Source: a virus. From it: 64,000 bases of DNA. The DNA lies in the IMG/VR virus record IMGVR_UViG_3300042314_000177, positions 4,854 through 68,853 of that record, one strand, 5' to 3'. Positions 1 to 64,000 of the stretch are shown piece by piece. The notes beneath the pieces are model-generated. The model saw nothing but the letters and a program-made list of their open reading frames with translations, had not been told where the DNA came from and ran no database searches. Positions within the stretch are counted from its first letter, which is position 1; each line of letters starts with the position of its first letter. The position numbers and the translations under genes were made by a program.

Positions 1-89
1 TGCTGTTGCTGCTGGCCTAATTGGACGGCTTTAAAAAACGTTTCTCCAGGCGATGGCGTTTTAAGTGTATAATCATAAGGCTGTACCAT
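1..89 (-). CDS. DNA ejection protein, N-terminal part only (positional homologue of 33712-34467)
   Basis: GAGG RBS then ATG at 89; MVQPYDYTLKTPSPGETFFKAVQLGQQQQ; follows the gp7-like gene. Confidence 0.7.
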   Translation of the reverse strand, partial: MVQPYDYTLKTPSPGETFFKAVQLGQQQQ

Positions 90-97
90 AAGTTACC

Positions 98-724
98 TCA
101 ATATCCTCTGCCGATTGCTAGGCCAGCAAACTGTGCTGGGAGCGATAGCGATTGCTGCCAAGCGTTAGCAGCGCCTAATTTTGCACCAGCCTGTGCTGCG
201 CCACCCTGCGCTAACAGACCAGAAATAGCACCAGCCGATTGCATCCCAGCAGTTCCAACGCCAGCAGCCGATTGCTGACCAAGCGAAGTCATGCCGCCAA
301 GTCGTCCGTACTGTTGCTCAAGGAACTGATTTAACAATTGAGGACGGAACTGGGCTAGTGCGCCCTGAATATTTCCGCCACGAAGCCCACCAGTTGCCGA
401 TGCGTTCTGCAAAAGAGCTTCCTCTTGCTGCCGCGCTAAAGCTTGAAACGCTGGGCTTTGCTCTTGTTGAGCTACATATTCTTGCTGTGCTTCTGGGCCA
501 GCAAGACCTAATGCTGCCATCTGCGCCTGAAGAGCAGGGCCACCAGCAGCTACATACGGCTGCAATAACCCACGCATTTCTTCACGAGCAGCCCTTGTTT
601 CAGCGACACCAGCTTGGCTGGCATCATACTGAAGCTGACCAGCGCTCTTTGCGGCTTTAGAACCGACAGCGCTACTCGCTAACTGAGTACCACCAACAAT
701 AAGTGCTGAGACTGGATCAGGCAT
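98..724 (-). CDS. DNA ejection/transfer protein, P22 gp7-like
   Basis: Gly/Ala/Gln-rich; LLQNASATGGLRGGN motif; position after tail hub genes. Confidence 0.85.
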   Translation of the reverse strand: MPDPVSALIVGGTQLASSAVGSKAAKSAGQLQYDASQAGVAETRAAREEMRGLLQPYVAAGGPALQAQMAALGLAGPEAQQEYVAQQEQSPAFQALARQQEEALLQNASATGGLRGGNIQGALAQFRPQLLNQFLEQQYGRLGGMTSLGQQSAAGVGTAGMQSAGAISGLLAQGGAAQAGAKLGAANAWQQSLSLPAQFAGLAIGRGY

Positions 725-1178
725 CAGACATTTCCTTCATATATTCATCAAGGCTTTCGCCATAAAGTTTTAACACAACGTGACCTATTTCCATTGCTGC
801 TTGCGTGCCGTGAACCAACTGCACTGTAGCAAGAACAATATCATAATATCCAGCACGCCAAACAAAACTGGTAGCGCACGCATCACCAGCTAGCTCAACA
901 GTATCAGACGCCTTCCATTTCAGGATTGCAGTGCTGACAAGGGGAAGCAGAACTGTGAAATGGGCTTGATAAAACGGATTAGCTGGCAATCCTACTAGCG
1001 CAGCCCAGATAGCTGCATCCGCATCGTCGCGATCGATCTTGTCGCCATCAACAATATCATCAAAAAGCTGAACAACTTGCCATAGGTCAATTAGCCATTC
1101 AACGGCAGCTTCGGGCAAGTCTAATGCTTCCACAAAGTTCCTACGCAACCAATATTCAGGCGTTCCGCTTTTAAGCAT
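717..1178 (-). CDS. Helical protein with DDxxD motif (isoprenyl-diphosphate/terpenoid synthase-like, putative)
   Basis: WQVVQLFDDIVDGD resembles the first aspartate-rich motif; overlaps the gp7-like start. Confidence 0.55.
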   Translation of the reverse strand: MLKSGTPEYWLRRNFVEALDLPEAAVEWLIDLWQVVQLFDDIVDGDKIDRDDADAAIWAALVGLPANPFYQAHFTVLLPLVSTAILKWKASDTVELAGDACATSFVWRAGYYDIVLATVQLVHGTQAAMEIGHVVLKLYGESLDEYMKEMSDA

Positions 1179-1195
1179 AGTAAGCTTTCTACTAT

Positions 1196-1260
1196 TGAGC
1201 CCCAGGCTGCTCTATAACGCTCTGTGGCAAAACCATATCACAATCAATCGTCAAATTCAA
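1196..1260 (-). promoter_or_regulatory. Promoter plus conserved structured leader of the ejection module (A)
   Basis: TTGAAT-N17-TATGGT then GCCACAGAGCGTTATAGAGCAGCCTGGGGCTCA; conserved at 36091-36156 although flanking genes differ. Confidence 0.6.
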
Positions 1261-1645
1261 ACTCTCGTTCTTCTTGTGCTTGACAAGAGCGTAAATCATG
1301 ACAGATGAACTCGAACTTATGGCAGTAGCCACGAAAGCCAGCATCAACGTCCCATTGGTTAAATGGAATCTTTTCCATCTTAGCTTGGGTCATTGTGCTG
1401 TTGTCGTAATACTCGCAGTTTGAGCAGCGACGGCGACGCGCCTCAGTCTCATCCACTTGCATAGCTTTGCCAAGCGCAATCCAGTATTCAGGATTAGCAT
1501 CGCGCTCGTTACTAGGGTTTTCAGGGCCAAGCATCCAATCGTCAATGACGATCTTGGTGTTCTTCTTGTTTTCAGCGGTGGTGATGAATGGCTCGCTCTC
1601 ACGTAGACCAGCAAAACCTTCAATAATCATCATTGGCTTTTTCAT
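1244..1645 (-). CDS. Cys-rich protein, HiPIP-like cysteine pattern
   Basis: CSNC...GYC...C...CQA; conserved at 36739-37134. Confidence 0.6.
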   Translation of the reverse strand: MKKPMMIIEGFAGLRESEPFITTAENKKNTKIVIDDWMLGPENPSNERDANPEYWIALGKAMQVDETEARRRRCSNCEYYDNSTMTQAKMEKIPFNQWDVDAGFRGYCHKFEFICHDLRSCQAQEEREFEFDD

Positions 1646-1980
1646 TAGCTCACGAGCCTCCCAGATGCACGAATGTTGATGGCTGAAGCTGTTCCAGCAA
1701 TCGTTGAGATGAAACCCGCTGGCGGGAGAACGTGTCCAACCAATTCAGGGAACGTATAAGTTTCCGCTGGCTGGAGCGTTTTGGTCTTGACAATCAAGTT
1801 GTCGTTTCCTGCGCTTCCCGAAGCAGCCACAAGGTTGACGCTGATTGTCGCGGCACTAACGCTGTAGTTAGTCGCTGTGAACTTATCGATAATCGTCTGC
1901 ACGCCAGTGGACGTATATTGTGTTGTTTGCGTGTTCTCTGCTGTCTTGGCAGGGATGATATTACTAATAGATACGGCCAT
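1645..1980 (-). CDS. Virion structural protein (putative)
   Basis: 111 aa, beta-rich; conserved at 37134-37469. Confidence 0.7.
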   Translation of the reverse strand: MAVSISNIIPAKTAENTQTTQYTSTGVQTIIDKFTATNYSVSAATISVNLVAASGSAGNDNLIVKTKTLQPAETYTFPELVGHVLPPAGFISTIAGTASAINIRASGRLVS

Positions 1981-1990
1981 ATCTTATTCC

Positions 1991-2632
1991 TTAATACAGC
2001 AAGTTGTTAAACGAGGCGGCTTGCATAATAACCCAATTTGTGCCGTTTGACACTAGTGTTGCCCAATTACCAGACACATTAGTCAAAATAGCAGTTCCAG
2101 CCGATCCACCGCCTTGCGGGATTACATCACTAGATGCTGAGACAAGCGTTTGATCTTGGTTGTTTTGAAATGTTAGATAACGCCCAGGATATGTTGCAGC
2201 CGATGGCAAGGTTACAGTGCAAGTCGATCCTGACTTGTTATTGATTATCCATGTTTCATTTGGTGCAACCGTGAAATCCGCTGTCTTAGTAACAACTACA
2301 GATGTCGGTATTGATGCCAATATTGCTAGTGAATCAAGCGGCGGTGGCGTCAATGCAAGGTCTTCAATCTGCGATTCAATAACCGCAAGTTGGCTTGCAC
2401 TTGCTGGGCTTGGCTCTTTGTTAAGAGCTTCGGCCAAGGCTGCAATCTCAGCAAGAGCGTCATTAGCCGCTTGACCTGAATTGCCAGCAGCGAACTCAAC
2501 ACCTGGGATGATATCGTTCGTGTTTGAATCAACAGTCGCAAACAGCCTTTCGAACTGCTTTATCTGCTCATGATCCTGTAAGAAGGACGCAAGCTGATCG
2601 CGTGTTAAGCTTAGCCTTGTCCGCGTTGCCAT
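1991..2632 (-). CDS. Tail needle/tail accessory protein (P22 gp26 position)
   Basis: Directly after gp10; coiled-coil N-terminus with beta C-terminal domain; conserved in B. Confidence 0.6.
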   Translation of the reverse strand: MATRTRLSLTRDQLASFLQDHEQIKQFERLFATVDSNTNDIIPGVEFAAGNSGQAANDALAEIAALAEALNKEPSPASASQLAVIESQIEDLALTPPPLDSLAILASIPTSVVVTKTADFTVAPNETWIINNKSGSTCTVTLPSAATYPGRYLTFQNNQDQTLVSASSDVIPQGGGSAGTAILTNVSGNWATLVSNGTNWVIMQAASFNNLLY

Positions 2633-4041
2633 TAGTAAGCTAACGGCTCAATCGCCGCCTCTAATCTAGCAAACGACATATGCGCGTCTGATGTGCCTTG
2701 GAATCTCTGTATGCGCCAGTTACGCATCCATCCCTGTTGGAACCAAACCAAACGCTTTGCACGCTGTCCTGTCTTGCCAGCATTGATAAACTTCTGCTGG
2801 CTGTAGGTTTGACCATCAGTGGAATAGCTGGTGTTGATTGTTGGCTCTACGCCATACGCTGCTGAACCAGTTAGGCCAACCAGTTCTAGGTTCTGAATGA
2901 TTGCGCCACGACCTTCGTTGTAAACAATCGTTGTGCCAAACTCCCAACGCACCTTCTGCCCGTAATGGCTTGAGATGTTGCTAACCATATAGCCTACAGA
3001 TGTATTTGTTGGGTCGCCTACCAGCCATTTGTCATAGCAATACACAAGGTTCTGTGCGCGGTACTTTGAAAGACCTACCAAGCTGCTTGTCAGGACAAAC
3101 CACACTGGCTGGCCTAAGTCTTGCGTAGCGGCAGCGTCAAATACAATCGTGCGATCGGGCAAGTGAATATAAAGATGCTCGTGCGCCTTATCGTTACGCG
3201 CCTCTAGCTTGACTGTAGACAGTTGCGCTTCGGTAAACTGAAGCAGGATTTGATCTATCTCTTGCGTGCTAATCTTATTCGTTTTGGCATTGCCGCCAAG
3301 ATAAACGCCTGGAGCTTCATTGAATCCGCTGCCAAGGAAAGCGATGCTCTCTAGATAAACGCAGCAAGCGTGTGTGCCGACAACGCCCTTTTCAATCTGA
3401 GCGCCATCAATGCGCTGGAACGGGAACAGGTCGCCGCCTACGTTGTCATATACTTCGATGGTGTTTCTGTTCAACGCGTATATCTCATTGCGTAGCTTGA
3501 GCAGTGCGACAACGGGATCAGGGTCAATTTCGGACGAACCATACTTCAGGGGATTAACCTGCGTTGGGTCACTTAGTTCCGTGACAATAAGAAACTCGCC
3601 ATCAGTGGTCATGAAGTAGCCATCTACCCAAACCACATCCAGAACGATGCCAAGGTCAGGGTCGGTTACTTGAACAAGGCCAAGGCTAGGCGACCAGTAA
3701 AAAAGGTCTTCGTTTGAAGCGATAGCCAAGCGATCGAAGCTGTAGTCCATCGTTACTAGTTGACCGTTGTTCCCAACGTCACCCAGAATCGTTATTGCAC
3801 CTGTGCTGGACACTATAACGAGCTTAGAACCCATCACGCGATAGCAGACGCCATTCCAGTTGATGCCGCCACGATCAACGCCTGGGCCAGTGCCGTTAGC
3901 CACCAAGCCATCAGCAGGACGCAGGAAGCCTTCGCTAATCCCATTACTCTTTGGCACTGGAATCATATTGACAGGATAGGACGTGCGAAAGTCCGGCCCA
4001 TTGTCCGTATAGATGCCGCTAAGGATTGGAATCTGCGTCAT
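2632..4041 (-). CDS. Tail hub / DNA stabilization protein, P22 gp10-like
   Basis: 469 aa; size, N-terminus and position typical of gp10. Confidence 0.9.
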   Translation of the reverse strand: MTQIPILSGIYTDNGPDFRTSYPVNMIPVPKSNGISEGFLRPADGLVANGTGPGVDRGGINWNGVCYRVMGSKLVIVSSTGAITILGDVGNNGQLVTMDYSFDRLAIASNEDLFYWSPSLGLVQVTDPDLGIVLDVVWVDGYFMTTDGEFLIVTELSDPTQVNPLKYGSSEIDPDPVVALLKLRNEIYALNRNTIEVYDNVGGDLFPFQRIDGAQIEKGVVGTHACCVYLESIAFLGSGFNEAPGVYLGGNAKTNKISTQEIDQILLQFTEAQLSTVKLEARNDKAHEHLYIHLPDRTIVFDAAATQDLGQPVWFVLTSSLVGLSKYRAQNLVYCYDKWLVGDPTNTSVGYMVSNISSHYGQKVRWEFGTTIVYNEGRGAIIQNLELVGLTGSAAYGVEPTINTSYSTDGQTYSQQKFINAGKTGQRAKRLVWFQQGWMRNWRIQRFQGTSDAHMSFARLEAAIEPLAY

Positions 4042-4050
4042 GGATATATG

Positions 4051-4185
4051 TTATTCCAGCAGGAGAAAGCCGCCATCTTCCAGAGTCAGGAAATCGCCAT
4101 TCTCTAAAAGAAGCGCACCAAGTACGGGGCCACCGTCTGCATTGAAATAACGCAAACGAGACCGAAGGCGCGTTAGCAAAAACAT
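4051..4185 (-). CDS. 44-aa protein with LLLENGDFLTLEDGGFLLLE motif (not in ORF track)
   Basis: TAATG coupling to the upstream gene; same length and nearly same sequence at 39549-39683. Confidence 0.7.
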   Translation of the reverse strand: MFLLTRLRSRLRYFNADGGPVLGALLLENGDFLTLEDGGFLLLE

Positions 4186-4487
4186 TAGAAGCCTTCGCCT
4201 GGAATGATGTGAAGCGAACCACCGCCAGCAGGGGCGATGTATGCAATCCGATCATAATCCAAAAACTTGCTGATGGTGACCTGACCGTTTGGCGGAACAA
4301 GATAGTCAGCAGTCGTTGCAGCCAAGCCAGCGCCAGTTCCAACGCGCACAAAGCACTCAACCGAATTGCGGCTGGTAATGCAAAGGGTAGTCACGTTAGC
4401 ACCGAACACAGAGTTCGCACTTGTGCTGCCAGGGGTTACGGCAATAGCTTGTCCGTAAGCTGGGGCGAATGTTCTGATATTATCCAT
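4185..4487 (-). CDS. Virion structural protein (putative)
   Basis: 100 aa; conserved at 39683-39985. Confidence 0.7.
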   Translation of the reverse strand: MDNIRTFAPAYGQAIAVTPGSTSANSVFGANVTTLCITSRNSVECFVRVGTGAGLAATTADYLVPPNGQVTISKFLDYDRIAYIAPAGGGSLHIIPGEGF

Positions 4488-4499
4488 AAATCAATTCCT

Positions 4500-4781
4500 T
4501 TACCACTTAATCTTGTCCGACCAGAAGGCCGCGCTCATTTTGCCCTTAGCTATATTCTTTGCGTGTCTAGCCTTAAATGATGCGCGGCGCTTCTTGTTAG
4601 ATTCGCTTTCGCCCTTGCTGGCAGGAGAACCCATAACGCCCTGTTGCCCAAAACGGATTGTCCTGATCTTATCGCCTTCTTTGGCGACCACAACGTGCGA
4701 CTTCTTCGGATGCGATGGTGTGCGCTTTGGTTTGTTATAACCAGCGACACCAGCACGAGTAAGGCGCGAATCCTTTTTCAC
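4500..4781 (-). CDS. Small basic protein
   Basis: Lys/Arg-rich, IRFGQQG...RASFKARH...SAAFW; conserved in B. Confidence 0.75.
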   Translation of the reverse strand: MKKDSRLTRAGVAGYNKPKRTPSHPKKSHVVVAKEGDKIRTIRFGQQGVMGSPASKGESESNKKRRASFKARHAKNIAKGKMSAAFWSDKIKW

Positions 4782-4790
4782 TTGGACAGC

Positions 4791-4913
4791 TTACTTCTTT
4801 TTCTTCTTGGCTTTGGTCATTGTCATTGCCTTGCCAGCTTTAGCGGCGGCTTTCTTAGCCATCGCCATACCTTTTGCATCGTAGCTGAACTTTTTTCCAC
4901 CGACCATTGGCAT
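4791..4913 (-). CDS. 40-aa Lys/Ala-rich protein (not in ORF track)
   Basis: AGGAG RBS; MPMVGGKKFSYDAKGMAMAKKAAAKAGK...KKKKK; conserved at 40298-40420. Confidence 0.75.
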   Translation of the reverse strand: MPMVGGKKFSYDAKGMAMAKKAAAKAGKAMTMTKAKKKKK

Positions 4914-4926
4914 TTCAATTCTCCTA

Positions 4927-6114
4927 TTAGAAAGTTACGTAAAGATTAAACGCTTCAAGGCGCATCAGGTTATTCGCAGTCGCTGGCTTTGCAGTGATTG
5001 TAAATGTCTGATCCTGTGTAGTGTCAACGCTCAAGAACACGTTGGCACCAGTCGATAGGCCATGACCTATAGAAGTTGTTGAGTTGCTGACAACTTGTGA
5101 GCCACCACGATTGTATAGTAGCTTCTGAACAGACGCGCTGGTGTTGTTTGCCGCAGCAGCAGCCAAGAGAACGCCGCCGCCATATGTCATGCCCAAGGTT
5201 TTAACTGTAGCGTTATTGGTCAACGTGAACAGAGCGTCAATCTCCATGCCGCCACCAACGCCCATTGACCAGCCAGGGACTGTGACGGATGCTAGAGTAA
5301 TTTCGGTGTTAGCTACAGCAACAACTGCAACGCCGTACCAAACAAGAGCAGTTTGTGTGCCAGACTGCGTACCGCTGGTGGTGACTGCTGCGCCTCCTGC
5401 TGATGTGGACACGGTGAAGGTGTTGGCTGAAAGCACTTCCTTCACATAGTATGTGGTGTTGATAGCCAATCCGGTAGGCAATGCACCAGTAGTGGTGAAA
5501 CGGATAGTGTCATTTACTGATCGGCCATGTGCTGCCCAAGTCACTACGCCAGGTGCAGCAATGCTAATCGTTACAGTTGACGAAACGTAAGGTAGGTCGA
5601 TTGTTACCTCCTCAGTATCTGTATCAGCGTCTACAACTTCATAAAAGCCTGTGGTCGCCGTCCCACCTGTCCAAGTGATATACAGGCTCGCGCCTTGCGA
5701 AACTGCATTGGTGAGGCCATGAACGCCAGCACTTACCAATTTAACATCACCCGCGTTATCCGCATAGGTGAGCGTAACAAAGGTAGCGGCTGGCTCAACT
5801 AAAGCAACAGCCTCAAGGCTACCGATTGTCAATAGCGGGAAGTCACGCAAAGAAGGTTGAGCGCCTACGTCATATTGCGCTGTTGACTCAAGTCCGCTGG
5901 TAATACGCACAGTGCGATCAACAGGATATGGGCCAAACATCTGTGCGCTGTTAGAAAGCGAAGCGATCTGGGTGTAGGATTCATAGCTTGCTGGGCCAAT
6001 TGGCTCAAGCGATACAGTTGTGGCATCGTTACCTACATTCCCAATGCTGATATATTGACCAGCAGGAACAAGGACGTCTGTAATAGTCTGAGTAAGACCT
6101 GGTTGAATAATCAT
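4927..6114 (-). CDS. Virion structural/decoration protein
   Basis: 395 aa Thr/Ala/Gly-rich beta protein in the morphogenesis operon; conserved in B. Confidence 0.7.
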   Translation of the reverse strand: MIIQPGLTQTITDVLVPAGQYISIGNVGNDATTVSLEPIGPASYESYTQIASLSNSAQMFGPYPVDRTVRITSGLESTAQYDVGAQPSLRDFPLLTIGSLEAVALVEPAATFVTLTYADNAGDVKLVSAGVHGLTNAVSQGASLYITWTGGTATTGFYEVVDADTDTEEVTIDLPYVSSTVTISIAAPGVVTWAAHGRSVNDTIRFTTTGALPTGLAINTTYYVKEVLSANTFTVSTSAGGAAVTTSGTQSGTQTALVWYGVAVVAVANTEITLASVTVPGWSMGVGGGMEIDALFTLTNNATVKTLGMTYGGGVLLAAAAANNTSASVQKLLYNRGGSQVVSNSTTSIGHGLSTGANVFLSVDTTQDQTFTITAKPATANNLMRLEAFNLYVTF

Positions 6115-6140
6115 TTCAAAGTTCCCCTAACGAATTAGAA

Positions 6141-6467
6141 TTAGCCCACGAACCAGCTAGTGCCATTGCTGAACACTGGAACTTGGTTTGAACCACCACC
6201 AGCAGCGGCAGCGTTGAAGGTTGTTGTGTTGCAGTTTGTGATGAACGCACGCGCACCAGCATTGCCAACAGCGTTAGGCAACTGGTCAAAGCGCACAGGC
6301 GTTGTCTGCACCGACGAACAAGTGACAGCGCCAAAGTTTACCTGAATGTATTCAATAAGCGTTGTGACAGAGCAACGACGAGCGTCACCTTGGTTGGTTA
6401 CGAACAGCGGTAACTGATCTCCACCATGAACCTGTGTTACGGTTGGAAGCTGATTAATTGTAGGCAT
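6141..6467 (-). CDS. Virion structural protein (putative)
   Basis: 108 aa; conserved at 41647-41973. Confidence 0.7.
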   Translation of the reverse strand: MPTINQLPTVTQVHGGDQLPLFVTNQGDARRCSVTTLIEYIQVNFGAVTCSSVQTTPVRFDQLPNAVGNAGARAFITNCNTTTFNAAAAGGGSNQVPVFSNGTSWFVG

Positions 6468-6470
6468 GGT

Positions 6471-6950
6471 TTAACTCCATTCAAATGGGCCATCAGGCCC
6501 TGCATTTAGAGGATCGTAAGGAATCTGGACGAAAGGATTATCCCAGCGCCAAGGCTTGTTGCCCTGACCTAATGGCATTGTTGATGGAAGTTGTTGTTCA
6601 AGCGGGAATGTAGCACGTTGCAGCAATACATTGTAAGCGCCCTTAGCCGATACCTTAGTGTCAGGAGATACGGCCTTGCCGTAGCCAGGGGCAATCCGAA
6701 TGGCTAGGTTGGTGATGATAGCTTCCCATGCGCTGTCAGGCACATTGGTTTCTGTATCCAGGTCGCTGTCTTGTGGGCTGCTTGGCATTGCATAGCCAAG
6801 ACGGATGCCAGCAGCATTCCATTCAGCAATCATGGAATCTAAACGGCGCAAAGCAGCCTCTAGCTGTTCAGGCTGAAGGTCAAATACGTAATCTGCCATG
6901 CCAATTTCTTCAAAGGCTGACGTTACGAACTGGCGCTTTGTGTAACCCAT
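6471..6950 (-). CDS. Head-tail adaptor, P22 gp4-like
   Basis: TKRQFVTSAFEEIG...LRRLDSMIAEW...NLAIRIAPGYG pattern. Confidence 0.9.
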   Translation of the reverse strand: MGYTKRQFVTSAFEEIGMADYVFDLQPEQLEAALRRLDSMIAEWNAAGIRLGYAMPSSPQDSDLDTETNVPDSAWEAIITNLAIRIAPGYGKAVSPDTKVSAKGAYNVLLQRATFPLEQQLPSTMPLGQGNKPWRWDNPFVQIPYDPLNAGPDGPFEWS

Positions 6951-7009
6951 TTAAACCTCCAAGTTCAATGCGCTGCCTTATATCAGAAAATAACGCATTA
7001 AACGAATAA
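6951..7009 (-). pseudogene. Degenerate 3' remnant of the 105-aa gene present in B (42458-42775)
   Basis: TCGTTTAATGC...TTCTGATATAA shared with the 3' end of the B gene; the rest is absent. Confidence 0.6.
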
Positions 7010-7186
7010 CTATTTCTTCTTCGCCTTAACTGGCTTTGCAGTCTTTGCAGACGCAATGAAGGCAGCTTTTGTCGGCGCACCCTTGCTGCCAACTTTCCGC
7101 ATACGCTCTGGTGTTTTGCCAGCAGCCTTCTGCGCCTTGATGCGCTTACGCTTCGCATTGATATTTGCGTACAGGCCCATCTTCAT
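7010..7186 (-). CDS. 58-aa Lys-rich protein (not in ORF track)
   Basis: MKMGLYANINAKRKRIKAQK...; ATGA overlap; conserved at 42772-42948. Confidence 0.8.
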   Translation of the reverse strand: MKMGLYANINAKRKRIKAQKAAGKTPERMRKVGSKGAPTKAAFIASAKTAKPVKAKKK

Positions 7187-7356
7187 TTCTTTGCCTTCCG
7201 CTTAGGAGCCTTCGATGGCTTGCCTGCTTTCATTGCGGCTTCGCGTGCTACATTGAGCGCAATGGCGATGGCTTGCTTTTTAGGGCGACCAGCTTTTTCT
7301 TCCATCTTGATATTCTTGCCGATGCTTGCGCGGCTAAAACCTTTTTTCAATGGCAT
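7183..7356 (-). CDS. 57-aa Lys-rich protein (not in ORF track)
   Basis: AAGGAG RBS; MPLKKGFSRASIGKNIKMEEKAGRPKKQAIAIAL; conserved at 42945-43118. Confidence 0.8.
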   Translation of the reverse strand: MPLKKGFSRASIGKNIKMEEKAGRPKKQAIAIALNVAREAAMKAGKPSKAPKRKAKK

Positions 7357-7369
7357 TGGTTCTCTCCTT

Positions 7370-7401
7370 AAAGGAAAGAGGGGGAAGCCGAAGCCTCCCC
7401 C
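7370..7401 (-). terminator. Intrinsic terminator after the coat gene
   Basis: GGGGGAGGC-TTCG-GCTTCCCCC followed by a T-rich tail. Confidence 0.75.
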
Positions 7402-7408
7402 ATCTCTA

Positions 7409-8683
7409 TTATACTTGGTTGAAAAGCAGGATGCCTGCCATTTCTGGGTTCGTCATTACCACACCATACAGTGTGTCCAGCGTGTAAAGCGTCTGGAAGG
7501 TCAGTGGATCGAACTTCTTGGTCATGACCAATTCGATGCCCTGATCTGTAGCAGCACGAAGAACGTCAACGCCAGCGCCATCTGGAACAGCATAACGACC
7601 TGGGAGGAGTTCAATCGAATCCTTGCGCCAGAACGGGTTGATGTTCGATGCAGTGGTGTTGAGGAAGTTCAACGATGCAGTTGCCGAAGTCGATGCAACC
7701 TCAACGTTCTGATACTGAAGTTCAGCATCAGTTGGTGACGAGTTAGCGCCGATGATTGGCGGACTGATAACCATCGAAGTGCCATCAACAATTTCGATAA
7801 CGCGGAAGGTCTTCAACTGACCTGTGCTGCGCTTCGTGATGTGATGAACAGCTTCGATACCAGTGATCGTGAACGCATCGCCAGCAAGAATGCCAGTTGT
7901 CGAGGAGACAGTGACAGTCTGATAGCGGTTGTCTACGTTCAGAACGCCACCAACGTTGGTAACAGTTGCCTTTGGAACGTAACGAACTTGTGCGCCGTTG
8001 GTTGCAATCGTGCGTGTTGCCGAGTTTGCATTGCAACGGTTAGCGTAATCAAGCTTGTAGGTTTCAAAGCCAGCTACTGGGCCAACATACGAACGCTCAT
8101 ACGCGTTTGCAGACTTGTTGCCAGTGAACGAACGAGTTGCGATCGCCAAGTTACCAGCCATGCCGTTGTAATCGCGGCTCGACAAAGCGAGGTAACGATC
8201 TTCAGCCATAACGCCCTGTTCGTTCATGATGCTGTCGCAAAGCGCGATGTCATCATAATCGCCAGCAGCAGTTGCTACGTCAACAACAAGCGTACCCTGA
8301 GCAGCAGCCAAATCCATAACGGAAAGGTTGATGTCCGAAGCAAGTTTCTGCTTTGCAGCAGCGCCCAAACGATCTTCTTGCAATGCGTCACGAAGTTCCA
8401 AAGCATTCATTTCCCATGCCGAGCAAGGGCTGAAGCCCAAGGTCGAAGGAACAGAAAGCTGGGTCATCGTCGAAACACTAGAAGCAATCGAGCTGCCGAT
8501 GGTACGTGTGAACGACTGAGCGATGTATGGTTGCGGACGCCACATGGTGTCACGAGCGCGTTCCATAGTTACGCCGTTGGTGTTGTAGATGTTGATGTTC
8601 TTTGACAGAATCAAAGCATCGTTGAAGCCTTCAAGAATGTTCTCAAAGGCAACAATTTCTTCTTTTGAAAAAGCGTTAGCCAT
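7409..8683 (-). CDS. Major capsid protein, P22 gp5-like
   Basis: 424 aa; MANAFSKEE...WRPQPYI...NPEMAGI; follows the scaffold gene. Confidence 0.92.
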   Translation of the reverse strand: MANAFSKEEIVAFENILEGFNDALILSKNINIYNTNGVTMERARDTMWRPQPYIAQSFTRTIGSSIASSVSTMTQLSVPSTLGFSPCSAWEMNALELRDALQEDRLGAAAKQKLASDINLSVMDLAAAQGTLVVDVATAAGDYDDIALCDSIMNEQGVMAEDRYLALSSRDYNGMAGNLAIATRSFTGNKSANAYERSYVGPVAGFETYKLDYANRCNANSATRTIATNGAQVRYVPKATVTNVGGVLNVDNRYQTVTVSSTTGILAGDAFTITGIEAVHHITKRSTGQLKTFRVIEIVDGTSMVISPPIIGANSSPTDAELQYQNVEVASTSATASLNFLNTTASNINPFWRKDSIELLPGRYAVPDGAGVDVLRAATDQGIELVMTKKFDPLTFQTLYTLDTLYGVVMTNPEMAGILLFNQV

Positions 8684-8700
8684 TATATTAACTCCAGAAT

Positions 8701-9558
8701 TTAGGTTTTCTTATTACGACGCTTATACTCCATGACCTTTGACAAGTCTCCGGTCTTCAGAGCTTCAGCGCGTAAGCGTTCAAGTTGTGAATCAATGGAA
8801 CCAGACACACGCCCACCGCTTGTGGTGATTGTACGTTCTGGCGAGGTTGATGCCCTACGGTTTGTTACTTTCAACTGAGTCTCCAGTTTTGCTACCGCAA
8901 AGGCAAACTTTACGGGGTCGGTGATTGCTGCAAGTTCCTTAGCTCGCTTAGTGCTTTTGCCAATTGCGTAGATAAGCAAAGCAGGGTTGTCAGAGCCTTG
9001 TAGAACTATCCCTTGTTGCGTGACGTTGAACGTATCTAAAGCCGTTGCTTCAGCTTCGTCATAGTCACGCACCTTTAACGAAGATTTTGCCTTCGCATAG
9101 GAATCAAGCTTGTTCTGCCACGCCTTAGCTTCAGCGTCTTGCTGGGCTTTAGCATTGGCTTCGGCTGCATCGTATTCGCGTTTCTGCTCATACCAGTCAG
9201 CAAGCTTTTGTTCGTACTCGTCGGAATCATAATCGCAATTCTCAAGCGTTGGCTTTGCTACTAGTGCAACTGGTTTGGTCTCAGTTGCTGTGGTACTTAG
9301 CTTTGCTTCTAGTTCGCGTATCTTCCGCTCTTTTTCCCGATTTGATTTACGCAATTCACGCACCCAAGCAGGCGCACGAACTTCTTCATCTTGAGGTGGC
9401 GATTCCTCTCCGATAGATATTACGACTTCATCTTCGTCATCTTCTTCCTCATCATCATCCAGGTCGATGGAATTGGTCTCATCTTCTGCTTGGTCATTGA
9501 TGTCTGTGTCGATGTCGATTGTTTCGATGTTGTCGTTATCCAGTTCTGCCGTTTTCAT
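8701..9558 (-). CDS. Scaffolding protein
   Basis: Acidic N-terminus, coiled coil, basic C-terminal helix; between portal and coat. Confidence 0.85.
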   Translation of the reverse strand: MKTAELDNDNIETIDIDTDINDQAEDETNSIDLDDDEEEDDEDEVVISIGEESPPQDEEVRAPAWVRELRKSNREKERKIRELEAKLSTTATETKPVALVAKPTLENCDYDSDEYEQKLADWYEQKREYDAAEANAKAQQDAEAKAWQNKLDSYAKAKSSLKVRDYDEAEATALDTFNVTQQGIVLQGSDNPALLIYAIGKSTKRAKELAAITDPVKFAFAVAKLETQLKVTNRRASTSPERTITTSGGRVSGSIDSQLERLRAEALKTGDLSKVMEYKRRNKKT

Positions 9559-9575
9559 GTTTTAACCCCATTAAC

Positions 9576-11648
9576 TCACCCAAATTGTGTGGAGGGTGGA
9601 ACCACATTCGTACTGGGTCGCAATGCTTCCCCAATCTTTTCAGCAGTCTCAATAGCCGACTTGCGCTGGTCAATGTCGATGTTTGAGATAGTCTCTGCTG
9701 TCTTAGCACGGGTTTCTTCCGATCGTGCCAAGGTATATTCAGTGTTAGCTTGTGCTTGGATAGCCTGAGCCTGTGACTTAGCGGCTTCGGCAAGCAAGTA
9801 AGCGGATTGCGGATCAGGCTGCACGTTTGCTTGTGCTTCCATCATCTGCTGTTGTTCTTCTTCCGTTGGCTGCAATACGCCCATCTGGACTAGCTGCTTG
9901 CGGAAGTATTCCTTGATGTCGCCAATGCCTTCGCCTTCCATGTTCATGATAGCCATAGCTTGCAGAACCTGTTGGGTTGTCGGGTCGGTGGTAACTGCCA
10001 TCATGCCTGTAAGCGCACGGACTGTAGCGTCACGGCGACTGCTCGACGATGGGCCAACGTCTACTGCAACGTCAAACAAGGCATCGCCCAAGTTGTTTTC
10101 GTAAATCAGTTCGCCTGTTTCTTCGTCGATCTGTGGCTTCATCAGTTCAATCGAACCAACTTCTTCCATAGCGCCAATAGTCTTCATCTTGCGCTTTTCT
10201 TCAACGTAGATGTCTTTCGACATTGACAGCCATATCTCACCACAGCGCCGCACAGCCTTCGCCATGTTGCTCATGTAGATGAACGTCTGCATATCCAAGC
10301 GGGTCTGGATAAGCTCAACAGCCTTGCCGCTGATGCCGCTGACCATCTTGTCAGCTTGCTGGTTGTTACCCAGTATCTCAGCCATGTCTTGCTCAGTGAT
10401 TTGAAGCAGTGCTGCCATCGCTGGCGGAATCTGTGCAGACTTGGTGTAAGCAACTGGGCCAGACGCTTGAGTCTCGCCATTTGGCCCTGTGATTGGATTG
10501 ACTAGCAGGTAAGGATAGTTGCGTAGGTTATCCTCTGCCCACATGACCTGATGGCCTGAGACTTGCTCTGGAACCAAGATAGGCTTTTCAATGGATGAAA
10601 GCGCACTGATCTCACCCAGCTTCGATAGCTGCATATTCTTCAGGCGCTGCGGGTCTTTGGCAAGGCGCACATGGCCCATGCAACGCTCAACGTTATCAAC
10701 GAACCAACGCTTGCCATAGACAGGAACGATCGGAATATTCTTGCCAGCGATGTAGCCTTGGTCTTCAAGGATGCCGCCACCGCTCATGATATACTTACGG
10801 ACGCGCTTCCGTTTAATACGCTTCTGGCGTACTTCTACCGTTCCAACAGCAGCCAGAGTTTCCTCTAGCGTTTCGTCTGCGTCAAAGTCTGCTTGCGTGT
10901 AGCGTTCTTCTTCGCCTTGGATTGTCAGGAAGATTCGGACAGTCTCGCGGGTTTCCTCAACGCGGTAATACTCAGCCACGAACACAATGTCAGGCGTGTC
11001 CCAATCAAACTCATACTGGTGAATGATTTTGGGCCAGGTCGTTGGGTCATCATTCCATTCAGCTTTGTAAGCCTCATAGGTCATGGAATACAGAACGAAG
11101 CAATACTTAGCGTCGGCCTTGTCCTGGCGTTTTGCATCGATGTCAAAGAACACAGAGCTATCAGCGTCATAGATTGGTTCTATGCGGATGCGCTGGCGTT
11201 CGTCCTCATCGTTCTCATCATCTTCATAGGTAGTGCGTAAGCGCCATGCGCCAAAGCCACCGCCAACTGCTTCCTCAAAAGCGTTGTCGTATGCTTCTTC
11301 TGCGCCGCTGTCCCGTTCGTCTGCACGATAGAGACCGTTGCACGTTTCTGTTAACTTGTCGTTTGCCTCGCCATCTTTGCTAACAAAGTCTACGGCAATG
11401 CGGTTATTACGATATTCGTTGATGATACGGATGACGCTAAGGTGAATCTTGTTTACCTCAAAGCGTGGCTTGTTTTCGTATTGGTCACCGAGTGGGCCTT
11501 CCCACTGTGCGCCAGCGATGGAATAGAAACGCCTGTCTTGAAGGCATTGTAGGCGCTCATCACGCACCGACGATTGAACGCGGTCGAACTCTACCATCGC
11601 CTGTTGATGGATGTTCGCAAACCTTTGTTCTCTATTCAGTCGAGCCAT
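9576..11648 (-). CDS. Portal protein, P22 gp1-like
   Basis: 690 aa with Gln/Ala helical C-terminal barrel; follows TerL. Confidence 0.93.
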   Translation of the reverse strand: MARLNREQRFANIHQQAMVEFDRVQSSVRDERLQCLQDRRFYSIAGAQWEGPLGDQYENKPRFEVNKIHLSVIRIINEYRNNRIAVDFVSKDGEANDKLTETCNGLYRADERDSGAEEAYDNAFEEAVGGGFGAWRLRTTYEDDENDEDERQRIRIEPIYDADSSVFFDIDAKRQDKADAKYCFVLYSMTYEAYKAEWNDDPTTWPKIIHQYEFDWDTPDIVFVAEYYRVEETRETVRIFLTIQGEEERYTQADFDADETLEETLAAVGTVEVRQKRIKRKRVRKYIMSGGGILEDQGYIAGKNIPIVPVYGKRWFVDNVERCMGHVRLAKDPQRLKNMQLSKLGEISALSSIEKPILVPEQVSGHQVMWAEDNLRNYPYLLVNPITGPNGETQASGPVAYTKSAQIPPAMAALLQITEQDMAEILGNNQQADKMVSGISGKAVELIQTRLDMQTFIYMSNMAKAVRRCGEIWLSMSKDIYVEEKRKMKTIGAMEEVGSIELMKPQIDEETGELIYENNLGDALFDVAVDVGPSSSSRRDATVRALTGMMAVTTDPTTQQVLQAMAIMNMEGEGIGDIKEYFRKQLVQMGVLQPTEEEQQQMMEAQANVQPDPQSAYLLAEAAKSQAQAIQAQANTEYTLARSEETRAKTAETISNIDIDQRKSAIETAEKIGEALRPSTNVVPPSTQFG

Positions 11649-12872
11649 TTACCACCTACTCACAGTTGCTAAAGGTTGCACATCGAAAGTCTTTGGAACG
11701 ACTGCTCGACGGATGGCCTCACACGCATAACGTAGTGCGTCTATAAGGTGATTATCACGATCCGCAAGTATTGGCAAGATTTGTCCTGTCAAGGGGTCAG
11801 TTTTATAACTGTAGCACGTTAATTCGTCGATCGTGTGCTGGCAGCGAGGGTGGACAACGATGTCATATGACTTCAACCATTCGACGCCTTCCTCTACAGA
11901 CTTAGGCCCTTTGACTGCCGCCATAATCTTTGGGAAGCCATGTTTACGCATATGGCTGATGGTTTCAGGTCTGGCGCTATCAGCAACGATGGGCCACTTC
12001 TCAGAATCCGGCACAGTGAAGAACAGGTCTGGCGTGTCCATAATCTCACAGCCAACGCGATAGGCTTCGTGATCGACATAGATTGTTCTGCCAATAACAT
12101 GACAGCGGATTAGAACAGTCGGGTCAGATGCAAAGCCCCAGTCAGCGCCGAAGCGGTGCGTTGCGTCCTCTGGTGTATCGAAGTCCTCAATCTTCCAGTT
12201 GCGGAATACACGGGCTTCGCTGTTCGATGCGTAGCTTCCCAACCAAACGTGCTTGTATTTGTCAGGGTCACGCTCTCGATCGTATTCCATCTCCGCTTTA
12301 AGCACATCAGGGAACCAAGGATTGTCTCGATAGTTTACCTGTGCAACGATAGCGTCAGGTGGCGGATTCTCACCACGCAGCAGCATATCAATCGGGTCGG
12401 TGCTGTTCAGCGGGTTCCATGTGAACCATAGTTCGCTGTCTGGCTTACGGATTGTTGGACGCAATAGGTCAAGTGAACGTTGCGATAGCGTCTGCGATTC
12501 CTCAACCCAAGCGCAGTCGTAACCTTCCAGCGACTTAATGGAGTCAGCGGTGTGGTTCTGCATCCCCTGGAAGATGATTAGGCCATCGCCATGCCGTGAT
12601 TTAATCTGGGTTTCTTGAATCTCAAAGTAATCCTGAACACCAAGCTGTTCGATCTTTAGCTCCAGCAAACGCTTAACGGATTGCGCTAATGACTTCTGAA
12701 TCTCGCGGACGCATACTGTTCTGCGCCGCTGATCCATAACGTGCGCTTCGATAACCATTTCCGCAAAGGCATGGCTCTTGCCTGAACCACGCCCACCATG
12801 TGCGCCCTTGTAGCGACTAGGCTTTAGGAATGGCTTAAACCATCGCGGGGTTTTAATCTTCAGCGTTGTCAT
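11649..12872 (-). CDS. terL: Terminase large subunit (PBSX-family)
   Basis: Walker A GGRGSGKS, Walker B WVEE, nuclease GADWG and NHLIDALRY. Confidence 0.95.
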   Translation of the reverse strand: MTTLKIKTPRWFKPFLKPSRYKGAHGGRGSGKSHAFAEMVIEAHVMDQRRRTVCVREIQKSLAQSVKRLLELKIEQLGVQDYFEIQETQIKSRHGDGLIIFQGMQNHTADSIKSLEGYDCAWVEESQTLSQRSLDLLRPTIRKPDSELWFTWNPLNSTDPIDMLLRGENPPPDAIVAQVNYRDNPWFPDVLKAEMEYDRERDPDKYKHVWLGSYASNSEARVFRNWKIEDFDTPEDATHRFGADWGFASDPTVLIRCHVIGRTIYVDHEAYRVGCEIMDTPDLFFTVPDSEKWPIVADSARPETISHMRKHGFPKIMAAVKGPKSVEEGVEWLKSYDIVVHPRCQHTIDELTCYSYKTDPLTGQILPILADRDNHLIDALRYACEAIRRAVVPKTFDVQPLATVSRW

Positions 12873-13263
12873 CGATCACTTCACGCTGGATGCGCTGGAT
12901 CATGCTGCCAGTGATACTAAGCTTAGTCGGCTCGTTAAACCCATGCATTACGTTTAGCTCTTTAACGGCTGCTGTCATGCCTGTTGATGTCTTTGCATCC
13001 TGGGCAATACGATACGCTTGTATCAACCCTTTGACAGACATTTCGCGTGTCCATAATTGCTTTTCAACAACCTGTGATTTCAATTCATCAACCCTTATAG
13101 CAACCTTAGGGTTTTTCATCAGGTTGGATGCCTGCACATAAATGCTGGCATCAGATCCAGTCTTAGCGTCATAAGCAGTTCGATAAGCATCTGCTTGCCC
13201 CATGCCATCAGCAATGCATTGAGCGAACAATTCTTGTTTTGCAGTCAACTTATTTTGAGTCAT
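12853..13263 (-). CDS. terS: Terminase small subunit
   Basis: LTAKQELFAQ...ADAYRTAY helix-turn-helix; directly upstream of terL. Confidence 0.85.
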   Translation of the reverse strand: MTQNKLTAKQELFAQCIADGMGQADAYRTAYDAKTGSDASIYVQASNLMKNPKVAIRVDELKSQVVEKQLWTREMSVKGLIQAYRIAQDAKTSTGMTAAVKELNVMHGFNEPTKLSITGSMIQRIQREVIDDNAED

Positions 13264-14599
13264 TGAATGTCTCACCTGTCTCTGCGTGGATAGCTTCCCT
13301 GCCTGTAAATTGCTGCCAACGATTAATGATTAAATCCACATACAACGGGCTTAATTCCAAGCCATATGCGTTTCTTCCATTCTTCTCCGCTGCCATCAGA
13401 GTTGAACCACTCCCCATGAACGGATCGAAAACGACATCATCAGGATCAGTATACGCTTTTATAAAGAACTCTGGAAGACCTACCGGATAAGCAGCCGGAT
13501 GCCCTAATGCCTCAGATTGAAAGGTCGGCAGTCTGTTACCAGGATAAGCCATTCCTGCTGCAACCGCATTACCATCAACGGCAGACACATGGCCTTGGCG
13601 TTGCGCTGCATTGGTGTTGCCAGCGCCCTTCCCCTTTGCTTTAGGAACAGCCTTTGATTCATGCTTCACTGCGTCTGGATTAAACTTCCATTCACCCTTG
13701 GTAAAATGATAGATTGGCTCAAATTGGTTCTTGAACCTTCTTGCAACCTGTTGAGGTATTCCAGCTCTCTCCCAGCAGAACTCATCTGCATAATTCCATT
13801 GCCATTTGCGCGCATGGGCTAACACTAAGTCAAATACATACAGCTCGCGTTTTATGCCTTCAGCATTAGGCTTGATGTTGCAGAAATACGAACCATCGTT
13901 TTCTAGGTTTGCATAAATGTTTGTTGCAATGTCTTCATACCAATCCACATACTCATCAACGTGAATGGGTTTGAAGGATGATTCTTTATCATATTCCCGC
14001 TGTGACGCATACGGAGGAGATGTAACCACCAGGTTAATCATTTTCCCATCAAGAACCTTTGCGACATCGTTGAAGGATTTGCAATCTCCACACATTAACC
14101 TGTGATTGCCCAATATCCAGACATCACCCACAATGGTCTTTGCTGTTTTAGGCATCTCAGGAACAGTGTCTTCATCCACCAATTTAACGGACGGCACTGT
14201 CTCCAGCAATCCATCGAGAAAATCATCATCAAATCCCAACAGCTCTAGGTTGAAGTTCTCTAGGTTAAGGTCTTCAATCTCCGCCTTCAACATATCCATG
14301 TCCCACCCTGCGTTTAGGGCAAGCTGGTTGTCTGCTATCACTAAGGCGCGTTGTTGAGCCTTTGTCAGATGGTCAAGGATAATGGCTGGCACTTCTTCCA
14401 TGCCAAGCTTTCTTGCTGCCAGTAGGCGTCCATGTCCTGCAATGATCGTGTTATCGCCATCTATCAGGATTGGGTTAGTCCAGCCGAACTCTTTTATGCT
14501 GGCTGCGATCTGGGCCACCTGTGCATCGCTGTGCGTGCGGCTGTTGGCGGCATATGGAATTAAATCTGCGACTAGGCGCGTTTCAATCTTTGGTGTCAT
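13250..14599 (-). CDS. ParB-N domain fused to beta-class amino DNA methyltransferase
   Basis: IAASIKEFGWTNPILID..AGHGRL (ParB-N); TSPPY (motif IV); DPFMGSGST (motif I). Confidence 0.9.
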   Translation of the reverse strand: MTPKIETRLVADLIPYAANSRTHSDAQVAQIAASIKEFGWTNPILIDGDNTIIAGHGRLLAARKLGMEEVPAIILDHLTKAQQRALVIADNQLALNAGWDMDMLKAEIEDLNLENFNLELLGFDDDFLDGLLETVPSVKLVDEDTVPEMPKTAKTIVGDVWILGNHRLMCGDCKSFNDVAKVLDGKMINLVVTSPPYASQREYDKESSFKPIHVDEYVDWYEDIATNIYANLENDGSYFCNIKPNAEGIKRELYVFDLVLAHARKWQWNYADEFCWERAGIPQQVARRFKNQFEPIYHFTKGEWKFNPDAVKHESKAVPKAKGKGAGNTNAAQRQGHVSAVDGNAVAAGMAYPGNRLPTFQSEALGHPAAYPVGLPEFFIKAYTDPDDVVFDPFMGSGSTLMAAEKNGRNAYGLELSPLYVDLIINRWQQFTGREAIHAETGETFNDSK

Positions 14600-14669
14600 C
14601 TCAGCTTCCAATAAGGTCTGGTGGAAACCTTCTAGAGCATCTTAGTCACTGTGTCCATAATGTATGAAG

Positions 14670-14921
14670 TCAACTATCCACTTCATATCGATTGAAGGCT
14701 TTGGCTTCCACTTCAAGAAGCTTTGCAAGATAGTGCTGCGCCTTCATCAAATCCTCAATTCCATTCTTATCACGATAGCGTGCGAGATATTTTATGCAGT
14801 TTCCCTGTAAATATCCTGAGAATGCTTCTTGCGACATCCAGGACTCCATCACTTGCCAAGGCTGAACGCTTTTGGATGCGTAATGGTTTCCGCCTACTTG
14901 TTGTGAATTAACACTCATCAT
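14670..14921 (-). CDS. DUF3310-like protein
   Basis: QVGGNHY...GNCIKYLARYRDKNGIEDLMKAQHYL. Confidence 0.8.
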   Translation of the reverse strand: MMSVNSQQVGGNHYASKSVQPWQVMESWMSQEAFSGYLQGNCIKYLARYRDKNGIEDLMKAQHYLAKLLEVEAKAFNRYEVDS

Positions 14922-15132
14922 CTTCCTCCTCGTCTAAATAGCAAAACGGGTCATAGCCCTTTAGCATTGCATCGACTGCAACCATGATAGGCCCAGTGAT
15001 ACGCACTTTGCCAGCTTCCATCTTGCGAATGGTTGTGCCGCCATTGTCAGGCGATAGGCGGAGAGCGTCCGCCATCTCGTTTACGCTGTAGCCCATGTAG
15101 GCTCTAGCTAGTTTAAGCTTTGCTGGCGTCAT
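14908..15132 (-). CDS. XRE-type HTH protein
   Basis: LKLARAYMGYSVNEMADAL...TIRKMEAG. Confidence 0.75.
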   Translation of the reverse strand: MTPAKLKLARAYMGYSVNEMADALRLSPDNGGTTIRKMEAGKVRITGPIMVAVDAMLKGYDPFCYLDEEEDDEC

Positions 15133-15866
15133 GCTGATGCTCCTATAAACATATCCCCTTGGCGCTGTGCCTTGTCTAGTCGTTCACACGCTAATGTGAA
15201 ATATGCTTCGTTCTGCTCAATGCCTATAAACTTGCGGCCAGCCATAACAGAGGCAACTCCGGTTGTTCCACTACCCATGAATGGATCTAAAATTGTCTGC
15301 CCTAAGTTTGTGAAGTCAGCAATAAGTTCCGACATTAATCTGCGCGGTTTTTCAGTAGGGTGCAGGCCAGTGCGTTCCGCATTGTTCACTAAATGCGTGT
15401 AGACGCCACGCTTCCCGCCTGCATTCCATTTTGCGTGCCCAGTACCAGCCCATGCACAGACGAAGTTTTCAGCGCCCTGTGCTGGCCCCTGTCCGTTTAA
15501 CTGTGGCGTAGAGTCTGGCTTTATCCAAACGCAAGCTCGTTTGTATTTCATGGGGCTAGCATTGATATGCTCCGCCCATTGCCATACGCCTTCAACTGTG
15601 CAGAATGCTATGAACCAACCTTGGCAAATTTCTGATGATGACGCCACAAATGGTTCGCGTATCGCGTCAACTGAATCAAAGTTTATCTCTTTTAATTCTG
15701 GCCCAGAATCCTTACGCAAATTTGACAAATGCGCTTTTGCCGCGTGAAGCGACGCCTCATATGGCGGATCGCATATAATGTGGTCAACCGTTCCAATATT
15801 CGGCATGATGTCTAAGCAGTCACCAAGGTATAAGGTGGCGTTTCCGATTATCACTGACTCAGTCAT
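15129..15866 (-). CDS. Beta-class DNA methyltransferase (DPPY)
   Basis: ICDPPY, HPTEKP, LDPFMGSGTTG. Confidence 0.9.
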   Translation of the reverse strand: MTESVIIGNATLYLGDCLDIMPNIGTVDHIICDPPYEASLHAAKAHLSNLRKDSGPELKEINFDSVDAIREPFVASSSEICQGWFIAFCTVEGVWQWAEHINASPMKYKRACVWIKPDSTPQLNGQGPAQGAENFVCAWAGTGHAKWNAGGKRGVYTHLVNNAERTGLHPTEKPRRLMSELIADFTNLGQTILDPFMGSGTTGVASVMAGRKFIGIEQNEAYFTLACERLDKAQRQGDMFIGASA

Positions 15867-16104
15867 TTTCAGATTCCATTTCCGCCATCTTCTGCAATGA
15901 GTGAACAATGGTGCTGTGATCGCGGTTCATAATTCTTCCAATCTCTGTGGTTGAATAGCCCTTGCCTCTCATCCACACAACGCATTTCCGCCTTACTTCT
16001 ACCAATGGCTTCAGTTTGCTTCTGCCTAGAATGTCTTCAAGTGTGTAACCGTGTAATTCTGCAATGGCATCAATCTCTGCCAAATTCTTTTCCCTTGGCG
16101 TCAT
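15859..16104 (-). CDS. DnaA C-terminal (domain IV)-like HTH protein
   Basis: STTEIGRIMNRDHSTIVHS. Confidence 0.8.
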   Translation of the reverse strand: MTPREKNLAEIDAIAELHGYTLEDILGRSKLKPLVEVRRKCVVWMRGKGYSTTEIGRIMNRDHSTIVHSLQKMAEMESEND

Positions 16105-16135
16105 GAATGTTCCTTAATGGAAGTTCCGTATAGCA

Positions 16136-16336
16136 TTAGATTTTGTCCTTTTTAATAAAGCGGCCCGTGTTTGAATCGCGCAGTGAAGCGTTGCGTTTCA
16201 AGAGTAACAATTCCGTTGTGTCCTTTATCCATGCATTCCGCCACCAAGTGCGGTCAACGTGCGTTTGCCATAAGATAAGTAGCGTTGTGGCTTCCAGCGC
16301 CAGCATCGCAATGATTGCGATTTGATATTGGTTCAT
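16136..16336 (-). CDS. Hypothetical membrane protein (A only)
   Basis: GGAGG RBS; hydrophobic N-terminus. Confidence 0.6.
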   Translation of the reverse strand: MNQYQIAIIAMLALEATTLLILWQTHVDRTWWRNAWIKDTTELLLLKRNASLRDSNTGRFIKKDKI

Positions 16337-16366
16337 TTAATCCTCCCTACTTACTGTGTTAATGGC

Positions 16367-16609
16367 TTAGTCGGCATCGACAAAATCATGGTATAGCAAT
16401 GCCTCTGTGACGATTGCGGCAGCACAATGTTCTGCGCTTGAAAACTGATCCATGTAAGCAAATCCCATTGCGTCAATGCAAGCATCAAACAAGCGGTTGC
16501 TGTTGCGGATGTATTCGTGCGGATCAGCGCATTCTTCAAATGGGCCAGCGCGAAGCTGCTTTGATAGAAGTCCGTCGATGCGTTCAAATTGGCGAAGAGT
16601 GATGCTCAT
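16367..16609 (-). CDS. Hypothetical protein (A only)
   Basis: ATGA coupling with the upstream ORF. Confidence 0.6.
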   Translation of the reverse strand: MSITLRQFERIDGLLSKQLRAGPFEECADPHEYIRNSNRLFDACIDAMGFAYMDQFSSAEHCAAAIVTEALLYHDFVDAD

Positions 16610-16809
16610 GCGAACGTAAACTCCCGTTCGTGAAAGCAGTGAGCGAACCAGCGAGGAGCTGGATTGCTGCTAATTAGATCAGCAAAGAAGGCATATTCTG
16701 CATTACCTTTGCCATCAAAGCGAAAGCAACGATCGGAAGGCTGGCGCTCATCAGCGTCAGTGACTTCGATGAAAACACCGTCAGCGAGTGTGGAAAACTT
16801 TACTAGCAT
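16606..16809 (-). CDS. Hypothetical protein (A only)
   Basis: AAGGAG RBS, first gene after a promoter module. Confidence 0.6.
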   Translation of the reverse strand: MLVKFSTLADGVFIEVTDADERQPSDRCFRFDGKGNAEYAFFADLISSNPAPRWFAHCFHEREFTFA

Positions 16810-16896
16810 TAAACTTACTCCTTAAAGGCGAGGCATTGCCTCCGTTGCTGTTGCACCCTCATAGTCTTGGTGATTTTATATGTAAAGCACTTTTTT
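16810..16896 (-). promoter_or_regulatory. Repeated promoter-hairpin-RBS module
   Basis: AAAAAAGTGC-TTTACA-N17-TATGAG, GAGGCAATGCCTC hairpin, AAGGAG. Confidence 0.7.
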
Positions 16897-16906
16897 CAAT
16901 TAAATA

Positions 16907-17080
16907 TCATTTTTGCCGTTTTGCGTGTTCTATTGCGGCAATAGCCCATTCCTTTGGCGCTCCAGCATACTTACCTTTGGCCCAGTTCTTTCGTATATCA
17001 TCCATAGATATGCTTCCAAGGTCATATTTAGCCAGGTCGCACATTAGGTTTGTGGCTGCGCTGGTGCTAGTCTTGACCAA
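16907..17080 (-). CDS. Hypothetical protein
   Basis: MCDLAKY...WA.GKY..AP.EWAIAAIE conserved at 51600-51776; start uncertain. Confidence 0.7.
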   Translation of the reverse strand: MVKTSTSAATNLMCDLAKYDLGSISMDDIRKNWAKGKYAGAPKEWAIAAIEHAKRQK

Positions 17081-17591
17081 TTTGTAAGTTTCTCCGTAGC
17101 TCTGCAAGCTCCTCTGCCGTAACGTATTCCTGGGGCGGAGCGTAATCGCGGTAGTGAATCATCAAAAGATGCTTGGCGCGATTGATCCTGCGTCTGCGAT
17201 CATAGCCCTCATTCTGAACCACCGAATCTATCTCCGCTGGCGTTGGCATGAACTTGCAAGTCCGCAGCAGCTTTAGAAACGCGCTGCGTAAATCGACCAA
17301 TGGATAGATTCGCAGTGTCAGCCAATACAGTTCTAACCGCTCCGCTTCTTCCTCCACACTGCGCTTCTGGCTGGCTGTGGCTAGTGAAAGCTTGGCAATC
17401 ATAACCTCGACCTGTTCGCGATCAGGCATTGGTGGCCTTGGTGCGTCCACAAACTGCTGAAGGGTCTCCGCAGACTTAGGCCCAATCGTCGGTAGGTCGC
17501 TCCCCATCAGCAGCTCGTCGAGCTTGGCTGGCAATGACTGCTCTGACCATTGAATTGGTTGGTTCTGCTGCGTGTTTGCTATTTCCTGCAT
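17067..17591 (-). CDS. Replication accessory protein (helicase loader/inhibitor position)
   Basis: Follows the initiator; CKFMPTPAEI motif; conserved in B; start uncertain. Confidence 0.6.
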   Translation of the reverse strand: MQEIANTQQNQPIQWSEQSLPAKLDELLMGSDLPTIGPKSAETLQQFVDAPRPPMPDREQVEVMIAKLSLATASQKRSVEEEAERLELYWLTLRIYPLVDLRSAFLKLLRTCKFMPTPAEIDSVVQNEGYDRRRRINRAKHLLMIHYRDYAPPQEYVTAEELAELRRNLQIGQD

Positions 17592-18234
17592 TGGTCGCGC
17601 CTTTCGGTTCGTATATATCCAGCCAGCCGTTGATTGTCGAACGGTCTAGCAATTCGTTGATGTCATGTCCTACTGAGTGCAAGGCTTCCAGTTTGGTAAG
17701 CGCCCTTGCTTTCGCTCTATCGGTTAATGGGCGCTTGCGTTGCTTCCGCATCTCCACCCAACCGTTCCAAGCATCTATAGGCAACCATAGGGGATACCCC
17801 TCTATAATAACTGGTTTATGGTTATTGGTTATTGGTTTATGGTTAGTGGTTAAGGTTACGACTGGGTTCTCACTGGCAACCGACTCGGAACCCACTGGGT
17901 TTTCCATGGCCTGTTTTATCGCAGTTTTCGGTCGCCCACCGCGCTTACCGTTCTCTCTATTGCGTTCAGCCTGACGATGATATTCCTCAATATCAGCATC
18001 GCATCGAGGATGCCTCCATCCTTCTTCAGTGCAAATAAACATATCATTGAGCAAAACTTCAATCACACCCACATCTATTCGGATGCGTCTGGCAACCCAC
18101 TGGGTTTCGAGTGGGATAGGTGATTCAGTTTCATAATACATATCTAGCAGCCGACGATAAGCCAAGTCCTCGTCGTTGGTTAGATGGCGTGTCGATCGAG
18201 CGTAATCGCCAATGTTGAATTTATAATAATGCAT
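17476..18234 (-). CDS. Replication initiator, YdaU/DUF1376 N-terminal domain
   Basis: MHYYKFNIGDY...AYRRLLDMYY; ENGKRGGRP; internal repeats. Confidence 0.85.
   Translation of the reverse strand: MHYYKFNIGDYARSTRHLTNDEDLAYRRLLDMYYETESPIPLETQWVARRIRIDVGVIEVLLNDMFICTEEGWRHPRCDADIEEYHRQAERNRENGKRGGRPKTAIKQAMENPVGSESVASENPVVTLTTNHKPITNNHKPVIIEGYPLWLPIDAWNGWVEMRKQRKRPLTDRAKARALTKLEALHSVGHDINELLDRSTINGWLDIYEPKGATNAGNSKHAAEPTNSMVRAVIASQARRAADGERPTDDWA
17811..17903. repeat. Candidate replication origin (iterons) in initiator A
   Basis: AACCCAGT repeats followed by tandem (T/A)AACCA units on the minus strand. Confidence 0.6.
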
Positions 18235-18236
18235 GA

Positions 18237-18302
18237 TTAATTTACTCGCCTTTTAATGGCGGTAATATCTTGCGTGATGGTTCTGTGGCGTGTATTACTC
18301 AT
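18237..18302 (-). CDS. Leader peptide upstream of the initiator (MSNTRHRTITQDITAIKRRVN)
   Basis: GAGGAGG RBS; NTRHRTITQD core conserved at 52867-52917. Confidence 0.55.
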   Translation of the reverse strand: MSNTRHRTITQDITAIKRRVN

Positions 18303-18460
18303 TACAGCGATGCCTCCTCTTGCTAGGCGTTGTTAGAGCGGGTCGAGTGCTTTTTGCTTTTTCAGCACTCCCCGCTCGCTCTTACATAACTCAAAACGCA
18401 CATTTGTAAAAGCTAATTTTGGCAGCATTGACAACCAATACGCTGATAGCGTATTCTGTG

Positions 18461-18515
18461 CGGATTGGTACCTCCTTACCGAAACGAACTTGGGTGGCTT
18501 CGGTCACCCATTTTT
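18461..18515 (+). ncRNA. Candidate sRNA with anti-SD loop (A)
   Basis: TTGACA-N18-TATTCT promoter; TTGGTA-CCTCCT-TACCGA hairpin; terminator TGGGTGGCTTCGGTCACCCA-TTTTT. Confidence 0.65.
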
Positions 18516-18858
18516 ATTTGGTCTCACGAAGATCGTGATGTGGGAATAGCGCCTTAAAGACAGCGCGGCGCAAAGGCCAATCTCTGACAACGACTCCCTT
18601 CACATCTTCAGTCACCAGCATACCGTTTTCGACATATTCGAAATCAGATTTATAGCCAACGCGCCTGCCATTGGAATGTTTAAGCTGGCGTCCATTGATG
18701 ACGAACCAGTATTGCGGGTGGATCATCAGGTCACTTATCTCTCCAGCAGCTTCCAATGCGTGCAGTTCATTGCAGCGCATAGCCTCACGTTTGCTGTCAT
18801 GTGTATGACCAGCCCTGCACTGCGATTTGACAGCACGATACTTTCCGAAACGTTTCAT
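18514..18858 (-). CDS. DUF1064-like PD-(D/E)XK nuclease
   Basis: KYRAVK...DSKREA...YKSDFEY...EDVKG. Confidence 0.8.
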   Translation of the reverse strand: MKRFGKYRAVKSQCRAGHTHDSKREAMRCNELHALEAAGEISDLMIHPQYWFVINGRQLKHSNGRRVGYKSDFEYVENGMLVTEDVKGVVVRDWPLRRAVFKALFPHHDLRETK

Positions 18859-19067
18859 GCGTTAAGTTTCTGCTCTATTAGGCGATCGAGTGCGTCATTG
18901 GCTGCAATCCATGCGCCTAGCTGTGGTTCAGTGCGTCCACTTTTCCAATTCGACAGCGTGACGCGGGTGATGCCAGCCTCAATTGCTATCTTGCAAGCCC
19001 TGATTTTATGCGTCCTGGCATAGCTAAAAAAGTTCGCAATTTCGTTTTGTACCTGGTTCATATTCAA
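18855..19067 (-). CDS. Cro/XRE-like HTH regulator
   Basis: IAIEAGITRVTLSNWKSGRTEP; first gene of the leftward operon; start uncertain. Confidence 0.75.
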   Translation of the reverse strand: MNMNQVQNEIANFFSYARTHKIRACKIAIEAGITRVTLSNWKSGRTEPQLGAWIAANDALDRLIEQKLNA

Positions 19068-19152
19068 CTTTCTTTGGGTTGTGGATAAAAAGAGCTTTTA
19101 ATCTTCTGAAAATTAGTTACAAGGGGTTTGGCAAATAAAAGGAGATACCGCA

Positions 19153-19713
19153 ATGCCAGTACATAAAAAGATTAACGAAGCGCGGATTGCTTTCCACGCA
19201 TTACCTCTAAAAAAGTCCGGCCATAATACGTTTGCTGGATATAAATATTTTGAGCTTTCAGACTTTGTGATTCCAGCCCTTCGCATTTTTAACGATGTCG
19301 GATTGTGCGCGATCATAAGCTTTTCAGAATCCACAGCGTCGATGCACATTGTCGATGTCGAGGATGGAACTCAGGTGATTATTCACAGCCCAATGGGATC
19401 AGCCAATCTTAAAGGCTGTCACGAGATACAGAACATTGGTGCTTGTGAGACTTACTCCACCCGCTATCTCTGGACAGCAGCCCTTTGCATTGTCGAGCAT
19501 GACGCACTGGATGCTACCACAGGCAAGATCGAACCAGCACCACGCGAAAAGTTTATCAGCGATAAGCAGTTTGCTGAATTGCAAGCCTTGGTAGACGAAA
19601 CCAAAACAGACATGGCTCTGCTCTGCAAGCATTACAAAATCAGCGCACTCAAGGAATTGCAGGAAATCCGCTTCGATGCGGTTAAGGCTGCATTAGAAAA
19701 GAAGCTGAAATGA
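19153..19713 (+). CDS. ERF-family ssDNA annealing protein
   Basis: KKSGHNTFAGYKYFELSDF...QNIGACETYSTRY. Confidence 0.85.
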   Translation: MPVHKKINEARIAFHALPLKKSGHNTFAGYKYFELSDFVIPALRIFNDVGLCAIISFSESTASMHIVDVEDGTQVIIHSPMGSANLKGCHEIQNIGACETYSTRYLWTAALCIVEHDALDATTGKIEPAPREKFISDKQFAELQALVDETKTDMALLCKHYKISALKELQEIRFDAVKAALEKKLK

Positions 19714-20345
19714 CGGACGCAGCTATTATACAACGCAGTCCCGAATGGTATGCAGCACGTTGTGGAAGCCTTGGCGCTTCCCAACTTGCAGACGCCCTAG
19801 CCAAGACCAAATCAGGCTGGGGAGCATCACGCGCCAACCTTCGCGCAACCCTTGTGGTCGAAAGGCTCACAGGCCAGCAAGAAGAAGGATTTATTCGCAG
19901 TGCAGCAATGCAATGGGGAGTAGACAAGGAAGAAGAAGCTAGAATCGCCTACAGCTTCATTACAGGCCATGATGTGACTGAGGTAGGGTTATATAAGCAT
20001 CCTACCATTATAGGCACTCACGCCAGCCCTGACGGGCTTGTGGGCGATGATGGCTGCATAGAGATTAAATGCCCAAACTCTGCCACACACATAGAAGTGC
20101 TCAAAACTAATCAAATCGCGCACAAATATATACTACAGATGCAATGGCAGATGGCTTGCGCCGATCGTCAATGGTGCGATTTCGTAAGCTTCGATCCACG
20201 AATGCCAGACCATCTAATGCTTTACATTGCGCGGGTGCAGCGCGACAACGATATGCTGGCGACTTTGGAATCAGAGGTTGCCGCATTTCTGGCAGAAGTT
20301 GACAAAGACGTAGAAGCATTATCAGAGCTAGGAATCCCATCATGA
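19710..20345 (+). CDS. YqaJ/lambda-type exonuclease
   Basis: QRSPEW..ARCG, ASPDGLVG, IEIKCP, QMQWQM. Confidence 0.92.
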   Translation: MTDAAIIQRSPEWYAARCGSLGASQLADALAKTKSGWGASRANLRATLVVERLTGQQEEGFIRSAAMQWGVDKEEEARIAYSFITGHDVTEVGLYKHPTIIGTHASPDGLVGDDGCIEIKCPNSATHIEVLKTNQIAHKYILQMQWQMACADRQWCDFVSFDPRMPDHLMLYIARVQRDNDMLATLESEVAAFLAEVDKDVEALSELGIPS

Positions 20346-20563
20346 CACAGAACGAAAGAGTTTTCGATCACTTGCTTACTGTTGGGCCAATCCGTCCAAT
20401 GACAGCATTGAATGACCTTGGCATCTATCGCCTAGCCTCAAGGATTAATGATCTGCGAAAGGCTGGGCATAAGATTAAAACCAAAAAGGTTGAGGTGGTC
20501 AATCGCTGGGGCGAATCATCTTACATTGCTGAGTATAGCCTGGAACTTGAAGATGCTGCCTAA
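20342..20563 (+). CDS. Winged-HTH protein
   Basis: GIYRLASRINDLRKAGHKI. Confidence 0.75.
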   Translation: MTQNERVFDHLLTVGPIRPMTALNDLGIYRLASRINDLRKAGHKIKTKKVEVVNRWGESSYIAEYSLELEDAA

Positions 20564-20885
20564 TCGCATTGCCAAGAGGCAAAAGCGTTCATCGCGCTGG
20601 CGCTCACAAGGCCACCTGAATTTCATTCGATCGTTCCATTGCTCGATTAATGGTTGCCAGGATATGCCGATCGAGTGCGCTCACGTTCGCAATGGTAGCG
20701 GCGCAGGAATGGGGCAGAAGCCAGATGATTGGCGGGTTGTTCCATTATGCCGCGAGCATCATAATCAGCAACACACAGTTGGTGAGCAGACGTTCTGGAA
20801 AGGCATTGACGTAGAAGCTTTGATTGAAGCATTTTGCAAAGCCAGCCCAAAGGCGCGTGAGATTAAAGAGGCTCAAGACAAGTGA
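20553..20885 (+). CDS. DUF968/HNH-like Zn-binding nuclease
   Basis: HLNFIRSFHC...AHVR...GMGQKPDD..VPLCREHH. Confidence 0.75.
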   Translation: MLPNRIAKRQKRSSRWRSQGHLNFIRSFHCSINGCQDMPIECAHVRNGSGAGMGQKPDDWRVVPLCREHHNQQHTVGEQTFWKGIDVEALIEAFCKASPKAREIKEAQDK

Positions 20886-21280
20886 CGCAAACAGTTTGGC
20901 TTCGCGGTGAATATCAAAGACGATTGGCTCACCAGTTGATTGACAAAGCGCCGCAAGACGCAGTTGTTAAGATTAGCCAAGCCAAGCGATCCGATGATCA
21001 GAATGCAAAGATGTGGGCCATGCTGTCAGACATTAGTCGATCAGCACCAGAAGAAAGGCGTCACATACCAGAAGTTTGGAAGTGTATTTTTATGGCAGCA
21101 TTAGGGCATGAAGTGATGTTCACAATGGGCCTAAACGACCAGCCTTTCCCAATAGGCTTTAAAACATCAAAGCTAACTAAGGCCCAGATGTCAGATTTAA
21201 TTGAGTTTGTGTATTCGTATGGGGCGCAACACAACGTAAAATGGAGTGAAGAAAATGCAGAATATTATAATATCAGGTAA
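20882..21280 (+). CDS. ninB: NinB-family recombination protein
   Basis: RSDDQNAKMWAMLSDIS...TSKLTKAQMSDLIE. Confidence 0.8.
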   Translation: MTQTVWLRGEYQRRLAHQLIDKAPQDAVVKISQAKRSDDQNAKMWAMLSDISRSAPEERRHIPEVWKCIFMAALGHEVMFTMGLNDQPFPIGFKTSKLTKAQMSDLIEFVYSYGAQHNVKWSEENAEYYNIR

Positions 21281-21626
21281 CGTAGGCAAAGACGCAGAGC
21301 TTCGCACAGTGCGCGACAGCCAGGTTCTTAGCTTCAACGTAGGCGTCAAGAACGGATTCGGTAAAGATGCTGGCAGCGTTTGGTATCGGTGCAGCTTATG
21401 GGGCAAGGCAGCGGAAGTGTTTGCTGGCAGTCTAAAGAAAGGCACTAAGGTCTTTGTATCTGGTGAGCTTACGCATGACGAATACGAAGGCAAGTCACAG
21501 TTCAATGTGCGCGTTGGAAGCATTGATACAGCGCCGCGATCGGAAGCTGGCGGAAGCAGCACCACTGCCGATACTAGCGTCACATGGGATAACGTAAAGG
21601 ACTTGGATGATGATGTCCCATTCTGA
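21255..21626 (+). CDS. ssb: Single-stranded DNA-binding protein
   Basis: OB-fold pattern and DDDVPF tail. Confidence 0.93.
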   Translation: MQNIIISGNVGKDAELRTVRDSQVLSFNVGVKNGFGKDAGSVWYRCSLWGKAAEVFAGSLKKGTKVFVSGELTHDEYEGKSQFNVRVGSIDTAPRSEAGGSSTTADTSVTWDNVKDLDDDVPF

Positions 21627-21858
21627 AGAACCTACCAAAACACGCAATGAACTGCCGACACGCACTAGGAATATTCCTCCACCGTCTGAATATCTGGAGC
21701 ATCGCTATAGGCAGAGCAACCAGGCGATCGTGGATTCATCCAAAGCATTGTTGAAGGCGCAGTTAAAGGCTGGGCATCATACGCTAACGCCCGAAAGCTA
21801 CAAGGCGATCGTCAGGAAATACGACTGGCAGTTCTGCTTACATCCTACATTATTCTAA
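21607..21858 (+). CDS. Hypothetical protein
   Basis: KTRNELP..RNIPPPS conserved at 56724-56957. Confidence 0.65.
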   Translation: MMMSHSEEPTKTRNELPTRTRNIPPPSEYLEHRYRQSNQAIVDSSKALLKAQLKAGHHTLTPESYKAIVRKYDWQFCLHPTLF

Positions 21859-21862
21859 GCCA

Positions 21863-21899
21863 AATGGCGGGCGGCAATGAGCTTCCCGCCATTATTTTT
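21863..21899 (+). terminator. Intrinsic terminator of the recombination operon
   Basis: AATGGCGGG...CCCGCCATT plus T tract; conserved in B. Confidence 0.75.
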
Positions 21900-21909
21900 G
21901 TCTGTTATG

Positions 21910-21993
21910 AAAAAAGTGCTTTACACATTAAAAGGCCCTTTTTATAAGAGGGCATCAACCCAGGGGCCATGCCCCGCCAATACGGAGGAAGTT
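21910..21993 (+). promoter_or_regulatory. Repeated promoter-hairpin-RBS module
   Basis: AAAAAAGTGC-TTTACA-N17-TATAAG, GGGGCCATGCCCC hairpin, GGAGG. Confidence 0.7.
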
Positions 21994-22179
21994 ATGATAA
22001 CTGATAATCTAACCGAAGAAGAACGGGTTCAGCGCCGCATAGAATTTTACAGGGAAGTCTCAAAAGGACTTGCTGAAACGCTCAAGGCATATCCGCTGCA
22101 AGAGGATGTATATACACCGCATCCAGATGATTACGATGGCGGACGCTTTGATTATCTAACTTCACGAGGTGTAAAATGA
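21994..22179 (+). CDS. Hypothetical protein
   Basis: GGAGG RBS; C-terminal PDDYDGGRFDYLTSRGV shared with 57092-57382. Confidence 0.65.
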   Translation: MITDNLTEEERVQRRIEFYREVSKGLAETLKAYPLQEDVYTPHPDDYDGGRFDYLTSRGVK

Positions 22180-22266
22180 CCAAGATGACAAAGACTCAAT
22201 TCTGGCTGGCTGTAATATGGTTTGCTGCAATGATAACAATGTTTGCAACGGAGAGGACATTTTAAG

Positions 22267-22455
22267 ATGACATTGATCGAACTTAGAAACATCGTCGCGG
22301 ATCATGTTCAAATGATGCACGGCAACCCAGAATTTATCCGCCAGATTAGAGATGGTGAGCAGGATGATGGCCCATTCATAACAGGCGCTTTAGCGATCTG
22401 GGCAAAGTTCATGGAAGGCTTGCAACCAGCACCAGAGGTATTGGCAGATGATTAA
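22267..22455 (+). CDS. Hypothetical protein
   Basis: Nearly identical to 57475-57663. Confidence 0.7.
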   Translation: MTLIELRNIVADHVQMMHGNPEFIRQIRDGEQDDGPFITGALAIWAKFMEGLQPAPEVLADD

Positions 22456-22585
22456 GGCAGCACAAGCAGCGCCTTTAGGCAAGACGTATCGCGTATCTTC
22501 TGAGAACGCATGGCCCCTTAGAGGATTAGACGGAAAGACATTTGCAGAGCGCCGTGCAGAGCGTGAGAAGGAGCAAAGCAAATGA
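22448..22585 (+). CDS. 45-aa hypothetical protein (not in ORF track)
   Basis: MIKAAQAAPLGKTYRVSSENAWPLRGLDGKTFAERRAERE; conserved in B. Confidence 0.6.
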   Translation: MIKAAQAAPLGKTYRVSSENAWPLRGLDGKTFAERRAEREKEQSK

Positions 22586-22661
22586 AACGCTATATAATCA
22601 GCAAGGGAAAGGCGTTCAGGATTCGCACTGTGGAAGGCGTCACGTTTATAACTAGATTAGT

Positions 22662-23840
22662 CTAGTCTGCCTCAAGCATTTCTGTGGTTATCATAACCCT
22701 GCCTACAGCACCATACTTTTTATGGTACGTTATTGCCCAGGCTGCTCGATCAGCAATCCAGCCACCACGCGCAGCATAAGCGTCACGCGCTGCCAAGGTT
22801 GGATGCTGAACCACAGTTACGCCGTTATATTCTTTCTCGTCCCTGTGATGGCGATGTCCGCAGTGTATTTCGCGCCTGCTAGTCCTGCCCCATTGCTGCG
22901 GGAACTGTGCCGCAAACAGAAGCGGTAGGCTCTCGTTCTTAACTTTATGACCATGATGGATTCCCAACATAGTGCTGCCCCATTCAAATACATAGAATGG
23001 CAGGACGCTATCGTTGACAGTGACGCGAGGTTCTTCTTCGTAATGCACCGAAAACAAATCAGCCAGCCAGCCGCTTGCTTCTTCGTCGTGATTGCCTTCC
23101 GCTATAATCAGATGCACTTCCTGATGGCGCAGCAAAGACATTGTTACCAGCGATCGAATGACGCGGATTGCAGACTTGCGTATCTTAGGGAAACGGCTGT
23201 CAGCATCCAGAACGTGCTTTGAAGCTGGTGTTACTGGTGTCTTGCCATCCGTATGCAGAAAGTCGCCCTGGATGTTAATAACTGCCGTGTGAGCCTTTGG
23301 GCTTTGTTCTATCATTTGTTGCAGTGCAGCAATGATGGTGCGCTCTGCGATAGATATGTTCCAATCGCTTCCACCCTCTTGATGCCATGCCAGCATTCCA
23401 AGGTGGTAATCAGTGAACGTATAAAGGTTGCACAGATGCTCCTCAGAAGCCGCTGGAGCAACGATTGATACCACAGGCGGTATCTCGTCCTTAAAGCCCT
23501 CAACTGCCTCTCTCATGGCGTCCACAAGAGCCTCATGGCTTAGTGACGCTTTAACCCATTGACCAGATGGTTTGCCTTCAGCGTTGTAGTAGGTGCTGAC
23601 GCCCTTAGCTACATAGCCATCAGGAACAGGTCGAGTGAAGTCATGCTCAGGCGAATAGCCGAACTTTGCAGCCTTGCGCTTCACAGCAAGATAAGTCTCG
23701 CTTGCGCCGCCAATGTTCATGCCTAATTCAGTGGCCGCTGCCCTGGCACTTCCAAGGCGCTCTATGGCCTCAAGAATTTGCTTTTGACGAGGCGTGCAAT
23801 ACCTGTACAGGTTTTCGTCTATCGTTATGATGGATGGCAT
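22662..23840 (-). CDS. HTH plus calcineurin-like metallophosphoesterase
   Basis: TDYHLG, GDFLH, GNHD, HHGH, GHRHH motifs. Confidence 0.85.
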   Translation of the reverse strand: MPSIITIDENLYRYCTPRQKQILEAIERLGSARAAATELGMNIGGASETYLAVKRKAAKFGYSPEHDFTRPVPDGYVAKGVSTYYNAEGKPSGQWVKASLSHEALVDAMREAVEGFKDEIPPVVSIVAPAASEEHLCNLYTFTDYHLGMLAWHQEGGSDWNISIAERTIIAALQQMIEQSPKAHTAVINIQGDFLHTDGKTPVTPASKHVLDADSRFPKIRKSAIRVIRSLVTMSLLRHQEVHLIIAEGNHDEEASGWLADLFSVHYEEEPRVTVNDSVLPFYVFEWGSTMLGIHHGHKVKNESLPLLFAAQFPQQWGRTSRREIHCGHRHHRDEKEYNGVTVVQHPTLAARDAYAARGGWIADRAAWAITYHKKYGAVGRVMITTEMLEAD

Positions 23841-24065
23841 TTACTTGCCTTTCGGACAATCGTCCTCACATAAACATACAAAGACGCTGTTATGCGCCTC
23901 TATTTCTGTGACAGTTTCTGATGAATCTTTTGTTGCATCGTAACTTATGGGTTTCGCAATAGCACAATAGCTATTTACGGGAACGGTCGAAACGGTCGCG
24001 CAGCCGCTCAGTGCGCTCAGGATCAGGAGTAATAATGGCGGCTTCACCCAGTGCAATTTGCTCAT
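23841..24065 (-). CDS. o-spanin (Rz1-like lipoprotein)
   Basis: Lipobox LSGC; overlaps the i-spanin in another frame. Confidence 0.75.
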   Translation of the reverse strand: MSKLHWVKPPLLLLILSALSGCATVSTVPVNSYCAIAKPISYDATKDSSETVTEIEAHNSVFVCLCEDDCPKGK

Positions 24066-24183
24066 TGATGGCCTCATTTATTTCTTTGATTGTTTCCTGA
24101 CGCCCTTGCCGCTTCCAACGATGCTCTGCCCAAACTCCCAACAGCTTGTCCAGAACACCCAGCAAGAGCATCAGGAACTTCAT
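23971..24183 (-). CDS. i-spanin (Rz-like)
   Basis: N-terminal hydrophobic segment plus helical domain; follows the holin. Confidence 0.7.
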   Translation of the reverse strand: MKFLMLLLGVLDKLLGVWAEHRWKRQGRQETIKEINEAINEQIALGEAAIITPDPERTERLRDRFDRSRK

Positions 24184-24365
24184 TACTCTGCGGACTCAGC
24201 TACAGGTTGCTTGCTGAAAACAGACCAAACAGCAACGCCAATGGTAGCTACGGCAGCAGCCAACGCATCAACCGTTGCGCCGTCGATAAGGCCTTTTCCT
24301 GCCAGATAGCCAAAGCCAGCCGCAGCCACTGTACGAACGATTCCAAACAATTGTTCCTTCTTCAT
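24183..24365 (-). CDS. Holin (two TM segments)
   Basis: MKKEQLFGIVRTVAAAGFGYLAGKG...; AAGGA RBS; lysis cassette. Confidence 0.7.
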   Translation of the reverse strand: MKKEQLFGIVRTVAAAGFGYLAGKGLIDGATVDALAAAVATIGVAVWSVFSKQPVAESAE

Positions 24366-24410
24366 GTCATTTTCCTTTACAGTATTGTGGGGAACGTCTA
24401 TTACGTAGTT

Positions 24411-24962
24411 ATGACGCACCGCACTTGTTTTCGCTGCACCCGTTCCTTGGAAGCTACTCCAGGGAATTTCCACCGCGAGAAATCACGCCCATTGGGTTTA
24501 TCATATGAATGCAAGGAATGCCATAGCGAGCGTAAGAAAGGTCGTGACCGCCGCAAAGAGCGCTGGGGTGCACTAACTCCAGAACAAAAAGTATTACGCA
24601 AAGCTAGAATGTTGCGGTATGGACGGACACAACGCGGACGCGCCACATATTTGCGGAACGCATACCAACGTATTGATGAATGCGATTTAACATCATTAGA
24701 GATACTAGAGTTTATAACGCAGCCCTGCGTGTACTGCGGAACTGTTACCGACAACAGGGGGCTGGATAGAATTGACAATAGCTTACCCCACATAAAAGGT
24801 AACGTTCAGACTGCTTGCACTGGCTGCAACATCATGCGCGGGGATAGGTTTACTGTCGAAGAAATGATGTTGATAGGAAAGACAGTCTCCGAAATTCATA
24901 AGACTAGGAATAAGACGCCCTTGGCAATTCAAAGTGAGGGCCATCAGGAAACGACCGACTAA
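24411..24962 (+). CDS. Free-standing Zn-finger/HNH endonuclease, antisense in the lysis cassette
   Basis: CFRC..CKEC, CVYCG...LDRIDNSLPH..GNVQTACTGCN. Confidence 0.85.
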   Translation: MTHRTCFRCTRSLEATPGNFHREKSRPLGLSYECKECHSERKKGRDRRKERWGALTPEQKVLRKARMLRYGRTQRGRATYLRNAYQRIDECDLTSLEILEFITQPCVYCGTVTDNRGLDRIDNSLPHIKGNVQTACTGCNIMRGDRFTVEEMMLIGKTVSEIHKTRNKTPLAIQSEGHQETTD

Positions 24963-25335
24963 GAATTTTAGCAGTTATAGGCCCATTTATAGCGGACAGC
25001 AATTTCCAAGTTCCGCCCCAACGTATTGGAATCTTTTCGGCTAAAGATGCTTCCCGCATAACTTCAGCTAATCTATGGTATAAAGGCCAGTCCCATGATA
25101 CTTTACCGTCAATCAGCGGCGCTAAATCAACAGCGTGTCCAGTGATGTGCCGCGAGTTCAGCGTCTTTGATGCGCCTTGTGCCAGTAACTTGCGTTGACG
25201 ATCTAGGGTGCGTAAGCCTTCCAGCACGGTAAAGTCCAAGTCAGACATCGCAGCAGCCTTCTTTACCACACGCACTAAATCGGGATGGACTCCATCTAGA
25301 CGCAATAAAGAACGACTGCCAAGGATTATGCTCAC
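24904..25335 (-). CDS. Endolysin, M15-family peptidase
   Basis: EGLRT...SRHITGHAVD...WGG.W...DGPHFE. Confidence 0.9.
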   Translation of the reverse strand: MSIILGSRSLLRLDGVHPDLVRVVKKAAAMSDLDFTVLEGLRTLDRQRKLLAQGASKTLNSRHITGHAVDLAPLIDGKVSWDWPLYHRLAEVMREASLAEKIPIRWGGTWKLLSAINGPITAKILSRSFPDGPHFELPRASYS

Positions 25336-25514
25336 ACAGCACCCTTTTGCAATATGCTTACCAGTATGCCAACCAGCAACACGATGATGGTTCCACAAGC
25401 GCCAATGCCAACGCTTTCTAGGCGCTTCATTCTGGCGCAGATGCTTTCGTATCTAAACGCACAGACTTCTTCGTGAGTGTTGAGTTGTGCTTGTGTTGCG
25501 TCAATCGTGTTCAT
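25332..25514 (-). CDS. Small membrane protein (holin/antiholin-like)
   Basis: HEEVCAFRY...C-terminal TM helix; directly upstream of the endolysin. Confidence 0.6.
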   Translation of the reverse strand: MNTIDATQAQLNTHEEVCAFRYESICARMKRLESVGIGACGTIIVLLVGILVSILQKGAV

Positions 25515-25540
25515 GTTGTCTCACTCATTTGATGCAGTGA

Positions 25541-25804
25541 TTAAGCTTCTGCTTCTGGCAGTGCGTTCTTAGCTTGCTCTGCGGCATAGGCAGCTACTAC
25601 GTCAGCAGTATGCGTTGCAGCGCATATTGCCTGAACGCGAGCATCTTCTGCGCTGTAGTCATCGCCTGGGGCAACAACGTGACGGTGGAATGTGCCGCTG
25701 ATCTGTTCGCCGTCTTCGAGGATGGCAGTCTTAGTGCGTACTTGCACGCAGCCGTTCTCAAGTACTTCGATGTTATCAACAACTACGTTTTTCTCTAAAG
25801 CCAT
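25541..25804 (-). CDS. Tail-fibre-associated small protein (A only)
   Basis: 87 aa, AGGAG RBS, follows the tail spike genes. Confidence 0.6.
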   Translation of the reverse strand: MALEKNVVVDNIEVLENGCVQVRTKTAILEDGEQISGTFHRHVVAPGDDYSAEDARVQAICAATHTADVVAAYAAEQAKNALPEAEA

Positions 25805-25849
25805 TTTTATTCTCCTGTTTCCAGACCAGCTATCCCGCTGGACATTAGG

Positions 25850-27217
25850 TTAAATTCTATATGTGACCGTAAAGGCGGTAATTCCTTTTGTGCCTGACGA
25901 TGTGAACGCTGGGCCAGTTGCATCAAAAGTTTTGTAGAATGTAATACCGTCCACAGCTACTTTAGCCTTTGTCATGCCAAGCAAAACGGTGTTATCTTGA
26001 ACAGGTGTAGCCACCCAAACATTTTGGCCCGTTGGCAAAAGCGCGGCGGGTATGCCTGTCATTGCCATAGTTCCGGCGTTGCTCGTAGCGTAAGTGTCAT
26101 CCCACGAAAGCGTAATCAGGCGACCTGTTTTTTGGTATTTGACCGTAGGTTGAACTGTTGTTGTAAAACCTGAAAGCGTAGCGGTGAACGATCCTGTGGT
26201 GCCGCCATCACCTGGCAGCGTTGAAATCAAACTGTTGGTTGCAAAATCACCTACCGACACAAGGCCGCTGTTTGACGTTCCCATTGTTGTAGGTGGGCTA
26301 AAATATAATTTGTTCGTTGCGTAGTTACCGCCTGAAAACAAGTTTACCACACCGCTGGCATTGACGCAGTATTTGTCACCGCCAGCAATAGGGTTGTCAA
26401 ACAAGCAGCCTGTTATAGATGCTGCGCTGCAAACGCCTAGTTTGATTTCTTGGTCGGTGTTGAGTTCAAAATATATACCACTGATGTTGACGCCAACGGT
26501 TCTAGCTGTCTCATAAAACGGGCCATAAGAACCTTGGAAAATGCCGCCAACAAAGTTTGAGCCAGCAATTTGATATTCTGCTTTGATGAATCCAGTTGTC
26601 GCTACGCCGCGACTTCCCTTTTCAAAGACGTTATCCGTCCAATCGACATTGTAAACAGAACCCGCCAGCGAAAACGCGCCGCCAACAACGGACTCCAAAA
26701 ACCAACCTTTAGTCTGTCTGATATTGCAGTTATCAAAGCAATACTGTTGGATGTAGTTGTTAGTGTACGCGCAGTTAATCTTAAAGAAGTAGCAGTTTGA
26801 AAACCGCATACGCAGAAACTTGTTGCCGTTTATGCAATACGCGTTCGTAGTAACATTGTTAGCTGCAAATCTTATGTTTTGAAATGTAACAAACTCTGAC
26901 AGCGGTGCTGAAGTGGTTGCGTATGTGCTGCTAAAAATGCTGATTGTTTGGTCGGTGTAAAAGCCGCCCTTATTGCCGATGCCGACAATGAAAAATTCAT
27001 CTGTGGTGGTGTCTACTTCACGGTCAATGTTTATCGACGCAGTAACATACGTTCTTCCAGGGATGATAAGAGTGGGCCAGTTGTTAGCGGCACAAAAGTC
27101 TATCGCCGCTTGAACAGCAGCAGTGTCATCCGTAACACCATCGCACGCCGCGCCAAAGTCTTTAACGTTGACCGGAGCACCGTCAATCATGGAGTAAGTG
27201 GCTTTAGTGAGCGACAT
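25850..27217 (-). CDS. Tail spike (pectate-lyase-like beta helix)
   Basis: VNVKDFGAACDGVTDDTAAVQAAID. Confidence 0.85.
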   Translation of the reverse strand: MSLTKATYSMIDGAPVNVKDFGAACDGVTDDTAAVQAAIDFCAANNWPTLIIPGRTYVTASINIDREVDTTTDEFFIVGIGNKGGFYTDQTISIFSSTYATTSAPLSEFVTFQNIRFAANNVTTNAYCINGNKFLRMRFSNCYFFKINCAYTNNYIQQYCFDNCNIRQTKGWFLESVVGGAFSLAGSVYNVDWTDNVFEKGSRGVATTGFIKAEYQIAGSNFVGGIFQGSYGPFYETARTVGVNISGIYFELNTDQEIKLGVCSAASITGCLFDNPIAGGDKYCVNASGVVNLFSGGNYATNKLYFSPPTTMGTSNSGLVSVGDFATNSLISTLPGDGGTTGSFTATLSGFTTTVQPTVKYQKTGRLITLSWDDTYATSNAGTMAMTGIPAALLPTGQNVWVATPVQDNTVLLGMTKAKVAVDGITFYKTFDATGPAFTSSGTKGITAFTVTYRI

Positions 27218-27229
27218 TGTAATCTCCGA

Positions 27230-28105
27230 TTAAGCTGCGCGGTATGTCAAACTAAGAACAAACGCACTGTTGTTTGCAAACCCTACGTCACTCAAAGCAA
27301 TCCCAGTGGATTGAATTAAGTCTATATTTGTAGTGTTAATAGCTGCGTAACCGCTAAGCTGACCCGCAAAGGTTACGTTTATTGGAAGCACTGAAAGCGC
27401 CGAATAGCCAGATGCGTTGTTTACGCAAGTAAACGGCAACCCTGTAATTTGTGCCGCGCCTGTTGAAGAGCCTTTATTAGCCAGCGAAAGATAGCAGCTA
27501 ACGGTAACAATGTTGCCTATGCGGGTGTAATAGCCAACACTGTTAGATAAAGCCACACCTACAGATGCGCCGCCAAATGATACGCCAGCCGTCCAAGTGC
27601 CTTCTTCGTACCAATCTAGCAATTCGCTGGTCATGCCAGCCGAGGCAGTGTTTGCGCTGAAGTCGATACCTTTGCCAGCAACGGGAGCAAAACCGTTAGA
27701 ATTGATGTCGCCAACAACAACGCCAGCAATATTAAACTGCACTTTTGATGAAACAGGGGTTGTAGCTATTTGCATAAAGTTGGAGCCGTTGCTCCAGAAA
27801 AGGTTTGCAAAGTTTTCAGCGTTGTTTCCGCCTAGCAAGAACCCACCGTTGGTTGAACCCACGCCACCATAAATGCTGAGGTATGCGTTTGCAGATGTAT
27901 TGGTAATGCCAACTTGTGTTCCGCCAATGCTATATGCTGGGGTTCCCGTTCCAAACGATCCAGACAGTGCAGACATAGCACGGCCCGCCGTCACGTCGCC
28001 TATGCTAACCTTTACAGTTGATCCGCCTTGCACAATCGGCAAAACTTCTGTGCCTGCAAGCGGGGTTGTAGCTGCGGTTAACGCTGAGATTTTCTTATCT
28101 GCCAT
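27230..28105 (-). CDS. Tail fibre protein
   Basis: MADKKISALT N-terminus; WYEEGTWT...YTRIG knob pattern. Confidence 0.75.
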   Translation of the reverse strand: MADKKISALTAATTPLAGTEVLPIVQGGSTVKVSIGDVTAGRAMSALSGSFGTGTPAYSIGGTQVGITNTSANAYLSIYGGVGSTNGGFLLGGNNAENFANLFWSNGSNFMQIATTPVSSKVQFNIAGVVVGDINSNGFAPVAGKGIDFSANTASAGMTSELLDWYEEGTWTAGVSFGGASVGVALSNSVGYYTRIGNIVTVSCYLSLANKGSSTGAAQITGLPFTCVNNASGYSALSVLPINVTFAGQLSGYAAINTTNIDLIQSTGIALSDVGFANNSAFVLSLTYRAA

Positions 28106-28108
28106 TTG

Positions 28109-28211
28109 TCTACTCCAATTAAATCATTCGGCCTTCAAACCGAGTGCGCCAGCTTGATCCGGCAGTGGCATTGCCTGAAAGAACACCCACTGATTTCGTG
28201 GAGTTAGAAAT
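28109..28211. repeat. 103-bp exact direct repeat of 63898-64000
   Basis: Base-for-base identity up to the window edge. Confidence 0.95.
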
Positions 28212-30137
28212 TCTTAATTGAATGTACGCGGTGTCGTTGGGCACCATGTACACAGTAACAGTTCCTTGCTGAGTCAAGTTGTTTGCTGAAGTTCGCATGG
28301 CCCCATAGTTACCAAGGTTTAATTGATAGGTTGTTCCGCCGACCACCAAAGACAGCAAGCCCTCTGTGTGACCCACCGCAAGATTGTCTAAGGCTAATTG
28401 AACTTTGAACTCATAGTAGCCAAACAAAGGTGCGGTAAATACGCCTGTAGCTGCATTAAACGCTGACGCAAGATCGTATTCTTGGTTCCACGCCAGCGAA
28501 TTAAACGAATAATTTGTTCCGTCACCCGTTAAGTTTGACGCATCGTTGAGCAATCCAGCAGCAAACGCGCCGTTGTCGTTTCGGACAAAACCAATTACAC
28601 GCTGTCTATATCCAGGTTCAATTTCAACATTCGAGCCAACAACGGTGTACCCGTAAGTGCCGTTAACATTTTTTATCAAGGTTGACCCGCTAGTCCCAGG
28701 CACATAACAACCTATAATACTTGATTGACCAGCAGCGTTGCCCCAATCCATCAAACGAGTGGTGTTGCTGGTTTGTAGGTAACAGCCGTTGAAATTCACC
28801 GTGTTTGCTGTGGTGGCTAGGTAAATACCGGTATTGCTGTCTTCAAACCAACAGCCCGTGAAATTCATCAACTGGCTATTGTTGGCTTGAATCTGCCATG
28901 CTCCGTCAGAGAACACGCAGTTCACAAAGCTAAATGCAGCCCCAGCTCCGGCCATCACAAACCTGTCGGTAGCAGTGCCTTTCCAAGTCGTAGAAATAAA
29001 CTGGTGGATGGCCCCATTGCCTTTTACGCCAATGTTGCAGCCACCTATGTAGCAGTCTTTGACGATAGTGTCGTGTGCAAAATTGGGGAATGACCCAGAC
29101 CCAAGATCAATTGCCGTTGCGTTTGCCGTGTAATTGATAAACTCAAAAAACACGCGCTCAAAACTGCAACGATACGCAGCATAACTTCCTGGGACATCTA
29201 CACCGACATCAGCTTTGTTGTTGCCATTTAATCGAATGTTGCTTAGTTTGCAGTTACTGTGCCCTTCAGAAACGCCCGCAAACGACAGCATTGTCCCGCC
29301 GTTAGTGTCCCAAATCAAATTGCATTGTGGCAAATCTGTAAAAGTGCTGGCGTTTTCGCCATACATCGTTTGCCCCGATGCGCTGTACCGCAAAGTGCTG
29401 GTGATAATGTAATCACCCAACGGCACAAAAACATCGTGTCCTGTATCTAATGCGTCCTGAATAGCAACCGTGTCATCAGCCACGCCATCGCCAACAGCGC
29501 CAAAGTCCTTTACCGAAACATATTGCTCCAGCTTTGTCTGAACGGTCTGTGCGGTGGCTCCAGCAAAGGTTGCGGTGTATGAGATAGCCGTTGCGTTGCC
29601 AGAGTTAATAACGCCAGTTTCGTTCGTCATCACTTCAATGCTGGAATTTAGCGGTGGAGCAATCGAGAACGTAATGACATTGCCTAAAAGGTTATAGCTA
29701 TCCTTTTCCTGATAAACGCCGTTGATGAAAACGTTGGTTGCCAGAATGGTAGATGGCGCAGCCGAAAGCGTGAAGTCAACCTCAACGCCATCACCAACAA
29801 AGTCGTTCTTGACAACAGACGCAGATACAGCAGCGGGATCGAAGCCATATCCTACAGGACTGTAGAGAACGAACTCGTTACGCTTGTTGCGGATTGTAAT
29901 GGAGAACTCGCCACCAGTGTAAAGCAGTGCTGGTGTGCCGTTACGATAAGCGTAGCCGTTGCTTGTGCGGATTGGCTGAGTAGCTGGAATGGTTAGGTTT
30001 GCGTCAAAGAACACCTGAATCGGATTTGTCTCAGGGTCATCGTTGATTGCACCGATATACAGGTATCCGTCATCCAGAGGCGTACCGTCTAGATCAGTGA
30101 ATATTGGGTAAGGGCCAGTAACTTGAGTAAGTGCCAT
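28119..30137 (-). CDS. Tailspike with P22-type head-binding domain and beta helix
   Basis: PYPIFTDLDGTPLDDGYLYIG N-terminus; VSVKDFGAVGDGVADDT. Confidence 0.88.
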   Translation of the reverse strand: MALTQVTGPYPIFTDLDGTPLDDGYLYIGAINDDPETNPIQVFFDANLTIPATQPIRTSNGYAYRNGTPALLYTGGEFSITIRNKRNEFVLYSPVGYGFDPAAVSASVVKNDFVGDGVEVDFTLSAAPSTILATNVFINGVYQEKDSYNLLGNVITFSIAPPLNSSIEVMTNETGVINSGNATAISYTATFAGATAQTVQTKLEQYVSVKDFGAVGDGVADDTVAIQDALDTGHDVFVPLGDYIITSTLRYSASGQTMYGENASTFTDLPQCNLIWDTNGGTMLSFAGVSEGHSNCKLSNIRLNGNNKADVGVDVPGSYAAYRCSFERVFFEFINYTANATAIDLGSGSFPNFAHDTIVKDCYIGGCNIGVKGNGAIHQFISTTWKGTATDRFVMAGAGAAFSFVNCVFSDGAWQIQANNSQLMNFTGCWFEDSNTGIYLATTANTVNFNGCYLQTSNTTRLMDWGNAAGQSSIIGCYVPGTSGSTLIKNVNGTYGYTVVGSNVEIEPGYRQRVIGFVRNDNGAFAAGLLNDASNLTGDGTNYSFNSLAWNQEYDLASAFNAATGVFTAPLFGYYEFKVQLALDNLAVGHTEGLLSLVVGGTTYQLNLGNYGAMRTSANNLTQQGTVTVYMVPNDTAYIQLRISNSTKSVGVLSGNATAGSSWRTRFEGRMI

Positions 30138-30195
30138 TAGAACTTAATCCCTTGCGTCTTTGAGCTTATAGCCGAAATTATGTTGCAGCGAAAGG
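30138..30195 (-). promoter_or_regulatory. Possible internal promoter of the tailspike operon
   Basis: GGCTATAAG -10-like element in the intergenic gap. Confidence 0.35.
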
Positions 30196-33100
30196 TCATT
30201 GTGGCATTTCTACTGTTGGTGCTTCGTCTGGTTTAGAACCTACAGCTTCTGTGCCACCAATCGTCGCACCCTTTGCTATTGCAGAGTTCAACCAATTGCG
30301 AGCGTCCTTCATGTCGATGCCAACTAACTTAGCGTAGTCGCTGAACTGCTTACTGCCAGCAACACGATTGATGTTGCGCTCAAGCGCATCGCCAGTTGCT
30401 GCGCTTACTGTTAAATCGCGGAATGGTTCGCTACTTATCAGGTTATGTAACTTCTGAGCATTCGTCTTGCCAAGCCGTTGTGCAATCTCAGGGGCAGCAG
30501 CAGCCAAGCCAGCGCCTGCCACAGCCATGAGAGGGCCACCAAGCACGTTGCCGATCATAGCAGCGCCAGCAGCGCCACCAGATGCCATAAGGATTCTGCT
30601 TAGAAGCCTTTCTGAATTTAGCAGTTGTAGCTGATTTGAAGCACCAGTGCGCGTAATAGCTTTGTCAGCATCGCTCAGACGTCGAGACACAGCATATAGA
30701 TCAGTCAAAAGCTTATCACCTTCTGGGCCAACTGCCTCCGCTACTTGCTTATAAACTGCGCTATTAGCTCGTAGGTCACGATAGATGTTTGCGAAGTTTG
30801 TAAAACTAAATGTCTCGTCAGTTGCTTTTGCTGCCTTGAACAGTGCTGAGGTAAGCACCCTACCGCGCATATTTTCTGGGATGATCTTAACAAGAGTATT
30901 TAGCGTTTGAACGTTACCCTTTGTTCCTTGTGTAATTGCACGCTGCATTAGCGGTGCAAGGCTTCCAGATAGGTTCTTGGTGAAGATCCGCTCCATCTGT
31001 TCGCGGCCTTCATACATCTGCTTGAACAGAGTATTTGCTGCACGCTGCTTGTCAGCAATTTCCTTACCCGCGCTTGCCTCAATGAAATTAATTTGATCGT
31101 CAGCCAAAGCTCCGTAAATGTCTTTTAAACGCTTTATGTTGGTATCCGACCAAGGGCCAGTACCATTCTCAAGCGCCTGACCAATCATGTCTCGATATTC
31201 ATTTAGGGCAGTATATGTTGGATTATCCTTAGAGATAGAAGACCATAGTTTCTTTTCTTCTCCAGAAAGGTTCATAATTCCTTTCTTGCCGCCACCTAAA
31301 AGACGAATGCGTTCTTGCAGATAAGATTTAATTTTATCACTGCTTACTGTGCCAGCAGCATCAATTGAATCAGTAACTTCATCACGTAATACACCAGCCT
31401 TCTTACCGAGGCCCTTTTGAGCATTATCCAGTTGGTCGAATACGTCAGCCGACACTTGCGAAATGTCAGTGACAGCATCTAGTTCATCCATTGCCTTATG
31501 AGCGCGTTCCGATGCAGCCTGAACAGTTTCGTTCCAAACTTCCTTTGCCTGAGAAGCGATTTGTGCGCGTGTTAAGCCAACGACTTCTTTCAATTGAGAA
31601 TTATCACTAAGAACATCGACTGGAAGTTCAAGGCCAAGACGATCAGCAGCAGCCTTTGCCTCTGGATTAGTCTTTGCCATCTCAGCCAATTGAGCTCGTG
31701 CCTTTGAAGCACCAGGCCCACGACTAACAGCTTTCTGAGCTAAGTCGATCATTCCTTCAGTGCTAATCTGAGCAGCTACGTCTTCTACCGCTTCACCAGC
31801 GATGGGCGCGGCCATACCAGCAGTAGGCGGAGCCATGCCAGTAGGCGCACCAGTTGGGATATCGAATCCAGTTGGTGACGGAGCCGCTTGTCCGCCCATA
31901 CCAATATCAGGAACCATGCCTGTAGGCACTTCCCCCGTTACATTAACAAATTCACCTTCAGGTATACCAGTCCCATCTGGAGCCATCCCATCTGGAGCAG
32001 CGCCACCTGGCATAAAGCGTCGAGCAGCAGCACCAAATCCTGATTGCAATATGCCTCCAGCAGCAGCGGTTTTTGCACGCTCTAAAGCACTAGCGTCAGG
32101 CCGTCCTTCGCCGCCGCCATAAATGCCACCCTCAACGATGTCTCGTACTACTGGGCCTCCAGGAATAAACTTTGTAAGCTTGTTAACGGGAGACACAATG
32201 CTGCTTGGTATTTCAGCAAGCATAGATGTTATTGGATAATTCTCCATGCTATACTCACCAGCAGCCTGGAGCTTTGCAGCAGCTTCTGGGGACTTAAATA
32301 CTGTAGAAAGAATTTCTTCCCCAAGATTACTTGTGAATCCACGAACAGCAGCTGTACCAATAGCGGTTTCCATTCCTGGAGCAGATGGTTCACGTATGCC
32401 TGAACGATTAGGAGTGAATCTAATTGTGCGCTGTGGATCTTCGCTTAGAGCCTTAACCGTTTCTGCGCTGAGGGGATTTCCACCAGTCAACTCTATAGCC
32501 TTGGCATTAACTTCATCAAGTGTTCTGCCAGCAGCCCACATCCCCTGAAGCTCGCTTGCTATGGAAATATCTTTATCAGTTGAGAACTTATCGCCTTCAG
32601 CAACTTTAAGCACAGGGACGCCACCAGCGGTTTCAGCTTCCGCACCGCCCATGACCTTTAAGAAATTTTCTTTTATTCTGTCTTTGTAAGCGTTAGCAAA
32701 ATCTTCACCAATAACAGCGTCTGGATTAACATTGTAAGTCGGGTCTGTAGAAAGTTGTCTAAACCGATTACGCGCAAAGTCATATGCAAGTCTATCAGAC
32801 GCAATCAAATCTCTCGTTGCGATAAGAAACTGGCGGCGAGCTTGTGGAGATACAAACCCAGATTCTGGGTCATAAAGACCCTTCAAATCAGTTATGGTTC
32901 TATCAATAGAAGTTTGAATATCTTTAGTTGTTTCAAATTCTCCGCCCAACACGCCAGTGCTGGGGTCTTTGATTTTGCTACCTAATGTAATTAAAAAATT
33001 GTCATCAGCTTTGCTTGGATTAGTGCGGCTGGCAATCGTCACCATAGTATCAAATATAGGCAAAACCTTTTGATATTTAACTACAGCAGGCTCAGTTCCA

Positions 33101-33396
33101 TACTTTGAAAAAAGAGATTCAAATTTTGTTCGACCTTCAGTTTCAACACCCTTCTGTTCTTGGCGTTTAGCAAGGTCAGCTGCTTCCTGAGCTAATCGCA
33201 AGCGTTCTTCGTCGCGTGTCTCACCAGAAACCTTGCGACTTTCTTCAGCTATCTGCTCAGGCGACCTTGGAATATCAATGACATTAATTTTCGGAATCGA
33301 AAGCTTTTCACGAGGCACGCCACCCTGAACAATGTATTTTTTGCCATCGCTACCTGTGAGCTGATCACCTTCTTTGTACTTAACTGCCATAATCAA
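30196..33396 (-). CDS. Large DNA ejection protein (P22 gp16 position)
   Basis: 1066 aa, helical, last gene before the tailspike. Confidence 0.7.
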   Translation of the reverse strand: MIMAVKYKEGDQLTGSDGKKYIVQGGVPREKLSIPKINVIDIPRSPEQIAEESRKVSGETRDEERLRLAQEAADLAKRQEQKGVETEGRTKFESLFSKYGTEPAVVKYQKVLPIFDTMVTIASRTNPSKADDNFLITLGSKIKDPSTGVLGGEFETTKDIQTSIDRTITDLKGLYDPESGFVSPQARRQFLIATRDLIASDRLAYDFARNRFRQLSTDPTYNVNPDAVIGEDFANAYKDRIKENFLKVMGGAEAETAGGVPVLKVAEGDKFSTDKDISIASELQGMWAAGRTLDEVNAKAIELTGGNPLSAETVKALSEDPQRTIRFTPNRSGIREPSAPGMETAIGTAAVRGFTSNLGEEILSTVFKSPEAAAKLQAAGEYSMENYPITSMLAEIPSSIVSPVNKLTKFIPGGPVVRDIVEGGIYGGGEGRPDASALERAKTAAAGGILQSGFGAAARRFMPGGAAPDGMAPDGTGIPEGEFVNVTGEVPTGMVPDIGMGGQAAPSPTGFDIPTGAPTGMAPPTAGMAAPIAGEAVEDVAAQISTEGMIDLAQKAVSRGPGASKARAQLAEMAKTNPEAKAAADRLGLELPVDVLSDNSQLKEVVGLTRAQIASQAKEVWNETVQAASERAHKAMDELDAVTDISQVSADVFDQLDNAQKGLGKKAGVLRDEVTDSIDAAGTVSSDKIKSYLQERIRLLGGGKKGIMNLSGEEKKLWSSISKDNPTYTALNEYRDMIGQALENGTGPWSDTNIKRLKDIYGALADDQINFIEASAGKEIADKQRAANTLFKQMYEGREQMERIFTKNLSGSLAPLMQRAITQGTKGNVQTLNTLVKIIPENMRGRVLTSALFKAAKATDETFSFTNFANIYRDLRANSAVYKQVAEAVGPEGDKLLTDLYAVSRRLSDADKAITRTGASNQLQLLNSERLLSRILMASGGAAGAAMIGNVLGGPLMAVAGAGLAAAAPEIAQRLGKTNAQKLHNLISSEPFRDLTVSAATGDALERNINRVAGSKQFSDYAKLVGIDMKDARNWLNSAIAKGATIGGTEAVGSKPDEAPTVEMPQ

Positions 33397-33758
33397 TCAC
33401 CATATCTTTTACGAGAACGACTTACGTCAGGAGCCTTACCCCAACCAGGGAAGGTTATATGTAATGCGCCTTTGTTACTAGCAGCAACGCGAGTGCCTGG
33501 ATATGTTCGTTTTACTAAGGCAATCGCTTCAGACATCTTCATTCCTTTTGGCGGGAAAAAGTCAAGACCGTCACCTTTTTGGTGCGATCCCGTCTTTGTT
33601 GTTGTCAAACCCTGCGCCCTTAATGCATCTTGGTGCTTTTGCGTCCTGAATCCACTTGTTGGACTAAAGCCAAGTGCGCCTAAATCCTTTATTGGGTTAA
33701 TGTTACTACCCTTAAAAGGTACCAGACTGCGTTGTGCTAGTCTGACCTCCTGTATCAT
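33393..33758 (-). CDS. M15-like peptidoglycan peptidase domain, probably expressed by +1 frameshift
   Basis: TSGFRT...SHQKGDGLDF...ALHI; +1 frame relative to the upstream gene. Confidence 0.7.
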   Translation of the reverse strand: MIQEVRLAQRSLVPFKGSNINPIKDLGALGFSPTSGFRTQKHQDALRAQGLTTTKTGSHQKGDGLDFFPPKGMKMSEAIALVKRTYPGTRVAASNKGALHITFPGWGKAPDVSRSRKRYGD

Positions 33759-34467
33759 CAATTGTAAAAGTAACCTCAGGAGGGGCTTCATTGCCAGTAA
33801 CATTACCTATGAAACTCTCAGCATTTACAATTTTACCACCAGGCTGAACGGGAATAAGTTTCATACCCTCAGTTTTTAACCATGTATCTGCTGCCGCCTT
33901 GCCTAAAATACGCACGCGATCCTGATACTCTTTACCTACAGGCGAAAGGTTTTGAGTTATGCCAACAACCTTCTCGTATAAATCTTTGTCGCTTTGAATT
34001 AAAGCTAGTTCCATTGGAAGCACTACAAGGTCAGGGTCTGTATCAAAGGCTGTTATCATATCTTGGGCTGCTTTTGCTTGTTTTTCCTGCCCTACTGTTC
34101 CTTGATAACCTTCCAATTGCTTTTTTAAACGAGCGCGAGCTAACTCACGCTTGCCGTTCTTTACTAAAGTAATGACTTCTGAGCGAAGCAAATTTGCGTT
34201 CTTTTTTTCATCTTCATTCAAAATAGATTCTGACGCCTTGATCTGGTCATTAAGTTCAGGGAACGCCATCGCTAGTCGTGCTAAGTTAGGAGCCGATCTA
34301 TCTTGTTGATACGATGCCATCGCTTGCTTTATCTCCGCAGCGCGTTGCTGCTTTAAGACAGCAGCCTGTTCAGCACGTTGCCTTTGCTCTTGAGCTTGAG
34401 CAAAGTTAAGCGAGCCTTCGAAAGCTGCCATAGGGCTTGCAATGTTATAGTTAAATGGATCAGGCAT
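33712..34467 (-). CDS. DNA ejection protein (P22 gp20 position)
   Basis: Helical Gln/Ala-rich, coupled to the gp7-like gene. Confidence 0.7.
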   Translation of the reverse strand: MPDPFNYNIASPMAAFEGSLNFAQAQEQRQRAEQAAVLKQQRAAEIKQAMASYQQDRSAPNLARLAMAFPELNDQIKASESILNEDEKKNANLLRSEVITLVKNGKRELARARLKKQLEGYQGTVGQEKQAKAAQDMITAFDTDPDLVVLPMELALIQSDKDLYEKVVGITQNLSPVGKEYQDRVRILGKAAADTWLKTEGMKLIPVQPGGKIVNAESFIGNVTGNEAPPEVTFTIDDTGGQTSTTQSGTF

Positions 34468-35183
34468 TAGAATGTTCTCTGGTTTATATTAGACATAGTG
34501 AAGCCACTAGGCCCAATCATTCCGCTTTGTGGTGGCACTGGAGGCGTTGGAACGCCCGATGGAGTCACGGGTGGCTTAAACAGCCCTGGTAGCTGTCCAC
34601 CTATAGTGCCGATTGCCTGATTAAAGGCATTGGCCTGTCCTAATATACCACCAGCTTGTGCTTGTCCCGCTTGCGTATATGCGTTGCCAATATTGGTTGC
34701 AGAGTTAAGTGTATTGGTTGCAACGCCAGCAGCAGAGGCTTGGCCAAGAGTTGAAAGCCCAGCCAAACGTCCATATTGCTGATCTAAAAACTGAGTCAAT
34801 AATGCGGGGCGAAACTGAGCTAATGCGCCCTGAATGTTGCCGCCGCGAAGTCCACCAGTTGCTGATGCGTTTTGCCGAATGGCATCCTCTCCTTGTGCAG
34901 CCAATGCCTGAAAGAATGGGCTTTGCTCTTGCTGCGATATATAGGCTTGCTGTGCTTCTGGGCCTGACAGACCCAATGACGCCATCTGAGCTTGCAAGGC
35001 TGGTGTGCCAGCGGACACATACGGGTTAAGCAGCGTCCGCATTTCCTCACGAGCCGCACGCTGTTCGTCTGCTGTTCTGTCAGCCGCCGCAAGTTGTGTT
35101 TTACTCGCTCTTTTAGAGGCACTAATTGACACCCCTGCGCCGATGATGGCGCTACCGATTGTTGCCGCTGCTACCGCACTCAT
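34467..35183 (-). CDS. DNA ejection protein, P22 gp7-like
   Basis: QNASATGGLRGGN; homologue of 98-724. Confidence 0.85.
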   Translation of the reverse strand: MSAVAAATIGSAIIGAGVSISASKRASKTQLAAADRTADEQRAAREEMRTLLNPYVSAGTPALQAQMASLGLSGPEAQQAYISQQEQSPFFQALAAQGEDAIRQNASATGGLRGGNIQGALAQFRPALLTQFLDQQYGRLAGLSTLGQASAAGVATNTLNSATNIGNAYTQAGQAQAGGILGQANAFNQAIGTIGGQLPGLFKPPVTPSGVPTPPVPPQSGMIGPSGFTMSNINQRTF

Positions 35184-35184
35184 A

Positions 35185-36072
35185 TCAATATCCCCCTATC
35201 GTCACTATCAAAGCCTGACGATAATCTACTGTAATTTCTTCGCCGTTGCTGCCGCCCTTGCATCCTGAGATGTCGCGCATTGCAACAACATATATATCAC
35301 CATTTTCCATACGGAACATCATTGCATTCGGATTCTTAGAATGGTTGGTGTAGCGCCCTGCTGGTGTGCGTAGTCCGCCCATCAATGCTGGCGCAATTAC
35401 CTCAAACTGTGGAATGTTACCAGATGCAAACAATCCTTTGCCTTCGATCTGGCTATCACCCAGCGCAACTTTATACTCGCCATGCGGAAACGGAATCTGG
35501 TCATATTGTAATTCAGATATTTCCCGCACTGTTTCAGCGTCAAAGCCAAACTCCTCAATCGCTGCGTAAAAGTCAGCAATGTCTTCAGAGTGATCAAAGC
35601 TTAACAGCATTTGGTTAAACTTCTTTGATTCCTGCCATGACTCGCTTTTGTCTAAGAACATTTCATCAAGCGTATCAACGTCACGCTCGTCGGTTGAAAA
35701 GATGTTCTGCCAAATCACATCTTCATGGATATAGGCTATCTTGCGGCCAGGAGGTGCGATGAACGACTGTGGGGCCACTAGCTCTGTCTTTGTGCCATCG
35801 TCATTTAAGATAGTCAGGCGACCAGATAGCATATTGTTGAAATGGGCAGTCTTGTGATGATGGCCTACTATATATGAATCCGCTGGCATACGAACTTCAC
35901 GAATGTAAATGCCTGGAGCAAAGCGATGTGTAATAGGGCAGTCAGCTTGTGGTAGGTCAAGAAGTGCCGACTCTAGACGCTGAACATCAGCTTCATTGAA
36001 AGCCTTTGTGAAAGGCTCAATAAGAACGCTTTCAACTGTATCAATGTCTTTTGTGCGGCATATTGCAGTCAC
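35185..36072 (-). CDS. Cupin domain fused to SET domain (putative methyltransferase)
   Basis: HRFAPGIYIRE...GHHHKTAH (cupin); SQIEGKGLFA...RYTNHSKNPN...GEEITVDY (SET). Confidence 0.85.
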   Translation of the reverse strand: MTAICRTKDIDTVESVLIEPFTKAFNEADVQRLESALLDLPQADCPITHRFAPGIYIREVRMPADSYIVGHHHKTAHFNNMLSGRLTILNDDGTKTELVAPQSFIAPPGRKIAYIHEDVIWQNIFSTDERDVDTLDEMFLDKSESWQESKKFNQMLLSFDHSEDIADFYAAIEEFGFDAETVREISELQYDQIPFPHGEYKVALGDSQIEGKGLFASGNIPQFEVIAPALMGGLRTPAGRYTNHSKNPNAMMFRMENGDIYVVAMRDISGCKGGSNGEEITVDYRQALIVTIGGY

Positions 36073-36090
36073 AGCATCACCTTTACGAAA

Positions 36091-36156
36091 TGAGCCACAG
36101 GCTGCTCTTTAAGGCTCTGTGGCAAAACCATATCACAATTTGTTTGCCTTTGGCAA
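36091..36156 (-). promoter_or_regulatory. Promoter plus conserved structured leader of the ejection module (B)
   Basis: TTGCCA-N18-TATGGT then GCCACAG-N16-CTGTGGC-TCA. Confidence 0.6.
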
Positions 36157-36259
36157 TAAAGTATCTTAATTATCATCACGCAGCTTACCTGACGGGGGAC
36201 AGGCGACTCATCATCGCTTGCTGTAATTTTCCTGATGCAGCACTTTGATGAGGTGTTTT

Positions 36260-36742
36260 ATGATTACTCAAGAACGTTTGCGTGAGCTTGTCCGCTATTG
36301 CCCTGAGACTGGCATATTTACCCACCTCGAAAGCAATCGTCGCAAGAAAGCTGGAATGCAAGCTGGATCGTTGCGAAAAGATGGCTATGTTTACATTATG
36401 ATTGATGGGCATAGAACTATGGCTCATAGATTTGCATGGATGTATATAACTGGTAAATGGCCTATTGCTGATATTGACCATGTAGACGGTAATAAATCTA
36501 ACAACTCATTTAATAATCTTCGTGACGTTTCTCGCAGTGTAAACGCTCAAAATCAAAATAGGGCAAAGCGAACAAGCAAAACTGGATACCTAGGTGTTCG
36601 TTATCATGGGCCTAATAAATTTGTTGCCGCAATCTCCGTTAATGGCAAAAGCATTTACCTTGGTGTTTTTGGCGATTCATTAGATGCCCACAATGCTTAT
36701 CTGACAGCGAAACGTAAACTACATGAGGGATGTGTAATTTAA
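36260..36742 (+). CDS. HNH-AP2-like homing endonuclease (B only, antisense)
   Basis: AHRFAW...IDHVDGNKSNN...NLR; SKTGYLGV...YLGVF. Confidence 0.9.
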   Translation: MITQERLRELVRYCPETGIFTHLESNRRKKAGMQAGSLRKDGYVYIMIDGHRTMAHRFAWMYITGKWPIADIDHVDGNKSNNSFNNLRDVSRSVNAQNQNRAKRTSKTGYLGVRYHGPNKFVAAISVNGKSIYLGVFGDSLDAHNAYLTAKRKLHEGCVI

Positions 36743-37134
36743 TCCTCATCTTCACGTTCTTCCCAAGCCTGACACGCTCTCATGTCGTGACAAATAAATT
36801 CAAATTTTTCACAATATCCACGATAACCTGCGTCTACATCCCATGCGTTCCACGGAATTTTATCCATTTTTGATTGCATAAGCGTTGAGTTAATAAAATA
36901 CTCGCAGTTAGAACATCTGCGCCGACGAGCTTCAGTCTCATCCACTTGCATAGCTACACCCAAGGCCACCCAGTATTCAGGATTAGCGCCACGCTCGTTG
37001 CTTGGGTTTTCAGGGCCAAGCATCCAATCGTCAATGACGATCTTCGTGTTCTTCTTGTTCTCAGCAGTGGTGATGAATGGTTCGCTTTCACGCAGACCAG
37101 CAAAGCCTTCAATAATCATCATTGGCTTTTTCAT
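36739..37134 (-). CDS. Cys-rich protein, HiPIP-like cysteine pattern
   Basis: Homologue of 1244-1645; ends CQAWE. Confidence 0.6.
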   Translation of the reverse strand: MKKPMMIIEGFAGLRESEPFITTAENKKNTKIVIDDWMLGPENPSNERGANPEYWVALGVAMQVDETEARRRRCSNCEYFINSTLMQSKMDKIPWNAWDVDAGYRGYCEKFEFICHDMRACQAWEEREDED

Positions 37135-37469
37135 TACGATATTTCCCGTCCAGATGCGCGGATGTTGATAGCTGTGGCTGTTCCCGCAATAGTTGAAATA
37201 AACCCGCCTGACGCAATTACCTGGCCGACTAGCTCAGGAAACGTGTAGGTTTCCGATGGCTGAAGCGTTTTGGTCATGACGATAAGGTTGTCATTTCCTG
37301 CGCTGCCAGACACTGCCACAAGGTTAACGCTGATCGTTGCAGCCGTTGCGGTGTAATTAGTTGCTGTGAACTTATCAATGACCGTTGTAACGTTCACAGA
37401 GGTATATTGCGTTGTCTGTGTGTTTTCCGCAGTCTTTGCTGGAATGATGTTTCTGGTATTTACAGCCAT
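37134..37469 (-). CDS. Virion structural protein (putative)
   Basis: Homologue of 1645-1980. Confidence 0.7.
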   Translation of the reverse strand: MAVNTRNIIPAKTAENTQTTQYTSVNVTTVIDKFTATNYTATAATISVNLVAVSGSAGNDNLIVMTKTLQPSETYTFPELVGQVIASGGFISTIAGTATAINIRASGREIS

Positions 37470-37479
37470 GTCTAATCCT

Positions 37480-38127
37480 TTAATACAACAAACAATTAAA
37501 TGATGCTGCTTGCGTTATAACCCAATTTGTGCCGTTTGACACTAGTGTTGCCCAATTTCCAGCAACATTTGTCAAAATCGCAGAACCAGCCGAACCGCCA
37601 CCTTGCGGAATGACATCGCTTGACGCAGATACAAGTGACTGATCTTGGTAGTTCTGAAAGTTAAGAGTACGGCCAGCATATACCGAAGCGGTAGGCAGCG
37701 TGACAGTGCAAGTCGAACCTGACTTGTCATTAATAATCCAAAGCTCACCAGATGCTACCGTGAAGTCCGCTGTTTTAATTACAGGCGACGATGACGCATT
37801 AATGATTGCTTGCACAGCCAGCGCATCCAATGCTGGCGGCAATTGTTGAAGTGTCGTTATTTGCTCTTGCAGTGCTGCAATCTGCTCCTGAGATGCCGCT
37901 GGTGGGCCTCTGTCTAAAGAATCCAGAAGACTTTGAATGCTGTCATTTGCTTCATTCGCAGCAGCATTGGCATTGCCAGCCGCAATACTAATATCATCAA
38001 CAGTAACGTTCGCCATCGTATCAACGGTAGCAAATAGATTTTCGAATTGTTTAATCTGCTCAAAGTCCTGAAGGAACGAGGCAAACTGATCCCGTGTCAG
38101 GCTTAATCTTCTTGGAGTTACAGCCAT
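37480..38127 (-). CDS. Tail needle/accessory protein (gp26 position)
   Basis: Homologue of 1991-2632. Confidence 0.6.
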   Translation of the reverse strand: MAVTPRRLSLTRDQFASFLQDFEQIKQFENLFATVDTMANVTVDDISIAAGNANAAANEANDSIQSLLDSLDRGPPAASQEQIAALQEQITTLQQLPPALDALAVQAIINASSSPVIKTADFTVASGELWIINDKSGSTCTVTLPTASVYAGRTLNFQNYQDQSLVSASSDVIPQGGGSAGSAILTNVAGNWATLVSNGTNWVITQAASFNCLLY

Positions 38128-39539
38128 CAGTAAGCCAATGGCTCTATTGCCGCCTCTAGCCTAGCAAAAGACATATGAGCGTCTGATGTGCCCTGGAAAC
38201 GTTGAACGCGCCAGTTACGCATCCAGCCTTGGTGGAACCATACAAGTCTCTTGGCTCGCTCTCCAGTCTTACCAGCCTTGATGAACTTCTGCTGGCTCCA
38301 GTTCTGCCCATCAGTTGAGTAGCTGGTGTTAATCGTTGGGTCTAAGCCGAACGCAACCGAGCCTGTTAGCGAAACCAGTTCAAGGTTCTGCAATATCGCG
38401 CCGCGACCTTCGTTATATAGAATGGTTGTGCCAAATTCCCAACGCACCTTTTGCCCCCAGTGCGTCGATATATCCTTTACCAGATACCCAATGGCATTGC
38501 TGGTAGGGTCGCCTAGCAACCACTTGTCATAGCACCACACGAAGTTCTGAGCGCGATAGCGAGCGAAGTCCACAAGGCTGCTCGTCAACGTGAACCAAAC
38601 AGGCTGGCCCAATTCTTGCGATGCCGCTGCGTCAAATACAATCGTGCGATCTGGAAGGTGGATATATAGATGCTCGTGCGCTCTATCGTTCCTTGCCTCT
38701 AGCTTTACAGTCGCTAACTGCGCTTCAGTGAATGTTGCAAGCAGTTCGTCAATCTCTTGCGTGCTAACCTTATTTGCGGTTGCGTTTGCGGCAAGATAAA
38801 TAGATGGCGCTTCGTTGAAGCCACTACCAAGGAATGCGATGTTCTCAAGGAATACGCAGCAAGCGTGTGTGCCGACAACGCCCTTTTCAACCTGAGCTCC
38901 TTCGATACGTTGGAACGGGAATAGCTCTCCACCACGGTTGTCAAACACTTCGATGGTGTGACGGTTAAGCGCATAGACTTCATTGCGTAGCTTTAACAGG
39001 GCAACCACTGGATCAGGGTCAGCTTCTGACGAACCATATTTTAACGGGTTCACTGCGAACGGATTGTTTAGTTCAGTGACCACCAGAAACTCGCCATCAG
39101 TGGTCATCCAGTAGCCATCCACCCACACTGTATCAAGAACTATGCCAAGATCAGGGTCGGTGTTCTGAGCGAGAACGCCTGTTGCTATATCCCATAGGAA
39201 TAGATTGTTGTTCGATGCGATGCCAATATATTCAAAGCTATAGTCTAGCGTAACGTAATCGCCATCATTGCCGACATCTCCCAAGATCGTCACAGCGCCA
39301 TTGCTGGCAACTGATACGAACTTAGAACCCATGACGCGATAGCATACGTTGTTATAGTTTATGCCACCGCGATCAATGCCAGGGCCAGTACCGTTGCCGA
39401 CAATGCCTTCAGCGGGTCGCAAGTATCCATTACTGATTCCATTCGCTTTTGGCACAGGAACAAAGTTAACGGGATAAGACGTTCTAAAGTCTGGCCCGTT
39501 GTCTGTAAATATGCCGCTCAGGATTGGAATCTGTGTCAT
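38127..39539 (-). CDS. Tail hub, P22 gp10-like
   Basis: Homologue of 2632-4041. Confidence 0.9.
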   Translation of the reverse strand: MTQIPILSGIFTDNGPDFRTSYPVNFVPVPKANGISNGYLRPAEGIVGNGTGPGIDRGGINYNNVCYRVMGSKFVSVASNGAVTILGDVGNDGDYVTLDYSFEYIGIASNNNLFLWDIATGVLAQNTDPDLGIVLDTVWVDGYWMTTDGEFLVVTELNNPFAVNPLKYGSSEADPDPVVALLKLRNEVYALNRHTIEVFDNRGGELFPFQRIEGAQVEKGVVGTHACCVFLENIAFLGSGFNEAPSIYLAANATANKVSTQEIDELLATFTEAQLATVKLEARNDRAHEHLYIHLPDRTIVFDAAASQELGQPVWFTLTSSLVDFARYRAQNFVWCYDKWLLGDPTSNAIGYLVKDISTHWGQKVRWEFGTTILYNEGRGAILQNLELVSLTGSVAFGLDPTINTSYSTDGQNWSQQKFIKAGKTGERAKRLVWFHQGWMRNWRVQRFQGTSDAHMSFARLEAAIEPLAY

Positions 39540-39548
39540 GGATATAGT

Positions 39549-39683
39549 TTATTCCAGCAGAAGAAAGCCGCCATCTTCAAGAGTTAGGAAGTCACCATTC
39601 TCTAAAAGAAGCGCACCAAGAACGGGGCCACCGTCTGCGTTGTAATAACGCAAGCGATTCCGAAGGCGCGTTAGCAGAAACAT
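39549..39683 (-). CDS. 44-aa LLLENGD-motif protein
   Basis: Homologue of 4051-4185. Confidence 0.7.
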   Translation of the reverse strand: MFLLTRLRNRLRYYNADGGPVLGALLLENGDFLTLEDGGFLLLE

Positions 39684-39985
39684 TAGAAGCCTTCGCCTGG
39701 AATAATGTGGAGCGAACCACCGCCAGCAGGGGCAATGTATGCGATCCGATCATAATCCAGAAACTTGCTAATGCTTACCTGACCGTTTGGCGGAACCAGA
39801 TAGTCAGCAGTCGTTGCAGCTAGACCAGCGCCCGTGCCGATGCGGACAAAGCACTCAACCGAATTGCGGCTGGTGATGCACATCGATGTCACGTTCTTAC
39901 CAATAACGGAGTTCGCACTAGCAACGCCAGGAGCTACGGCAATAGCTTGTCCGTAAGCTGGTGCAAATGTTCTAATATCATCCAT
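39683..39985 (-). CDS. Virion structural protein (putative)
   Basis: Homologue of 4185-4487. Confidence 0.7.
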   Translation of the reverse strand: MDDIRTFAPAYGQAIAVAPGVASANSVIGKNVTSMCITSRNSVECFVRIGTGAGLAATTADYLVPPNGQVSISKFLDYDRIAYIAPAGGGSLHIIPGEGF

Positions 39986-39997
39986 AGTTTAATTCCT

Positions 39998-40279
39998 TTA
40001 CCACTTTACTTTGTCGGCCCAAAACGCCGCGCTCATTTTACCCTTAGCTATATTCTTTGAATGCCTAGCCTTAAACGATGCGCGGCGCTTCTTATTAGAT
40101 TCGCTTTCGCCTTTGCTGGCGGGTGAACCCATTACGCCCTGCTGTCCGAAGCGGATTGTCTTGATCTTATCGCCTTCTTTAGCGACAACAACGTGCGACT
40201 TCTTCGGATGCGATGGTGTGCGCTTGGGCTTGTTATAGCCAGCTACACCAACACGAGTAAGGCGCGAATCCTTTTTCAT
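39998..40279 (-). CDS. Small basic protein
   Basis: Homologue of 4500-4781. Confidence 0.75.
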   Translation of the reverse strand: MKKDSRLTRVGVAGYNKPKRTPSHPKKSHVVVAKEGDKIKTIRFGQQGVMGSPASKGESESNKKRRASFKARHSKNIAKGKMSAAFWADKVKW

Positions 40280-40297
40280 CTGAGCCTCGTGGCGTTC

Positions 40298-40420
40298 TTA
40301 CTTCTTTTTCTTCTTGGCTTTGGTCATAGTCATTGACTTGCCAGCTTTAGCTGCAGCTTTCTTAGCCATCGCCATACCTTTTGCATCGTAGCTGAACTTT
40401 TTTCCACCGACCATTGGCAT
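40298..40420 (-). CDS. 40-aa Lys/Ala-rich protein
   Basis: Homologue of 4791-4913. Confidence 0.75.
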   Translation of the reverse strand: MPMVGGKKFSYDAKGMAMAKKAAAKAGKSMTMTKAKKKKK

Positions 40421-40433
40421 TTCAATTCTCCTA

Positions 40434-41621
40434 TTAGAAAGTTACGTAAAGATTAAACGCTTCAAGGCGCATCAGGTTATTCGCAGTCGCTGGCTTTGCA
40501 GTGATTGTAAATGTCTGATCCTGTGTAGCATCGACGCTCAAGAACACGTTGGCACCAGTCGATAGGCCATGACCTATAGAAGTTGTTGAGTTGCTGACAA
40601 CTTGTGAGCCACCACGATTGTATAGTAGCTTCTGAACAGACGCACTAGCGTTGTTTGCCGCAGCAGCAGCCAAGAGAACGCCGCCGCCATATGTCATGCC
40701 CAAGGTTTTAACTGTAGCGTTATTGGTCAACGTAAACAGAGCGTCAATCTCCATACCGCCACCAACGCCCATCGACCAGCCAGGGACTGTGACGGATGCT
40801 AAAGTAATTTCGGTGTTAGCTACAGCAACTACGGCAACGCCGTACCAAACGAGAGCAGTTTGTGTGCCAGACTGCGTACCGCTGGTGGTGACTGCTGCGC
40901 CGCCTGCTGATGTGGACACGGTGAAGGTGTTAGCTGAAAGCACTTGCTTCACATAGTATGTGGTGTTGATAGCCAATCCGGTCGGCAATGCACCAGTAGT
41001 GGTAAAGCGAATCGTGTCGTTTACCGATAAGCCATGTCCAGCCCAAGTTATAACGCCTGGTGCAGCGATGCTAATCGTGACGGTCGAATCAATGTAAGGT
41101 AGGTCAATGGTTACCTCCTTAGTATCTGTATCAGCGTCCAGCACTTCATAAAAGCCAGTGGATGCCGTTCCACCCGTCCAAGTGATATAAAGGTCAGCGC
41201 CTTGCGATACTGCGTTTGTAAGGCCATGAACGCCAGCACTTACCAGCTTTACGTCACCCGCATCATCGTCATAGGTAAGCGTTACAAAGGCAGCTGCTGG
41301 CTCAACAAGGCTAACAGGCTCAAGGCTTCCGATTGTCAAAGGCGGGAAGTCACGCAGCGTTGGTTGATCGCCTACGTCATATTGCGCTGTTGACTCAATC
41401 CCACTGACAATACGCACAGTGCGATCAACAGGATACGGGCCAAACATCTCTGCGCTGTTAGAAAGCGACGCAATCTGGGTGTAGGAGTCATAGCTTACTG
41501 GGCCGATTGCCTCAAGCGAAACGGTTGTGGCATCATTGCCTACATTCCCAACGCTGATATACTGACCAGCAGGAACAATTACATCTGTAATGGTCTGAGT
41601 TAGACCTGGTTGAATAATCAT
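40434..41621 (-). CDS. Virion structural/decoration protein
   Basis: Homologue of 4927-6114. Confidence 0.7.
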   Translation of the reverse strand: MIIQPGLTQTITDVIVPAGQYISVGNVGNDATTVSLEAIGPVSYDSYTQIASLSNSAEMFGPYPVDRTVRIVSGIESTAQYDVGDQPTLRDFPPLTIGSLEPVSLVEPAAAFVTLTYDDDAGDVKLVSAGVHGLTNAVSQGADLYITWTGGTASTGFYEVLDADTDTKEVTIDLPYIDSTVTISIAAPGVITWAGHGLSVNDTIRFTTTGALPTGLAINTTYYVKQVLSANTFTVSTSAGGAAVTTSGTQSGTQTALVWYGVAVVAVANTEITLASVTVPGWSMGVGGGMEIDALFTLTNNATVKTLGMTYGGGVLLAAAAANNASASVQKLLYNRGGSQVVSNSTTSIGHGLSTGANVFLSVDATQDQTFTITAKPATANNLMRLEAFNLYVTF

Positions 41622-41646
41622 ATCTCAATCCTTTTATTGCAGTTAA

Positions 41647-41973
41647 TTAGCCAACTTTCCACACAACGCCGTCACTGTAGACAGGAACGAAGTTAGCGCC
41701 ACCGCCTGCAACAGTGGCAGCGAATGTTGTGGTGCTACCGTCAGTAATGAACGCTCGTGCGCCAGTGTTACCGACAGGGTTGATAAGCTGGGCAAAGGTC
41801 GATGGCGTTGTCTGAACCGAATTACAAACAACAGCGTCAAAGTTTTCCTCAACGTATCCAATAAGGGTTGTGACAGAGCAACGACGAGCGTCACCTTGGT
41901 TCGTTACGAATAATGGTAACTGATCTCCGCCAGAGACCTGTGTTACGGTTGGTAGCTGATTAATGGTAGGCAT
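41647..41973 (-). CDS. Virion structural protein (putative)
   Basis: Homologue of 6141-6467. Confidence 0.7.
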   Translation of the reverse strand: MPTINQLPTVTQVSGGDQLPLFVTNQGDARRCSVTTLIGYVEENFDAVVCNSVQTTPSTFAQLINPVGNTGARAFITDGSTTTFAATVAGGGANFVPVYSDGVVWKVG

Positions 41974-41976
41974 GGT

Positions 41977-42456
41977 TTAACTCCAATCAAGGGGGCCATC
42001 AGGCCCAGCATTTACAGAATCATAAGGAATCCGCACATAAGGATTATCCCACCGCCAAGGCTTGTTGCCTTGACCTAATGGCATTGTTGATGGAAGCTGT
42101 TGTTCAAGCGGGAATGTAGCGCGTTGCAGCAATACATTGTAAGCGCCCTTAGCTGATACCTTAGTGTCAGCAGCTACAGCCTTACCATAGCCAGGAGCAA
42201 TCCTAATGGCTAGGTTGGTGATGATAGCTTCCCATGCGCTGTCAGGCACATTGGTTTCTGTATCTAGGTCGCTATCTTGTGGGCTGCTTGGCATTGCGTA
42301 GCCAAGACGGATGCCAGCAGCGTTCCATTCAGCCATCATGGAATCTAAACGGCGCAAAGCGGCCTCTAGCTGTTCAGGCTGAAGGTCAAAGACGTAATCT
42401 GCCAAGCCTATTTCTTCAAAGGCTGACGTTACGAACTGGCGCTTTGTATATCCCAT
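41977..42456 (-). CDS. Head-tail adaptor, P22 gp4-like
   Basis: Homologue of 6471-6950. Confidence 0.9.
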   Translation of the reverse strand: MGYTKRQFVTSAFEEIGLADYVFDLQPEQLEAALRRLDSMMAEWNAAGIRLGYAMPSSPQDSDLDTETNVPDSAWEAIITNLAIRIAPGYGKAVAADTKVSAKGAYNVLLQRATFPLEQQLPSTMPLGQGNKPWRWDNPYVRIPYDSVNAGPDGPLDWS

Positions 42457-42457
42457 T

Positions 42458-42775
42458 TCAGACTTCCAATGCTGACGTTATGCGATCTGACAGCGTTATA
42501 TCAGAAGTTCGTGCATTAAACGATACCCCTAATTCTTTCGCCTTAACTTCCAGTTCCTCACGGCTTGGGCCAGAGACTTCATCAATCTCAACGGCTTTAG
42601 CCTTTGGCTTCTTATCTAGCTTGCTTGCAGCATCTTCATAAGACGCAGACCAGCCCTTAGCGATCAATGCGTCAAATGCTTCCTGATCTGCAGCGCCTCT
42701 GTAACCATAGGTCAACCCACGTTTCTTCTTGTGAGGCCCAGGGATGCGATAAAGAATGGTTGGGAAGTCTGTCAC
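42458..42775 (-). CDS. Protein with C-terminal HeH/LEM-like helix pair (intact in B only)
   Basis: SREELEVKAKELGVSFNARTSDITLSDRI. Confidence 0.65.
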   Translation of the reverse strand: MTDFPTILYRIPGPHKKKRGLTYGYRGAADQEAFDALIAKGWSASYEDAASKLDKKPKAKAVEIDEVSGPSREELEVKAKELGVSFNARTSDITLSDRITSALEV

Positions 42776-42948
42776 TTGGTTTTGCCCTTAACTGGCTTGG
42801 CAGTCTTTGCCGATGCAACGAAGTCAGCCTTTGTTGGCGCACCTTTGCTACCAGGCTTCTTCATACGCTCTGGTGTCTTGCCAGCAGCCTTCTGCGCCTT
42901 GATGCGCTTACGCTTCGCATTGATATTTGCGTACAGGCCCATCTTCAT
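42772..42948 (-). CDS. 58-aa Lys-rich protein
   Basis: Homologue of 7010-7186. Confidence 0.8.
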   Translation of the reverse strand: MKMGLYANINAKRKRIKAQKAAGKTPERMKKPGSKGAPTKADFVASAKTAKPVKGKTK

Positions 42949-43118
42949 TTCTTTGCCTTCCGCTTTGGAGCCTTCGATGGCTTCCCTGCTTTCATTGCTG
43001 CATCGCGTGCTACATTGAGCGCAATAGCGATGGCTTGCTTTCTAGGGCGACCAGACTTTTCTTCCATCTTGATATTCTTGCCGATGGTTGCGCGGCTGAA
43101 ACCTTTTTTCAATGGCAT
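42945..43118 (-). CDS. 57-aa Lys-rich protein
   Basis: Homologue of 7183-7356. Confidence 0.8.
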   Translation of the reverse strand: MPLKKGFSRATIGKNIKMEEKSGRPRKQAIAIALNVARDAAMKAGKPSKAPKRKAKK

Positions 43119-43131
43119 TGGTTCGCTCCTT

Positions 43132-43162
43132 GAAGAAAGAGGGGGAAGCCGAAGCTCCCCCC
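43132..43162 (-). terminator. Intrinsic terminator after the coat gene
   Basis: G/C-rich TTCG hairpin plus T-rich tail, as in A. Confidence 0.7.
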
Positions 43163-43169
43163 ATCCCTA

Positions 43170-44444
43170 TTAAGTTTGGTTGAAAAGCAGGATACCTGCC
43201 ATTTCTGGGTTCGTCATAACCACACCATACAGTGTGTCCAGCGTGTAAAGCGTCTGGAAGGTCAGTGGATCGAAACGCTTGGTCATGACCAATTCGATAC
43301 CCTGATCCGTTGATGCACGAAGAACGTCAACGCCAGCGCCATCTGGAACAGCATAGCGGCCTGGGAGGAGTTCAATCGAATCCTTGCGCCAGAACGGGTT
43401 GATGCTTGAAGCAGCAATGTTCAAGAAGTTGAGCGGAGCAGACGATGCGGCTGCAACCAATTCAACGTTCTTGTACTGCAATTCAGCATCAGTTGCTGGA
43501 GCAGTCGCAGCGATGATCGGTGGCGAGATAACCATCGATGTGCCGTTGACAACTTCAATGACGCGAAACGTCTTGAGTTCGCCAGTCGAACGCTTCGTGA
43601 TGTGGTGAACAGCTTCAATGCCATCAATCGTGAACGCATCGCCAGCAAGAACGCCAGTTGTCGAGGAGACAGTGACAGTCTGATAGCGGTTGTCAACGTT
43701 CAGGATACCCGAAACACTGTTGGTTGTCGCCTGTGGAACATACTGAGCTTGAGCGCCAGTAGTGTTGATGGTGACAGTTGCAGTGTTAGCAGCACAACGG
43801 TTAGCATAGTCAAGCTTGTAGGTTGAGAAGCTTGCGACTTCACCAACGAACGAACGCTCATATGCGTTAGCCGACTTCGTGCCAGTGAACGAGCGAGTCG
43901 CTACTGCCAAGTTACCAGCCATGCCGTTATAATCGCGGCTCGACAAAGCAAGGTAGCGATCACCAGCCATAACACCCTGTTCGTTCATGATGCTGTCGCA
44001 AAGTGCAACATCGTCATAATCGCCAGCAGCGGTAGCTACGTCAACAACAAGCGTACCCTGAGCAGCAGCCAAATCCATAACGGAAAGGTTGATGTCCGAA
44101 GCAAGCTTCTGCTTTGCAGCATCGCCAAGACGGTTTTCTTGCAGTGCATCACGAAGTTCCAAAGCATTCATTTCCCACGCAGAGCAAGGGCTGAAGCCCA
44201 AGGTCGAAGGAACAGAAAGCTGGGTCATCGTCTGAACACTAGAAGCAATCGTCGTGCCAACAGTACGAGTGAACGACTGAGCGATGTATGGTTGCGGACG
44301 CCACATGGTGTCACGAGCGCGTTCCATAGTTACGCCGTTGGTGTTGTAGATGTTGACGTTCTTTGAAAGGATCAAAGCGTCATGGAAGCCTTCGAGGATA
44401 TTCTCAAAGGCAACAATTTCTTCTTTCGAAAAAGCGTTAGCCAT
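43170..44444 (-). CDS. Major capsid protein, P22 gp5-like
   Basis: Homologue of 7409-8683. Confidence 0.92.
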   Translation of the reverse strand: MANAFSKEEIVAFENILEGFHDALILSKNVNIYNTNGVTMERARDTMWRPQPYIAQSFTRTVGTTIASSVQTMTQLSVPSTLGFSPCSAWEMNALELRDALQENRLGDAAKQKLASDINLSVMDLAAAQGTLVVDVATAAGDYDDVALCDSIMNEQGVMAGDRYLALSSRDYNGMAGNLAVATRSFTGTKSANAYERSFVGEVASFSTYKLDYANRCAANTATVTINTTGAQAQYVPQATTNSVSGILNVDNRYQTVTVSSTTGVLAGDAFTIDGIEAVHHITKRSTGELKTFRVIEVVNGTSMVISPPIIAATAPATDAELQYKNVELVAAASSAPLNFLNIAASSINPFWRKDSIELLPGRYAVPDGAGVDVLRASTDQGIELVMTKRFDPLTFQTLYTLDTLYGVVMTNPEMAGILLFNQT

Positions 44445-44474
44445 ATTTAATTCCCTATTCTTTCTAAATTAGGT

Positions 44475-45326
44475 TTATTTCTTGCTTCGCTTGTAAGCCA
44501 TGACCTTTGATAAGTCTCCGGTCTTCAGAGCTTCAGCGCGTAAGCGTTCAAGTTGTGAATCAATGGAACCAGACACACGCCCACCGTTTGAGGTGATTGT
44601 ACGTTCTGGCGCGGTTGTCGCCCTACGGTTAGTTACTTTCAACTGAGTCTCCAGTTTTGCTACCGCAAAGGCAAACTTCACGGGGTCGGTGATTGCTGCA
44701 AGTTCCTTAGCTCGCTTAGTGCTTTTGCCAATTGCGTAAATAAGCAAAGCAGGATTGTCAGAGCCTTGTAGAACTATTCCTTGCTGCGTGACGTTAAACG
44801 TATCTAAAGCCGTAGCTTCAGCTTCGTCATAGTCCCGCACCTTTAACGAAGATTTTGCCTTCGCATAGGAATCAAGCTTGTCCTGCCATGCTTTAGACTC
44901 AGCATCTCGCTGCGCTTCTGCCTTGGCTTCCACTGAATCGTATTCGCGTTTATGCTCATACCAATCAGCAAGCTTTTGTTCATACTCGTCGGAGTCATAG
45001 TCGCAACTTTCAAGCGTTGGCTTAGATACTAATGCAACTGGTTTGGTCTCAGTTGCTGCCGTATTAAGCTTTGCTTCAAGTTCGCGTATCTTCCGCTCTT
45101 TTTCCCGATTCGATTTACGCAATTCACGCACCCAAGCTGGCGCACGAACTTCTTCATCTTGAGGTGGCGATTCCTCTCCGATAGATATTACGACTTCATC
45201 TTCGTCATCTTCTTCGTCATCATCAGCCTGGTCGATGGAATTGGTCTCATCTTCCGCTTGGTCATTGATGTCTGTGTCGATGTCTATTGTGTCGATGTTG
45301 TCGTTATCCAGTTCTGCCGTTTTCAT
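44475..45326 (-). CDS. Scaffolding protein
   Basis: Homologue of 8701-9558. Confidence 0.85.
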   Translation of the reverse strand: MKTAELDNDNIDTIDIDTDINDQAEDETNSIDQADDDEEDDEDEVVISIGEESPPQDEEVRAPAWVRELRKSNREKERKIRELEAKLNTAATETKPVALVSKPTLESCDYDSDEYEQKLADWYEHKREYDSVEAKAEAQRDAESKAWQDKLDSYAKAKSSLKVRDYDEAEATALDTFNVTQQGIVLQGSDNPALLIYAIGKSTKRAKELAAITDPVKFAFAVAKLETQLKVTNRRATTAPERTITSNGGRVSGSIDSQLERLRAEALKTGDLSKVMAYKRSKK

Positions 45327-45343
45327 GTTTTAACCCCATTAAC

Positions 45344-47416
45344 TCACCCTAATATAGTGGAGGGTGGAACCACATTCGTTTGCGGCCTAATTGCGGCCCC
45401 AATCTTTTCAGCAGTCTCAATAGCGGACTTTCGTTCGTCTATATCAACGCTTGATAATGTTTGAATAGTCTTAGCCTTCGTTTCTTCAGAACGCGCCAAG
45501 GTGTATTCAGTGTTAGCTTGTGCTTGGATAGCTTGAGCCTGTGACTTAGCGGCTTCGGCCAGCAAGTAAGCAGATTGTGGGTCTTGCTGCACGTTAGCCT
45601 GTGCTTCCATCATCTGCTGCTGTTCTTCTTCCGTTGGCTTCAGAACGCCCATCTGGACTAGCTGCTTACGGAAGTATTCCTTGATGTCTCCAATGCCTTC
45701 GCCTTCCATGTTCATGATAGCCATAGCTTGCAGAACCTGTTGGGTTGTTGGATCGGTGGTAACTTGCATCATGCCTGTAAGCGCACGGACTGTAGCGTCA
45801 CGGCGGCTGCTCGACGATGGGCCAACGTCTACGGCAACATCAAACAAGGCATCGCCCAGGTTGTTCTCGTAAATCAGTTCGCCTGTTTCTTCGTCGATTT
45901 GTGGCTTCATCAGTTCAATCGAACCAACTTCTTCCATAGCGCCAACAGTTTTCATCTTGCGTTTTTCTTCAACGTAGATGTCTTTCGACATTGACAGCCA
46001 TATCTCACCACAGCGGCGCACAGCCTTAGCCATGTTGCTCATGTAGATGAACGTCTGCATATCTAGGCGGGTCTGGATTAGCTCCACAGCCTTACCACTG
46101 ATACCGCTGACCATCTTGTCGGCTTGCTGGGTGCTTCCCAGTATCTCAGCCATGTCCTGCTCAGTCAGAGCAAGTAATGCTGCCATTGCTGGCGGAATCT
46201 GTGCGGACTTAGTGTAAGCAACTGGGCCAGCAGCAGTAGTCTCGCCGTTTGGCCCTGTAATTGGATTGATTAACAGATAAGGATAATTGCGTAGGTTATC
46301 CTCTGCCCACATTACCTGATGGCCTGAGACTTGCTCTGGCATCAAGATGGGCTTTTCAATCGACGAAAGCGCACTGATCTCACCCAGCTTAGATAGCTGC
46401 ATATTCTTCAGTCGCTGTGGGTCTTTGGCTAAACGAACATGGCCCATGCAACGCTCTACGTTATCAACGAACCAACGCTTGCCATAGACAGGAACAATAG
46501 GAATGTTCTTGCCAGCGATGTAACCCATATCGTCAAGGATGCCGCCACCGCTCATGATATACTTGCGGACGCGCTTACGCTTAGTACGCTTCTGGCGTAC
46601 TTCTACAGTGCCAACAGCAGCTAGTGTTTCCTCTAGCGTTTCGTCAGCGTCGAAGTCCGCTTGCATGTAGCGTTCTTCTTCGCCTTGGATCGTCAGGAAG
46701 ATGCGGACTGTCTCACGCACTTCTTCAACGCGATAATACTCAGCGACAAACACAACGTCAGGCGTATCCCAATCAAACTCGTACTGATGGATTACCTTGG
46801 GCCATGTTGCTGGGTCATCATTCCATTCAGCCTTGTAAGCCTCATAGGTCATTGAATACAGCACGAAGCAATACTTAGCGTCTGCCTTGTCCTGGCGCTT
46901 TGCATCAAGGTCAAAGAACACAGAGCTATCAGCGTCATAGATTGGTTCTATGCGGATGCGCTGGCGTTCGTCCTCGTCGTTTTCTTCATCTTCATACGCA
47001 GTGCGTAAACGCCAAGCGCCATAGCCACCGCCTACAGCTTCCTCAAAAGCGTTGTCGTATGCTTCTTCTGCGCCGCTGTCCCGTTCGTCTGCACGATAGA
47101 GACCATTGCACGTTTCGGTTAGCTTGTCGTTTGCTTCGCCATCTTTGCTAACAAAGTCTACAGCGATGCGGTTGTTGCGATATTCGTTGATGATACGAAT
47201 GACGCTAAGGTGAATCTTGTTCACCTCAAAGCGTGGTTTGTTTTCGTATTGGTCACCTAGTGGGCCTTCCCACTGCGCTCCAGCTATGGAGTAGAAGCGT
47301 CGATCTTGTAAGCACTGCAAGCGTTCATCACGCACAGATGTTTGAACACGGTCGAACTCCGTCATCGCCTGTTGATGGATGTTCTGGAACCGTTGTTCTT
47401 TATTCAATCGAGCCAT
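45344..47416 (-). CDS. Portal protein, P22 gp1-like
   Basis: Homologue of 9576-11648. Confidence 0.93.
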   Translation of the reverse strand: MARLNKEQRFQNIHQQAMTEFDRVQTSVRDERLQCLQDRRFYSIAGAQWEGPLGDQYENKPRFEVNKIHLSVIRIINEYRNNRIAVDFVSKDGEANDKLTETCNGLYRADERDSGAEEAYDNAFEEAVGGGYGAWRLRTAYEDEENDEDERQRIRIEPIYDADSSVFFDLDAKRQDKADAKYCFVLYSMTYEAYKAEWNDDPATWPKVIHQYEFDWDTPDVVFVAEYYRVEEVRETVRIFLTIQGEEERYMQADFDADETLEETLAAVGTVEVRQKRTKRKRVRKYIMSGGGILDDMGYIAGKNIPIVPVYGKRWFVDNVERCMGHVRLAKDPQRLKNMQLSKLGEISALSSIEKPILMPEQVSGHQVMWAEDNLRNYPYLLINPITGPNGETTAAGPVAYTKSAQIPPAMAALLALTEQDMAEILGSTQQADKMVSGISGKAVELIQTRLDMQTFIYMSNMAKAVRRCGEIWLSMSKDIYVEEKRKMKTVGAMEEVGSIELMKPQIDEETGELIYENNLGDALFDVAVDVGPSSSSRRDATVRALTGMMQVTTDPTTQQVLQAMAIMNMEGEGIGDIKEYFRKQLVQMGVLKPTEEEQQQMMEAQANVQQDPQSAYLLAEAAKSQAQAIQAQANTEYTLARSEETKAKTIQTLSSVDIDERKSAIETAEKIGAAIRPQTNVVPPSTILG

Positions 47417-48643
47417 TTACCACCTACTCACAGTTGCCAAAGGTTGCACATCGAAAGTCTTTGCAGGGACTGCTCGACGTATGGCCTCGCACGCATAACG
47501 TAGCGCGTCTATAAGGTGATTATCACGATCTGCAAGGATTGGCAAGATTTGTCCTGTCAAGGGGTCAGTTTTATAACTATAGCACGTTAATTCGTCAATC
47601 GTGTGTTGGCAGCGAGGGTGGACAATGATGTCATATGACTTCAACCATTCAACGCCTTCCTCTACAGACTTAGGCCCTTTGACTGCCGCCATAATCTTTG
47701 GGAAGCCGTGCTTTCTCATGTGGCTAATCGTTTCAGGTCTGGCGCTGTCAGCAACGATGGGCCACTTTTCAGAGTCAGGCACAGTGAAGAATAGGTCTGG
47801 CGTGTCCATGATCTCACAGCCTACACGATACGCTTCATGATCGACATAGATTGTGCGGCCAACAACATGGCAGCGGATTAGAACAGTCGGGTCAGATGCA
47901 AAGCCCCAGTCAGCACCAAAGCGATGCGTTGCGTCCTCTGGTGTTTCGAAGTCCTCAACCTTCCAGTTACGGAATACACGCGCTTCGCTGTTAGATGAAT
48001 AGCTGCCCAGCCAAACGTGCTTGTATTTGTCAGGGTCTCTATCCCTATCGTATTCCATTTCTGATTTAAGCACATCAGGGAACCAAGGGTTGTCTCGATA
48101 GTTTACCTGTGCAACCACAGCGTCAGGCGGTGGGCTTGGGCCACGCAGGAGCATATCAATCGGGTCGCTGCTGTTAAGCGGGTTCCATGTGAACCATAGC
48201 TCACTGTCTGGCTTACGGATTGTCGGACGCAATAGATCGAGCGAGCGTTGCGATAGTGTCTGCGATTCTTCCACCCAGGCGCAGTCATAACCTTCTAGCG
48301 ACTTGATGGAGTCAGCCGTGTGGTTCTGCATCCCCTGGAAGATGATTAGGCCATCGCCATGCCGTGACTTGATCTGGCTTTCCTGAATCTCAAAGTAATC
48401 CTGAACGCCAAGCTGCTCAATCTTTAGCTCCAGCAAACGCTTGACCGACTGCGATAGCGACTTCTGTATTTCACGAACGCAAACTGTTCTGCGCCGCTGA
48501 TCCATAACGTGCGCTTCTATTACCATTTCCGCAAAGGCATGGCTCTTTCCCGATCCACGACCACCATGTGCGCCTTTATAGCGACTAGGCTTTAGGAATG
48601 GCTTGAACCAGCGCGGGGTTTTAATCTTCAGCGTTGTCATCAA
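47417..48643 (-). CDS. terL: Terminase large subunit
   Basis: GGRGSGKS, WVEE, NHLIDALRY. Confidence 0.95.
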   Translation of the reverse strand: MMTTLKIKTPRWFKPFLKPSRYKGAHGGRGSGKSHAFAEMVIEAHVMDQRRRTVCVREIQKSLSQSVKRLLELKIEQLGVQDYFEIQESQIKSRHGDGLIIFQGMQNHTADSIKSLEGYDCAWVEESQTLSQRSLDLLRPTIRKPDSELWFTWNPLNSSDPIDMLLRGPSPPPDAVVAQVNYRDNPWFPDVLKSEMEYDRDRDPDKYKHVWLGSYSSNSEARVFRNWKVEDFETPEDATHRFGADWGFASDPTVLIRCHVVGRTIYVDHEAYRVGCEIMDTPDLFFTVPDSEKWPIVADSARPETISHMRKHGFPKIMAAVKGPKSVEEGVEWLKSYDIIVHPRCQHTIDELTCYSYKTDPLTGQILPILADRDNHLIDALRYACEAIRRAVPAKTFDVQPLATVSRW

Positions 48644-49025
48644 TCACTTCGCGCTGGATGTGTGTAACGAGACTGCCAGTGACACTAAGCTTAGATGGAG
48701 CGTCAAGCCCAATCATTGCGTTGATGGCCTTTACAGCGTTTACCTTGTCGCTTGGCTTTGCGTCTGCGTCTAATCCTTTGGCTATCGTAGACAACACATC
48801 AAGGCTGTCTGCCAGCGTCCATGTGACACGTTCAGCAACTGCTGCTCGTAATTCAGCAACCCTTGTTGAAACATTGCTATCTGCCATTAGCCTACAAGCA
48901 TTTGCTTGGCTGGTCTCTGGTTTAGTTGTCGGCTTAACATTAAAGGCTGTTCTGTAAGCCTCTGCTTGACTTTTGCCCGATGCAACTTCGTGAGCGAATC
49001 GCTCTTGTTTAGGTGTTAACGCCAT
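48621..49025 (-). CDS. terS: Terminase small subunit
   Basis: LTPKQERFA...QAEAYRTAF; C-terminus shared with TerS of A. Confidence 0.85.
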   Translation of the reverse strand: MALTPKQERFAHEVASGKSQAEAYRTAFNVKPTTKPETSQANACRLMADSNVSTRVAELRAAVAERVTWTLADSLDVLSTIAKGLDADAKPSDKVNAVKAINAMIGLDAPSKLSVTGSLVTHIQREVIDDNAED

Positions 49026-49054
49026 GTGTCTCAGCTTCCATAAAAGGTCTGGTG

Positions 49055-49312
49055 CTAACCTTTTAAAGCATCTTCTTCATTGTGTCCAGATTCCAACTCA
49101 ATAAGCTTTGAAAGATAGTGCTGGCACTTCTGTAAGTCCTGCACTCCATTCTTGTCTTTATATCGAGCCAGATATTTTATGCAGTTGCCATGTAAAAATC
49201 CAGCAAATGCTTCCTTAGTCATCCATGCTGCCATTGCTTGCCAAGGCTGGACAGCCTTTGATGCGTAGTGATCTCCGCCGATCTGGTAGCTACTGGGATT
49301 ATCCATGTTCAT
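49055..49312 (-). CDS. DUF3310-like protein
   Basis: QIGGDHY...GNCIKYLARYKDKNG. Confidence 0.8.
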   Translation of the reverse strand: MNMDNPSSYQIGGDHYASKAVQPWQAMAAWMTKEAFAGFLHGNCIKYLARYKDKNGVQDLQKCQHYLSKLIELESGHNEEDALKG

Positions 49313-49502
49313 CCACCTCTGTGCGACAAGCTAATTCTTCATCGCGCTTAATGACTGCCTCACCTATTGTGCATCCGTGCCAGCGTTGAATTGCTTCCAA
49401 CACAAACGGAGCGTTAAGTTCTTCTGTTGTGTAAAATTTCAAACTGCGATTGTCTGGCTCAAGTGCAGACTTCCAGTTAGAGCCCTCACCAGTATCAATC
49501 AT
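49299..49502 (-). CDS. Hypothetical protein (B only)
   Basis: Overlaps both neighbouring genes in the operon. Confidence 0.55.
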   Translation of the reverse strand: MIDTGEGSNWKSALEPDNRSLKFYTTEELNAPFVLEAIQRWHGCTIGEAVIKRDEELACRTEVDEHG

Positions 49503-50134
49503 GTTGTTTCCTCATAATCAGATGCACGCTCTAAGCGTTTGCGGCAAGGCGCTATCCATTGCAAAGTTGTTTCAACATCAACTAAATATGGAAACCAAAC
49601 AAGCCAGCTATAAGAAGTTGCGCTTGATACATTCGGGTCAATCTTTCCCTTGCACATTGGCGCACGTTCAACAAATTGCAGAACATACCTCGGTGGTGTT
49701 TTACTAAATAAATTTTCAAAACGTGCTTTACCTTCAAGAAAAGCACTTCTGACAATAACTGCAACCCCACCTCTGCTGCTTGCCAATGCCCGTTGTATAA
49801 ACTGCTCTGCCAAACGAAACGGAGGATTTGTTATTGTCCAATCAGCATCGTCTGGATTCTGCCCCCAAAGATAATCAGCAACAGGATAGCCAACGCCATA
49901 ATCGTGAACATCTGATGCTTCAACATAAGCAAAGTATTCAGATAATACTTTTACCATATGACCACGATTTGCTGCTGGTTCCCTTACGTTCATGGTGTGC
50001 ATTTGTTCTTCATGAAAGTCACGCAACCACTCACACAAAGCTCTAGTTGCCCAAGGTGGTGTTGGAAAGTCATCCAAGCTATCGTGAGGCTCAGACCGTT
50101 GCTGCATTACAGCACTAGACCTATTCTGCGTCAT
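49499..50134 (-). CDS. Amino DNA methyltransferase (NPPF; motif I before IV)
   Basis: DDFPTPPWAT, EPAANRGHM, ITNPPF. Confidence 0.8.
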   Translation of the reverse strand: MTQNRSSAVMQQRSEPHDSLDDFPTPPWATRALCEWLRDFHEEQMHTMNVREPAANRGHMVKVLSEYFAYVEASDVHDYGVGYPVADYLWGQNPDDADWTITNPPFRLAEQFIQRALASSRGGVAVIVRSAFLEGKARFENLFSKTPPRYVLQFVERAPMCKGKIDPNVSSATSYSWLVWFPYLVDVETTLQWIAPCRKRLERASDYEETT

Positions 50135-50333
50135 AATCATCACCGAATGGGTCATAGCCCTTTAGCATTGCATCGACTGCAACCATAATAGGCCCACTGA
50201 TACGCACCTTGCCAGATTCCATCTTGCGTATGCTTGTTGCGCCGTTGTCTGGCGATAGGCGTAAAGCGTCAGCCATCTCTGTTACACTGTAGCCCATAGC
50301 TACTCTAGCAAGTTTAAGCTTCGCTGGTGTCAT
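50121..50333 (-). CDS. XRE-type HTH protein
   Basis: Homologue of 14908-15132. Confidence 0.75.
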   Translation of the reverse strand: MTPAKLKLARVAMGYSVTEMADALRLSPDNGATSIRKMESGKVRISGPIMVAVDAMLKGYDPFGDDYDAE

Positions 50334-51271
50334 GCTGCTTCTCCACACCATAATCCGCATTCTGCGTCATATTCTTCACCATCATCAAACATTGGCAACT
50401 CTATGCTATTTACAGCAGCTGCTGCAATTTGATTATAACCTTCATCTCTCCTAAATTGCCCAGAACTTTTTGATACATTTCCGCCGTTGCGTTGCGACCG
50501 TATTTTTTCTTGCTCCGACCACTACTCTGCACTGGTTGGATTGTCTCTAATTAATTTCAACAGTTTGCCTCTGCTTTTTAGAAAGCATAGGTCGCAATTA
50601 CCTTCATAGCTTTTTAAACCCAAATCAAAAGGCTGTTGCTTCCAAAAATCTAAAACATCCTGCTCCCTTACCATTCTGCCATTTGCTCCAGAGCCATTTT
50701 TTGCCATTGGCATTACAGATTGCCAACGTTCCTTTGCCTGTTCATTGCGCTCAATTTGTTTGAAAACGCGGTGCATTTCATCACCACGAAGGCCAATAAC
50801 ATTTAACCAAGTTTCATGACCTTGGGCAATCATAAACCACTTTAGTGTTTCAACTTTAAGGGTTGAAGTGCAATATCGCATTGTGGTTGTTGGCAGGAAA
50901 CGCTTTCGCTCTATTAGTTTTGCAAACGGCTCCCCATTACGGCTGGCGCTGTTATATCCTACAAAACTGAAGCGGCGTTGTGCGTCAGATATTGGGTCAA
51001 GCTTTAGCTCGCCAGCTTTCCGTCTTTTAGGAGATTCCGCCCACTCTACCCAATGAATATATATGCCCCAACGAGTTCCACACTCATGAACAAAACGAAG
51101 CGTTTCTTCCCGCTCCTTTCCCGTGTTTGCAAAAACAACATAAACGTCATTAGGCAATATTCCGCCGTGTGCATCAATTATTTGTTTCAGCATATAGCCA
51201 GACGTTCTGCCGCCGCTGAACGATATAAGTGCGGGGCCAGCAATGAAATATGGATTAGATTGCTCAGTCAT
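50330..51271 (-). pseudogene. PAPS-reductase/PP-loop family gene interrupted by an in-frame TAG at 50522-50524
   Basis: SFSGGRTS, FANTGKE, YCTSTLK, GNCDLCFLK; the frame continues past TAG to ...ECGLWCGEAA-TGA overlapping the next ATG. Confidence 0.75.
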
Positions 51272-51509
51272 CGCCCTCGCCTTTCACTACATACATATTT
51301 AACGCATGGCATATGGTGCTGTGGTCGCGCTGCATGATGCGGCCAATCTCTGTGGTAGAATAGCCTTTGTCTCGCAGCATAACCACGCACTTGCGCCTTA
51401 CCTTAACCAATGTCCTATTTTTTTGTTTGCCTAAAATATCAGCAAGAGTGTAATCATACATCTCTGCAATAGCATCTATCTCTGCAAAGTTACGGCCTCT
51501 AGGTGTCAT
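51264..51509 (-). CDS. DnaA C-terminal-like HTH protein
   Basis: STTEIGRIMQRDHSTICHA. Confidence 0.8.
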   Translation of the reverse strand: MTPRGRNFAEIDAIAEMYDYTLADILGKQKNRTLVKVRRKCVVMLRDKGYSTTEIGRIMQRDHSTICHALNMYVVKGEGDD

Positions 51510-51586
51510 TTCAGTCTCCATGTTGGCGGGAAGCATCCCCTAGCTGATGTATTTTCATACGCTCAACAGATTTCTGTGTAAAGCGT
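51510..51586 (-). promoter_or_regulatory. Repeated promoter-hairpin-RBS module
   Basis: GC-TTTACA-N17-TATGAA; CATCAGCTAGGGGATGCTTCCCGCCAACATGGAG. Confidence 0.65.
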
Positions 51587-51599
51587 ATTGTTCAATTAA

Positions 51600-51776
51600 T
51601 TATGATTTCTGCTTCTTCGCTTCTTCAATCGCAGCAATAGCCCATTCTCTTGGCGCTTCAGCATACTTACCATTTGCCCAGTTCTGGCGTATATCATTCA
51701 GTGATATACTTCCTGACTGATACTTGGCTAGGTCGCACATCAAACTGGTAGCTGCGCTATTTGTGGGCTGTGCCAA
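51600..51776 (-). CDS. Hypothetical protein (not in ORF track)
   Basis: Homologue of 16907-17080. Confidence 0.65.
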   Translation of the reverse strand: MAQPTNSAATSLMCDLAKYQSGSISLNDIRQNWANGKYAEAPREWAIAAIEEAKKQKS

Positions 51777-52287
51777 TTTCCAGATTCCTTCTTAAATCTT
51801 CAAGCTCTAGGGCTGTGACATATTCTTGGGGCGGCTCATAATCACGATAGTGGATCATCAAGAGATGCTTGGCGCGATTGATCTTGCGTCTGCGATCATA
51901 GCCTTCATTCTGAACAACCGAATCTATCTCCGCTGGTGTTGGCATAAACTTGCACGTTCGCAGTAGCTTTAGAAACGCACTTCGAAGATCGACCAAGGGA
52001 TAAATTCGCAACGTCAGCCAATATAGCTCCAGGCGCTCTGCTTCTTCTTCCTGACTGCGCTTCTGGCTGGCAGTGGCTAATGATAGCTTGGCGATCATGA
52101 CCTCCACCTGTTCGCGCTCGGGCATTGGTGGTCTAGCGGCATCAACAAACTGTTGAAGGGTCTCAGCCGACTTAGGCCCAATCGTCGGTAGGTCGCTCCC
52201 CATCAGCAGCTCGTCTAGCTTGGCTGGCAATGACTGCTCTGACCATTGGGTTGGTTGGCTCTGCTGCGTGTTTGCTATTTCCTGCAT
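51757..52287 (-). CDS. Replication accessory protein
   Basis: Homologue of 17067-17591. Confidence 0.6.
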   Translation of the reverse strand: MQEIANTQQSQPTQWSEQSLPAKLDELLMGSDLPTIGPKSAETLQQFVDAARPPMPEREQVEVMIAKLSLATASQKRSQEEEAERLELYWLTLRIYPLVDLRSAFLKLLRTCKFMPTPAEIDSVVQNEGYDRRRKINRAKHLLMIHYRDYEPPQEYVTALELEDLRRNLEIGTAHK

Positions 52288-52870
52288 TGGTCGCGCCTTT
52301 CGGTTCGTATATATCCAGCCAGCCGTTGATTGTCGAACGATCTAGCAATTCGTTTATGTCGTGTCCTGCCAAGTGCAGGGCTTCCAGCTTGGTGAACGCC
52401 CGTGCTTTTGCTCTATCGGTTAATGGGCGCTTGCGTTGCTTTCGCATCTCCACCCAACCCTTCCAAGAATCAATCGGCAACCAAACTGGATACCCCTCTA
52501 TTATATACTTGGTGGTTAATTGATGTATCTTTAATGTATTGGGTGCATCTGGTGCAGGGGTCTCATGCATCTGGTGCACGGGTGGTATGTCTTTAGTGCA
52601 CGGGTGCATTTGCTGCATGGGTATCTGAATCCAATACCTATTGCCCTTGCCGATCACTTCTTCACGGCGAATAAACTGCATTTCTTCCAGCGATCTAATT
52701 GCCAGTTGAACAGCCCGTTTTTTTAATGATGATTTTTTAGCTACTCGCTCAATTGAAGGCCAGCACAAACCTTCATCGTTTGCCCAATCTGCCAAAGACA
52801 GAAGGACAAGCTTTTGCGTAGATGATAGGTCTTCCCTATCCCATACTGCTGTCATTAATTTGATACTCAT
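52172..52870 (-). CDS. Replication initiator, HTH_36-like N-terminal domain
   Basis: KLVLLSLADWANDEGLCWPSIERVA; C-terminus shared with initiator A. Confidence 0.85.
   Translation of the reverse strand: MSIKLMTAVWDREDLSSTQKLVLLSLADWANDEGLCWPSIERVAKKSSLKKRAVQLAIRSLEEMQFIRREEVIGKGNRYWIQIPMQQMHPCTKDIPPVHQMHETPAPDAPNTLKIHQLTTKYIIEGYPVWLPIDSWKGWVEMRKQRKRPLTDRAKARAFTKLEALHLAGHDINELLDRSTINGWLDIYEPKGATNAGNSKHAAEPTNPMVRAVIASQARRAADGERPTDDWA
52541..52620. repeat. Candidate replication origin (iterons) in initiator B
   Basis: Repeated TGCACCAGATGCA and CACCCGTGCAC units beside an AT-rich stretch. Confidence 0.65.
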
Positions 52871-52917
52871 GACGCAAAGTCTTGCGTGATGGTTCTGTGG
52901 CGTGTATTACACAACAT
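52867..52917 (-). CDS. Leader peptide (MLCNTRHRTITQDFAS)
   Basis: ATGA overlap with the initiator start; core conserved with A. Confidence 0.55.
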   Translation of the reverse strand: MLCNTRHRTITQDFAS

Positions 52918-53070
52918 AGCGATGCCTTCCTGTGTTAGGCGTTGTTAGAGCGGGTCGAGTGCTTTTGCTTTTTCAGCATTCCCCGCTCGCTCTTATATAA
53001 CCGCATTCCGTGATTTATAAAAGCGAATTTATACATCATTGACCAGCGCACAGTTTTTCCGTATTATCCG

Positions 53071-53124
53071 CCGCTTGGTGCTCCTTGCCAAAACAACCTT
53101 GGGTGGCTTCGGTCACCCATTTTT
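53071..53124 (+). ncRNA. Candidate sRNA with anti-SD loop (B)
   Basis: TTGACC-N17-TATTAT; TTGGTG-CTCCT-TGCCAA hairpin; same terminator as A. Confidence 0.65.
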
Positions 53125-53473
53125 ATTTGGTCTCCCGTAGATCGTGATTCGGGAACAGAGCCTTAAAGACAGCGCGGCGCAGGGGCCAATCTCTGACAAC
53201 GACTCCCTTAACTTCGTGGGTCACTAACATACCGTTTTCAACATATTCAAAGTCAGATTTATAAGCAACGCGCCTACCATTAGGATGCTTTAGCTGCTTG
53301 CCATTGATGACGAAATAATATGTCGGGTGGATCGTCAGATCACTTATCTCACCAGCCGCTTGCAATATGTGAAGCTCATTGCAACACAGGGCTTCACGCT
53401 TGCTATCATGCGTGTGACCAGCATTGCACTGCGCCTTGACAGCGCGGTATTTACCGAATCGCTTCATGATCAA
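53123..53473 (-). CDS. DUF1064-like nuclease
   Basis: Homologue of 18514-18858. Confidence 0.8.
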   Translation of the reverse strand: MIMKRFGKYRAVKAQCNAGHTHDSKREALCCNELHILQAAGEISDLTIHPTYYFVINGKQLKHPNGRRVAYKSDFEYVENGMLVTHEVKGVVVRDWPLRRAVFKALFPNHDLRETK

Positions 53474-53676
53474 TCGACTGCCCTGGCTGCAATTATGCGC
53501 TCGAGTGCATGAAACGCTGCCAGGTATGCGCCCAGCATTGGTTCGCTGCGTTTGTTCTTCCAGTTAGATAGCGTGACGCGAGTGATGCCAGCTTCGTTGG
53601 CAATCTCATAAGCCTTGATATTGTGATGCTTTGCCACAGCGTAAAGCTCTGCAATTGCGTGTGCGGTATAGTCCAT
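53470..53676 (-). CDS. Cro/XRE-like HTH regulator
   Basis: EAGITRVTLSNWK shared with A. Confidence 0.75.
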   Translation of the reverse strand: MDYTAHAIAELYAVAKHHNIKAYEIANEAGITRVTLSNWKNKRSEPMLGAYLAAFHALERIIAARAVD

Positions 53677-53766
53677 TTAACTTTTCTTTCGTTTTGCGAT
53701 AAAAAACGCTTTTAATTCCCGTTCATGATGTTTACAAGGTATTTACAAAATAAAAAGGAAGCAACC

Positions 53767-53973
53767 ATGCCGAAAGAAAAATGCACAGTTTGTGGTCACA
53801 CCATGACCGACACATTTGAATGCTTGCCATGCGACTTTGTTGAGATGGCAATCAATGCTGGCGCTTGCCACGCAAACTATGGTGAACACCTAGCCGAGCT
53901 TATAGGTGACGTTATGACGATTCGGAATTGGTCAGCAGAACCGATCCGCTTTAAATATCCACGTTTTGCATAA
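53767..53973 (+). CDS. Small Zn-finger-like protein (B only)
   Basis: CTVC...CLPC; AAGGA RBS. Confidence 0.6.
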   Translation: MPKEKCTVCGHTMTDTFECLPCDFVEMAINAGACHANYGEHLAELIGDVMTIRNWSAEPIRFKYPRFA

Positions 53974-53984
53974 GGAGAAATAGA

Positions 53985-54554
53985 ATGCCGATTCATAAAA
54001 AACTAAACGAGGCGCGATTAGCGTTTCATGCTTTACCGCTAAAGAAGTCTGGGCAGAATACTTTTGCTGGATATAAATACTTTGAGCTTTCCGATTTTCT
54101 TGTCCCAGCCCTGCGAATCTTTAATGATGTTGGGCTTTGCGCGGTTATTAGCTTTTCCGAAAGCACAGCGTCAATGCATATCGTTGATGTAGAAGATGGT
54201 TCACAGGTTATCATTCACAGCCCAATGGGTTCAGCCAATCTTAAAGGTTGCCATGAGATTCAGAACATTGGCGCATGTGAGACTTACTCAACCCGCTACC
54301 TCTGGACAGCAGCCCTTTGCATTGTCGAGCATGACGCACTGGATGCTACCACGGGAAAGAATAAAGACACGCCAAGCATTCGCTACATTAGCAAAGCGCA
54401 GTTTGATTCATTGCAATCTTTGGTAGAAAAGACCAAAACAGATGTAGATGTGCTCTGCAAGCATTACAAAATTGACGCTCTTGAATCAGTCCCTGAAAGC
54501 CAATTCAATGTGGTTCATACTGCATTGGTAAAGAAGTTGGGGAAAGCAGCATGA
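53985..54554 (+). CDS. ERF-family ssDNA annealing protein
   Basis: Homologue of 19153-19713. Confidence 0.85.
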   Translation: MPIHKKLNEARLAFHALPLKKSGQNTFAGYKYFELSDFLVPALRIFNDVGLCAVISFSESTASMHIVDVEDGSQVIIHSPMGSANLKGCHEIQNIGACETYSTRYLWTAALCIVEHDALDATTGKNKDTPSIRYISKAQFDSLQSLVEKTKTDVDVLCKHYKIDALESVPESQFNVVHTALVKKLGKAA

Positions 54555-55183
54555 CAGACGCAGCTATTATCCAACGCAGCCCAGAATGGTTTGCAGCACG
54601 TTGTGGAAGCCTTGGCGCTTCCCAACTTGCAGACGCACTAGCTAAGACCAAATCTGGCTGGGGAGCATCTCGCGCTAACTTACAGGCGAAGCTTGTAATC
54701 GAACGGCTTACGGGTCGGCAGGAAGAAAGCTTTAGCAGCGCCGCTATGATCTGGGGAGTGGAGAAAGAAGAAGAAGCCAGAACTGCCTACAGCTTCGTTA
54801 CAGGCAATGAAGTGCTTGAGGTAGGGCTGTATAAGCATCCCACCATTATAGGCTCCCACGCCAGCCCAGATGGGCTTGTAGGGGATGATGGGTGCATAGA
54901 GATTAAATGCCCAAACAGTAGCACACACATAGAAGTGCTCAAAAACAATCAAATTGCACACAAATATATACTCCAAATGCAATGGCAGATGGCTTGCGCT
55001 GATAGGCAGTGGTGCGATTTTGTGAGCTTTGATCCACGGATGCCAGACAATCTATCGCTCTACATCCAGCGGATTGAACGTGACAATGATATGCTTGCAA
55101 TTCTAGAATCAGAGGTTGCTGCATTCCTTGTGGAAGTTGACGTAGACGTAAAAGCGTTATTAGAGTTGGGAGAATCAAAATGA
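54551..55183 (+). CDS. YqaJ/lambda-type exonuclease
   Basis: ASPDGLVG, IEIKCP. Confidence 0.92.
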   Translation: MTDAAIIQRSPEWFAARCGSLGASQLADALAKTKSGWGASRANLQAKLVIERLTGRQEESFSSAAMIWGVEKEEEARTAYSFVTGNEVLEVGLYKHPTIIGSHASPDGLVGDDGCIEIKCPNSSTHIEVLKNNQIAHKYILQMQWQMACADRQWCDFVSFDPRMPDNLSLYIQRIERDNDMLAILESEVAAFLVEVDVDVKALLELGESK

Positions 55184-55401
55184 CACAGAACGAAAGAATA
55201 TACGATCATCTGTTAGCAGTCGGGCCAATCCGTCCAATGGTAGCACTGCATGAGCTAGGGGTTTATCGCTTGGCATCGAGGATTAATGATCTGCGTAAGG
55301 CTGGGCATAAGATTAAAACCAAAAAGGTTGAGGTTGTAAATCGCTGGGGTGAATCATCTTACATCGCTGAATATAGCTTGGTGCTTGAAGATGCTGCCTA
55401 A
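55180..55401 (+). CDS. Winged-HTH protein
   Basis: Homologue of 20342-20563. Confidence 0.75.
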   Translation: MTQNERIYDHLLAVGPIRPMVALHELGVYRLASRINDLRKAGHKIKTKKVEVVNRWGESSYIAEYSLVLEDAA

Positions 55402-55723
55402 CCGCATTGCCAAGAAGCCTAAGCGTTCATCGCGCTGGCGCTCCCAGGGGCACTTGAACTTCATTCGATCATTCCATTGCTCAATAGATGGTTGCCAGCA
55501 GATGCCAATCGAATGCGCTCACGTTCGTAATGGTAGCGGTGCAGGGATGGGACAAAAGCCAGATGATTGGCGAGTAGTCCCATTATGCCGCGAACATCAC
55601 GGCCAGCAGCATACAGTTGGTGAGCAGACGTTCTGGAAGGGCATCGACGTAGAGGCCCTGATAGAAGCATTCTGCAAAGCCAGCCCAAAGGCGCGTGAGA
55701 TTAAAGAGGCTCAAAGCCAATGA
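55391..55723 (+). CDS. DUF968/HNH-like nuclease
   Basis: Homologue of 20553-20885. Confidence 0.75.
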   Translation: MLPNRIAKKPKRSSRWRSQGHLNFIRSFHCSIDGCQQMPIECAHVRNGSGAGMGQKPDDWRVVPLCREHHGQQHTVGEQTFWKGIDVEALIEAFCKASPKAREIKEAQSQ

Positions 55724-56100
55724 CGCAAACTGTTTGGCTTCGTGGTGAGCATCAAAGAAGGTTGGCGCACCAGTTAATTGACAAAGCGCCAATCAATGCG
55801 GTGGTCAAAATATCGCCTGAACAAAGGTCACTGCATCAGAACAATAAAATGTGGGCCATGATCTCAGACGTTAGCAGACAGAAGCCAGAGGGCCGCACTC
55901 ATGTTCCAGAGGTATGGAAAGCAATCTTTATGGCTGCTTGTGGGCATGAGGTGCAGTTTGAAAACGGCCTGGACAATAAGCCATTCCCAATCGGCTTTAG
56001 GTCATCGAACCTAAGCAAAACACAAATGGCTGATTTAATTGAATATATGTATTTTTATGGAAGCAAACACGATATAAAATGGAGTGAAGAATATGAGTGA
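55720..56100 (+). CDS. ninB: NinB-family protein
   Basis: [17 protein letters not shown]. Confidence 0.8.
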
Positions 56101-56326
56101 TATGAATGATGATATGCTGCGTTTGCTAATTGAGCGCATTGAACGCCAGGAGGAAGAAAAGAAAACTATCTCCGACAGCATTAGAGAGATTTACAGCGAG
56201 GCAAAGGGACACGGATACGATGTTAAAATCCTTCGCGCTGTGATCCGCCTTCGCAAGATGGAAAAGAACGAACGAGCAGAATACGAAGTCCTGCTTGAAA
56301 CATACATGAACGCATTGGGAGGTTAA
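56093..56326 (+). CDS. gapR: GapR-like (DUF2312) DNA-binding protein (B only)
   Basis: [47 protein letters not shown]...[10 protein letters not shown]. Confidence 0.88.
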
Positions 56327-56329
56327 GCC

Positions 56330-56713
56330 ATGACACAGCAAGTTATAATATCAGGAAACGTAGGCAAGGATGCTGAGTTACGCGACACTCGTGACAGCAA
56401 GGTTTTGAGCTTTAACGTAGCCGTTAAGAACGGATTTGGCAAAGATGCTGGCAGCGTTTGGTATCGGTGCAGCTTGTGGGGAAAAGCGGCGGAATCATTC
56501 TCTGGCAGTCTAAAGAAGGGAACCAAAGTGTTTATCATTGGCGACCTGACGCATGACGAATACGAAGGCAAGCCACAGTATAATGTGCGGGTCGGTAGCA
56601 TCGACACTGCTCCACGATCTGAAGCTGGTGCAAGCAACACGCAATCCAGTGCGCCTAGCCAGAATCAGCATACTTCATACGATGATGATCTGGATTCAGA
56701 CGTTCCATTTTGA
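56330..56713 (+). CDS. ssb: Single-stranded DNA-binding protein
   Basis: OB fold and DSDVPF tail. Confidence 0.93.
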   Translation: MTQQVIISGNVGKDAELRDTRDSKVLSFNVAVKNGFGKDAGSVWYRCSLWGKAAESFSGSLKKGTKVFIIGDLTHDEYEGKPQYNVRVGSIDTAPRSEAGASNTQSSAPSQNQHTSYDDDLDSDVPF

Positions 56714-56723
56714 GGATGCAGCC

Positions 56724-56957
56724 ATGTCTATTAAAACTCGCAACGAACTGCCAATGCGATCCAGAAACATTCCTCCACCTTCTGATTATCTCGAGGCTAA
56801 GAGCGCAAGGATCGACACAGAGATTGCCGAAAGCAGTCGAAAGCTTCTGAAGGCCCAGCTTGCAACTGGTCACCATAAGCTAACACGCGAATCCTTTGTC
56901 GGCATAGCTAAGAAATACGGCTGGCAATTTGCGCTTCTGCAACATACCTGGCGCTAA
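56724..56957 (+). CDS. Hypothetical protein
   Basis: GAGG RBS; homologue of 21607-21858. Confidence 0.65.
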   Translation: MSIKTRNELPMRSRNIPPPSDYLEAKSARIDTEIAESSRKLLKAQLATGHHKLTRESFVGIAKKYGWQFALLQHTWR

Positions 56958-56960
56958 CAA

Positions 56961-56997
56961 AATGGCGGGTGGCAATGCGCTTCCCGCCATTATTTTT
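56961..56997 (+). terminator. Intrinsic terminator
   Basis: AATGGCGGG...CCCGCCATT plus T tract. Confidence 0.75.
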
Positions 56998-57007
56998 ATG
57001 TTAGATG

Positions 57008-57091
57008 AAAAAAGTTGTTTACATATAATAAATGGCTTTTTATAAGAGGGCATCAACCAAGGGGCCTTGCCCCGCCAATACGGAGAGTAGC
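57008..57091 (+). promoter_or_regulatory. Repeated promoter-hairpin-RBS module
   Basis: TTTACA-N17-TATAAG; GGGGCCTTGCCCC; GGAG. Confidence 0.7.
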
Positions 57092-57382
57092 ATGACACAA
57101 AGCATCAACGAACTAGCCCAAGCTGCAATTGACGCGCTGACAGCTATCAATGCCATCCACAAGGATTGGCTTGAGCAATTAAAGCTTAAAAGCGGCCACG
57201 GCCAATATATCAGCACCCGCCCAGAAATTGCAGAACATCTGCACATGGAGCTACTTGAGGTCATTACCGACTTTGATTGCGATCCAATGGGAACGCTGGA
57301 AGAATTTAAACTGCATAGCACGGACGAGCCAGATGATTATGATGGCGGACGCTTTGATTATCTAACGTCAAGGGGAGTTTGA
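57092..57382 (+). CDS. Hypothetical protein
   Basis: Only the C-terminal tail is shared with 21994-22179. Confidence 0.65.
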   Translation: MTQSINELAQAAIDALTAINAIHKDWLEQLKLKSGHGQYISTRPEIAEHLHMELLEVITDFDCDPMGTLEEFKLHSTDEPDDYDGGRFDYLTSRGV

Positions 57383-57474
57383 CATGAAGAAAATATCACC
57401 AGTTCAATTTTGGCTGACCGCAATATGGTTGGTTTTGGTTGTTATTATGTTTGCAACGGAGAGGACATTTTAAG

Positions 57475-57663
57475 ATGACATTGATCGAACTTAGAAACAT
57501 CGTCGCGGATCATGTTCAAATGATGCACGGCAACCCAGAATTTATCCGCCAAATCAGAGATGGTGAGCAGGATGATGGCCCATTCATAATAGGCGCTTTA
57601 GCGATCTGGGCAAAGTTTATGGAAGGCTTGCAGCCAGCACCAGAGGTATTGGCAGATGATTAA
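57475..57663 (+). CDS. Hypothetical protein
   Basis: Homologue of 22267-22455. Confidence 0.7.
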   Translation: MTLIELRNIVADHVQMMHGNPEFIRQIRDGEQDDGPFIIGALAIWAKFMEGLQPAPEVLADD

Positions 57664-57789
57664 ACCAGCACAAGCAGCGCCTTTAGGCAAGACGTATCGC
57701 GTATCTTCTGAGAGCGCATGGCCACTTAGAGGATTAGACGGAAAGACATTTGCGGAAAGACGCGCAGAGCGAGAAAAGGAATCAAATAA

Positions 57790-57981
57790 ATGAGTCGCCC
57801 AATGACGTATCCAATGGGAAGAATGGTTATCGGTGATGTAGAGACTATGCCAGCAACGGAAAGGGGTTGTGCCAAGCGCACCAGCCGTAACGTTAGCCAG
57901 TATGGTATTCGCAATGGCAAGGCGTTTAAGTGCCGCACAGATGTGGTCAAGGGACTGACGTTTATAACTAGATTGGGATAG
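57790..57981 (+). CDS. Hypothetical protein
   Basis: AAGGA RBS; C-terminus GKAF...TFITRL also seen in the short ORF 22582-22665. Confidence 0.6.
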   Translation: MSRPMTYPMGRMVIGDVETMPATERGCAKRTSRNVSQYGIRNGKAFKCRTDVVKGLTFITRLG

Positions 57982-57985
57982 GCAA

Positions 57986-58303
57986 ATGACCGATGATAAA
58001 GACAGCGCAGTGACGCAAGCGGATAGATATGCAATGGAAAGTATTCTTTGGGTGAATACAATTATTGATGACCAAGAGGCTATTGCACAAGCGTTCGCCC
58101 ATCACCGCCAGTATGGTTATGACCAAGGCTATTACGATGGCTGCACACGCTCAGTCATGCAGGGCATCATCCCTGCGACCAAGCCTGACCCGCTGGTAGA
58201 GGTGCTGAAAGATTTTGGCGGGTTTATGCCAGATGCAGAAGACTTTCGCGCCGCACTAGAAGCTCGTGGGCTGGAGATAAGGAGCAAAGCAAATGATGAT
58301 TGA
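57986..58303 (+). CDS. Hypothetical protein (B only)
   Basis: Continues the operon. Confidence 0.55.
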   Translation: MTDDKDSAVTQADRYAMESILWVNTIIDDQEAIAQAFAHHRQYGYDQGYYDGCTRSVMQGIIPATKPDPLVEVLKDFGGFMPDAEDFRAALEARGLEIRSKANDD

Positions 58304-58472
58304 AGTAGACCCAAACCAGTTGGACGGCATAGTCCGCGCATGGTTGAAGGAAACACTGGAGTCAGTGCAGCACAACGCAGCCTCACTTTACGTTCACCCA
58401 GAAGATGCCAAAACGTATAAGAAAGACGTTAAGGCGCTAAAATGGTTGCTTTATTATATTGGTGAAGATTGA
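58293..58472 (+). CDS. 59-aa hypothetical protein (B only, not in ORF track)
   Basis: AAGGAG RBS; MMIEVDPNQLDGIVRAWLKE... Confidence 0.6.
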   Translation: MMIEVDPNQLDGIVRAWLKETLESVQHNAASLYVHPEDAKTYKKDVKALKWLLYYIGED

Positions 58473-58572
58473 TTTATAAACCGTCAATTATCAATCATGT
58501 CGATTTTCTAACAAGAATATTTCGCAAACAGGCGCACAGCTTGGGTTTACGGGATATGCACTTCAAACAACA

Positions 58573-59751
58573 TTAAGCTACCTCGAGCATCTCAGTGGTA
58601 ATCATCACCCGCCCTACGGCTCCGTATTTTTTATGGTACGTTATTGCCCAGGCTGCTCGATCAGCAATCCAGCCTCCACGCGCCGCATAAGCATCACGCG
58701 CTGCCAAGGTTGGATGCTGAACGACTGTTACCCCATTATACTCTTTCTCGTCCCTGTGGTGTCTGTGACCGCAGTGTATCTCTCTGCGGGTGGTTCTGCC
58801 CCATTGCTGGGGAAACTGTGCCGCAAACAAGAGCGGTAGGGATTCATTCTTGACCTTATGCCCATGATGAACGCCTAGCATGGTGTTGCCCCATTCAAAC
58901 ACATAGAATGGTAGAACGCTATCGCTGACAGTGACGCGAGGTTCTTCCTCGTAATGCACAGCAAACAAATCAGATAGCCAGCCGCTGCTTTCTTCGTCGT
59001 GATTGCCTTCTGCTATAATCAGATACACTTCCTGATGGCGCTGCAAAGATATAGCTACCAGTGATCGAATGATGCGGATTGCTGCCCTGCGAATCTTTGG
59101 GAATCGGCTATCAGCATCCAGAACGTGTTTGCTTGCTGGCGTTACAGGTGTCTTGCCATCCGTATGCAGAAAGTCTCCCTGAATATTTAATACTGCCGTG
59201 TGCGCCTGGGGGCTTTGATTGATCATCTGAGCAAGTGCAGCAAGAATAGTTTTTTCTGCCAGCGATACATTCCAATCGCTTCCACCCTCTTGATGCCACG
59301 CCAGCATACCTAAATGGTAATCCGTAAACGTATAAAGGTTGCATAGAAGCTCGTCAGAAGCCTCAGGAGCAACGATAACGCTTGCTGGGTCTATTTGATC
59401 CTTAAATCCATCAACTGTCTCTCTCAGGGCTTCTATGAGCGCCTCATGCGTCAATGATGCCTTTACCCATTGACCAGATGGTTTGCCTTCAGCATTATAA
59501 TAGGTCGATACGCCTTTTGTGACATAACCTTCTGGCACGGGTCGCGTGAAATTATGACTAGGAGAGTATCCCCGCAACTCCGCTTTCTTTTTCACTGCAA
59601 CATAGGCGTCACTTGCTGCGCCCACATTGATACCTAATGCAATAGAGGCGGCTTTGGCGCTTCCATGTAGATTAACTGCTTCAAGCACCTCGCGCTGGCG
59701 GGGCGTTGCATATTGAAACAACGCTTCATCTATTTTTAATGGGAAAGCCAT
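58573..59751 (-). CDS. HTH plus metallophosphoesterase
   Basis: Homologue of 22662-23840. Confidence 0.85.
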   Translation of the reverse strand: MAFPLKIDEALFQYATPRQREVLEAVNLHGSAKAASIALGINVGAASDAYVAVKKKAELRGYSPSHNFTRPVPEGYVTKGVSTYYNAEGKPSGQWVKASLTHEALIEALRETVDGFKDQIDPASVIVAPEASDELLCNLYTFTDYHLGMLAWHQEGGSDWNVSLAEKTILAALAQMINQSPQAHTAVLNIQGDFLHTDGKTPVTPASKHVLDADSRFPKIRRAAIRIIRSLVAISLQRHQEVYLIIAEGNHDEESSGWLSDLFAVHYEEEPRVTVSDSVLPFYVFEWGNTMLGVHHGHKVKNESLPLLFAAQFPQQWGRTTRREIHCGHRHHRDEKEYNGVTVVQHPTLAARDAYAARGGWIADRAAWAITYHKKYGAVGRVMITTEMLEVA

Positions 59752-59976
59752 TTACTTGCCTTTCGGACAATCAGCCTCGCATAAGCAAATAAATACGCTA
59801 TTATGGAGCTCGACTTCTGCTACCGTTTCAGGCGTGTCTTGCTTTGCGTCATAGGTGATAGGTTTTGCAATAGCGCAGTAGCTATTTACGGGAACGGTCG
59901 AAACGGTCGCGCAGCCGCTCAGTGCGCTCAGGATCAGGAGTAATGATGGCAGCTTCACCAAGTGCGATTTGCTCAT
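59752..59976 (-). CDS. o-spanin lipoprotein
   Basis: LSGC lipobox. Confidence 0.75.
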   Translation of the reverse strand: MSKSHLVKLPSLLLILSALSGCATVSTVPVNSYCAIAKPITYDAKQDTPETVAEVELHNSVFICLCEADCPKGK

Positions 59977-60094
59977 TGATGGCATCGTTCGTTTCCTTGA
60001 TAGTTTCCTGACGCCCTTGCTGCTTCCAACGGCTTTCCGCCCAAGCACCCAACAGCTTGTCCAGAATGCCCAGCAAGAGCGTCAGAAACTTCAT
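59882..60094 (-). CDS. i-spanin
   Basis: Homologue of 23971-24183. Confidence 0.7.
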   Translation of the reverse strand: MKFLTLLLGILDKLLGAWAESRWKQQGRQETIKETNDAINEQIALGEAAIITPDPERTERLRDRFDRSRK

Positions 60095-60276
60095 TACTCT
60101 GCGGATTCAACTACAGTTTTTTTGCTTATCACAGACCATACAGCAACGCCGATAGTGGCAACCGCGCCAGCCAATGCTTCAGCCGTTGCGCCATCAATCA
60201 GACCTTTACCAGCAAGATAGCCAAAGCCAGCAGCAGCAAGTGTACGAACGATTCCAAACAATTGATCTTTATTCAT
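60094..60276 (-). CDS. Holin
   Basis: Homologue of 24183-24365. Confidence 0.7.
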   Translation of the reverse strand: MNKDQLFGIVRTLAAAGFGYLAGKGLIDGATAEALAGAVATIGVAVWSVISKKTVVESAE

Positions 60277-60322
60277 GTCATTTTTCCTTTACTCGATGGG
60301 CCTCATATGGTAACTACCGCAC

Positions 60323-60838
60323 ATGGAAACTTGGAAACCTATACCAGAATACGAAGGGCTTTACGAAGTCTCTGATAAAGGGCAGATTCGAAGTCTCTCA
60401 CGAATAGTGTCTTTTGGCAACAGTCAGCGGGTCACGCCAGAGAAAGTAATCCTGCCCTATATTCGCCCTACTGGATACCATACGGTTAAGCTTGGCAAAG
60501 AAGGGCGCAAACGGAATGCGTATGTTCATCGCTTGGTGACTTTGGTATTTAGTGGCCCATGTCCACCTAAGCACGAAGTGTGTCATCGTGATGGCAATAA
60601 AAGCAATAACTGCGCCGATAACCTTTACTGGGGAACGCGCAAACAGAATATTGCGGACAACATTCGTATGGGTATTCACCCATTGGGTGAAGCACATGGC
60701 ATGGCAAAACTTACCGACAAGCAGGTTCTTGCAATACGAAAAGACACCAGACCTGCGAAAGAAGTAGCTGAAAGCTATCCTGTGAGTGCCGCTATGGTCA
60801 GGCTTATAAACAGAGGTATCAACTGGTCTCATTTGTGA
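60323..60838 (+). CDS. NUMOD4-HNH homing endonuclease, antisense in the lysis cassette
   Basis: ETWKPIPEYEGLYEVSDKGQIRS; VHRLV...HRDGNKSNN...NL. Confidence 0.9.
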   Translation: METWKPIPEYEGLYEVSDKGQIRSLSRIVSFGNSQRVTPEKVILPYIRPTGYHTVKLGKEGRKRNAYVHRLVTLVFSGPCPPKHEVCHRDGNKSNNCADNLYWGTRKQNIADNIRMGIHPLGEAHGMAKLTDKQVLAIRKDTRPAKEVAESYPVSAAMVRLINRGINWSHL

Positions 60839-61266
60839 GGATACTTCTTCGGGTCGATCTCAAAATGTGGCCCATCAGGAAACGACCGACTAAGAATTTT
60901 AGCAGTTATAGGCCCATTTATGGCGGACAGCAATTTCCAAGTTCCGCCCCAACGGATTGGAATCTTTTCGGCTAAAGATGCTTCCCGCATAACTTCAGCT
61001 AGTCTATGGTAAATAGGCCAGTCCCATGACACTTTCCCGTCAATCAGCGGCGCTAGGTCAACAGCGTGTCCAGTAAGGTGGCGAGACTTCATTGTCCTTG
61101 ATGCGCCCTCTGCAACCAATTTACGTTGCCGTTCAAGAGTGCGGAGACCCTCAAGCACAGTAAAGTCCAAGTCAGATATTGTCGCAGCCTTCTTTACAAC
61201 GCGCACTAGATCAGGGTGGACACCCTCAAGCCGTGAAAGGCTACGTTGACCAAGAATTATACTCAT
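60829..61266 (-). CDS. Endolysin, M15-family peptidase
   Basis: SRHLTGHAVD...DGPHFE. Confidence 0.9.
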   Translation of the reverse strand: MSIILGQRSLSRLEGVHPDLVRVVKKAATISDLDFTVLEGLRTLERQRKLVAEGASRTMKSRHLTGHAVDLAPLIDGKVSWDWPIYHRLAEVMREASLAEKIPIRWGGTWKLLSAINGPITAKILSRSFPDGPHFEIDPKKYPHK

Positions 61267-61445
61267 GGAGTACCTTTGAGTAAGATGCTTAACAAAATGC
61301 CAATTAACAACATAATGATTGTGCCACAAGCAGTGATGCCAATACTTTCTAGGCGCTTCATCCTGGCGCAGATGCTTTCGTATCTAAATGCACAGACTTC
61401 TTCATGAGTGTTGAGTTGAGCCTGTGTTTTGTCAATCGTGTTCAT
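61263..61445 (-). CDS. Small membrane protein (holin/antiholin-like)
   Basis: Homologue of 25332-25514. Confidence 0.6.
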   Translation of the reverse strand: MNTIDKTQAQLNTHEEVCAFRYESICARMKRLESIGITACGTIIMLLIGILLSILLKGTP

Positions 61446-61488
61446 TTTGTCTCACTCATTTGATGCAGTCTGGCAATCTTGTTAGGCA

Positions 61489-63060
61489 CTATATCGTTGA
61501 ACTTGCGTAGTAGGTAAATGAACCATAAATCACCGATCCAGTAACCGCAGGATATGTGCTGTCGTATTTTCTAATTACGAAAGTGCTGAATGTAGGCGCA
61601 GCCGTAACAAGGCACATTCCAGCGGTGCTGCTTACAGCGGTTCCGCTTGCGCCTATTGTGCTGGAACAAGGGAAGGGCATAACATCTTCGACAGTGATTG
61701 TTGCGGAGCCAGTACCATTATCAGCCACAGTAAACGTGAAATACACTGTTATCTGATTGCCGTTTTTGACCCAACTAGCTTCGCCGTTAGTAACCGATGT
61801 AATTGTACCCGCGCTGGATGCAACGGTTGGCGTAACTGTATCTCTGCCTTGACCAGCAACGCGCCGCAAGCGGGGATGGTCTGGGATAGCAAAGGCAGTC
61901 AGAGTATTGGATTTATTTTCAACAAGCACATACGAAGGATCAGCCGAAGAAAGACTGCCCCACAGGTTGTTGAAAAAGTCCGCAGAAAGATTGTTGCCGC
62001 CGATGTTAATATAACCGACAGATTGCAAACCAGCGTCAACGACATATGATGCCGAAGACGTAAAGTTCTGCATATTCAGAACAGACCAAGAGGATTGGGC
62101 TGAAGACAAAACATTTTCGCACCTATTGTTTTCAGCGTACAGGCTTACAAATGTGTTAGCATAGCTGTTAAACAGAAACGCAGTATCCTGCCAATATTGC
62201 CCAATGACATTGATCGTAGCAGAGTTTGAGCCAACTGCCGCAGCCGCAGCAATCGTCACGCCTTTTGTAGATGCGTTGTGAGACGAGTCCATATAAAAAT
62301 CGGTTGTAAAACTGGCCCCAGTAGGCATCCATGATGGGATGTTACCTACTGGAATCGTCAAATCACTTGGGTCAATAATCTTATCGAACTGACCTTGAAC
62401 CGAAATGTTGTTGTTCGCATTATACGCCATCAAACCATAATAGTTTGTCAGCGATGTGATGTTGCTGATGGTCGTGCCGAAACAAGTGTTAAGTTGGACG
62501 CCAACGCCAAATCCTAAAATGCTAACGTCAGAAATTATAGCGTTAGGGCAACCGATCAAACGGATAGCCCCGTAGACTACGTTGGTCTGCAAACTTGCGT
62601 TTGCGTCAAATATGTACAAGCCTTTAATAGCTACGTTATGCAAGCTGTTGTAGGTTGTATCAATCGCAGCATCTACAAAAGCATTGTACGCTACTGGCAG
62701 GCCAGTAGATGTTATGTACGTTGCGCTGTCTATAGCCCATTTGCTGTTGCTTGCGCCAAAGTCAGCGGTAATTCTGCTGATATGTGCGTTAGCGCCCACA
62801 AAGGGATAGCCACCAGCACCATCGCCTAAAAGAGTAATGCCATACCCAATACGAATTGTGTCTGTGATACGGTAGTTGCCAGCAGGAAAATATACCGTTC
62901 CGCTACCATTACTCGTAGCCGATGAAGTGACAGAAAGCGAGTCAATAGCTGCCTGAATAGCCGCTGTGTCATTGGCTGTTCCATCGCCAACCGCGCCGAA
63001 GTCAAGCACATTGACAACAGCGCCGTTAATCATTGAGTAAGTAGCTTTAGTCAGCGTCAT
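61489..63060 (-). CDS. Tail spike (beta helix)
   Basis: VNVLDFGAVGDGTANDTAAIQAAID; body unrelated to the A allele. Confidence 0.85.
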   Translation of the reverse strand: MTLTKATYSMINGAVVNVLDFGAVGDGTANDTAAIQAAIDSLSVTSSATSNGSGTVYFPAGNYRITDTIRIGYGITLLGDGAGGYPFVGANAHISRITADFGASNSKWAIDSATYITSTGLPVAYNAFVDAAIDTTYNSLHNVAIKGLYIFDANASLQTNVVYGAIRLIGCPNAIISDVSILGFGVGVQLNTCFGTTISNITSLTNYYGLMAYNANNNISVQGQFDKIIDPSDLTIPVGNIPSWMPTGASFTTDFYMDSSHNASTKGVTIAAAAAVGSNSATINVIGQYWQDTAFLFNSYANTFVSLYAENNRCENVLSSAQSSWSVLNMQNFTSSASYVVDAGLQSVGYINIGGNNLSADFFNNLWGSLSSADPSYVLVENKSNTLTAFAIPDHPRLRRVAGQGRDTVTPTVASSAGTITSVTNGEASWVKNGNQITVYFTFTVADNGTGSATITVEDVMPFPCSSTIGASGTAVSSTAGMCLVTAAPTFSTFVIRKYDSTYPAVTGSVIYGSFTYYASSTI

Positions 63061-63069
63061 GAAAAATCC

Positions 63070-63894
63070 TTACACAAAATATGTTAGCGTTATGCTAACA
63101 TTTGCAACAGCGCCTTGCGCTTCCACTGAAAAAACTGTGTTTGTGCCGGCGGTGATAACCGAAAAGCTGGTCGTGTAGTTTGAGTTATGTCCACTGCCAG
63201 TACATTCAAAACCAGTTTTTGCGGTAAATGGAAGGTTTGTAAATAGTACCGCAGCCCCCGAAGCCCACGCAATGCTGGTTGCTCCTTGAAGAAAAACTTG
63301 AACAGTTATCATGTTTCCGTATCTGACGTATCGTCCAGATGAAGAAAACGCACCTACGACAACTAGTCCGCCACCTTGGTTTGGTGTAAAAACACCTTCT
63401 TCATACCAGTTCAGCAATTCGCTGGTCATGCCAGCAGCGTGCGTGTTTGCGCTGAAGTCGATGCCTTTGCCAGCAGTGCCGATTATGAGGTTGTTGTTTG
63501 ACACCGTAAGTCCGTTGGCATCTAACAACGCACCCCTAGTTGAGCCATAAATAAGCTCCAGATAGTCAAAGTCGCCGCCCGATTGCTGGCCAACTGCCCA
63601 TCTCTGAACACTTGAGTTGTACCCACGAACAAGCGTAAATCCAGCAGCGGGTGTACAATTTATACCAAGATACGCGCCATTGCCTTCAGCGGTCAACTGA
63701 TGTCCAGAAAGCGCGACAGTAGTGCCGAGAGTGGCCAAACCAGCTTCCAATTTAGACATTGAAACTGTGCGGCCAGCGGTCACGTTGTCTATACTAACCT
63801 TTACAGTTGATCCACCCTGCACAATCGGCAAGACTTCTGTGCCTGCAAGTGGTGTTGTAGCTGCGGTTAACGCTGAGATTTTTTTATCTGCCAT
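63070..63894 (-). CDS. Tail fibre protein
   Basis: N-terminus and GKGIDFSANT..AGMTSELL linker shared with 27230-28105. Confidence 0.75.
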   Translation of the reverse strand: MADKKISALTAATTPLAGTEVLPIVQGGSTVKVSIDNVTAGRTVSMSKLEAGLATLGTTVALSGHQLTAEGNGAYLGINCTPAAGFTLVRGYNSSVQRWAVGQQSGGDFDYLELIYGSTRGALLDANGLTVSNNNLIIGTAGKGIDFSANTHAAGMTSELLNWYEEGVFTPNQGGGLVVVGAFSSSGRYVRYGNMITVQVFLQGATSIAWASGAAVLFTNLPFTAKTGFECTGSGHNSNYTTSFSVITAGTNTVFSVEAQGAVANVSITLTYFV

Positions 63895-63907
63895 TTTTCT
63901 ACTCCAA

Positions 63908-64000
63908 TTAAATCATTCGGCCTTCAAACCGAGTGCGCCAGCTTGATCCGGCAGTGGCATTGCCTGAAAGAACACCCACTGATTTCGTGGAGTTAGAAAT
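63908..64000 (-). CDS. Tailspike, C-terminal fragment (second copy)
   Basis: Identical to 28119-28211. Confidence 0.85.
   Translation of the reverse strand: MSNSTKSVGVLSGNATAGSSWRTRFEGRMI

Follow-up and report, generated by a model that had tools for sequence, protein, structure and literature searches.

A probable programmed +1 frameshift that would add a peptidoglycan peptidase to a phage ejection protein, with GGAGG and an RNA hairpin as its putative 5' stimulators

The DNA analyzed here, called the window, is a stretch of 64,000 nucleotides from the virus record IMGVR_UViG_3300042314_000177. Its minus strand carries a P22-like structural module. The gene at 34467..35183 encodes a P22 gp7-like ejection protein of 238 aa, which matched PF25688 (P22_gp7; E 6.7e-07, 29.8 bits with a cut-off of 28) and phrog_598 ('DNA ejection'; E 3e-34). 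It lies upstream of a gene of 251 aa plus UAA (33712..34467), whose product is called the N-part. Downstream follows a 1066-aa gene (30196..33396) in the position of P22 gene 16, with matches to phrog_770 ('DNA transfer protein'; E 5.1e-16) and phrog_6704 (E 1.2e-37). P22 portal, coat and stabilization proteins are encoded in the same unit. By synteny, the N-part gene, flanked by the gp7-like and gp16-like genes, corresponds in position to P22 gene 20.

The N-part of the window matched no Pfam and no PHROG family. Likewise, neither 12 representative N-parts nor any of 108 aligned N-parts matched a Pfam family, and none of the 108 matched PF16928 (Inj_translocase, P22 gp20) at E ≤ 1. The AF2 model of the N-part (mean pLDDT 78.3) was helical for residues 12–200, with a low-confidence tail at residues 204–251, and a Foldseek search with this model returned nothing below E 1.3. 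The only leads to a gp20 identity were an Atlas score of 0.86 to PF16928 and depositors' labels (Pam1_14 and VSN-002 gene_41). Of the distinct N-parts, 137 of 139 fell into one BLAST cluster. The N-part and the +1-frame segment described below (the C-part) each matched once in their own genome.

The putative shift site lies at the end of the N-part gene, where the sequence quoted in the original prediction was exact to the letter on the minus strand. A Shine-Dalgarno (SD)-like GGAGG (33746..33750, minus strand) is placed within the coding sequence, in the Gly-Gly codons GGA GGU. It is followed on the same strand by an RNA hairpin (33722..33745) with a U.G closing pair (U 33745, G 33722), 6 bp, a bulged A, 2 bp and a 5-nt loop, as derived from the MFE fold and from covariation in relatives; the stem CAGACU...AGUCUG was located at 33744-33723, as had been predicted. 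A 4-nt spacer, UACC (33718..33721, minus strand), which ends in ACC, the codon that occupies the E site once UUU has reached the P site, leads to the shift site UUU_U (33714..33717, minus strand), with UUU at 33717-33715 and the 0-frame stop UAA at 33714-33712. The hairpin has a folding energy of -8.5 kcal/mol, with z = -3.8 against shuffled sequences. A covariance model trained on 46 relatives, the window being excluded, gave this site as its sole match in the 64-kb window (30.9 bits), and no curated Rfam model matched at E ≤ 1 on either strand of 33300-34000. From the end of GGAGG to UUU the linear distance in this arrangement is 25–28 nt, and only by leaving the folded hairpin out of the count is it reduced to 4–5 nt. 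Since contigs from three other lake-water sequencing runs spanned this site with 0 differing letters and 0 indels, it is not an assembly error.

In the +1 frame, reading from AAG at 33713 (minus strand) continued for 106 codons to TGA at 33395-33393, again as originally described; the listed +1-frame ORF spans 33393-33803 on the minus strand. Between GGAGG and UUU the window holds no ATG, GTG or TTG, as had been claimed. Upstream, four possible +1-frame starts are present at -86, -74, -44 and -41 nt from UUU, the last of which, ATG 33758, is by eye without an SD sequence at a usable distance.

The C-part (33393..33713, minus strand; 106 codons and UGA) is predicted to be a small zinc peptidase domain of the LAS/M15 type. 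Its AF2 model had a pLDDT of 93.7, and the residues T19, S20, R23, H44 and D51 were invariant across 92 C-part sequences. The zinc-ligand pattern was found as H-x6-D with a later His, read from the translation in the region of the last strand, and with S/T-x-x-R before it. A sequence profile search of the PDB aligned the same stretch weakly to 1lbu and ChiX (E 0.04-0.18, best 0.042). Neither the C-part of the window nor that of the relative L065 had a Pfam match at E ≤ 0.1. PF08291 was passed by 4 of 12 representatives of other C-part types, and all C-part types tested joined one BLAST cluster of 102, which links the C-part of the window to the PF08291-positive relatives. The top VIA structural matches to the C-part model were LAS proteins, all with Z below 8 and thus not decisive for this tool: the VldE C-domain (Z 6.0, rmsd 3.1, 74 aligned), 1lbu (Z 5.8, rmsd 3.0, 83 aligned), Ply500 (Z 5.6, rmsd 3.6, 89 aligned) and LysB4 (Z 5.5, rmsd 3.5, 87 aligned); hedgehog N-domains followed with Z 5.1. 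The best Foldseek match was LysECD7 (E 0.019). The invariant catalytic-type residues and the confident model argue that the +1-frame domain is translated, and, judging from the aligned sequences, purifying selection acts on it.

In order to survey the arrangement, 139 related loci gathered by protein similarity of the C-domain alone were used. The layout GGRGG-hairpin-N4-6-UUUY, referred to as the cassette, was present in 120 of the 139; since the scanner required at least five outer pairs and GGRGG, the pairing seen there is in part a product of this criterion. Absence of the motif from relatives, which the original prediction had named as grounds for its rejection, was thus not what was found. 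At other UUUY sites in related loci, GGRGG and a hairpin at such spacing occurred in only 8 of 10,714 cases. The hydrolase domain was in the +1 frame in 120/120 cassette-bearing loci, and the 0-frame stop followed UUU after 0–4 codons in 118 of them. The base after UUU was C or U in all 60 loci of the first set, most relatives reading CUUUC, so the tRNA on UUU can re-pair in the +1 frame. A stop directly after UUU occurred in only 5 of 120 loci, the window among them. The A-site codon was CAA in 51, CCC in 21 and CGN in 37 loci (CGC 34, CGU 2, CGG 1), the stop then usually coming 1–4 codons further on. Since the A-site codon is mostly an ordinary one, the slow-decoding partner of classical +1 sites is missing. 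The stop after UUU, originally taken as part of a prfB-like signal, was accordingly dropped from the description: what is conserved is UUU_Y, not UUU_stop.

In 36 of 120 loci (21/60 in the first set), the +1 frame contained no ATG, GTG or TTG anywhere between the upstream stop and UUU; an upstream +1-frame start codon of some kind was present in 84, as in the window. After the hairpin, none of the three codons was found in 59 of the 60 first-set loci; in locus L060, an ATG follows the site at a distance of two codons. The nearest +1-frame stop was only 14 nt upstream of UUU. Together with the five loci with an immediate 0-frame stop, this confines the switch of frame to the 3' arm of the hairpin, the spacer and UUU.

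Loci found by pattern instead of protein similarity showed the +1 arrangement in 109 of 114 cases. In L234 the domain was in the -1 frame, and the viral pattern matches L123 and L128, located inside another gene, were discarded as chance. In a pattern scan of bacterial genomes, two of seven stretches were real junctions; L180 and L181 look like chance matches, and covariance-model scores were weak or absent for L182–L184. The +1 cassette was also found in three bacterial assemblies, two of them from named isolates. Together, the relatives of the window comprised 231 cassette loci in 149 distinct 600-nt contexts, and the carriers were phages or prophages of Cyanobacteria, Alphaproteobacteria and Gammaproteobacteria.

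The cassette was conserved in its parts and in its pairing. GG.GG and UUU were invariant in alignment A1 (42 distinct cassettes), and among 74 distinct cassettes GGAGG occurred in 73 and GGGGG in one. The spacer, with the closing pair counted, was mostly 4 nt long in these 74, with a minority of 5 nt and one of 6 nt. All 42 distinct first-set cassettes folded on their own into a hairpin of 6–9 bp (z -3.0 to -5.5), and 30 distinct 7-bp stems were observed. Since the MAFFT alignments A1 and A2 placed two hairpin classes out of register, pairs were counted by script on the fixed-geometry alignment A4. In A4, 98.6% of cells were paired, as compared to 32–44% in slid registers. Both sides changed in 7 of 8 pairs, and 0 of 500 shuffles reached the observed covariation values. 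At the protein level, GG and F were the only three invariant residues among the 108 N-parts. Elsewhere in these genes GGA makes up only 13–21% of Gly codons; in the GC-rich group, it accounts for 13% of Gly codons and UUU for 24% of Phe codons. This points to a constraint on the choice among synonymous codons at the cassette.

The cassette joins one diverse N-part family to swappable hydrolases, namely several M15 types, SLT transglycosylases and one further lysin type. The N-part of the window was 85–87% identical to those of L013, which has the same C type, and L202, which has a different C type of 92 aa. Conversely, L147 and L164 share the C-part and differ in their N-parts, and a contig from run X21 departs from the window inside the hairpin. 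Inspection of the homologous unit in the left flank of the record, as had been suggested, revealed a second cassette with a different C type; the same cassette is thus flanked by different N- and C-parts in the two units of one record. Natural in-frame fusions were also found. In the database protein P0001 (367 aa), a Gly-rich stretch ending in F runs in frame into the domain, with the junction at the same point as the cassette, and gene_41 of Sphingopyxis phage VSN-002 is an in-frame fusion of 390 aa. L081, L147 and L164 keep the cassette with the domain in the 0 frame; the presence of a cassette hence does not always imply that a shift is required. The isolate genome of the cultured cyanophage Pam1, whose host is Pseudanabaena, carries an unannotated cassette, the annotation over the domain being only a 49-aa ORF. 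The cultured-phage examples were reached only via another C-part type, and tblastn with the C-part and N-part of the window gave no match in 50,697 phage records.

The frame arrangement, the missing starts, the conservation and covariation of the element, the selection on the domain and the in-frame fusions can be read directly from the sequences. This comparative evidence supports the core of the original prediction, namely that an ejection protein acquires a peptidoglycan peptidase through a +1 shift stimulated by GGAGG and a hairpin. It is very likely that ribosomes undergo a programmed +1 frameshift on UUU_Y, with GGAGG and the hairpin acting as stimulators from upstream. The stimulatory role assigned to the hairpin was retained, but its layout was revised: with the closing pair included, the hairpin directly follows GGAGG and leaves 4 nt up to UUU, and it thereby occupies the place of the SD duplex of prfB.

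We infer that the slip itself would proceed as follows. Ribosomes translating the 251-aa gene would arrive with UUU in the P site, and in a fraction of them tRNA-Phe, which reads UUU and UUC, would re-pair one base forward, on UUU or UUC. Reading in the +1 frame would then add the 106-aa LAS/M15 peptidase via a flexible Gly/Ser/Thr-rich linker to give a product of about 357 aa, and unshifted ribosomes would terminate at once (in relatives, within 1–4 codons), leaving the 251-aa protein alone. The hairpin of 8–9 bp, 4 nt before UUU, would adjoin the E-site codon and presumably re-forms behind the ribosome; GGAGG immediately precedes its 5' arm. Pairing of GGAGG with the 3' end of 16S rRNA, stacked on the hairpin, may stabilize or position the latter. 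The hairpin would act like the close-spaced SD duplex of prfB and push the mRNA forward on the weakly held UUU (G.U wobble). The purpose of the two products may be to set the number of cell-wall-cutting subunits.

Internal initiation was considered as an alternative source of the domain. The C-domain would then be a separate gene, GGAGG a true ribosome-binding site, and the hairpin a means to bring the start close, yielding a free peptidase of about 106 aa. It is known for T4 gene 38 that SD and start can be split in this way, a hairpin bringing the SD near the start, and GGAGG is indeed a perfect SD that the folded hairpin would place 4–5 nt from the next codons. Such an arrangement would have to find its start after the hairpin, where the 59 first-set loci mentioned above have none; the codons there (ACU/ACC UUC AAG and similar) are not usual near-cognate starts. 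The ATG of L060 and ATG 33758 upstream in the window could serve, but the 36 loci with an open +1 frame free of ATG, GTG and TTG offer neither. Moreover, initiation would not need the conserved 0-frame UUU and Y, and the natural fusions show that the domain functions when attached to the C-terminus of the N-part, the junction lying at this very point in P0001 and three loci. Internal initiation is thus improbable.

Slightly less probable still is that the cassette serves mainly as a recombination linker for hydrolase swapping, the out-of-frame domains being silent or otherwise expressed. The same cassette does join differing modules (L013/L202, L147/L164, the X21 contig and the two units of the record). 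Recombination, however, needs identity and not pairing, yet the 30 stems keep their pairing through double changes, and loci with a wholly different stem sequence still retain the spacer length and UUU_Y; silent domains would decay, yet no variation was seen in the catalytic residues. That recombination takes place at the cassette is more readily understood as a result of its conservation, and it does not conflict with frameshifting. Another route into the frame, such as slippage of RNA polymerase at the run of T, a -2 shift, a hop or a four-base-reading tRNA, is given marginally less weight again. A +1 and a -2 shift look alike in sequence, and the window does have TTTT, but polymerase slippage needs long homopolymers and the three T of most relatives (CUUUC) are too short. 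A tRNA search of the window found no tRNA gene, a -2 shift would find no matching tRNA-Phe codon two bases back (AC/CC then U), and none of the contigs varied by an indel there. An indel introduced by sequencing or assembly into a truly single ORF, which the existence of in-frame versions might suggest, has a negligible probability: this reading is effectively refuted by the same +1 layout in 120 protein-found loci and 109/114 pattern-found loci, by the 231 loci in 149 contexts, by the isolate Pam1 and the three bacterial assemblies, and by contigs from independent runs.

If the +1 shift on UUU_Y takes place, the cassette would be a natural counterpart of the effect known from engineered hairpins, in which a 5' duplex behind the ribosome drives +1 shifting, and the dozens of naturally varied stems, loops and spacers would provide a ready-made mutational series. 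It is somewhat favored that this is the first natural +1 stimulator formed by an E-site hairpin with an SD at its foot, a host-portable cassette of 34 nt that needs no stop or hungry codon and acts as a universal joint for hydrolase exchange on the P22-like ejection protein, with the shift rate setting the share of ejected subunits that carry the enzyme. Portability between hosts would be in line with the range of its carriers, which infect Cyanobacteria, Alpha- and Gammaproteobacteria or reside there as prophages, and a host-independent +1 cassette of this size would be a useful tool. P22-like podoviruses, said to lack an ejection-protein hydrolase, often carry one hidden in the other frame, and it is precisely at the cassette that this module is swapped. 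Such domains are overlooked or cut short by gene callers, and a simple pattern or a covariance model recovers them.

Several known systems resemble the proposed one in part. In prfB, 3 nt separate the SD from CUU, and the UGA stop is indispensable and serves autoregulation. Both systems would shift by +1 through re-pairing of the P-site tRNA, contain an SD-like sequence within the gene, and have a duplex directly adjoining the E site on its 5' side; the window copy additionally shares the A-site stop. Here, in contrast, the E-site-adjacent element is an mRNA hairpin, GGAGG is 25–28 nt upstream instead of about 3 nt before the shift codon, the slippery codon is UUU, an immediate stop is confined to the 5/120 loci, and the purpose would be domain addition and not feedback. 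The UUU_CGN sites of eukaryotic viruses rely on a rare CGN codon, their efficiencies are low, and no 5' structure is known for them. The present loci differ from PA-X and the amalgaviruses, since CGN follows UUU in 37/120 only, UUU_C being found in most loci, and a strong conserved 5' element is present. The tetranucleotide UUU_Y and the tRNA-Phe logic of UUU->UUY are the same in influenza A PA-X, the amalgaviruses, Yersinia YopN-TyeA and error-prone sites in E. coli, as far as these are covered by PMC5009743, PMC3498833 and PMC5052127. According to PMC5009743, UUU_Ynn sites in bacteria are particularly liable to +1 shifts, and this also holds where no stop follows.

On 70S ribosomes in vitro, synthetic upstream hairpins adjoining the E site were described to stimulate +1 shifting in the manner of an internal SD duplex (Huang, Cho and Chang 2018, PMC6321510). 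According to the same report, these were engineered, GC-rich hairpins of 12 bp, and hairpin-dependent +1 shifting at CUU_UGA was seen only without RF2, whereas the hairpins found here are natural, 8–9 bp long, combined with GGAGG and placed before UUU_Y. A literature search returned no natural example of an upstream-hairpin +1 stimulator in print.

Frameshifting in virion proteins, e.g., in PSA, likewise yields two products with a shared N-terminus, of which the longer has a C-terminal domain in the virion. These systems are mostly -1 heptamers, and PSA, a +1 shift according to PMC5009743, has CCC before the stop or a downstream pseudoknot; none of them concerns an ejection protein or adds a cell-wall hydrolase. 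A search of the literature, with look-ups of terms in PMC8954989, in the Pam1 genome paper PMC9382816 and in part of PMC5009743, returned no report of frameshifting in ejection proteins; the word frameshift does not occur in PMC8954989. As reviewed in PMC8954989, P22-like phages lack an ejection-protein hydrolase, and T7 gp16, with its N-terminal transglycosylase, and variants of gp15 homologues show that cell-wall modules occur in ejection proteins and move in a mosaic manner. The T7-type proteins and the product proposed here thus have in common that an internal virion protein bears a cell-wall-cutting module, but the module of the former is N-terminal and in frame, whereas here it would be C-terminal, attached to the protein in the gene 20 position and reached via a change of frame.

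On the minus strand of the window, the 251-aa ORF (33712-34467) ends in GGAGG (33750-33746), a U (33745), an inverted repeat of 22 nt (33744-33723), a G (33722), a UACC spacer (33721-33718), UUU (33717-33715) and the 0-frame stop UAA (33714-33712). One base forward, the +1 frame encodes a C-part of 106 codons, from AAG (33713) to UGA (33395-33393). The sequence elements, coordinates and frame given with the original prediction, a +1 shift at UUU_UAA that appends an M15-like peptidase with the SD and the hairpin as stimulator, proved exact when the minus strand was re-read. The window covers most of an IMG/VR virus record of 68,853 bases, and the gene neighborhood is that of a P22-like podovirus, with P22 portal (E 2.7e-156) and P22 coat protein (E 3e-75) matches; a stabilisation protein and pectate-lyase-like tailspikes are also encoded near the cassette. 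Since a gp7-like ejection protein gene (PF25688, phrog_598) lies immediately upstream of the 251-aa gene and a 1066-aa 'DNA transfer protein' (phrog_770) is encoded immediately downstream of the site, the 251-aa gene occupies the position of P22 gene 20. Its product, the N-part, matched no Pfam or PHROG family.

Two further features were observed in this neighborhood. A 295-aa protein encoded just upstream of the ejection genes (35185-36072, minus strand) matches both the SET domain family PF00856 (E 1.8e-07) and PHROGs named short tail fiber and tail fiber adhesin, an odd pairing of labels. On the opposite strand, a homing-endonuclease-like ORF with HNH_3 and AP2 domains (36245-36742, plus strand; PF13392, E 2.8e-13) resembles a mobile element inserted among structural genes, lying within about 610 bp that have no counterpart in the other genome unit of the record, unit A (the alignment skips from 36139 to 36752).

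Relatives were collected from IMG/VR by protein similarity to the window C-part (59 loci) and to two other C-part types (26 and 52 loci), giving 139 loci together with the window and phage Pam1. A scanner for GGRGG followed after 0-2 nt by a stem with 5 or more pairs and, 4-6 nt further on, by UUUY recovered the layout in 120 of them, so the motif recurs in relatives, a check that had been named with the original prediction. As a control, just 8 of 10,714 other UUUY sites of the related loci passed the scanner. The C-domain was in the +1 frame at all 120 cassette loci, the 0-frame stop followed 0-4 codons past UUU at 118, and at 36 no ATG, GTG or TTG was present upstream anywhere in the open +1 frame. 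Because the nearest +1-frame stop is 14 nt upstream of UUU among these loci, the switch is confined between that point and the base after UUU, an interval whose sole conserved and slippery feature is UUU_Y.

The scanner did not match 19 loci: L239, with the same layout and GAGG replacing GGAGG; L230 and L249, with the domain in-frame; L234; and 15 distant homologues (36-52% identity), about ten of them inside long open frames according to the match listing. In L234 (about 1470-1530), GGAGG and a classical -1-type heptamer, C_CCU_UUC, precede the domain, which is in the -1 frame, and no hairpin is clear; this arrangement would reflect either a change in shift direction or an indel. The peptidase domain was also found, with no cassette, in-frame behind about 110 aa of unrelated N-terminal sequence (database proteins P0002 and P0003; L230, about 450-1760); P0002 matched PF08291 at E 4.3e-04, under the cut-off.

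When 108 N-parts were aligned (mean column identity 14%), only three residues proved invariant: the Gly pair specified by GGAGG and the Phe specified by UUU. In the rest of these genes, GGA makes up 13-21% of Gly codons, and UUU accounts for 24% of Phe codons elsewhere in the GC-rich group.

Each of a first set of 42 distinct cassettes, selected independently of structure, folded singly into a hairpin of 6-9 bp (-6.8 to -14.1 kcal/mol; z -3.0 to -5.5). Three sets together held 74 distinct cassettes with 30 distinct 7-bp stems, which include unrelated sequences and one class with GNRA tetraloops. Of these 74, the 46 whose hairpin spans 21 nt and whose spacer has 4 nt make up the gap-free alignment A4, which does not contain the window's own cassette. 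In A4, 98.6% of cells were paired by pair counting, the outer positions by construction because the scanner required five outer pairs. Two-sided changes occurred in 7 of 8 pairs (62 cells), none of 500 shuffles reached any of five measures, and pairing fell to 32-44% when the partner was moved by 1-3 columns. Independent support for the pairing thus comes from the 42 folds, from this slide control and from the encoded peptide, which differs entirely from one stem class to another with the pairing maintained. A covariance model from A4 matched the window solely at the predicted site (30.9 bits) and also detected the cassettes of unit A, Pam1 and two bacterial assemblies.

The window C-part had no Pfam match. 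Across 92 distinct relatives, T19, S20, R23, H44 and D51 were invariant, with an H-x6-D pattern. The best PDB matches of the profile were all LAS/M15 peptidases (1lbu, ChiX, T5-type endolysins), albeit weak (E 0.04-0.45). With the confident AlphaFold model (pLDDT 93.7), modest scores were obtained for LysECD7 (E 0.019) and ChiX (E 0.064), the best matches in Foldseek, and for VldE-C, 1lbu, Ply500 and LysB4 in VIA (Z 5.5-6.0). PF08291 was passed by other subtypes sharing the C-part's BLAST cluster. We call the C-part a predicted LAS/M15-type peptidoglycan peptidase, assigned to that type and not to PF08291 itself.

A search of IMG/VR with the exact pattern of the most frequent stem retrieved at least 114 stretches. 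Among the matches listed, 102 were followed by M15-type domains of several subtypes (99 in +1, three in-frame), seven by SLT transglycosylase domains (4/4 tested representatives pass PF01464) and two by a third virion-lysin type (phrog_873, phrog_7182); one ran off its contig, and two were rejected as chance matches located within another gene. Diverse as they are, the N-parts belong to one family, with 137 of 139 distinct sequences in a single BLAST cluster. The window N-part is closest to those of L013 (87% identity), which has the same C type, and L202 (85%), which has a 92-aa C type; in the reverse case, L147 and L164 have a common C-part and differing N-parts. Relatives alone provided 231 cassette loci in 149 distinct 600-nt contexts. 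In L081 (832-1632), L147 (3800-4888) and L164 (1598-2647), the cassette is kept with the domain in the 0 frame, and +1 closes after 3 codons. A shift there, if the cassette is still active, would yield the short form instead of lengthening the product. A 1034-nt contig from another lake sample (run X21, record 6) matches the window only over 34 nt (33694-33727), from the hairpin 3' arm to the C-part start; beyond, it has another loop and other upstream sequence, still with GGAGG plus a stem, which points to exchange within the cassette.

The cassette or the fused domain is also present in named organisms. In Pseudanabaena phage Pam1 (ON014753), Pam1_14, which the depositors labeled 'DNA/protein translocase of injectosome', ends in a cassette that has UUU_U and a covariant stem; over the hydrolase domain (2971-3279), GenBank annotates only the 49-aa ORF Pam1_15, an annotation that could be revised should the shift be confirmed. 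Cassettes with +1-frame M15 domains, presumably in prophages, are present in assemblies of Sphingopyxis bauzanensis, a Cellvibrionaceae MAG and Pelagerythrobacter marinus. Sphingopyxis phage VSN-002 encodes a 390-aa in-frame fusion without a cassette, and in protein P0001 (367 aa), a Gly-rich stretch ending in Phe leads in-frame directly into the domain.

The record consists of two head-to-tail collinear units of about 35.5 kb with 73-89% identity (window 1-28200 versus 34700-64000; whole record G000:C1). Inspection of the unit A homologue left of the window, as had been proposed, revealed a cassette (4012-4045 of the record, minus strand) that joins a 310-aa N-part to the 92-aa M15 type. Thus, with its other N-part and M15 subtype, unit A places two module combinations around the same signal in one record. 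Despite an estimated completeness of 100%, the 68.9-kb record probably joins two related P22-like phages in a chimeric or concatenated assembly and is less likely to be a single genome. In the sequencing runs, the longest contigs reached 47-71 kb, lengths that are not tied to this virus.

That the site itself is a sequencing or assembly artefact is extremely improbable, as contigs from three further runs span the cassette without a differing letter or an indel; all runs found were lake-water metagenomes. The start codon at 33758 may be a minor route to the domain in the window; inspection by eye showed no usable SD for it, and L013 and L014, the closest relatives, lack any start. Against frameshifting stand the absence of the usual slow A-site codon at most loci, the three loci that keep the cassette with the domain in-frame and the one that needs -1.

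For the proposed +1 shift, the hairpin, whose 3' end is one base short of the E-site codon and whose 5' foot directly adjoins GGAGG, would re-form once the ribosome arrives at UUU, perhaps stacked on a GGAGG:anti-SD helix, and would make the wobble-paired tRNA-Phe more prone to slip forward. Two products would then be made, and their ratio may matter. Since the N-part model has a low-confidence tail from residue 204 on, the junction falls within a linker, and the enzyme domain would be tethered flexibly.

No Rfam family matched the cassette, and the passages returned by full-text literature searches and term look-ups described neither a frameshift in an ejection protein nor a natural 5'-hairpin +1 stimulator. 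Huang, Cho and Chang (PMC6321510) showed that hairpins adjoining the E site promote +1 shifting on 70S ribosomes, where they act as mimics of the internal SD duplex. Those hairpins were engineered, whereas the predicted cassette hairpin is natural. Programmed +1 frameshifting itself is known; we rate the putative stimulator architecture and its biological use as new.

What the first reader, a model, noticed from the sequence alone, without database searches (positions are those of the whole stretch)
35185..36072. Interchangeable modifying-enzyme slot in front of the gp7 ejection gene: cupin-SET in B, DDxxD protein in A
Seen: the same locus (after a shared promoter/leader, abutting the gp7-like gene) holds two unrelated genes, a cupin+SET fusion here and a DDxxD protein at 717-1178. 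The gp7 cores are clearly homologous, but their N-terminal leaders differ (MSAVAAATIGSAIIGAGVSISASKRASK vs MPDPVSALIVGGTQLASSAVGSKAAK). Known: SET domains are SAM-dependent Lys methyltransferases; P22 gene 14 occupies this slot and is predicted to have a GNAT fold; P22 gp7 is N-terminally processed. Inference: a swappable enzyme-plus-substrate-leader cassette that chemically tailors ejection proteins (methylation, oxidation, prenylation or acylation) for core packaging, membrane entry or defence evasion. I know of no description of such a system.
Basis: partly seen in the sequence, partly recalled or inferred. Interest (0 to 1): 0.82.

Follow-up and report, generated by a model that had tools for sequence, protein, structure and literature searches.

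The report
Swappable partner gene for phage ejection protein
The gene just ahead of the first DNA-ejection protein gene of these short-tailed phages is an exchangeable slot that holds unrelated enzyme-like proteins (here a cupin plus SET methyltransferase fusion), and it is swapped together with the first ~40 codons of the ejection protein, which suggests a dedicated partner that recognises and perhaps modifies that protein's N-terminal leader.

Summary
Window 35185-36072 (-) encodes a 295-aa fusion of a cupin-fold domain and a SET domain. The SET catalytic motifs are invariant in 30 homologues. It ends 1 nt before a P22 gp7-like ejection gene. The second genome copy holds, at the same place (717-1178), an unrelated 153-aa all-helical protein with an invariant DDxxD and a weak likeness to trans-prenyltransferases. 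The non-homologous DNA runs from a 49-bp conserved block to codon ~43 of gp7, so the slot gene and the gp7 leader travel together. Relatives carry two further occupants, both GNAT acetyltransferase families, one of them P22 gene 14. Linkage is tight: 79 of 80 cupin-SET loci and 74 of 80 DDxxD loci are followed at once by a gp7-like gene. Each class has its own leader (MS.., MPxP.., MA..). Only 2-4 well-supported independent switches exist, so the covariation is consistent but not statistically proven. The cupin's metal ligands are not conserved, and no leader lysine is conserved. I read the slot protein as a leader-specific maturation partner of gp7, with SET as an active add-on. Covalent tailoring of gp7 is untested. 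I found no description in print.

The parts
35185..36072 (-). Slot gene of copy B: 295-aa cupin + SET fusion (phrog_34170)
35683..35955 (-). Cupin-fold beta-barrel, about residues 40-130; homologous to the stand-alone 'short tail fiber' proteins of phrog_12032
35206..35490 (-). SET domain, about residues 195-289; invariant G211/G213, N243 H244, D283 Y284
34467..35183 (-). gp7-like first ejection protein of copy B (238 aa)
35058..35183 (-). Class-specific leader of B gp7 (codons 1-42), inside the non-homologous cassette
36091..36139 (-). 49-bp block, 94% identical to A 1196-1244; left edge of the cassette; function untested
36245..36742 (+). HNH-AP2 homing-endonuclease gene inside a B-only insert (about 36140-36751) next to the cassette
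717..1178 (-). Slot gene of copy A: 153-aa all-helical DDxxD protein (phrog_21390)
98..724 (-). gp7-like first ejection protein of copy A (208 aa); codons 1-44 (593-724) are cassette-specific
1196..1244 (-). The 49-bp conserved block in copy A
36739..37134 (-). Conserved upstream flank gene (131 aa; weak zinc-binding-domain hits); its counterpart in A is 1244-1645
30196..34467 (-). Downstream ejection module of B: 251-aa, 136-aa and 1066-aa proteins (the last matches phrog_6704 and phrog_770 'DNA transfer protein')

Best explanation
The position just upstream of the first ejection-protein gene (P22 gene 7 type) is a slot for a dedicated partner of that protein. The partner recognises the protein's class-specific N-terminal leader. 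Partner gene and leader are inherited and exchanged as one cassette, and the two genes are translationally coupled (1-nt spacer or 8-nt overlap). In copy B the partner has two modules. The cupin barrel occurs alone in most phages of this kind and has no conserved metal site, so I take it for the binding module. The SET domain is an intact SAM-dependent lysine methyltransferase and would methylate gp7 or a co-assembling ejection protein before packaging. In copy A the partner is a half-size isoprenoid-synthase-like protein whose invariant DDxxD is needed for whatever it does. Shown: the anatomy, the fold assignments, the conserved motifs, the tight gene linkage, the cassette borders and the class-specific leaders. 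Inferred: binding of the leader, catalysis, the substrate, and removal of the leader (known only for P22).
For: Linkage. All 5 annotated phage contexts inspected place the cupin gene directly before the 'DNA ejection' or first internal virion protein gene; these include a T7-like phage. The next gene is gp7-like in 79 of 80 cupin-SET loci and 74 of 80 DDxxD loci. The cassette border lies inside gp7. Among 60 close viral loci, 17 are cupin-SET with MSAVAAA.. leaders, 16 are DDxxD with MP.P.. leaders and 27 are GNAT with MAIGT.. leaders, without exception. Over 93 classed rows, cupin-linked leaders start with MS in 31 of 33 against 3 of 60 others, and DDxxD-linked leaders start with MPxP in 19 of 19 against 0 of 74. 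The class changes 14 times on the best core tree. One case is the sister pair L099 (gp14-like, MPVAAVV..) and L104 (cupin-SET, MSGIATAVV..) with 99% support. Among 64 distinct cupin-SET-linked gp7s, residues 1-10 are the best conserved stretch (0.65 against 0.32-0.46 for residues 11-200). Ser2 is invariant in 47 of 47 distinct starts and is written with both TCN and AGT codons. The SET motifs are invariant; VIA gives Z 10.9 to MLL3 SET at 34% identity. DDxxD is invariant in 54 sequences. The P22 record states that the 20 N-terminal residues of gp7 are removed by host OpdA, and gp7* is the active form (preprint 10.64898/2026.09.03.749273, passages). P22 gene 14 sits in the same slot and its family is a GNAT.
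Against: There is no direct evidence of binding or of any modification. On well-supported branches only 3 (cupin), 2 (DDxxD) and 4 (GNAT) independent pairs exist. All go the expected way, but none is significant. In the close set the three classes need only 2 changes. All leaders are Ala/Gly/Val-rich hydrophobic segments, so part of their conservation could reflect a membrane role and not recognition. For the DDxxD class the 8-nt overlap ties gp7 codons 1-3 to the end of the slot gene. 16 of 65 SET-linked gp7s have no Lys in residues 15-45, so the substrate is not an obvious conserved leader lysine. Some relatives have only small unclassified upstream genes (L081, L087, L089, L101, L112) or none that I could recognise (L111, L113), so a slot protein of these classes is not universal.
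Confidence: 0.45

Rival explanations
1. Pure covalent tailoring. Each occupant is a leader-guided enzyme that chemically modifies gp7 itself: acetylation by the GNATs, lysine methylation by SET, and an unknown diphosphate-dependent reaction by the DDxxD protein. The logic would resemble leader-guided peptide tailoring followed by leader removal.
For: Three of four occupant families have bona fide enzyme folds. Catalytic-type motifs are kept in SET and in the DDxxD family. The gp14-family profile also hits RimJ/RimL-type protein N-terminal acetyltransferases (3igr E 1.3e-4, 8gxk E 2.9e-3). The residue after Met is fixed within a class: Ser in 47 of 47 distinct cupin-SET-linked starts, and Pro at position 2 in 77 of 78 DDxxD-linked leaders (MPxP in 74 of 78).
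Against: The cupin occupies the slot alone in most phages: about 60 of the 70 phage records matched cover only the N-terminal domain. It lacks a conserved metal site. No lysine is conserved near the leader. The DDxxD protein is half an isoprenoid synthase with one Asp-rich motif. No mass data exist.
Confidence: 0.25
2. Packaged effectors. The slot proteins ride into the capsid on the gp7 leader and are ejected with the ejection proteins. In the newly infected cell they modify host targets, for example by SET methylation of a host protein.
For: The gene lies at the head of the ejection module and is translationally coupled to gp7. T7 gene 13, in the same position, is annotated as an internal virion protein. 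The SET substrate is not evident in gp7.
Against: No virion proteomics for any cupin, SET or DDxxD occupant was found; the name 'short tail fiber' rests on annotation without experiment (PMC8703784, passage). P22 gp14 is, as far as I recall and did not check here, not a virion component.
Confidence: 0.12
3. No functional tie. The slot is a recombination-prone spot between conserved flanks that collects unrelated accessory or structural genes, such as a real short tail fibre. The leader differences are hitch-hiking of a weakly constrained hydrophobic N-terminus.
For: Conserved flanks exist that could drive exchange, and a homing endonuclease lies beside the slot in B. The covariation is not significant after phylogenetic correction. 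The class labels cluster on the tree.
Against: Within a class the first 10 residues are the best conserved part of gp7, and Ser2 is held across both Ser codon families. The cupin-gp7 adjacency persists from 90% down to 21-34% gp7 identity and into Autographiviridae. The start and stop codons are coupled in 79 of 79 and 78 of 78 loci.
Confidence: 0.13

Closest known systems
P22 gene 14 protein (PF11039 DUF2824, phrog_651 'head morphogenesis')
   Same: It sits in the same slot, directly before gene 7 (L006 8911-9366, then gene 7 at 9369). It is small and enzyme-fold: a profile of its family hits solved GNATs (E 1.8e-9). Family members occupy the slot in relatives of the window's gp7 (L078, L080, L092, L093, L099, L102).
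   Different: Neither window protein matched phrog_651 or PF11039 in the scans. B is cupin + SET and A is a helical DDxxD protein. The molecular role of gp14 was not found in the papers I could search.
Minimal SET-domain lysine methyltransferases (PBCV-1 vSET 3kma; MLL/EZH2 SET cores)
   Same: Pfam SET scores above the cut-off. GxG, R..NH and E..DY are invariant. VIA gives Z 10.9 with rmsd 1.7 over 80 residues to MLL3, and Z 9.9 to vSET.
   Different: It is fused to a cupin domain, lies in the late virion-gene block of a phage, and its substrate is unknown. It carries a conserved GCKGG insert before the last motif.
Stand-alone cupin proteins annotated 'short tail fiber' or 'tail fiber adhesin' (phrog_12032, phrog_24280; Ralstonia phages RSK1 ORF13 and phiAp1 ORF43)
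   Same: They are homologous to residues 27-159 of the B protein (E 5e-34) and sit in the same place before the first ejection or internal virion protein.
   Different: They have no SET domain. The tail-fibre name has no experimental basis according to PMC8703784 (passage).
trans-Prenyltransferases and the small subunit of heteromeric hepta/hexaprenyl diphosphate synthases
   Same: In the wide VIA search with the A protein's model, the top 26 rows are all prenyl or isoprenoid synthases. The best is 5h9d_D with Z 10.0 and 144 of 153 residues aligned. An invariant DDxxD ends a long helix, as in the Asp-rich motifs of FPPS. The profile alignment to FPPS is not significant (E 0.3). The Atlas lead points to HexPS component A at 0.79.
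   Different: It is half the size (153 aa, 8 helices) and has one Asp-rich motif only. Foldseek found nothing significant, and a Z of 10 is within the range of chance for helical bundles according to the tool's own note.
T7 gene 13 (phrog_308, internal virion protein A)
   Same: It holds the same position, between tail tubular protein B and the first internal core protein. In the T7-like phage phiAp1 that position holds the cupin.
   Different: No sequence relation was found (hhalign probability 0.1%).
Leader-guided systems (peptide tailoring with leader recognition; capsid-targeting propeptides)
   Same: It works like them in outline: a removable N-terminal leader (shown only for P22 gp7) is encoded next to a class-matched protein.
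   Different: This is an analogy recalled from general knowledge. No recognition domain or protease of those systems was found or tested.

Membership tests
SET-domain lysine methyltransferase | Sequence match to Pfam SET above the curated cut-off | tested here: met
   PF00856, 32 bits against 22.4, E 1.8e-7
SET-domain lysine methyltransferase | SAM-binding GxG, the R..NH motif and the C-terminal catalytic Tyr (E..DY) are present and conserved | tested here: met
   G211, G213, R240, N243, H244, E279, D283 and Y284 are invariant in 30 sequences of 53-90% identity. The motif names are recalled.
SET-domain lysine methyltransferase | SET fold | tested here: met
   Predicted model: Foldseek MLL1 E 2.5e-5; VIA Z 10.9, rmsd 1.7, 80 residues, 34% identity
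SET-domain lysine methyltransferase | Methyl transfer to a protein lysine | not testable with these tools
   Needs an enzyme assay or mass spectrometry
Cupin superfamily | Small beta-barrel fold | tested here: met
   Model strands 47-125. Foldseek hits cupin_2 proteins 3d82, 3lag and 2fqp (E about 1e-4, target TM 0.58-0.65) and oxalate decarboxylase
Cupin superfamily | Match to a Pfam cupin model | tested here: inconclusive
   The window protein has none at E <= 0.01. Its relative phiAp1 ORF43 hits Cupin_2 at E 0.0035, 17.4 bits against 27.2
Cupin superfamily (metal enzymes) | Conserved His/Glu metal ligands of the two cupin motifs | tested here: not met
   H71, H73 and H77 of the window protein are replaced by A, K, Q or Y in relatives. 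Only R58, E59, G70, G84, G93, F104 and G109 are invariant in its cupin part across 9 diverse members. The motif definition is recalled.
Class I isoprenoid synthase / trans-prenyltransferase (A protein) | Asp-rich DDxxD motif | tested here: met
   D40, D41 and D44 are invariant in 54 sequences down to 25% identity
Class I isoprenoid synthase / trans-prenyltransferase (A protein) | Second Asp-rich or NSE/DTE motif and a full-size helical fold (about 260-350 aa) | tested here: not met
   153 aa, 8 helices. The alignments show no second DDxxD
Class I isoprenoid synthase / trans-prenyltransferase (A protein) | Fold or sequence relation to solved members | tested here: inconclusive
   VIA Z 10.0 to 5h9d_D, with the top 26 rows all of this kind. 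However, Foldseek's best is E 1.0, the profile search against PDB gives only E 0.3, and there is no Pfam hit
P22 gp14 family (DUF2824 / phrog_651) | Sequence match | tested here: not met
   Neither the B nor the A protein hits PF11039 or phrog_651
P22 gp14 family (DUF2824 / phrog_651) | Position directly upstream of gene 7 | tested here: met
Leader-specific partner of gp7 (proposed here) | Physical binding of the slot protein to its cognate leader | not testable with these tools
   Needs a binding experiment

The most novel reading that the evidence does not exclude
Short-tailed phages carry a modular, leader-addressed tailoring system for a virion protein. Interchangeable enzymes (two GNAT families, cupin-SET, a mini isoprenoid-synthase-like protein) each read a matching N-terminal propeptide of the first ejection protein. 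They modify it covalently at or near its N-terminus before packaging, and the propeptide is then removed. This would at last give P22 gene 14 and the cleaved gp7 leader a function.
Probability: 0.25. Interest if true: 0.88.

Novelty: new variant of a known kind. Interest (0 to 1): 0.7.

Why it matters
Ejection proteins are what let short-tailed phages cross the Gram-negative envelope. Why P22 gp7 is made with a leader that is cut off, and what the essential neighbouring gene 14 does, are not explained in any paper I could search. This locus shows that the slot holds non-homologous proteins. Three of the four occupant families (SET, two GNATs) are recognisable enzymes; the fourth resembles one only weakly. 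It also shows that the exchange unit includes the leader. That turns a vague question into experiments: does the slot protein bind or modify its cognate leader, and can leader and partner be swapped only as a pair? The families are large: 1518 cupin-SET relatives and 1151 cluster representatives of the DDxxD protein. At present they are labelled 'unknown' or 'short tail fiber'.

Tried and rejected
1. Co-folding of cupin-SET (alignment A1) with gp7 residues 1-70 (alignment A6) and SAM gave scores of 0.01 and 0.14 against a mark of 0.32. That is no verdict, and the controls were not run.
I used single proteins and closer alignments instead.
4. tblastn of the A protein against named phages found nothing at E 1e-5.
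5. I first took the 392-aa proteins (22662-23840 and 58573-59751) for integrases and called the two copies prophages. That was wrong: they are phrog_704 'DNA repair exonuclease', and the window holds no tRNA.
6. T7 gp13 as a homologue of the cupin is rejected.
7. hhalign did not link the gp14 family and the 172-aa GNAT family to each other (probability 8%), although each hits solved GNATs.
8. The 49-bp block as a structured RNA is not supported (z -0.05 and 0.60). As a promoter it is not above chance.
9. Literature: searches found no paper on a cupin, SET or DDxxD protein at this slot, and none on the function of P22 gp14. Most of the older P22 genetics is in subscription journals outside the library. 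No supplements were read.
10. The search of earlier findings returned nothing.

Full report
**What the window is.** The 64-kb window is a virus record. It holds two related podophage genome copies head to tail, all late genes on the minus strand, offset by about 35.5-35.9 kb. Copy A runs from before base 1 to about 25.4 kb, and copy B from about 25.85 to 61.3 kb. Tail-spike-like genes of a third copy lie at 61489-63894. PHROG hits name the terminase, portal and major head protein, a P22 gp10-like hub ('head closure Hc3'), a gp7-like 'DNA ejection' protein and a large DNA-transfer protein. I found no tRNA. The 392-aa proteins that I first took for integrases are phrog_704 exonucleases. Whether the tandem layout is biological or an assembly join is open. 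One 38-kb IMG/VR contig shows the same pair of cassettes about 33 kb apart (L018/L120 and L203).

**The observation.**
- ORF 35185-36072 (-) encodes 295 aa. Pfam SET is above its cut-off. The whole protein belongs to phrog_34170 'unknown function', and its N-terminal half belongs to phrog_12032 and phrog_24280.
- 1518 relatives were found in the 5.8-billion-protein collection. In 30 of them, 53-90% identical to the window protein, G211, G213, R240, N243, H244, E279, D283 and Y284 are invariant.
- The AF2 model (pLDDT 82.9) has a beta-barrel at 47-125, a helical linker, and a SET domain from about residue 195. Foldseek returns both cupins and SET domains. VIA gives Z 10.9 to MLL3 SET and Z 9.9 to vSET.
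- ORF 717-1178 (-) encodes 153 aa, phrog_21390, with no Pfam hit. It has 130 close relatives and 1151 cluster representatives at E <= 0.001. D40, D41, D44 and W88 are invariant in 54 sequences down to 25% identity.
- Its model (pLDDT 92.7) is all-helical. Foldseek finds nothing significant. In the wide VIA search the first 26 rows are all prenyl or isoprenoid synthases, led by the small subunit of heptaprenyl diphosphate synthase (Z 10.0, 144 residues). The tool warns that such a Z can be chance for helical proteins. A profile search of PDB gives only FPPS at E 0.3, aligned on its two Asp-rich helices. The Atlas points weakly the same way.

**The cassette.** blastn of A against B gives four segments:
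- 77% identity through the three genes upstream of the slot;
- a B-only insert carrying an HNH-AP2 endonuclease gene on the other strand;
- a 49-bp block at 94% identity;
- then no homology across the slot gene and the first 42-44 codons of gp7, after which identity returns (72.5%).

The 49-bp block lies 19-21 nt before the slot gene in 14 of 24 cupin-SET, 17 of 30 GNAT and 2 of 18 DDxxD loci. Its function is untested.

**The slot elsewhere.**
- tblastn finds the full fusion in 8 phage records: Rhodoferax phage P26218, phage zth2-2, three spring-water contigs and Pseudoalteromonas phage PH1. The N-domain alone is found in about 60 more records.
- In all 5 contexts inspected the gene lies directly before the 'DNA ejection' or first internal virion protein gene. 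This includes the T7-like phage phiAp1, where it takes the place of T7 gene 13.
- In P22 the slot holds gene 14, which is PF11039 and phrog_651. A profile of that family hits solved GNATs (8fv0 E 1.8e-9; RimJ/RimL-type entries at 1e-4 to 1e-2).
- 66 viral-contig loci with close gp7 relatives gave 60 usable loci: 17 cupin-SET, 16 DDxxD and 27 with a third occupant of 172 aa. The third occupant is a GNAT: phrog_1249, and its profile hits 4j3g at E 2.2e-8.
- 34 more distant loci from genomes add gp14-like, GNAT, cupin with or without SET, DDxxD and a few unclassified small proteins.

**Leader and occupant.**
- Every cupin-SET locus of the close set starts gp7 with MSAVAAA.., every DDxxD locus with MP.P.., and every GNAT locus with MAIGT.. 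All converge at the same core motif near residue 42.
- Scans that start from the occupant give the same picture. 79 of 80 cupin-SET loci are followed within -13 to +1 nt by a gp7-HMM hit, all starting MS[AGS][VIL]A; the one miss is cut by the contig end.
- 78 of 80 DDxxD loci have a downstream ORF. 74 of these hit the gp7 HMM, 74 start MPxP, and 70 overlap the slot gene by 8 nt.
- Among 64 distinct cupin-SET-linked gp7s the first ten residues are the best conserved part. Ser2 is invariant with codons of both serine families. The leader is thus most constrained within a class and most different between classes.

**Independence.** In the close set the three classes need only 2 changes on the core tree, so that perfect table is not independent evidence. 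On a 99-row tree the class changes 14 times. Starred branches force at least 4, 3 and 2 changes. Clear local switches include L099/L104 and L078 inside the RSK1 clade. Independent pairs on supported branches number 3, 2 and 4. All go the expected way, and none is significant.

**What argues for and against enzymes.** SET is intact, DDxxD is invariant, and two occupant families are GNATs. Against this, the cupin's canonical metal ligands vary, the cupin alone is the common form, and 16 of 65 SET-linked gp7s have no lysine in residues 15-45. The P22 record says the first 20 residues of gp7 are removed by host OpdA, and gp7* is the channel-forming form (passages of a 2026 preprint). In my alignment the class-specific part matches that propeptide in position.

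**Reading.**
- Most likely (0.45): the slot protein is a leader-specific maturation partner of gp7. In B, the cupin binds and SET methylates an ejection protein.
- Pure tailoring of gp7: 0.25.
- Packaged effector: 0.12.
- No functional tie: 0.13.

**Known or new.** The protein families exist in PHROGs as 'unknown' or 'short tail fiber'. The latter name has no experimental basis (PMC8703784, passage). The searches found no description of the slot, the fusion or the leader link. What I say about the genetics of P22 gene 14 beyond the record's annotation is recalled and was not seen.

Noticed in passing
window 36140-36751 (gene 36245-36742, + strand): An HNH-AP2 homing-endonuclease gene (PF13392 E 2.8e-13, phrog_99 E 1e-58) sits in a B-only insert between the zinc-protein gene and the 49-bp block, on the strand opposite to the late genes. 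It could promote exchange at this spot.
   Followed up: partly
window 36091-36139 and 1196-1244: A 49-bp intergenic block is 94% identical between the copies, while the flanking genes are about 77% identical. It recurs 19-21 nt before the slot gene of all three occupant classes in relatives. It contains an imperfect inverted repeat and an extended -10-like TGnTATGGT. Neither the fold nor the promoter score is above chance.
   Followed up: partly
whole window; L018/L120 and L203 (one 38-kb viral contig): Two and a bit related genome copies lie head to tail (offset about 35.5-35.9 kb, 72-83% identical where compared). No integrase or tRNA was found. Another metagenome contig carries a DDxxD cassette at one end and a cupin-SET cassette about 33 kb away. 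This could be a tandem prophage, a concatemer or an assembly join of co-occurring variants; it is not resolved.
   Followed up: partly
window 717-724; loci L197-L276: In 70 of 78 DDxxD loci the gp7 start overlaps the slot gene by 8 nt. The last two codons and the stop of the slot gene, and Met-Pro-Asp/Glu of gp7, are then written in the same bases. This ties the C-terminal [D/N/H]-Ala of one protein to Met-Pro of the other.
   Followed up: partly
L103:888-2483: Here the ORF before gp7 is 531 aa. The cupin-SET match covers only residues 10-275, so about 255 further residues of unknown kind follow the SET domain.
   Followed up: no
L095:1838-3100 and L109:1514-3049: The gp7-like part (phrog_598) lies at the C-terminal end of open frames of 420 and 511 aa with no separate slot gene. 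This is either a slot-gp7 fusion or an over-long frame in GC-rich DNA.
   Followed up: no
window 33393-33803 (-): A 136-aa ORF inside the ejection module has a weak endolysin-like hit (phrog_465, E 5.8e-4) and overlaps the 251-aa ORF before it by about 90 nt as called. It may be a small cell-wall hydrolase among the ejection proteins.
   Followed up: no
window 13250-14611 (-) and 24090-24962 (+): Copy A carries a ParB-like nuclease fused to a DNA methyltransferase (phrog_498, E 7e-114). It also carries an endonuclease VII/HNH gene on the opposite strand at the junction between the two copies.
   Followed up: no
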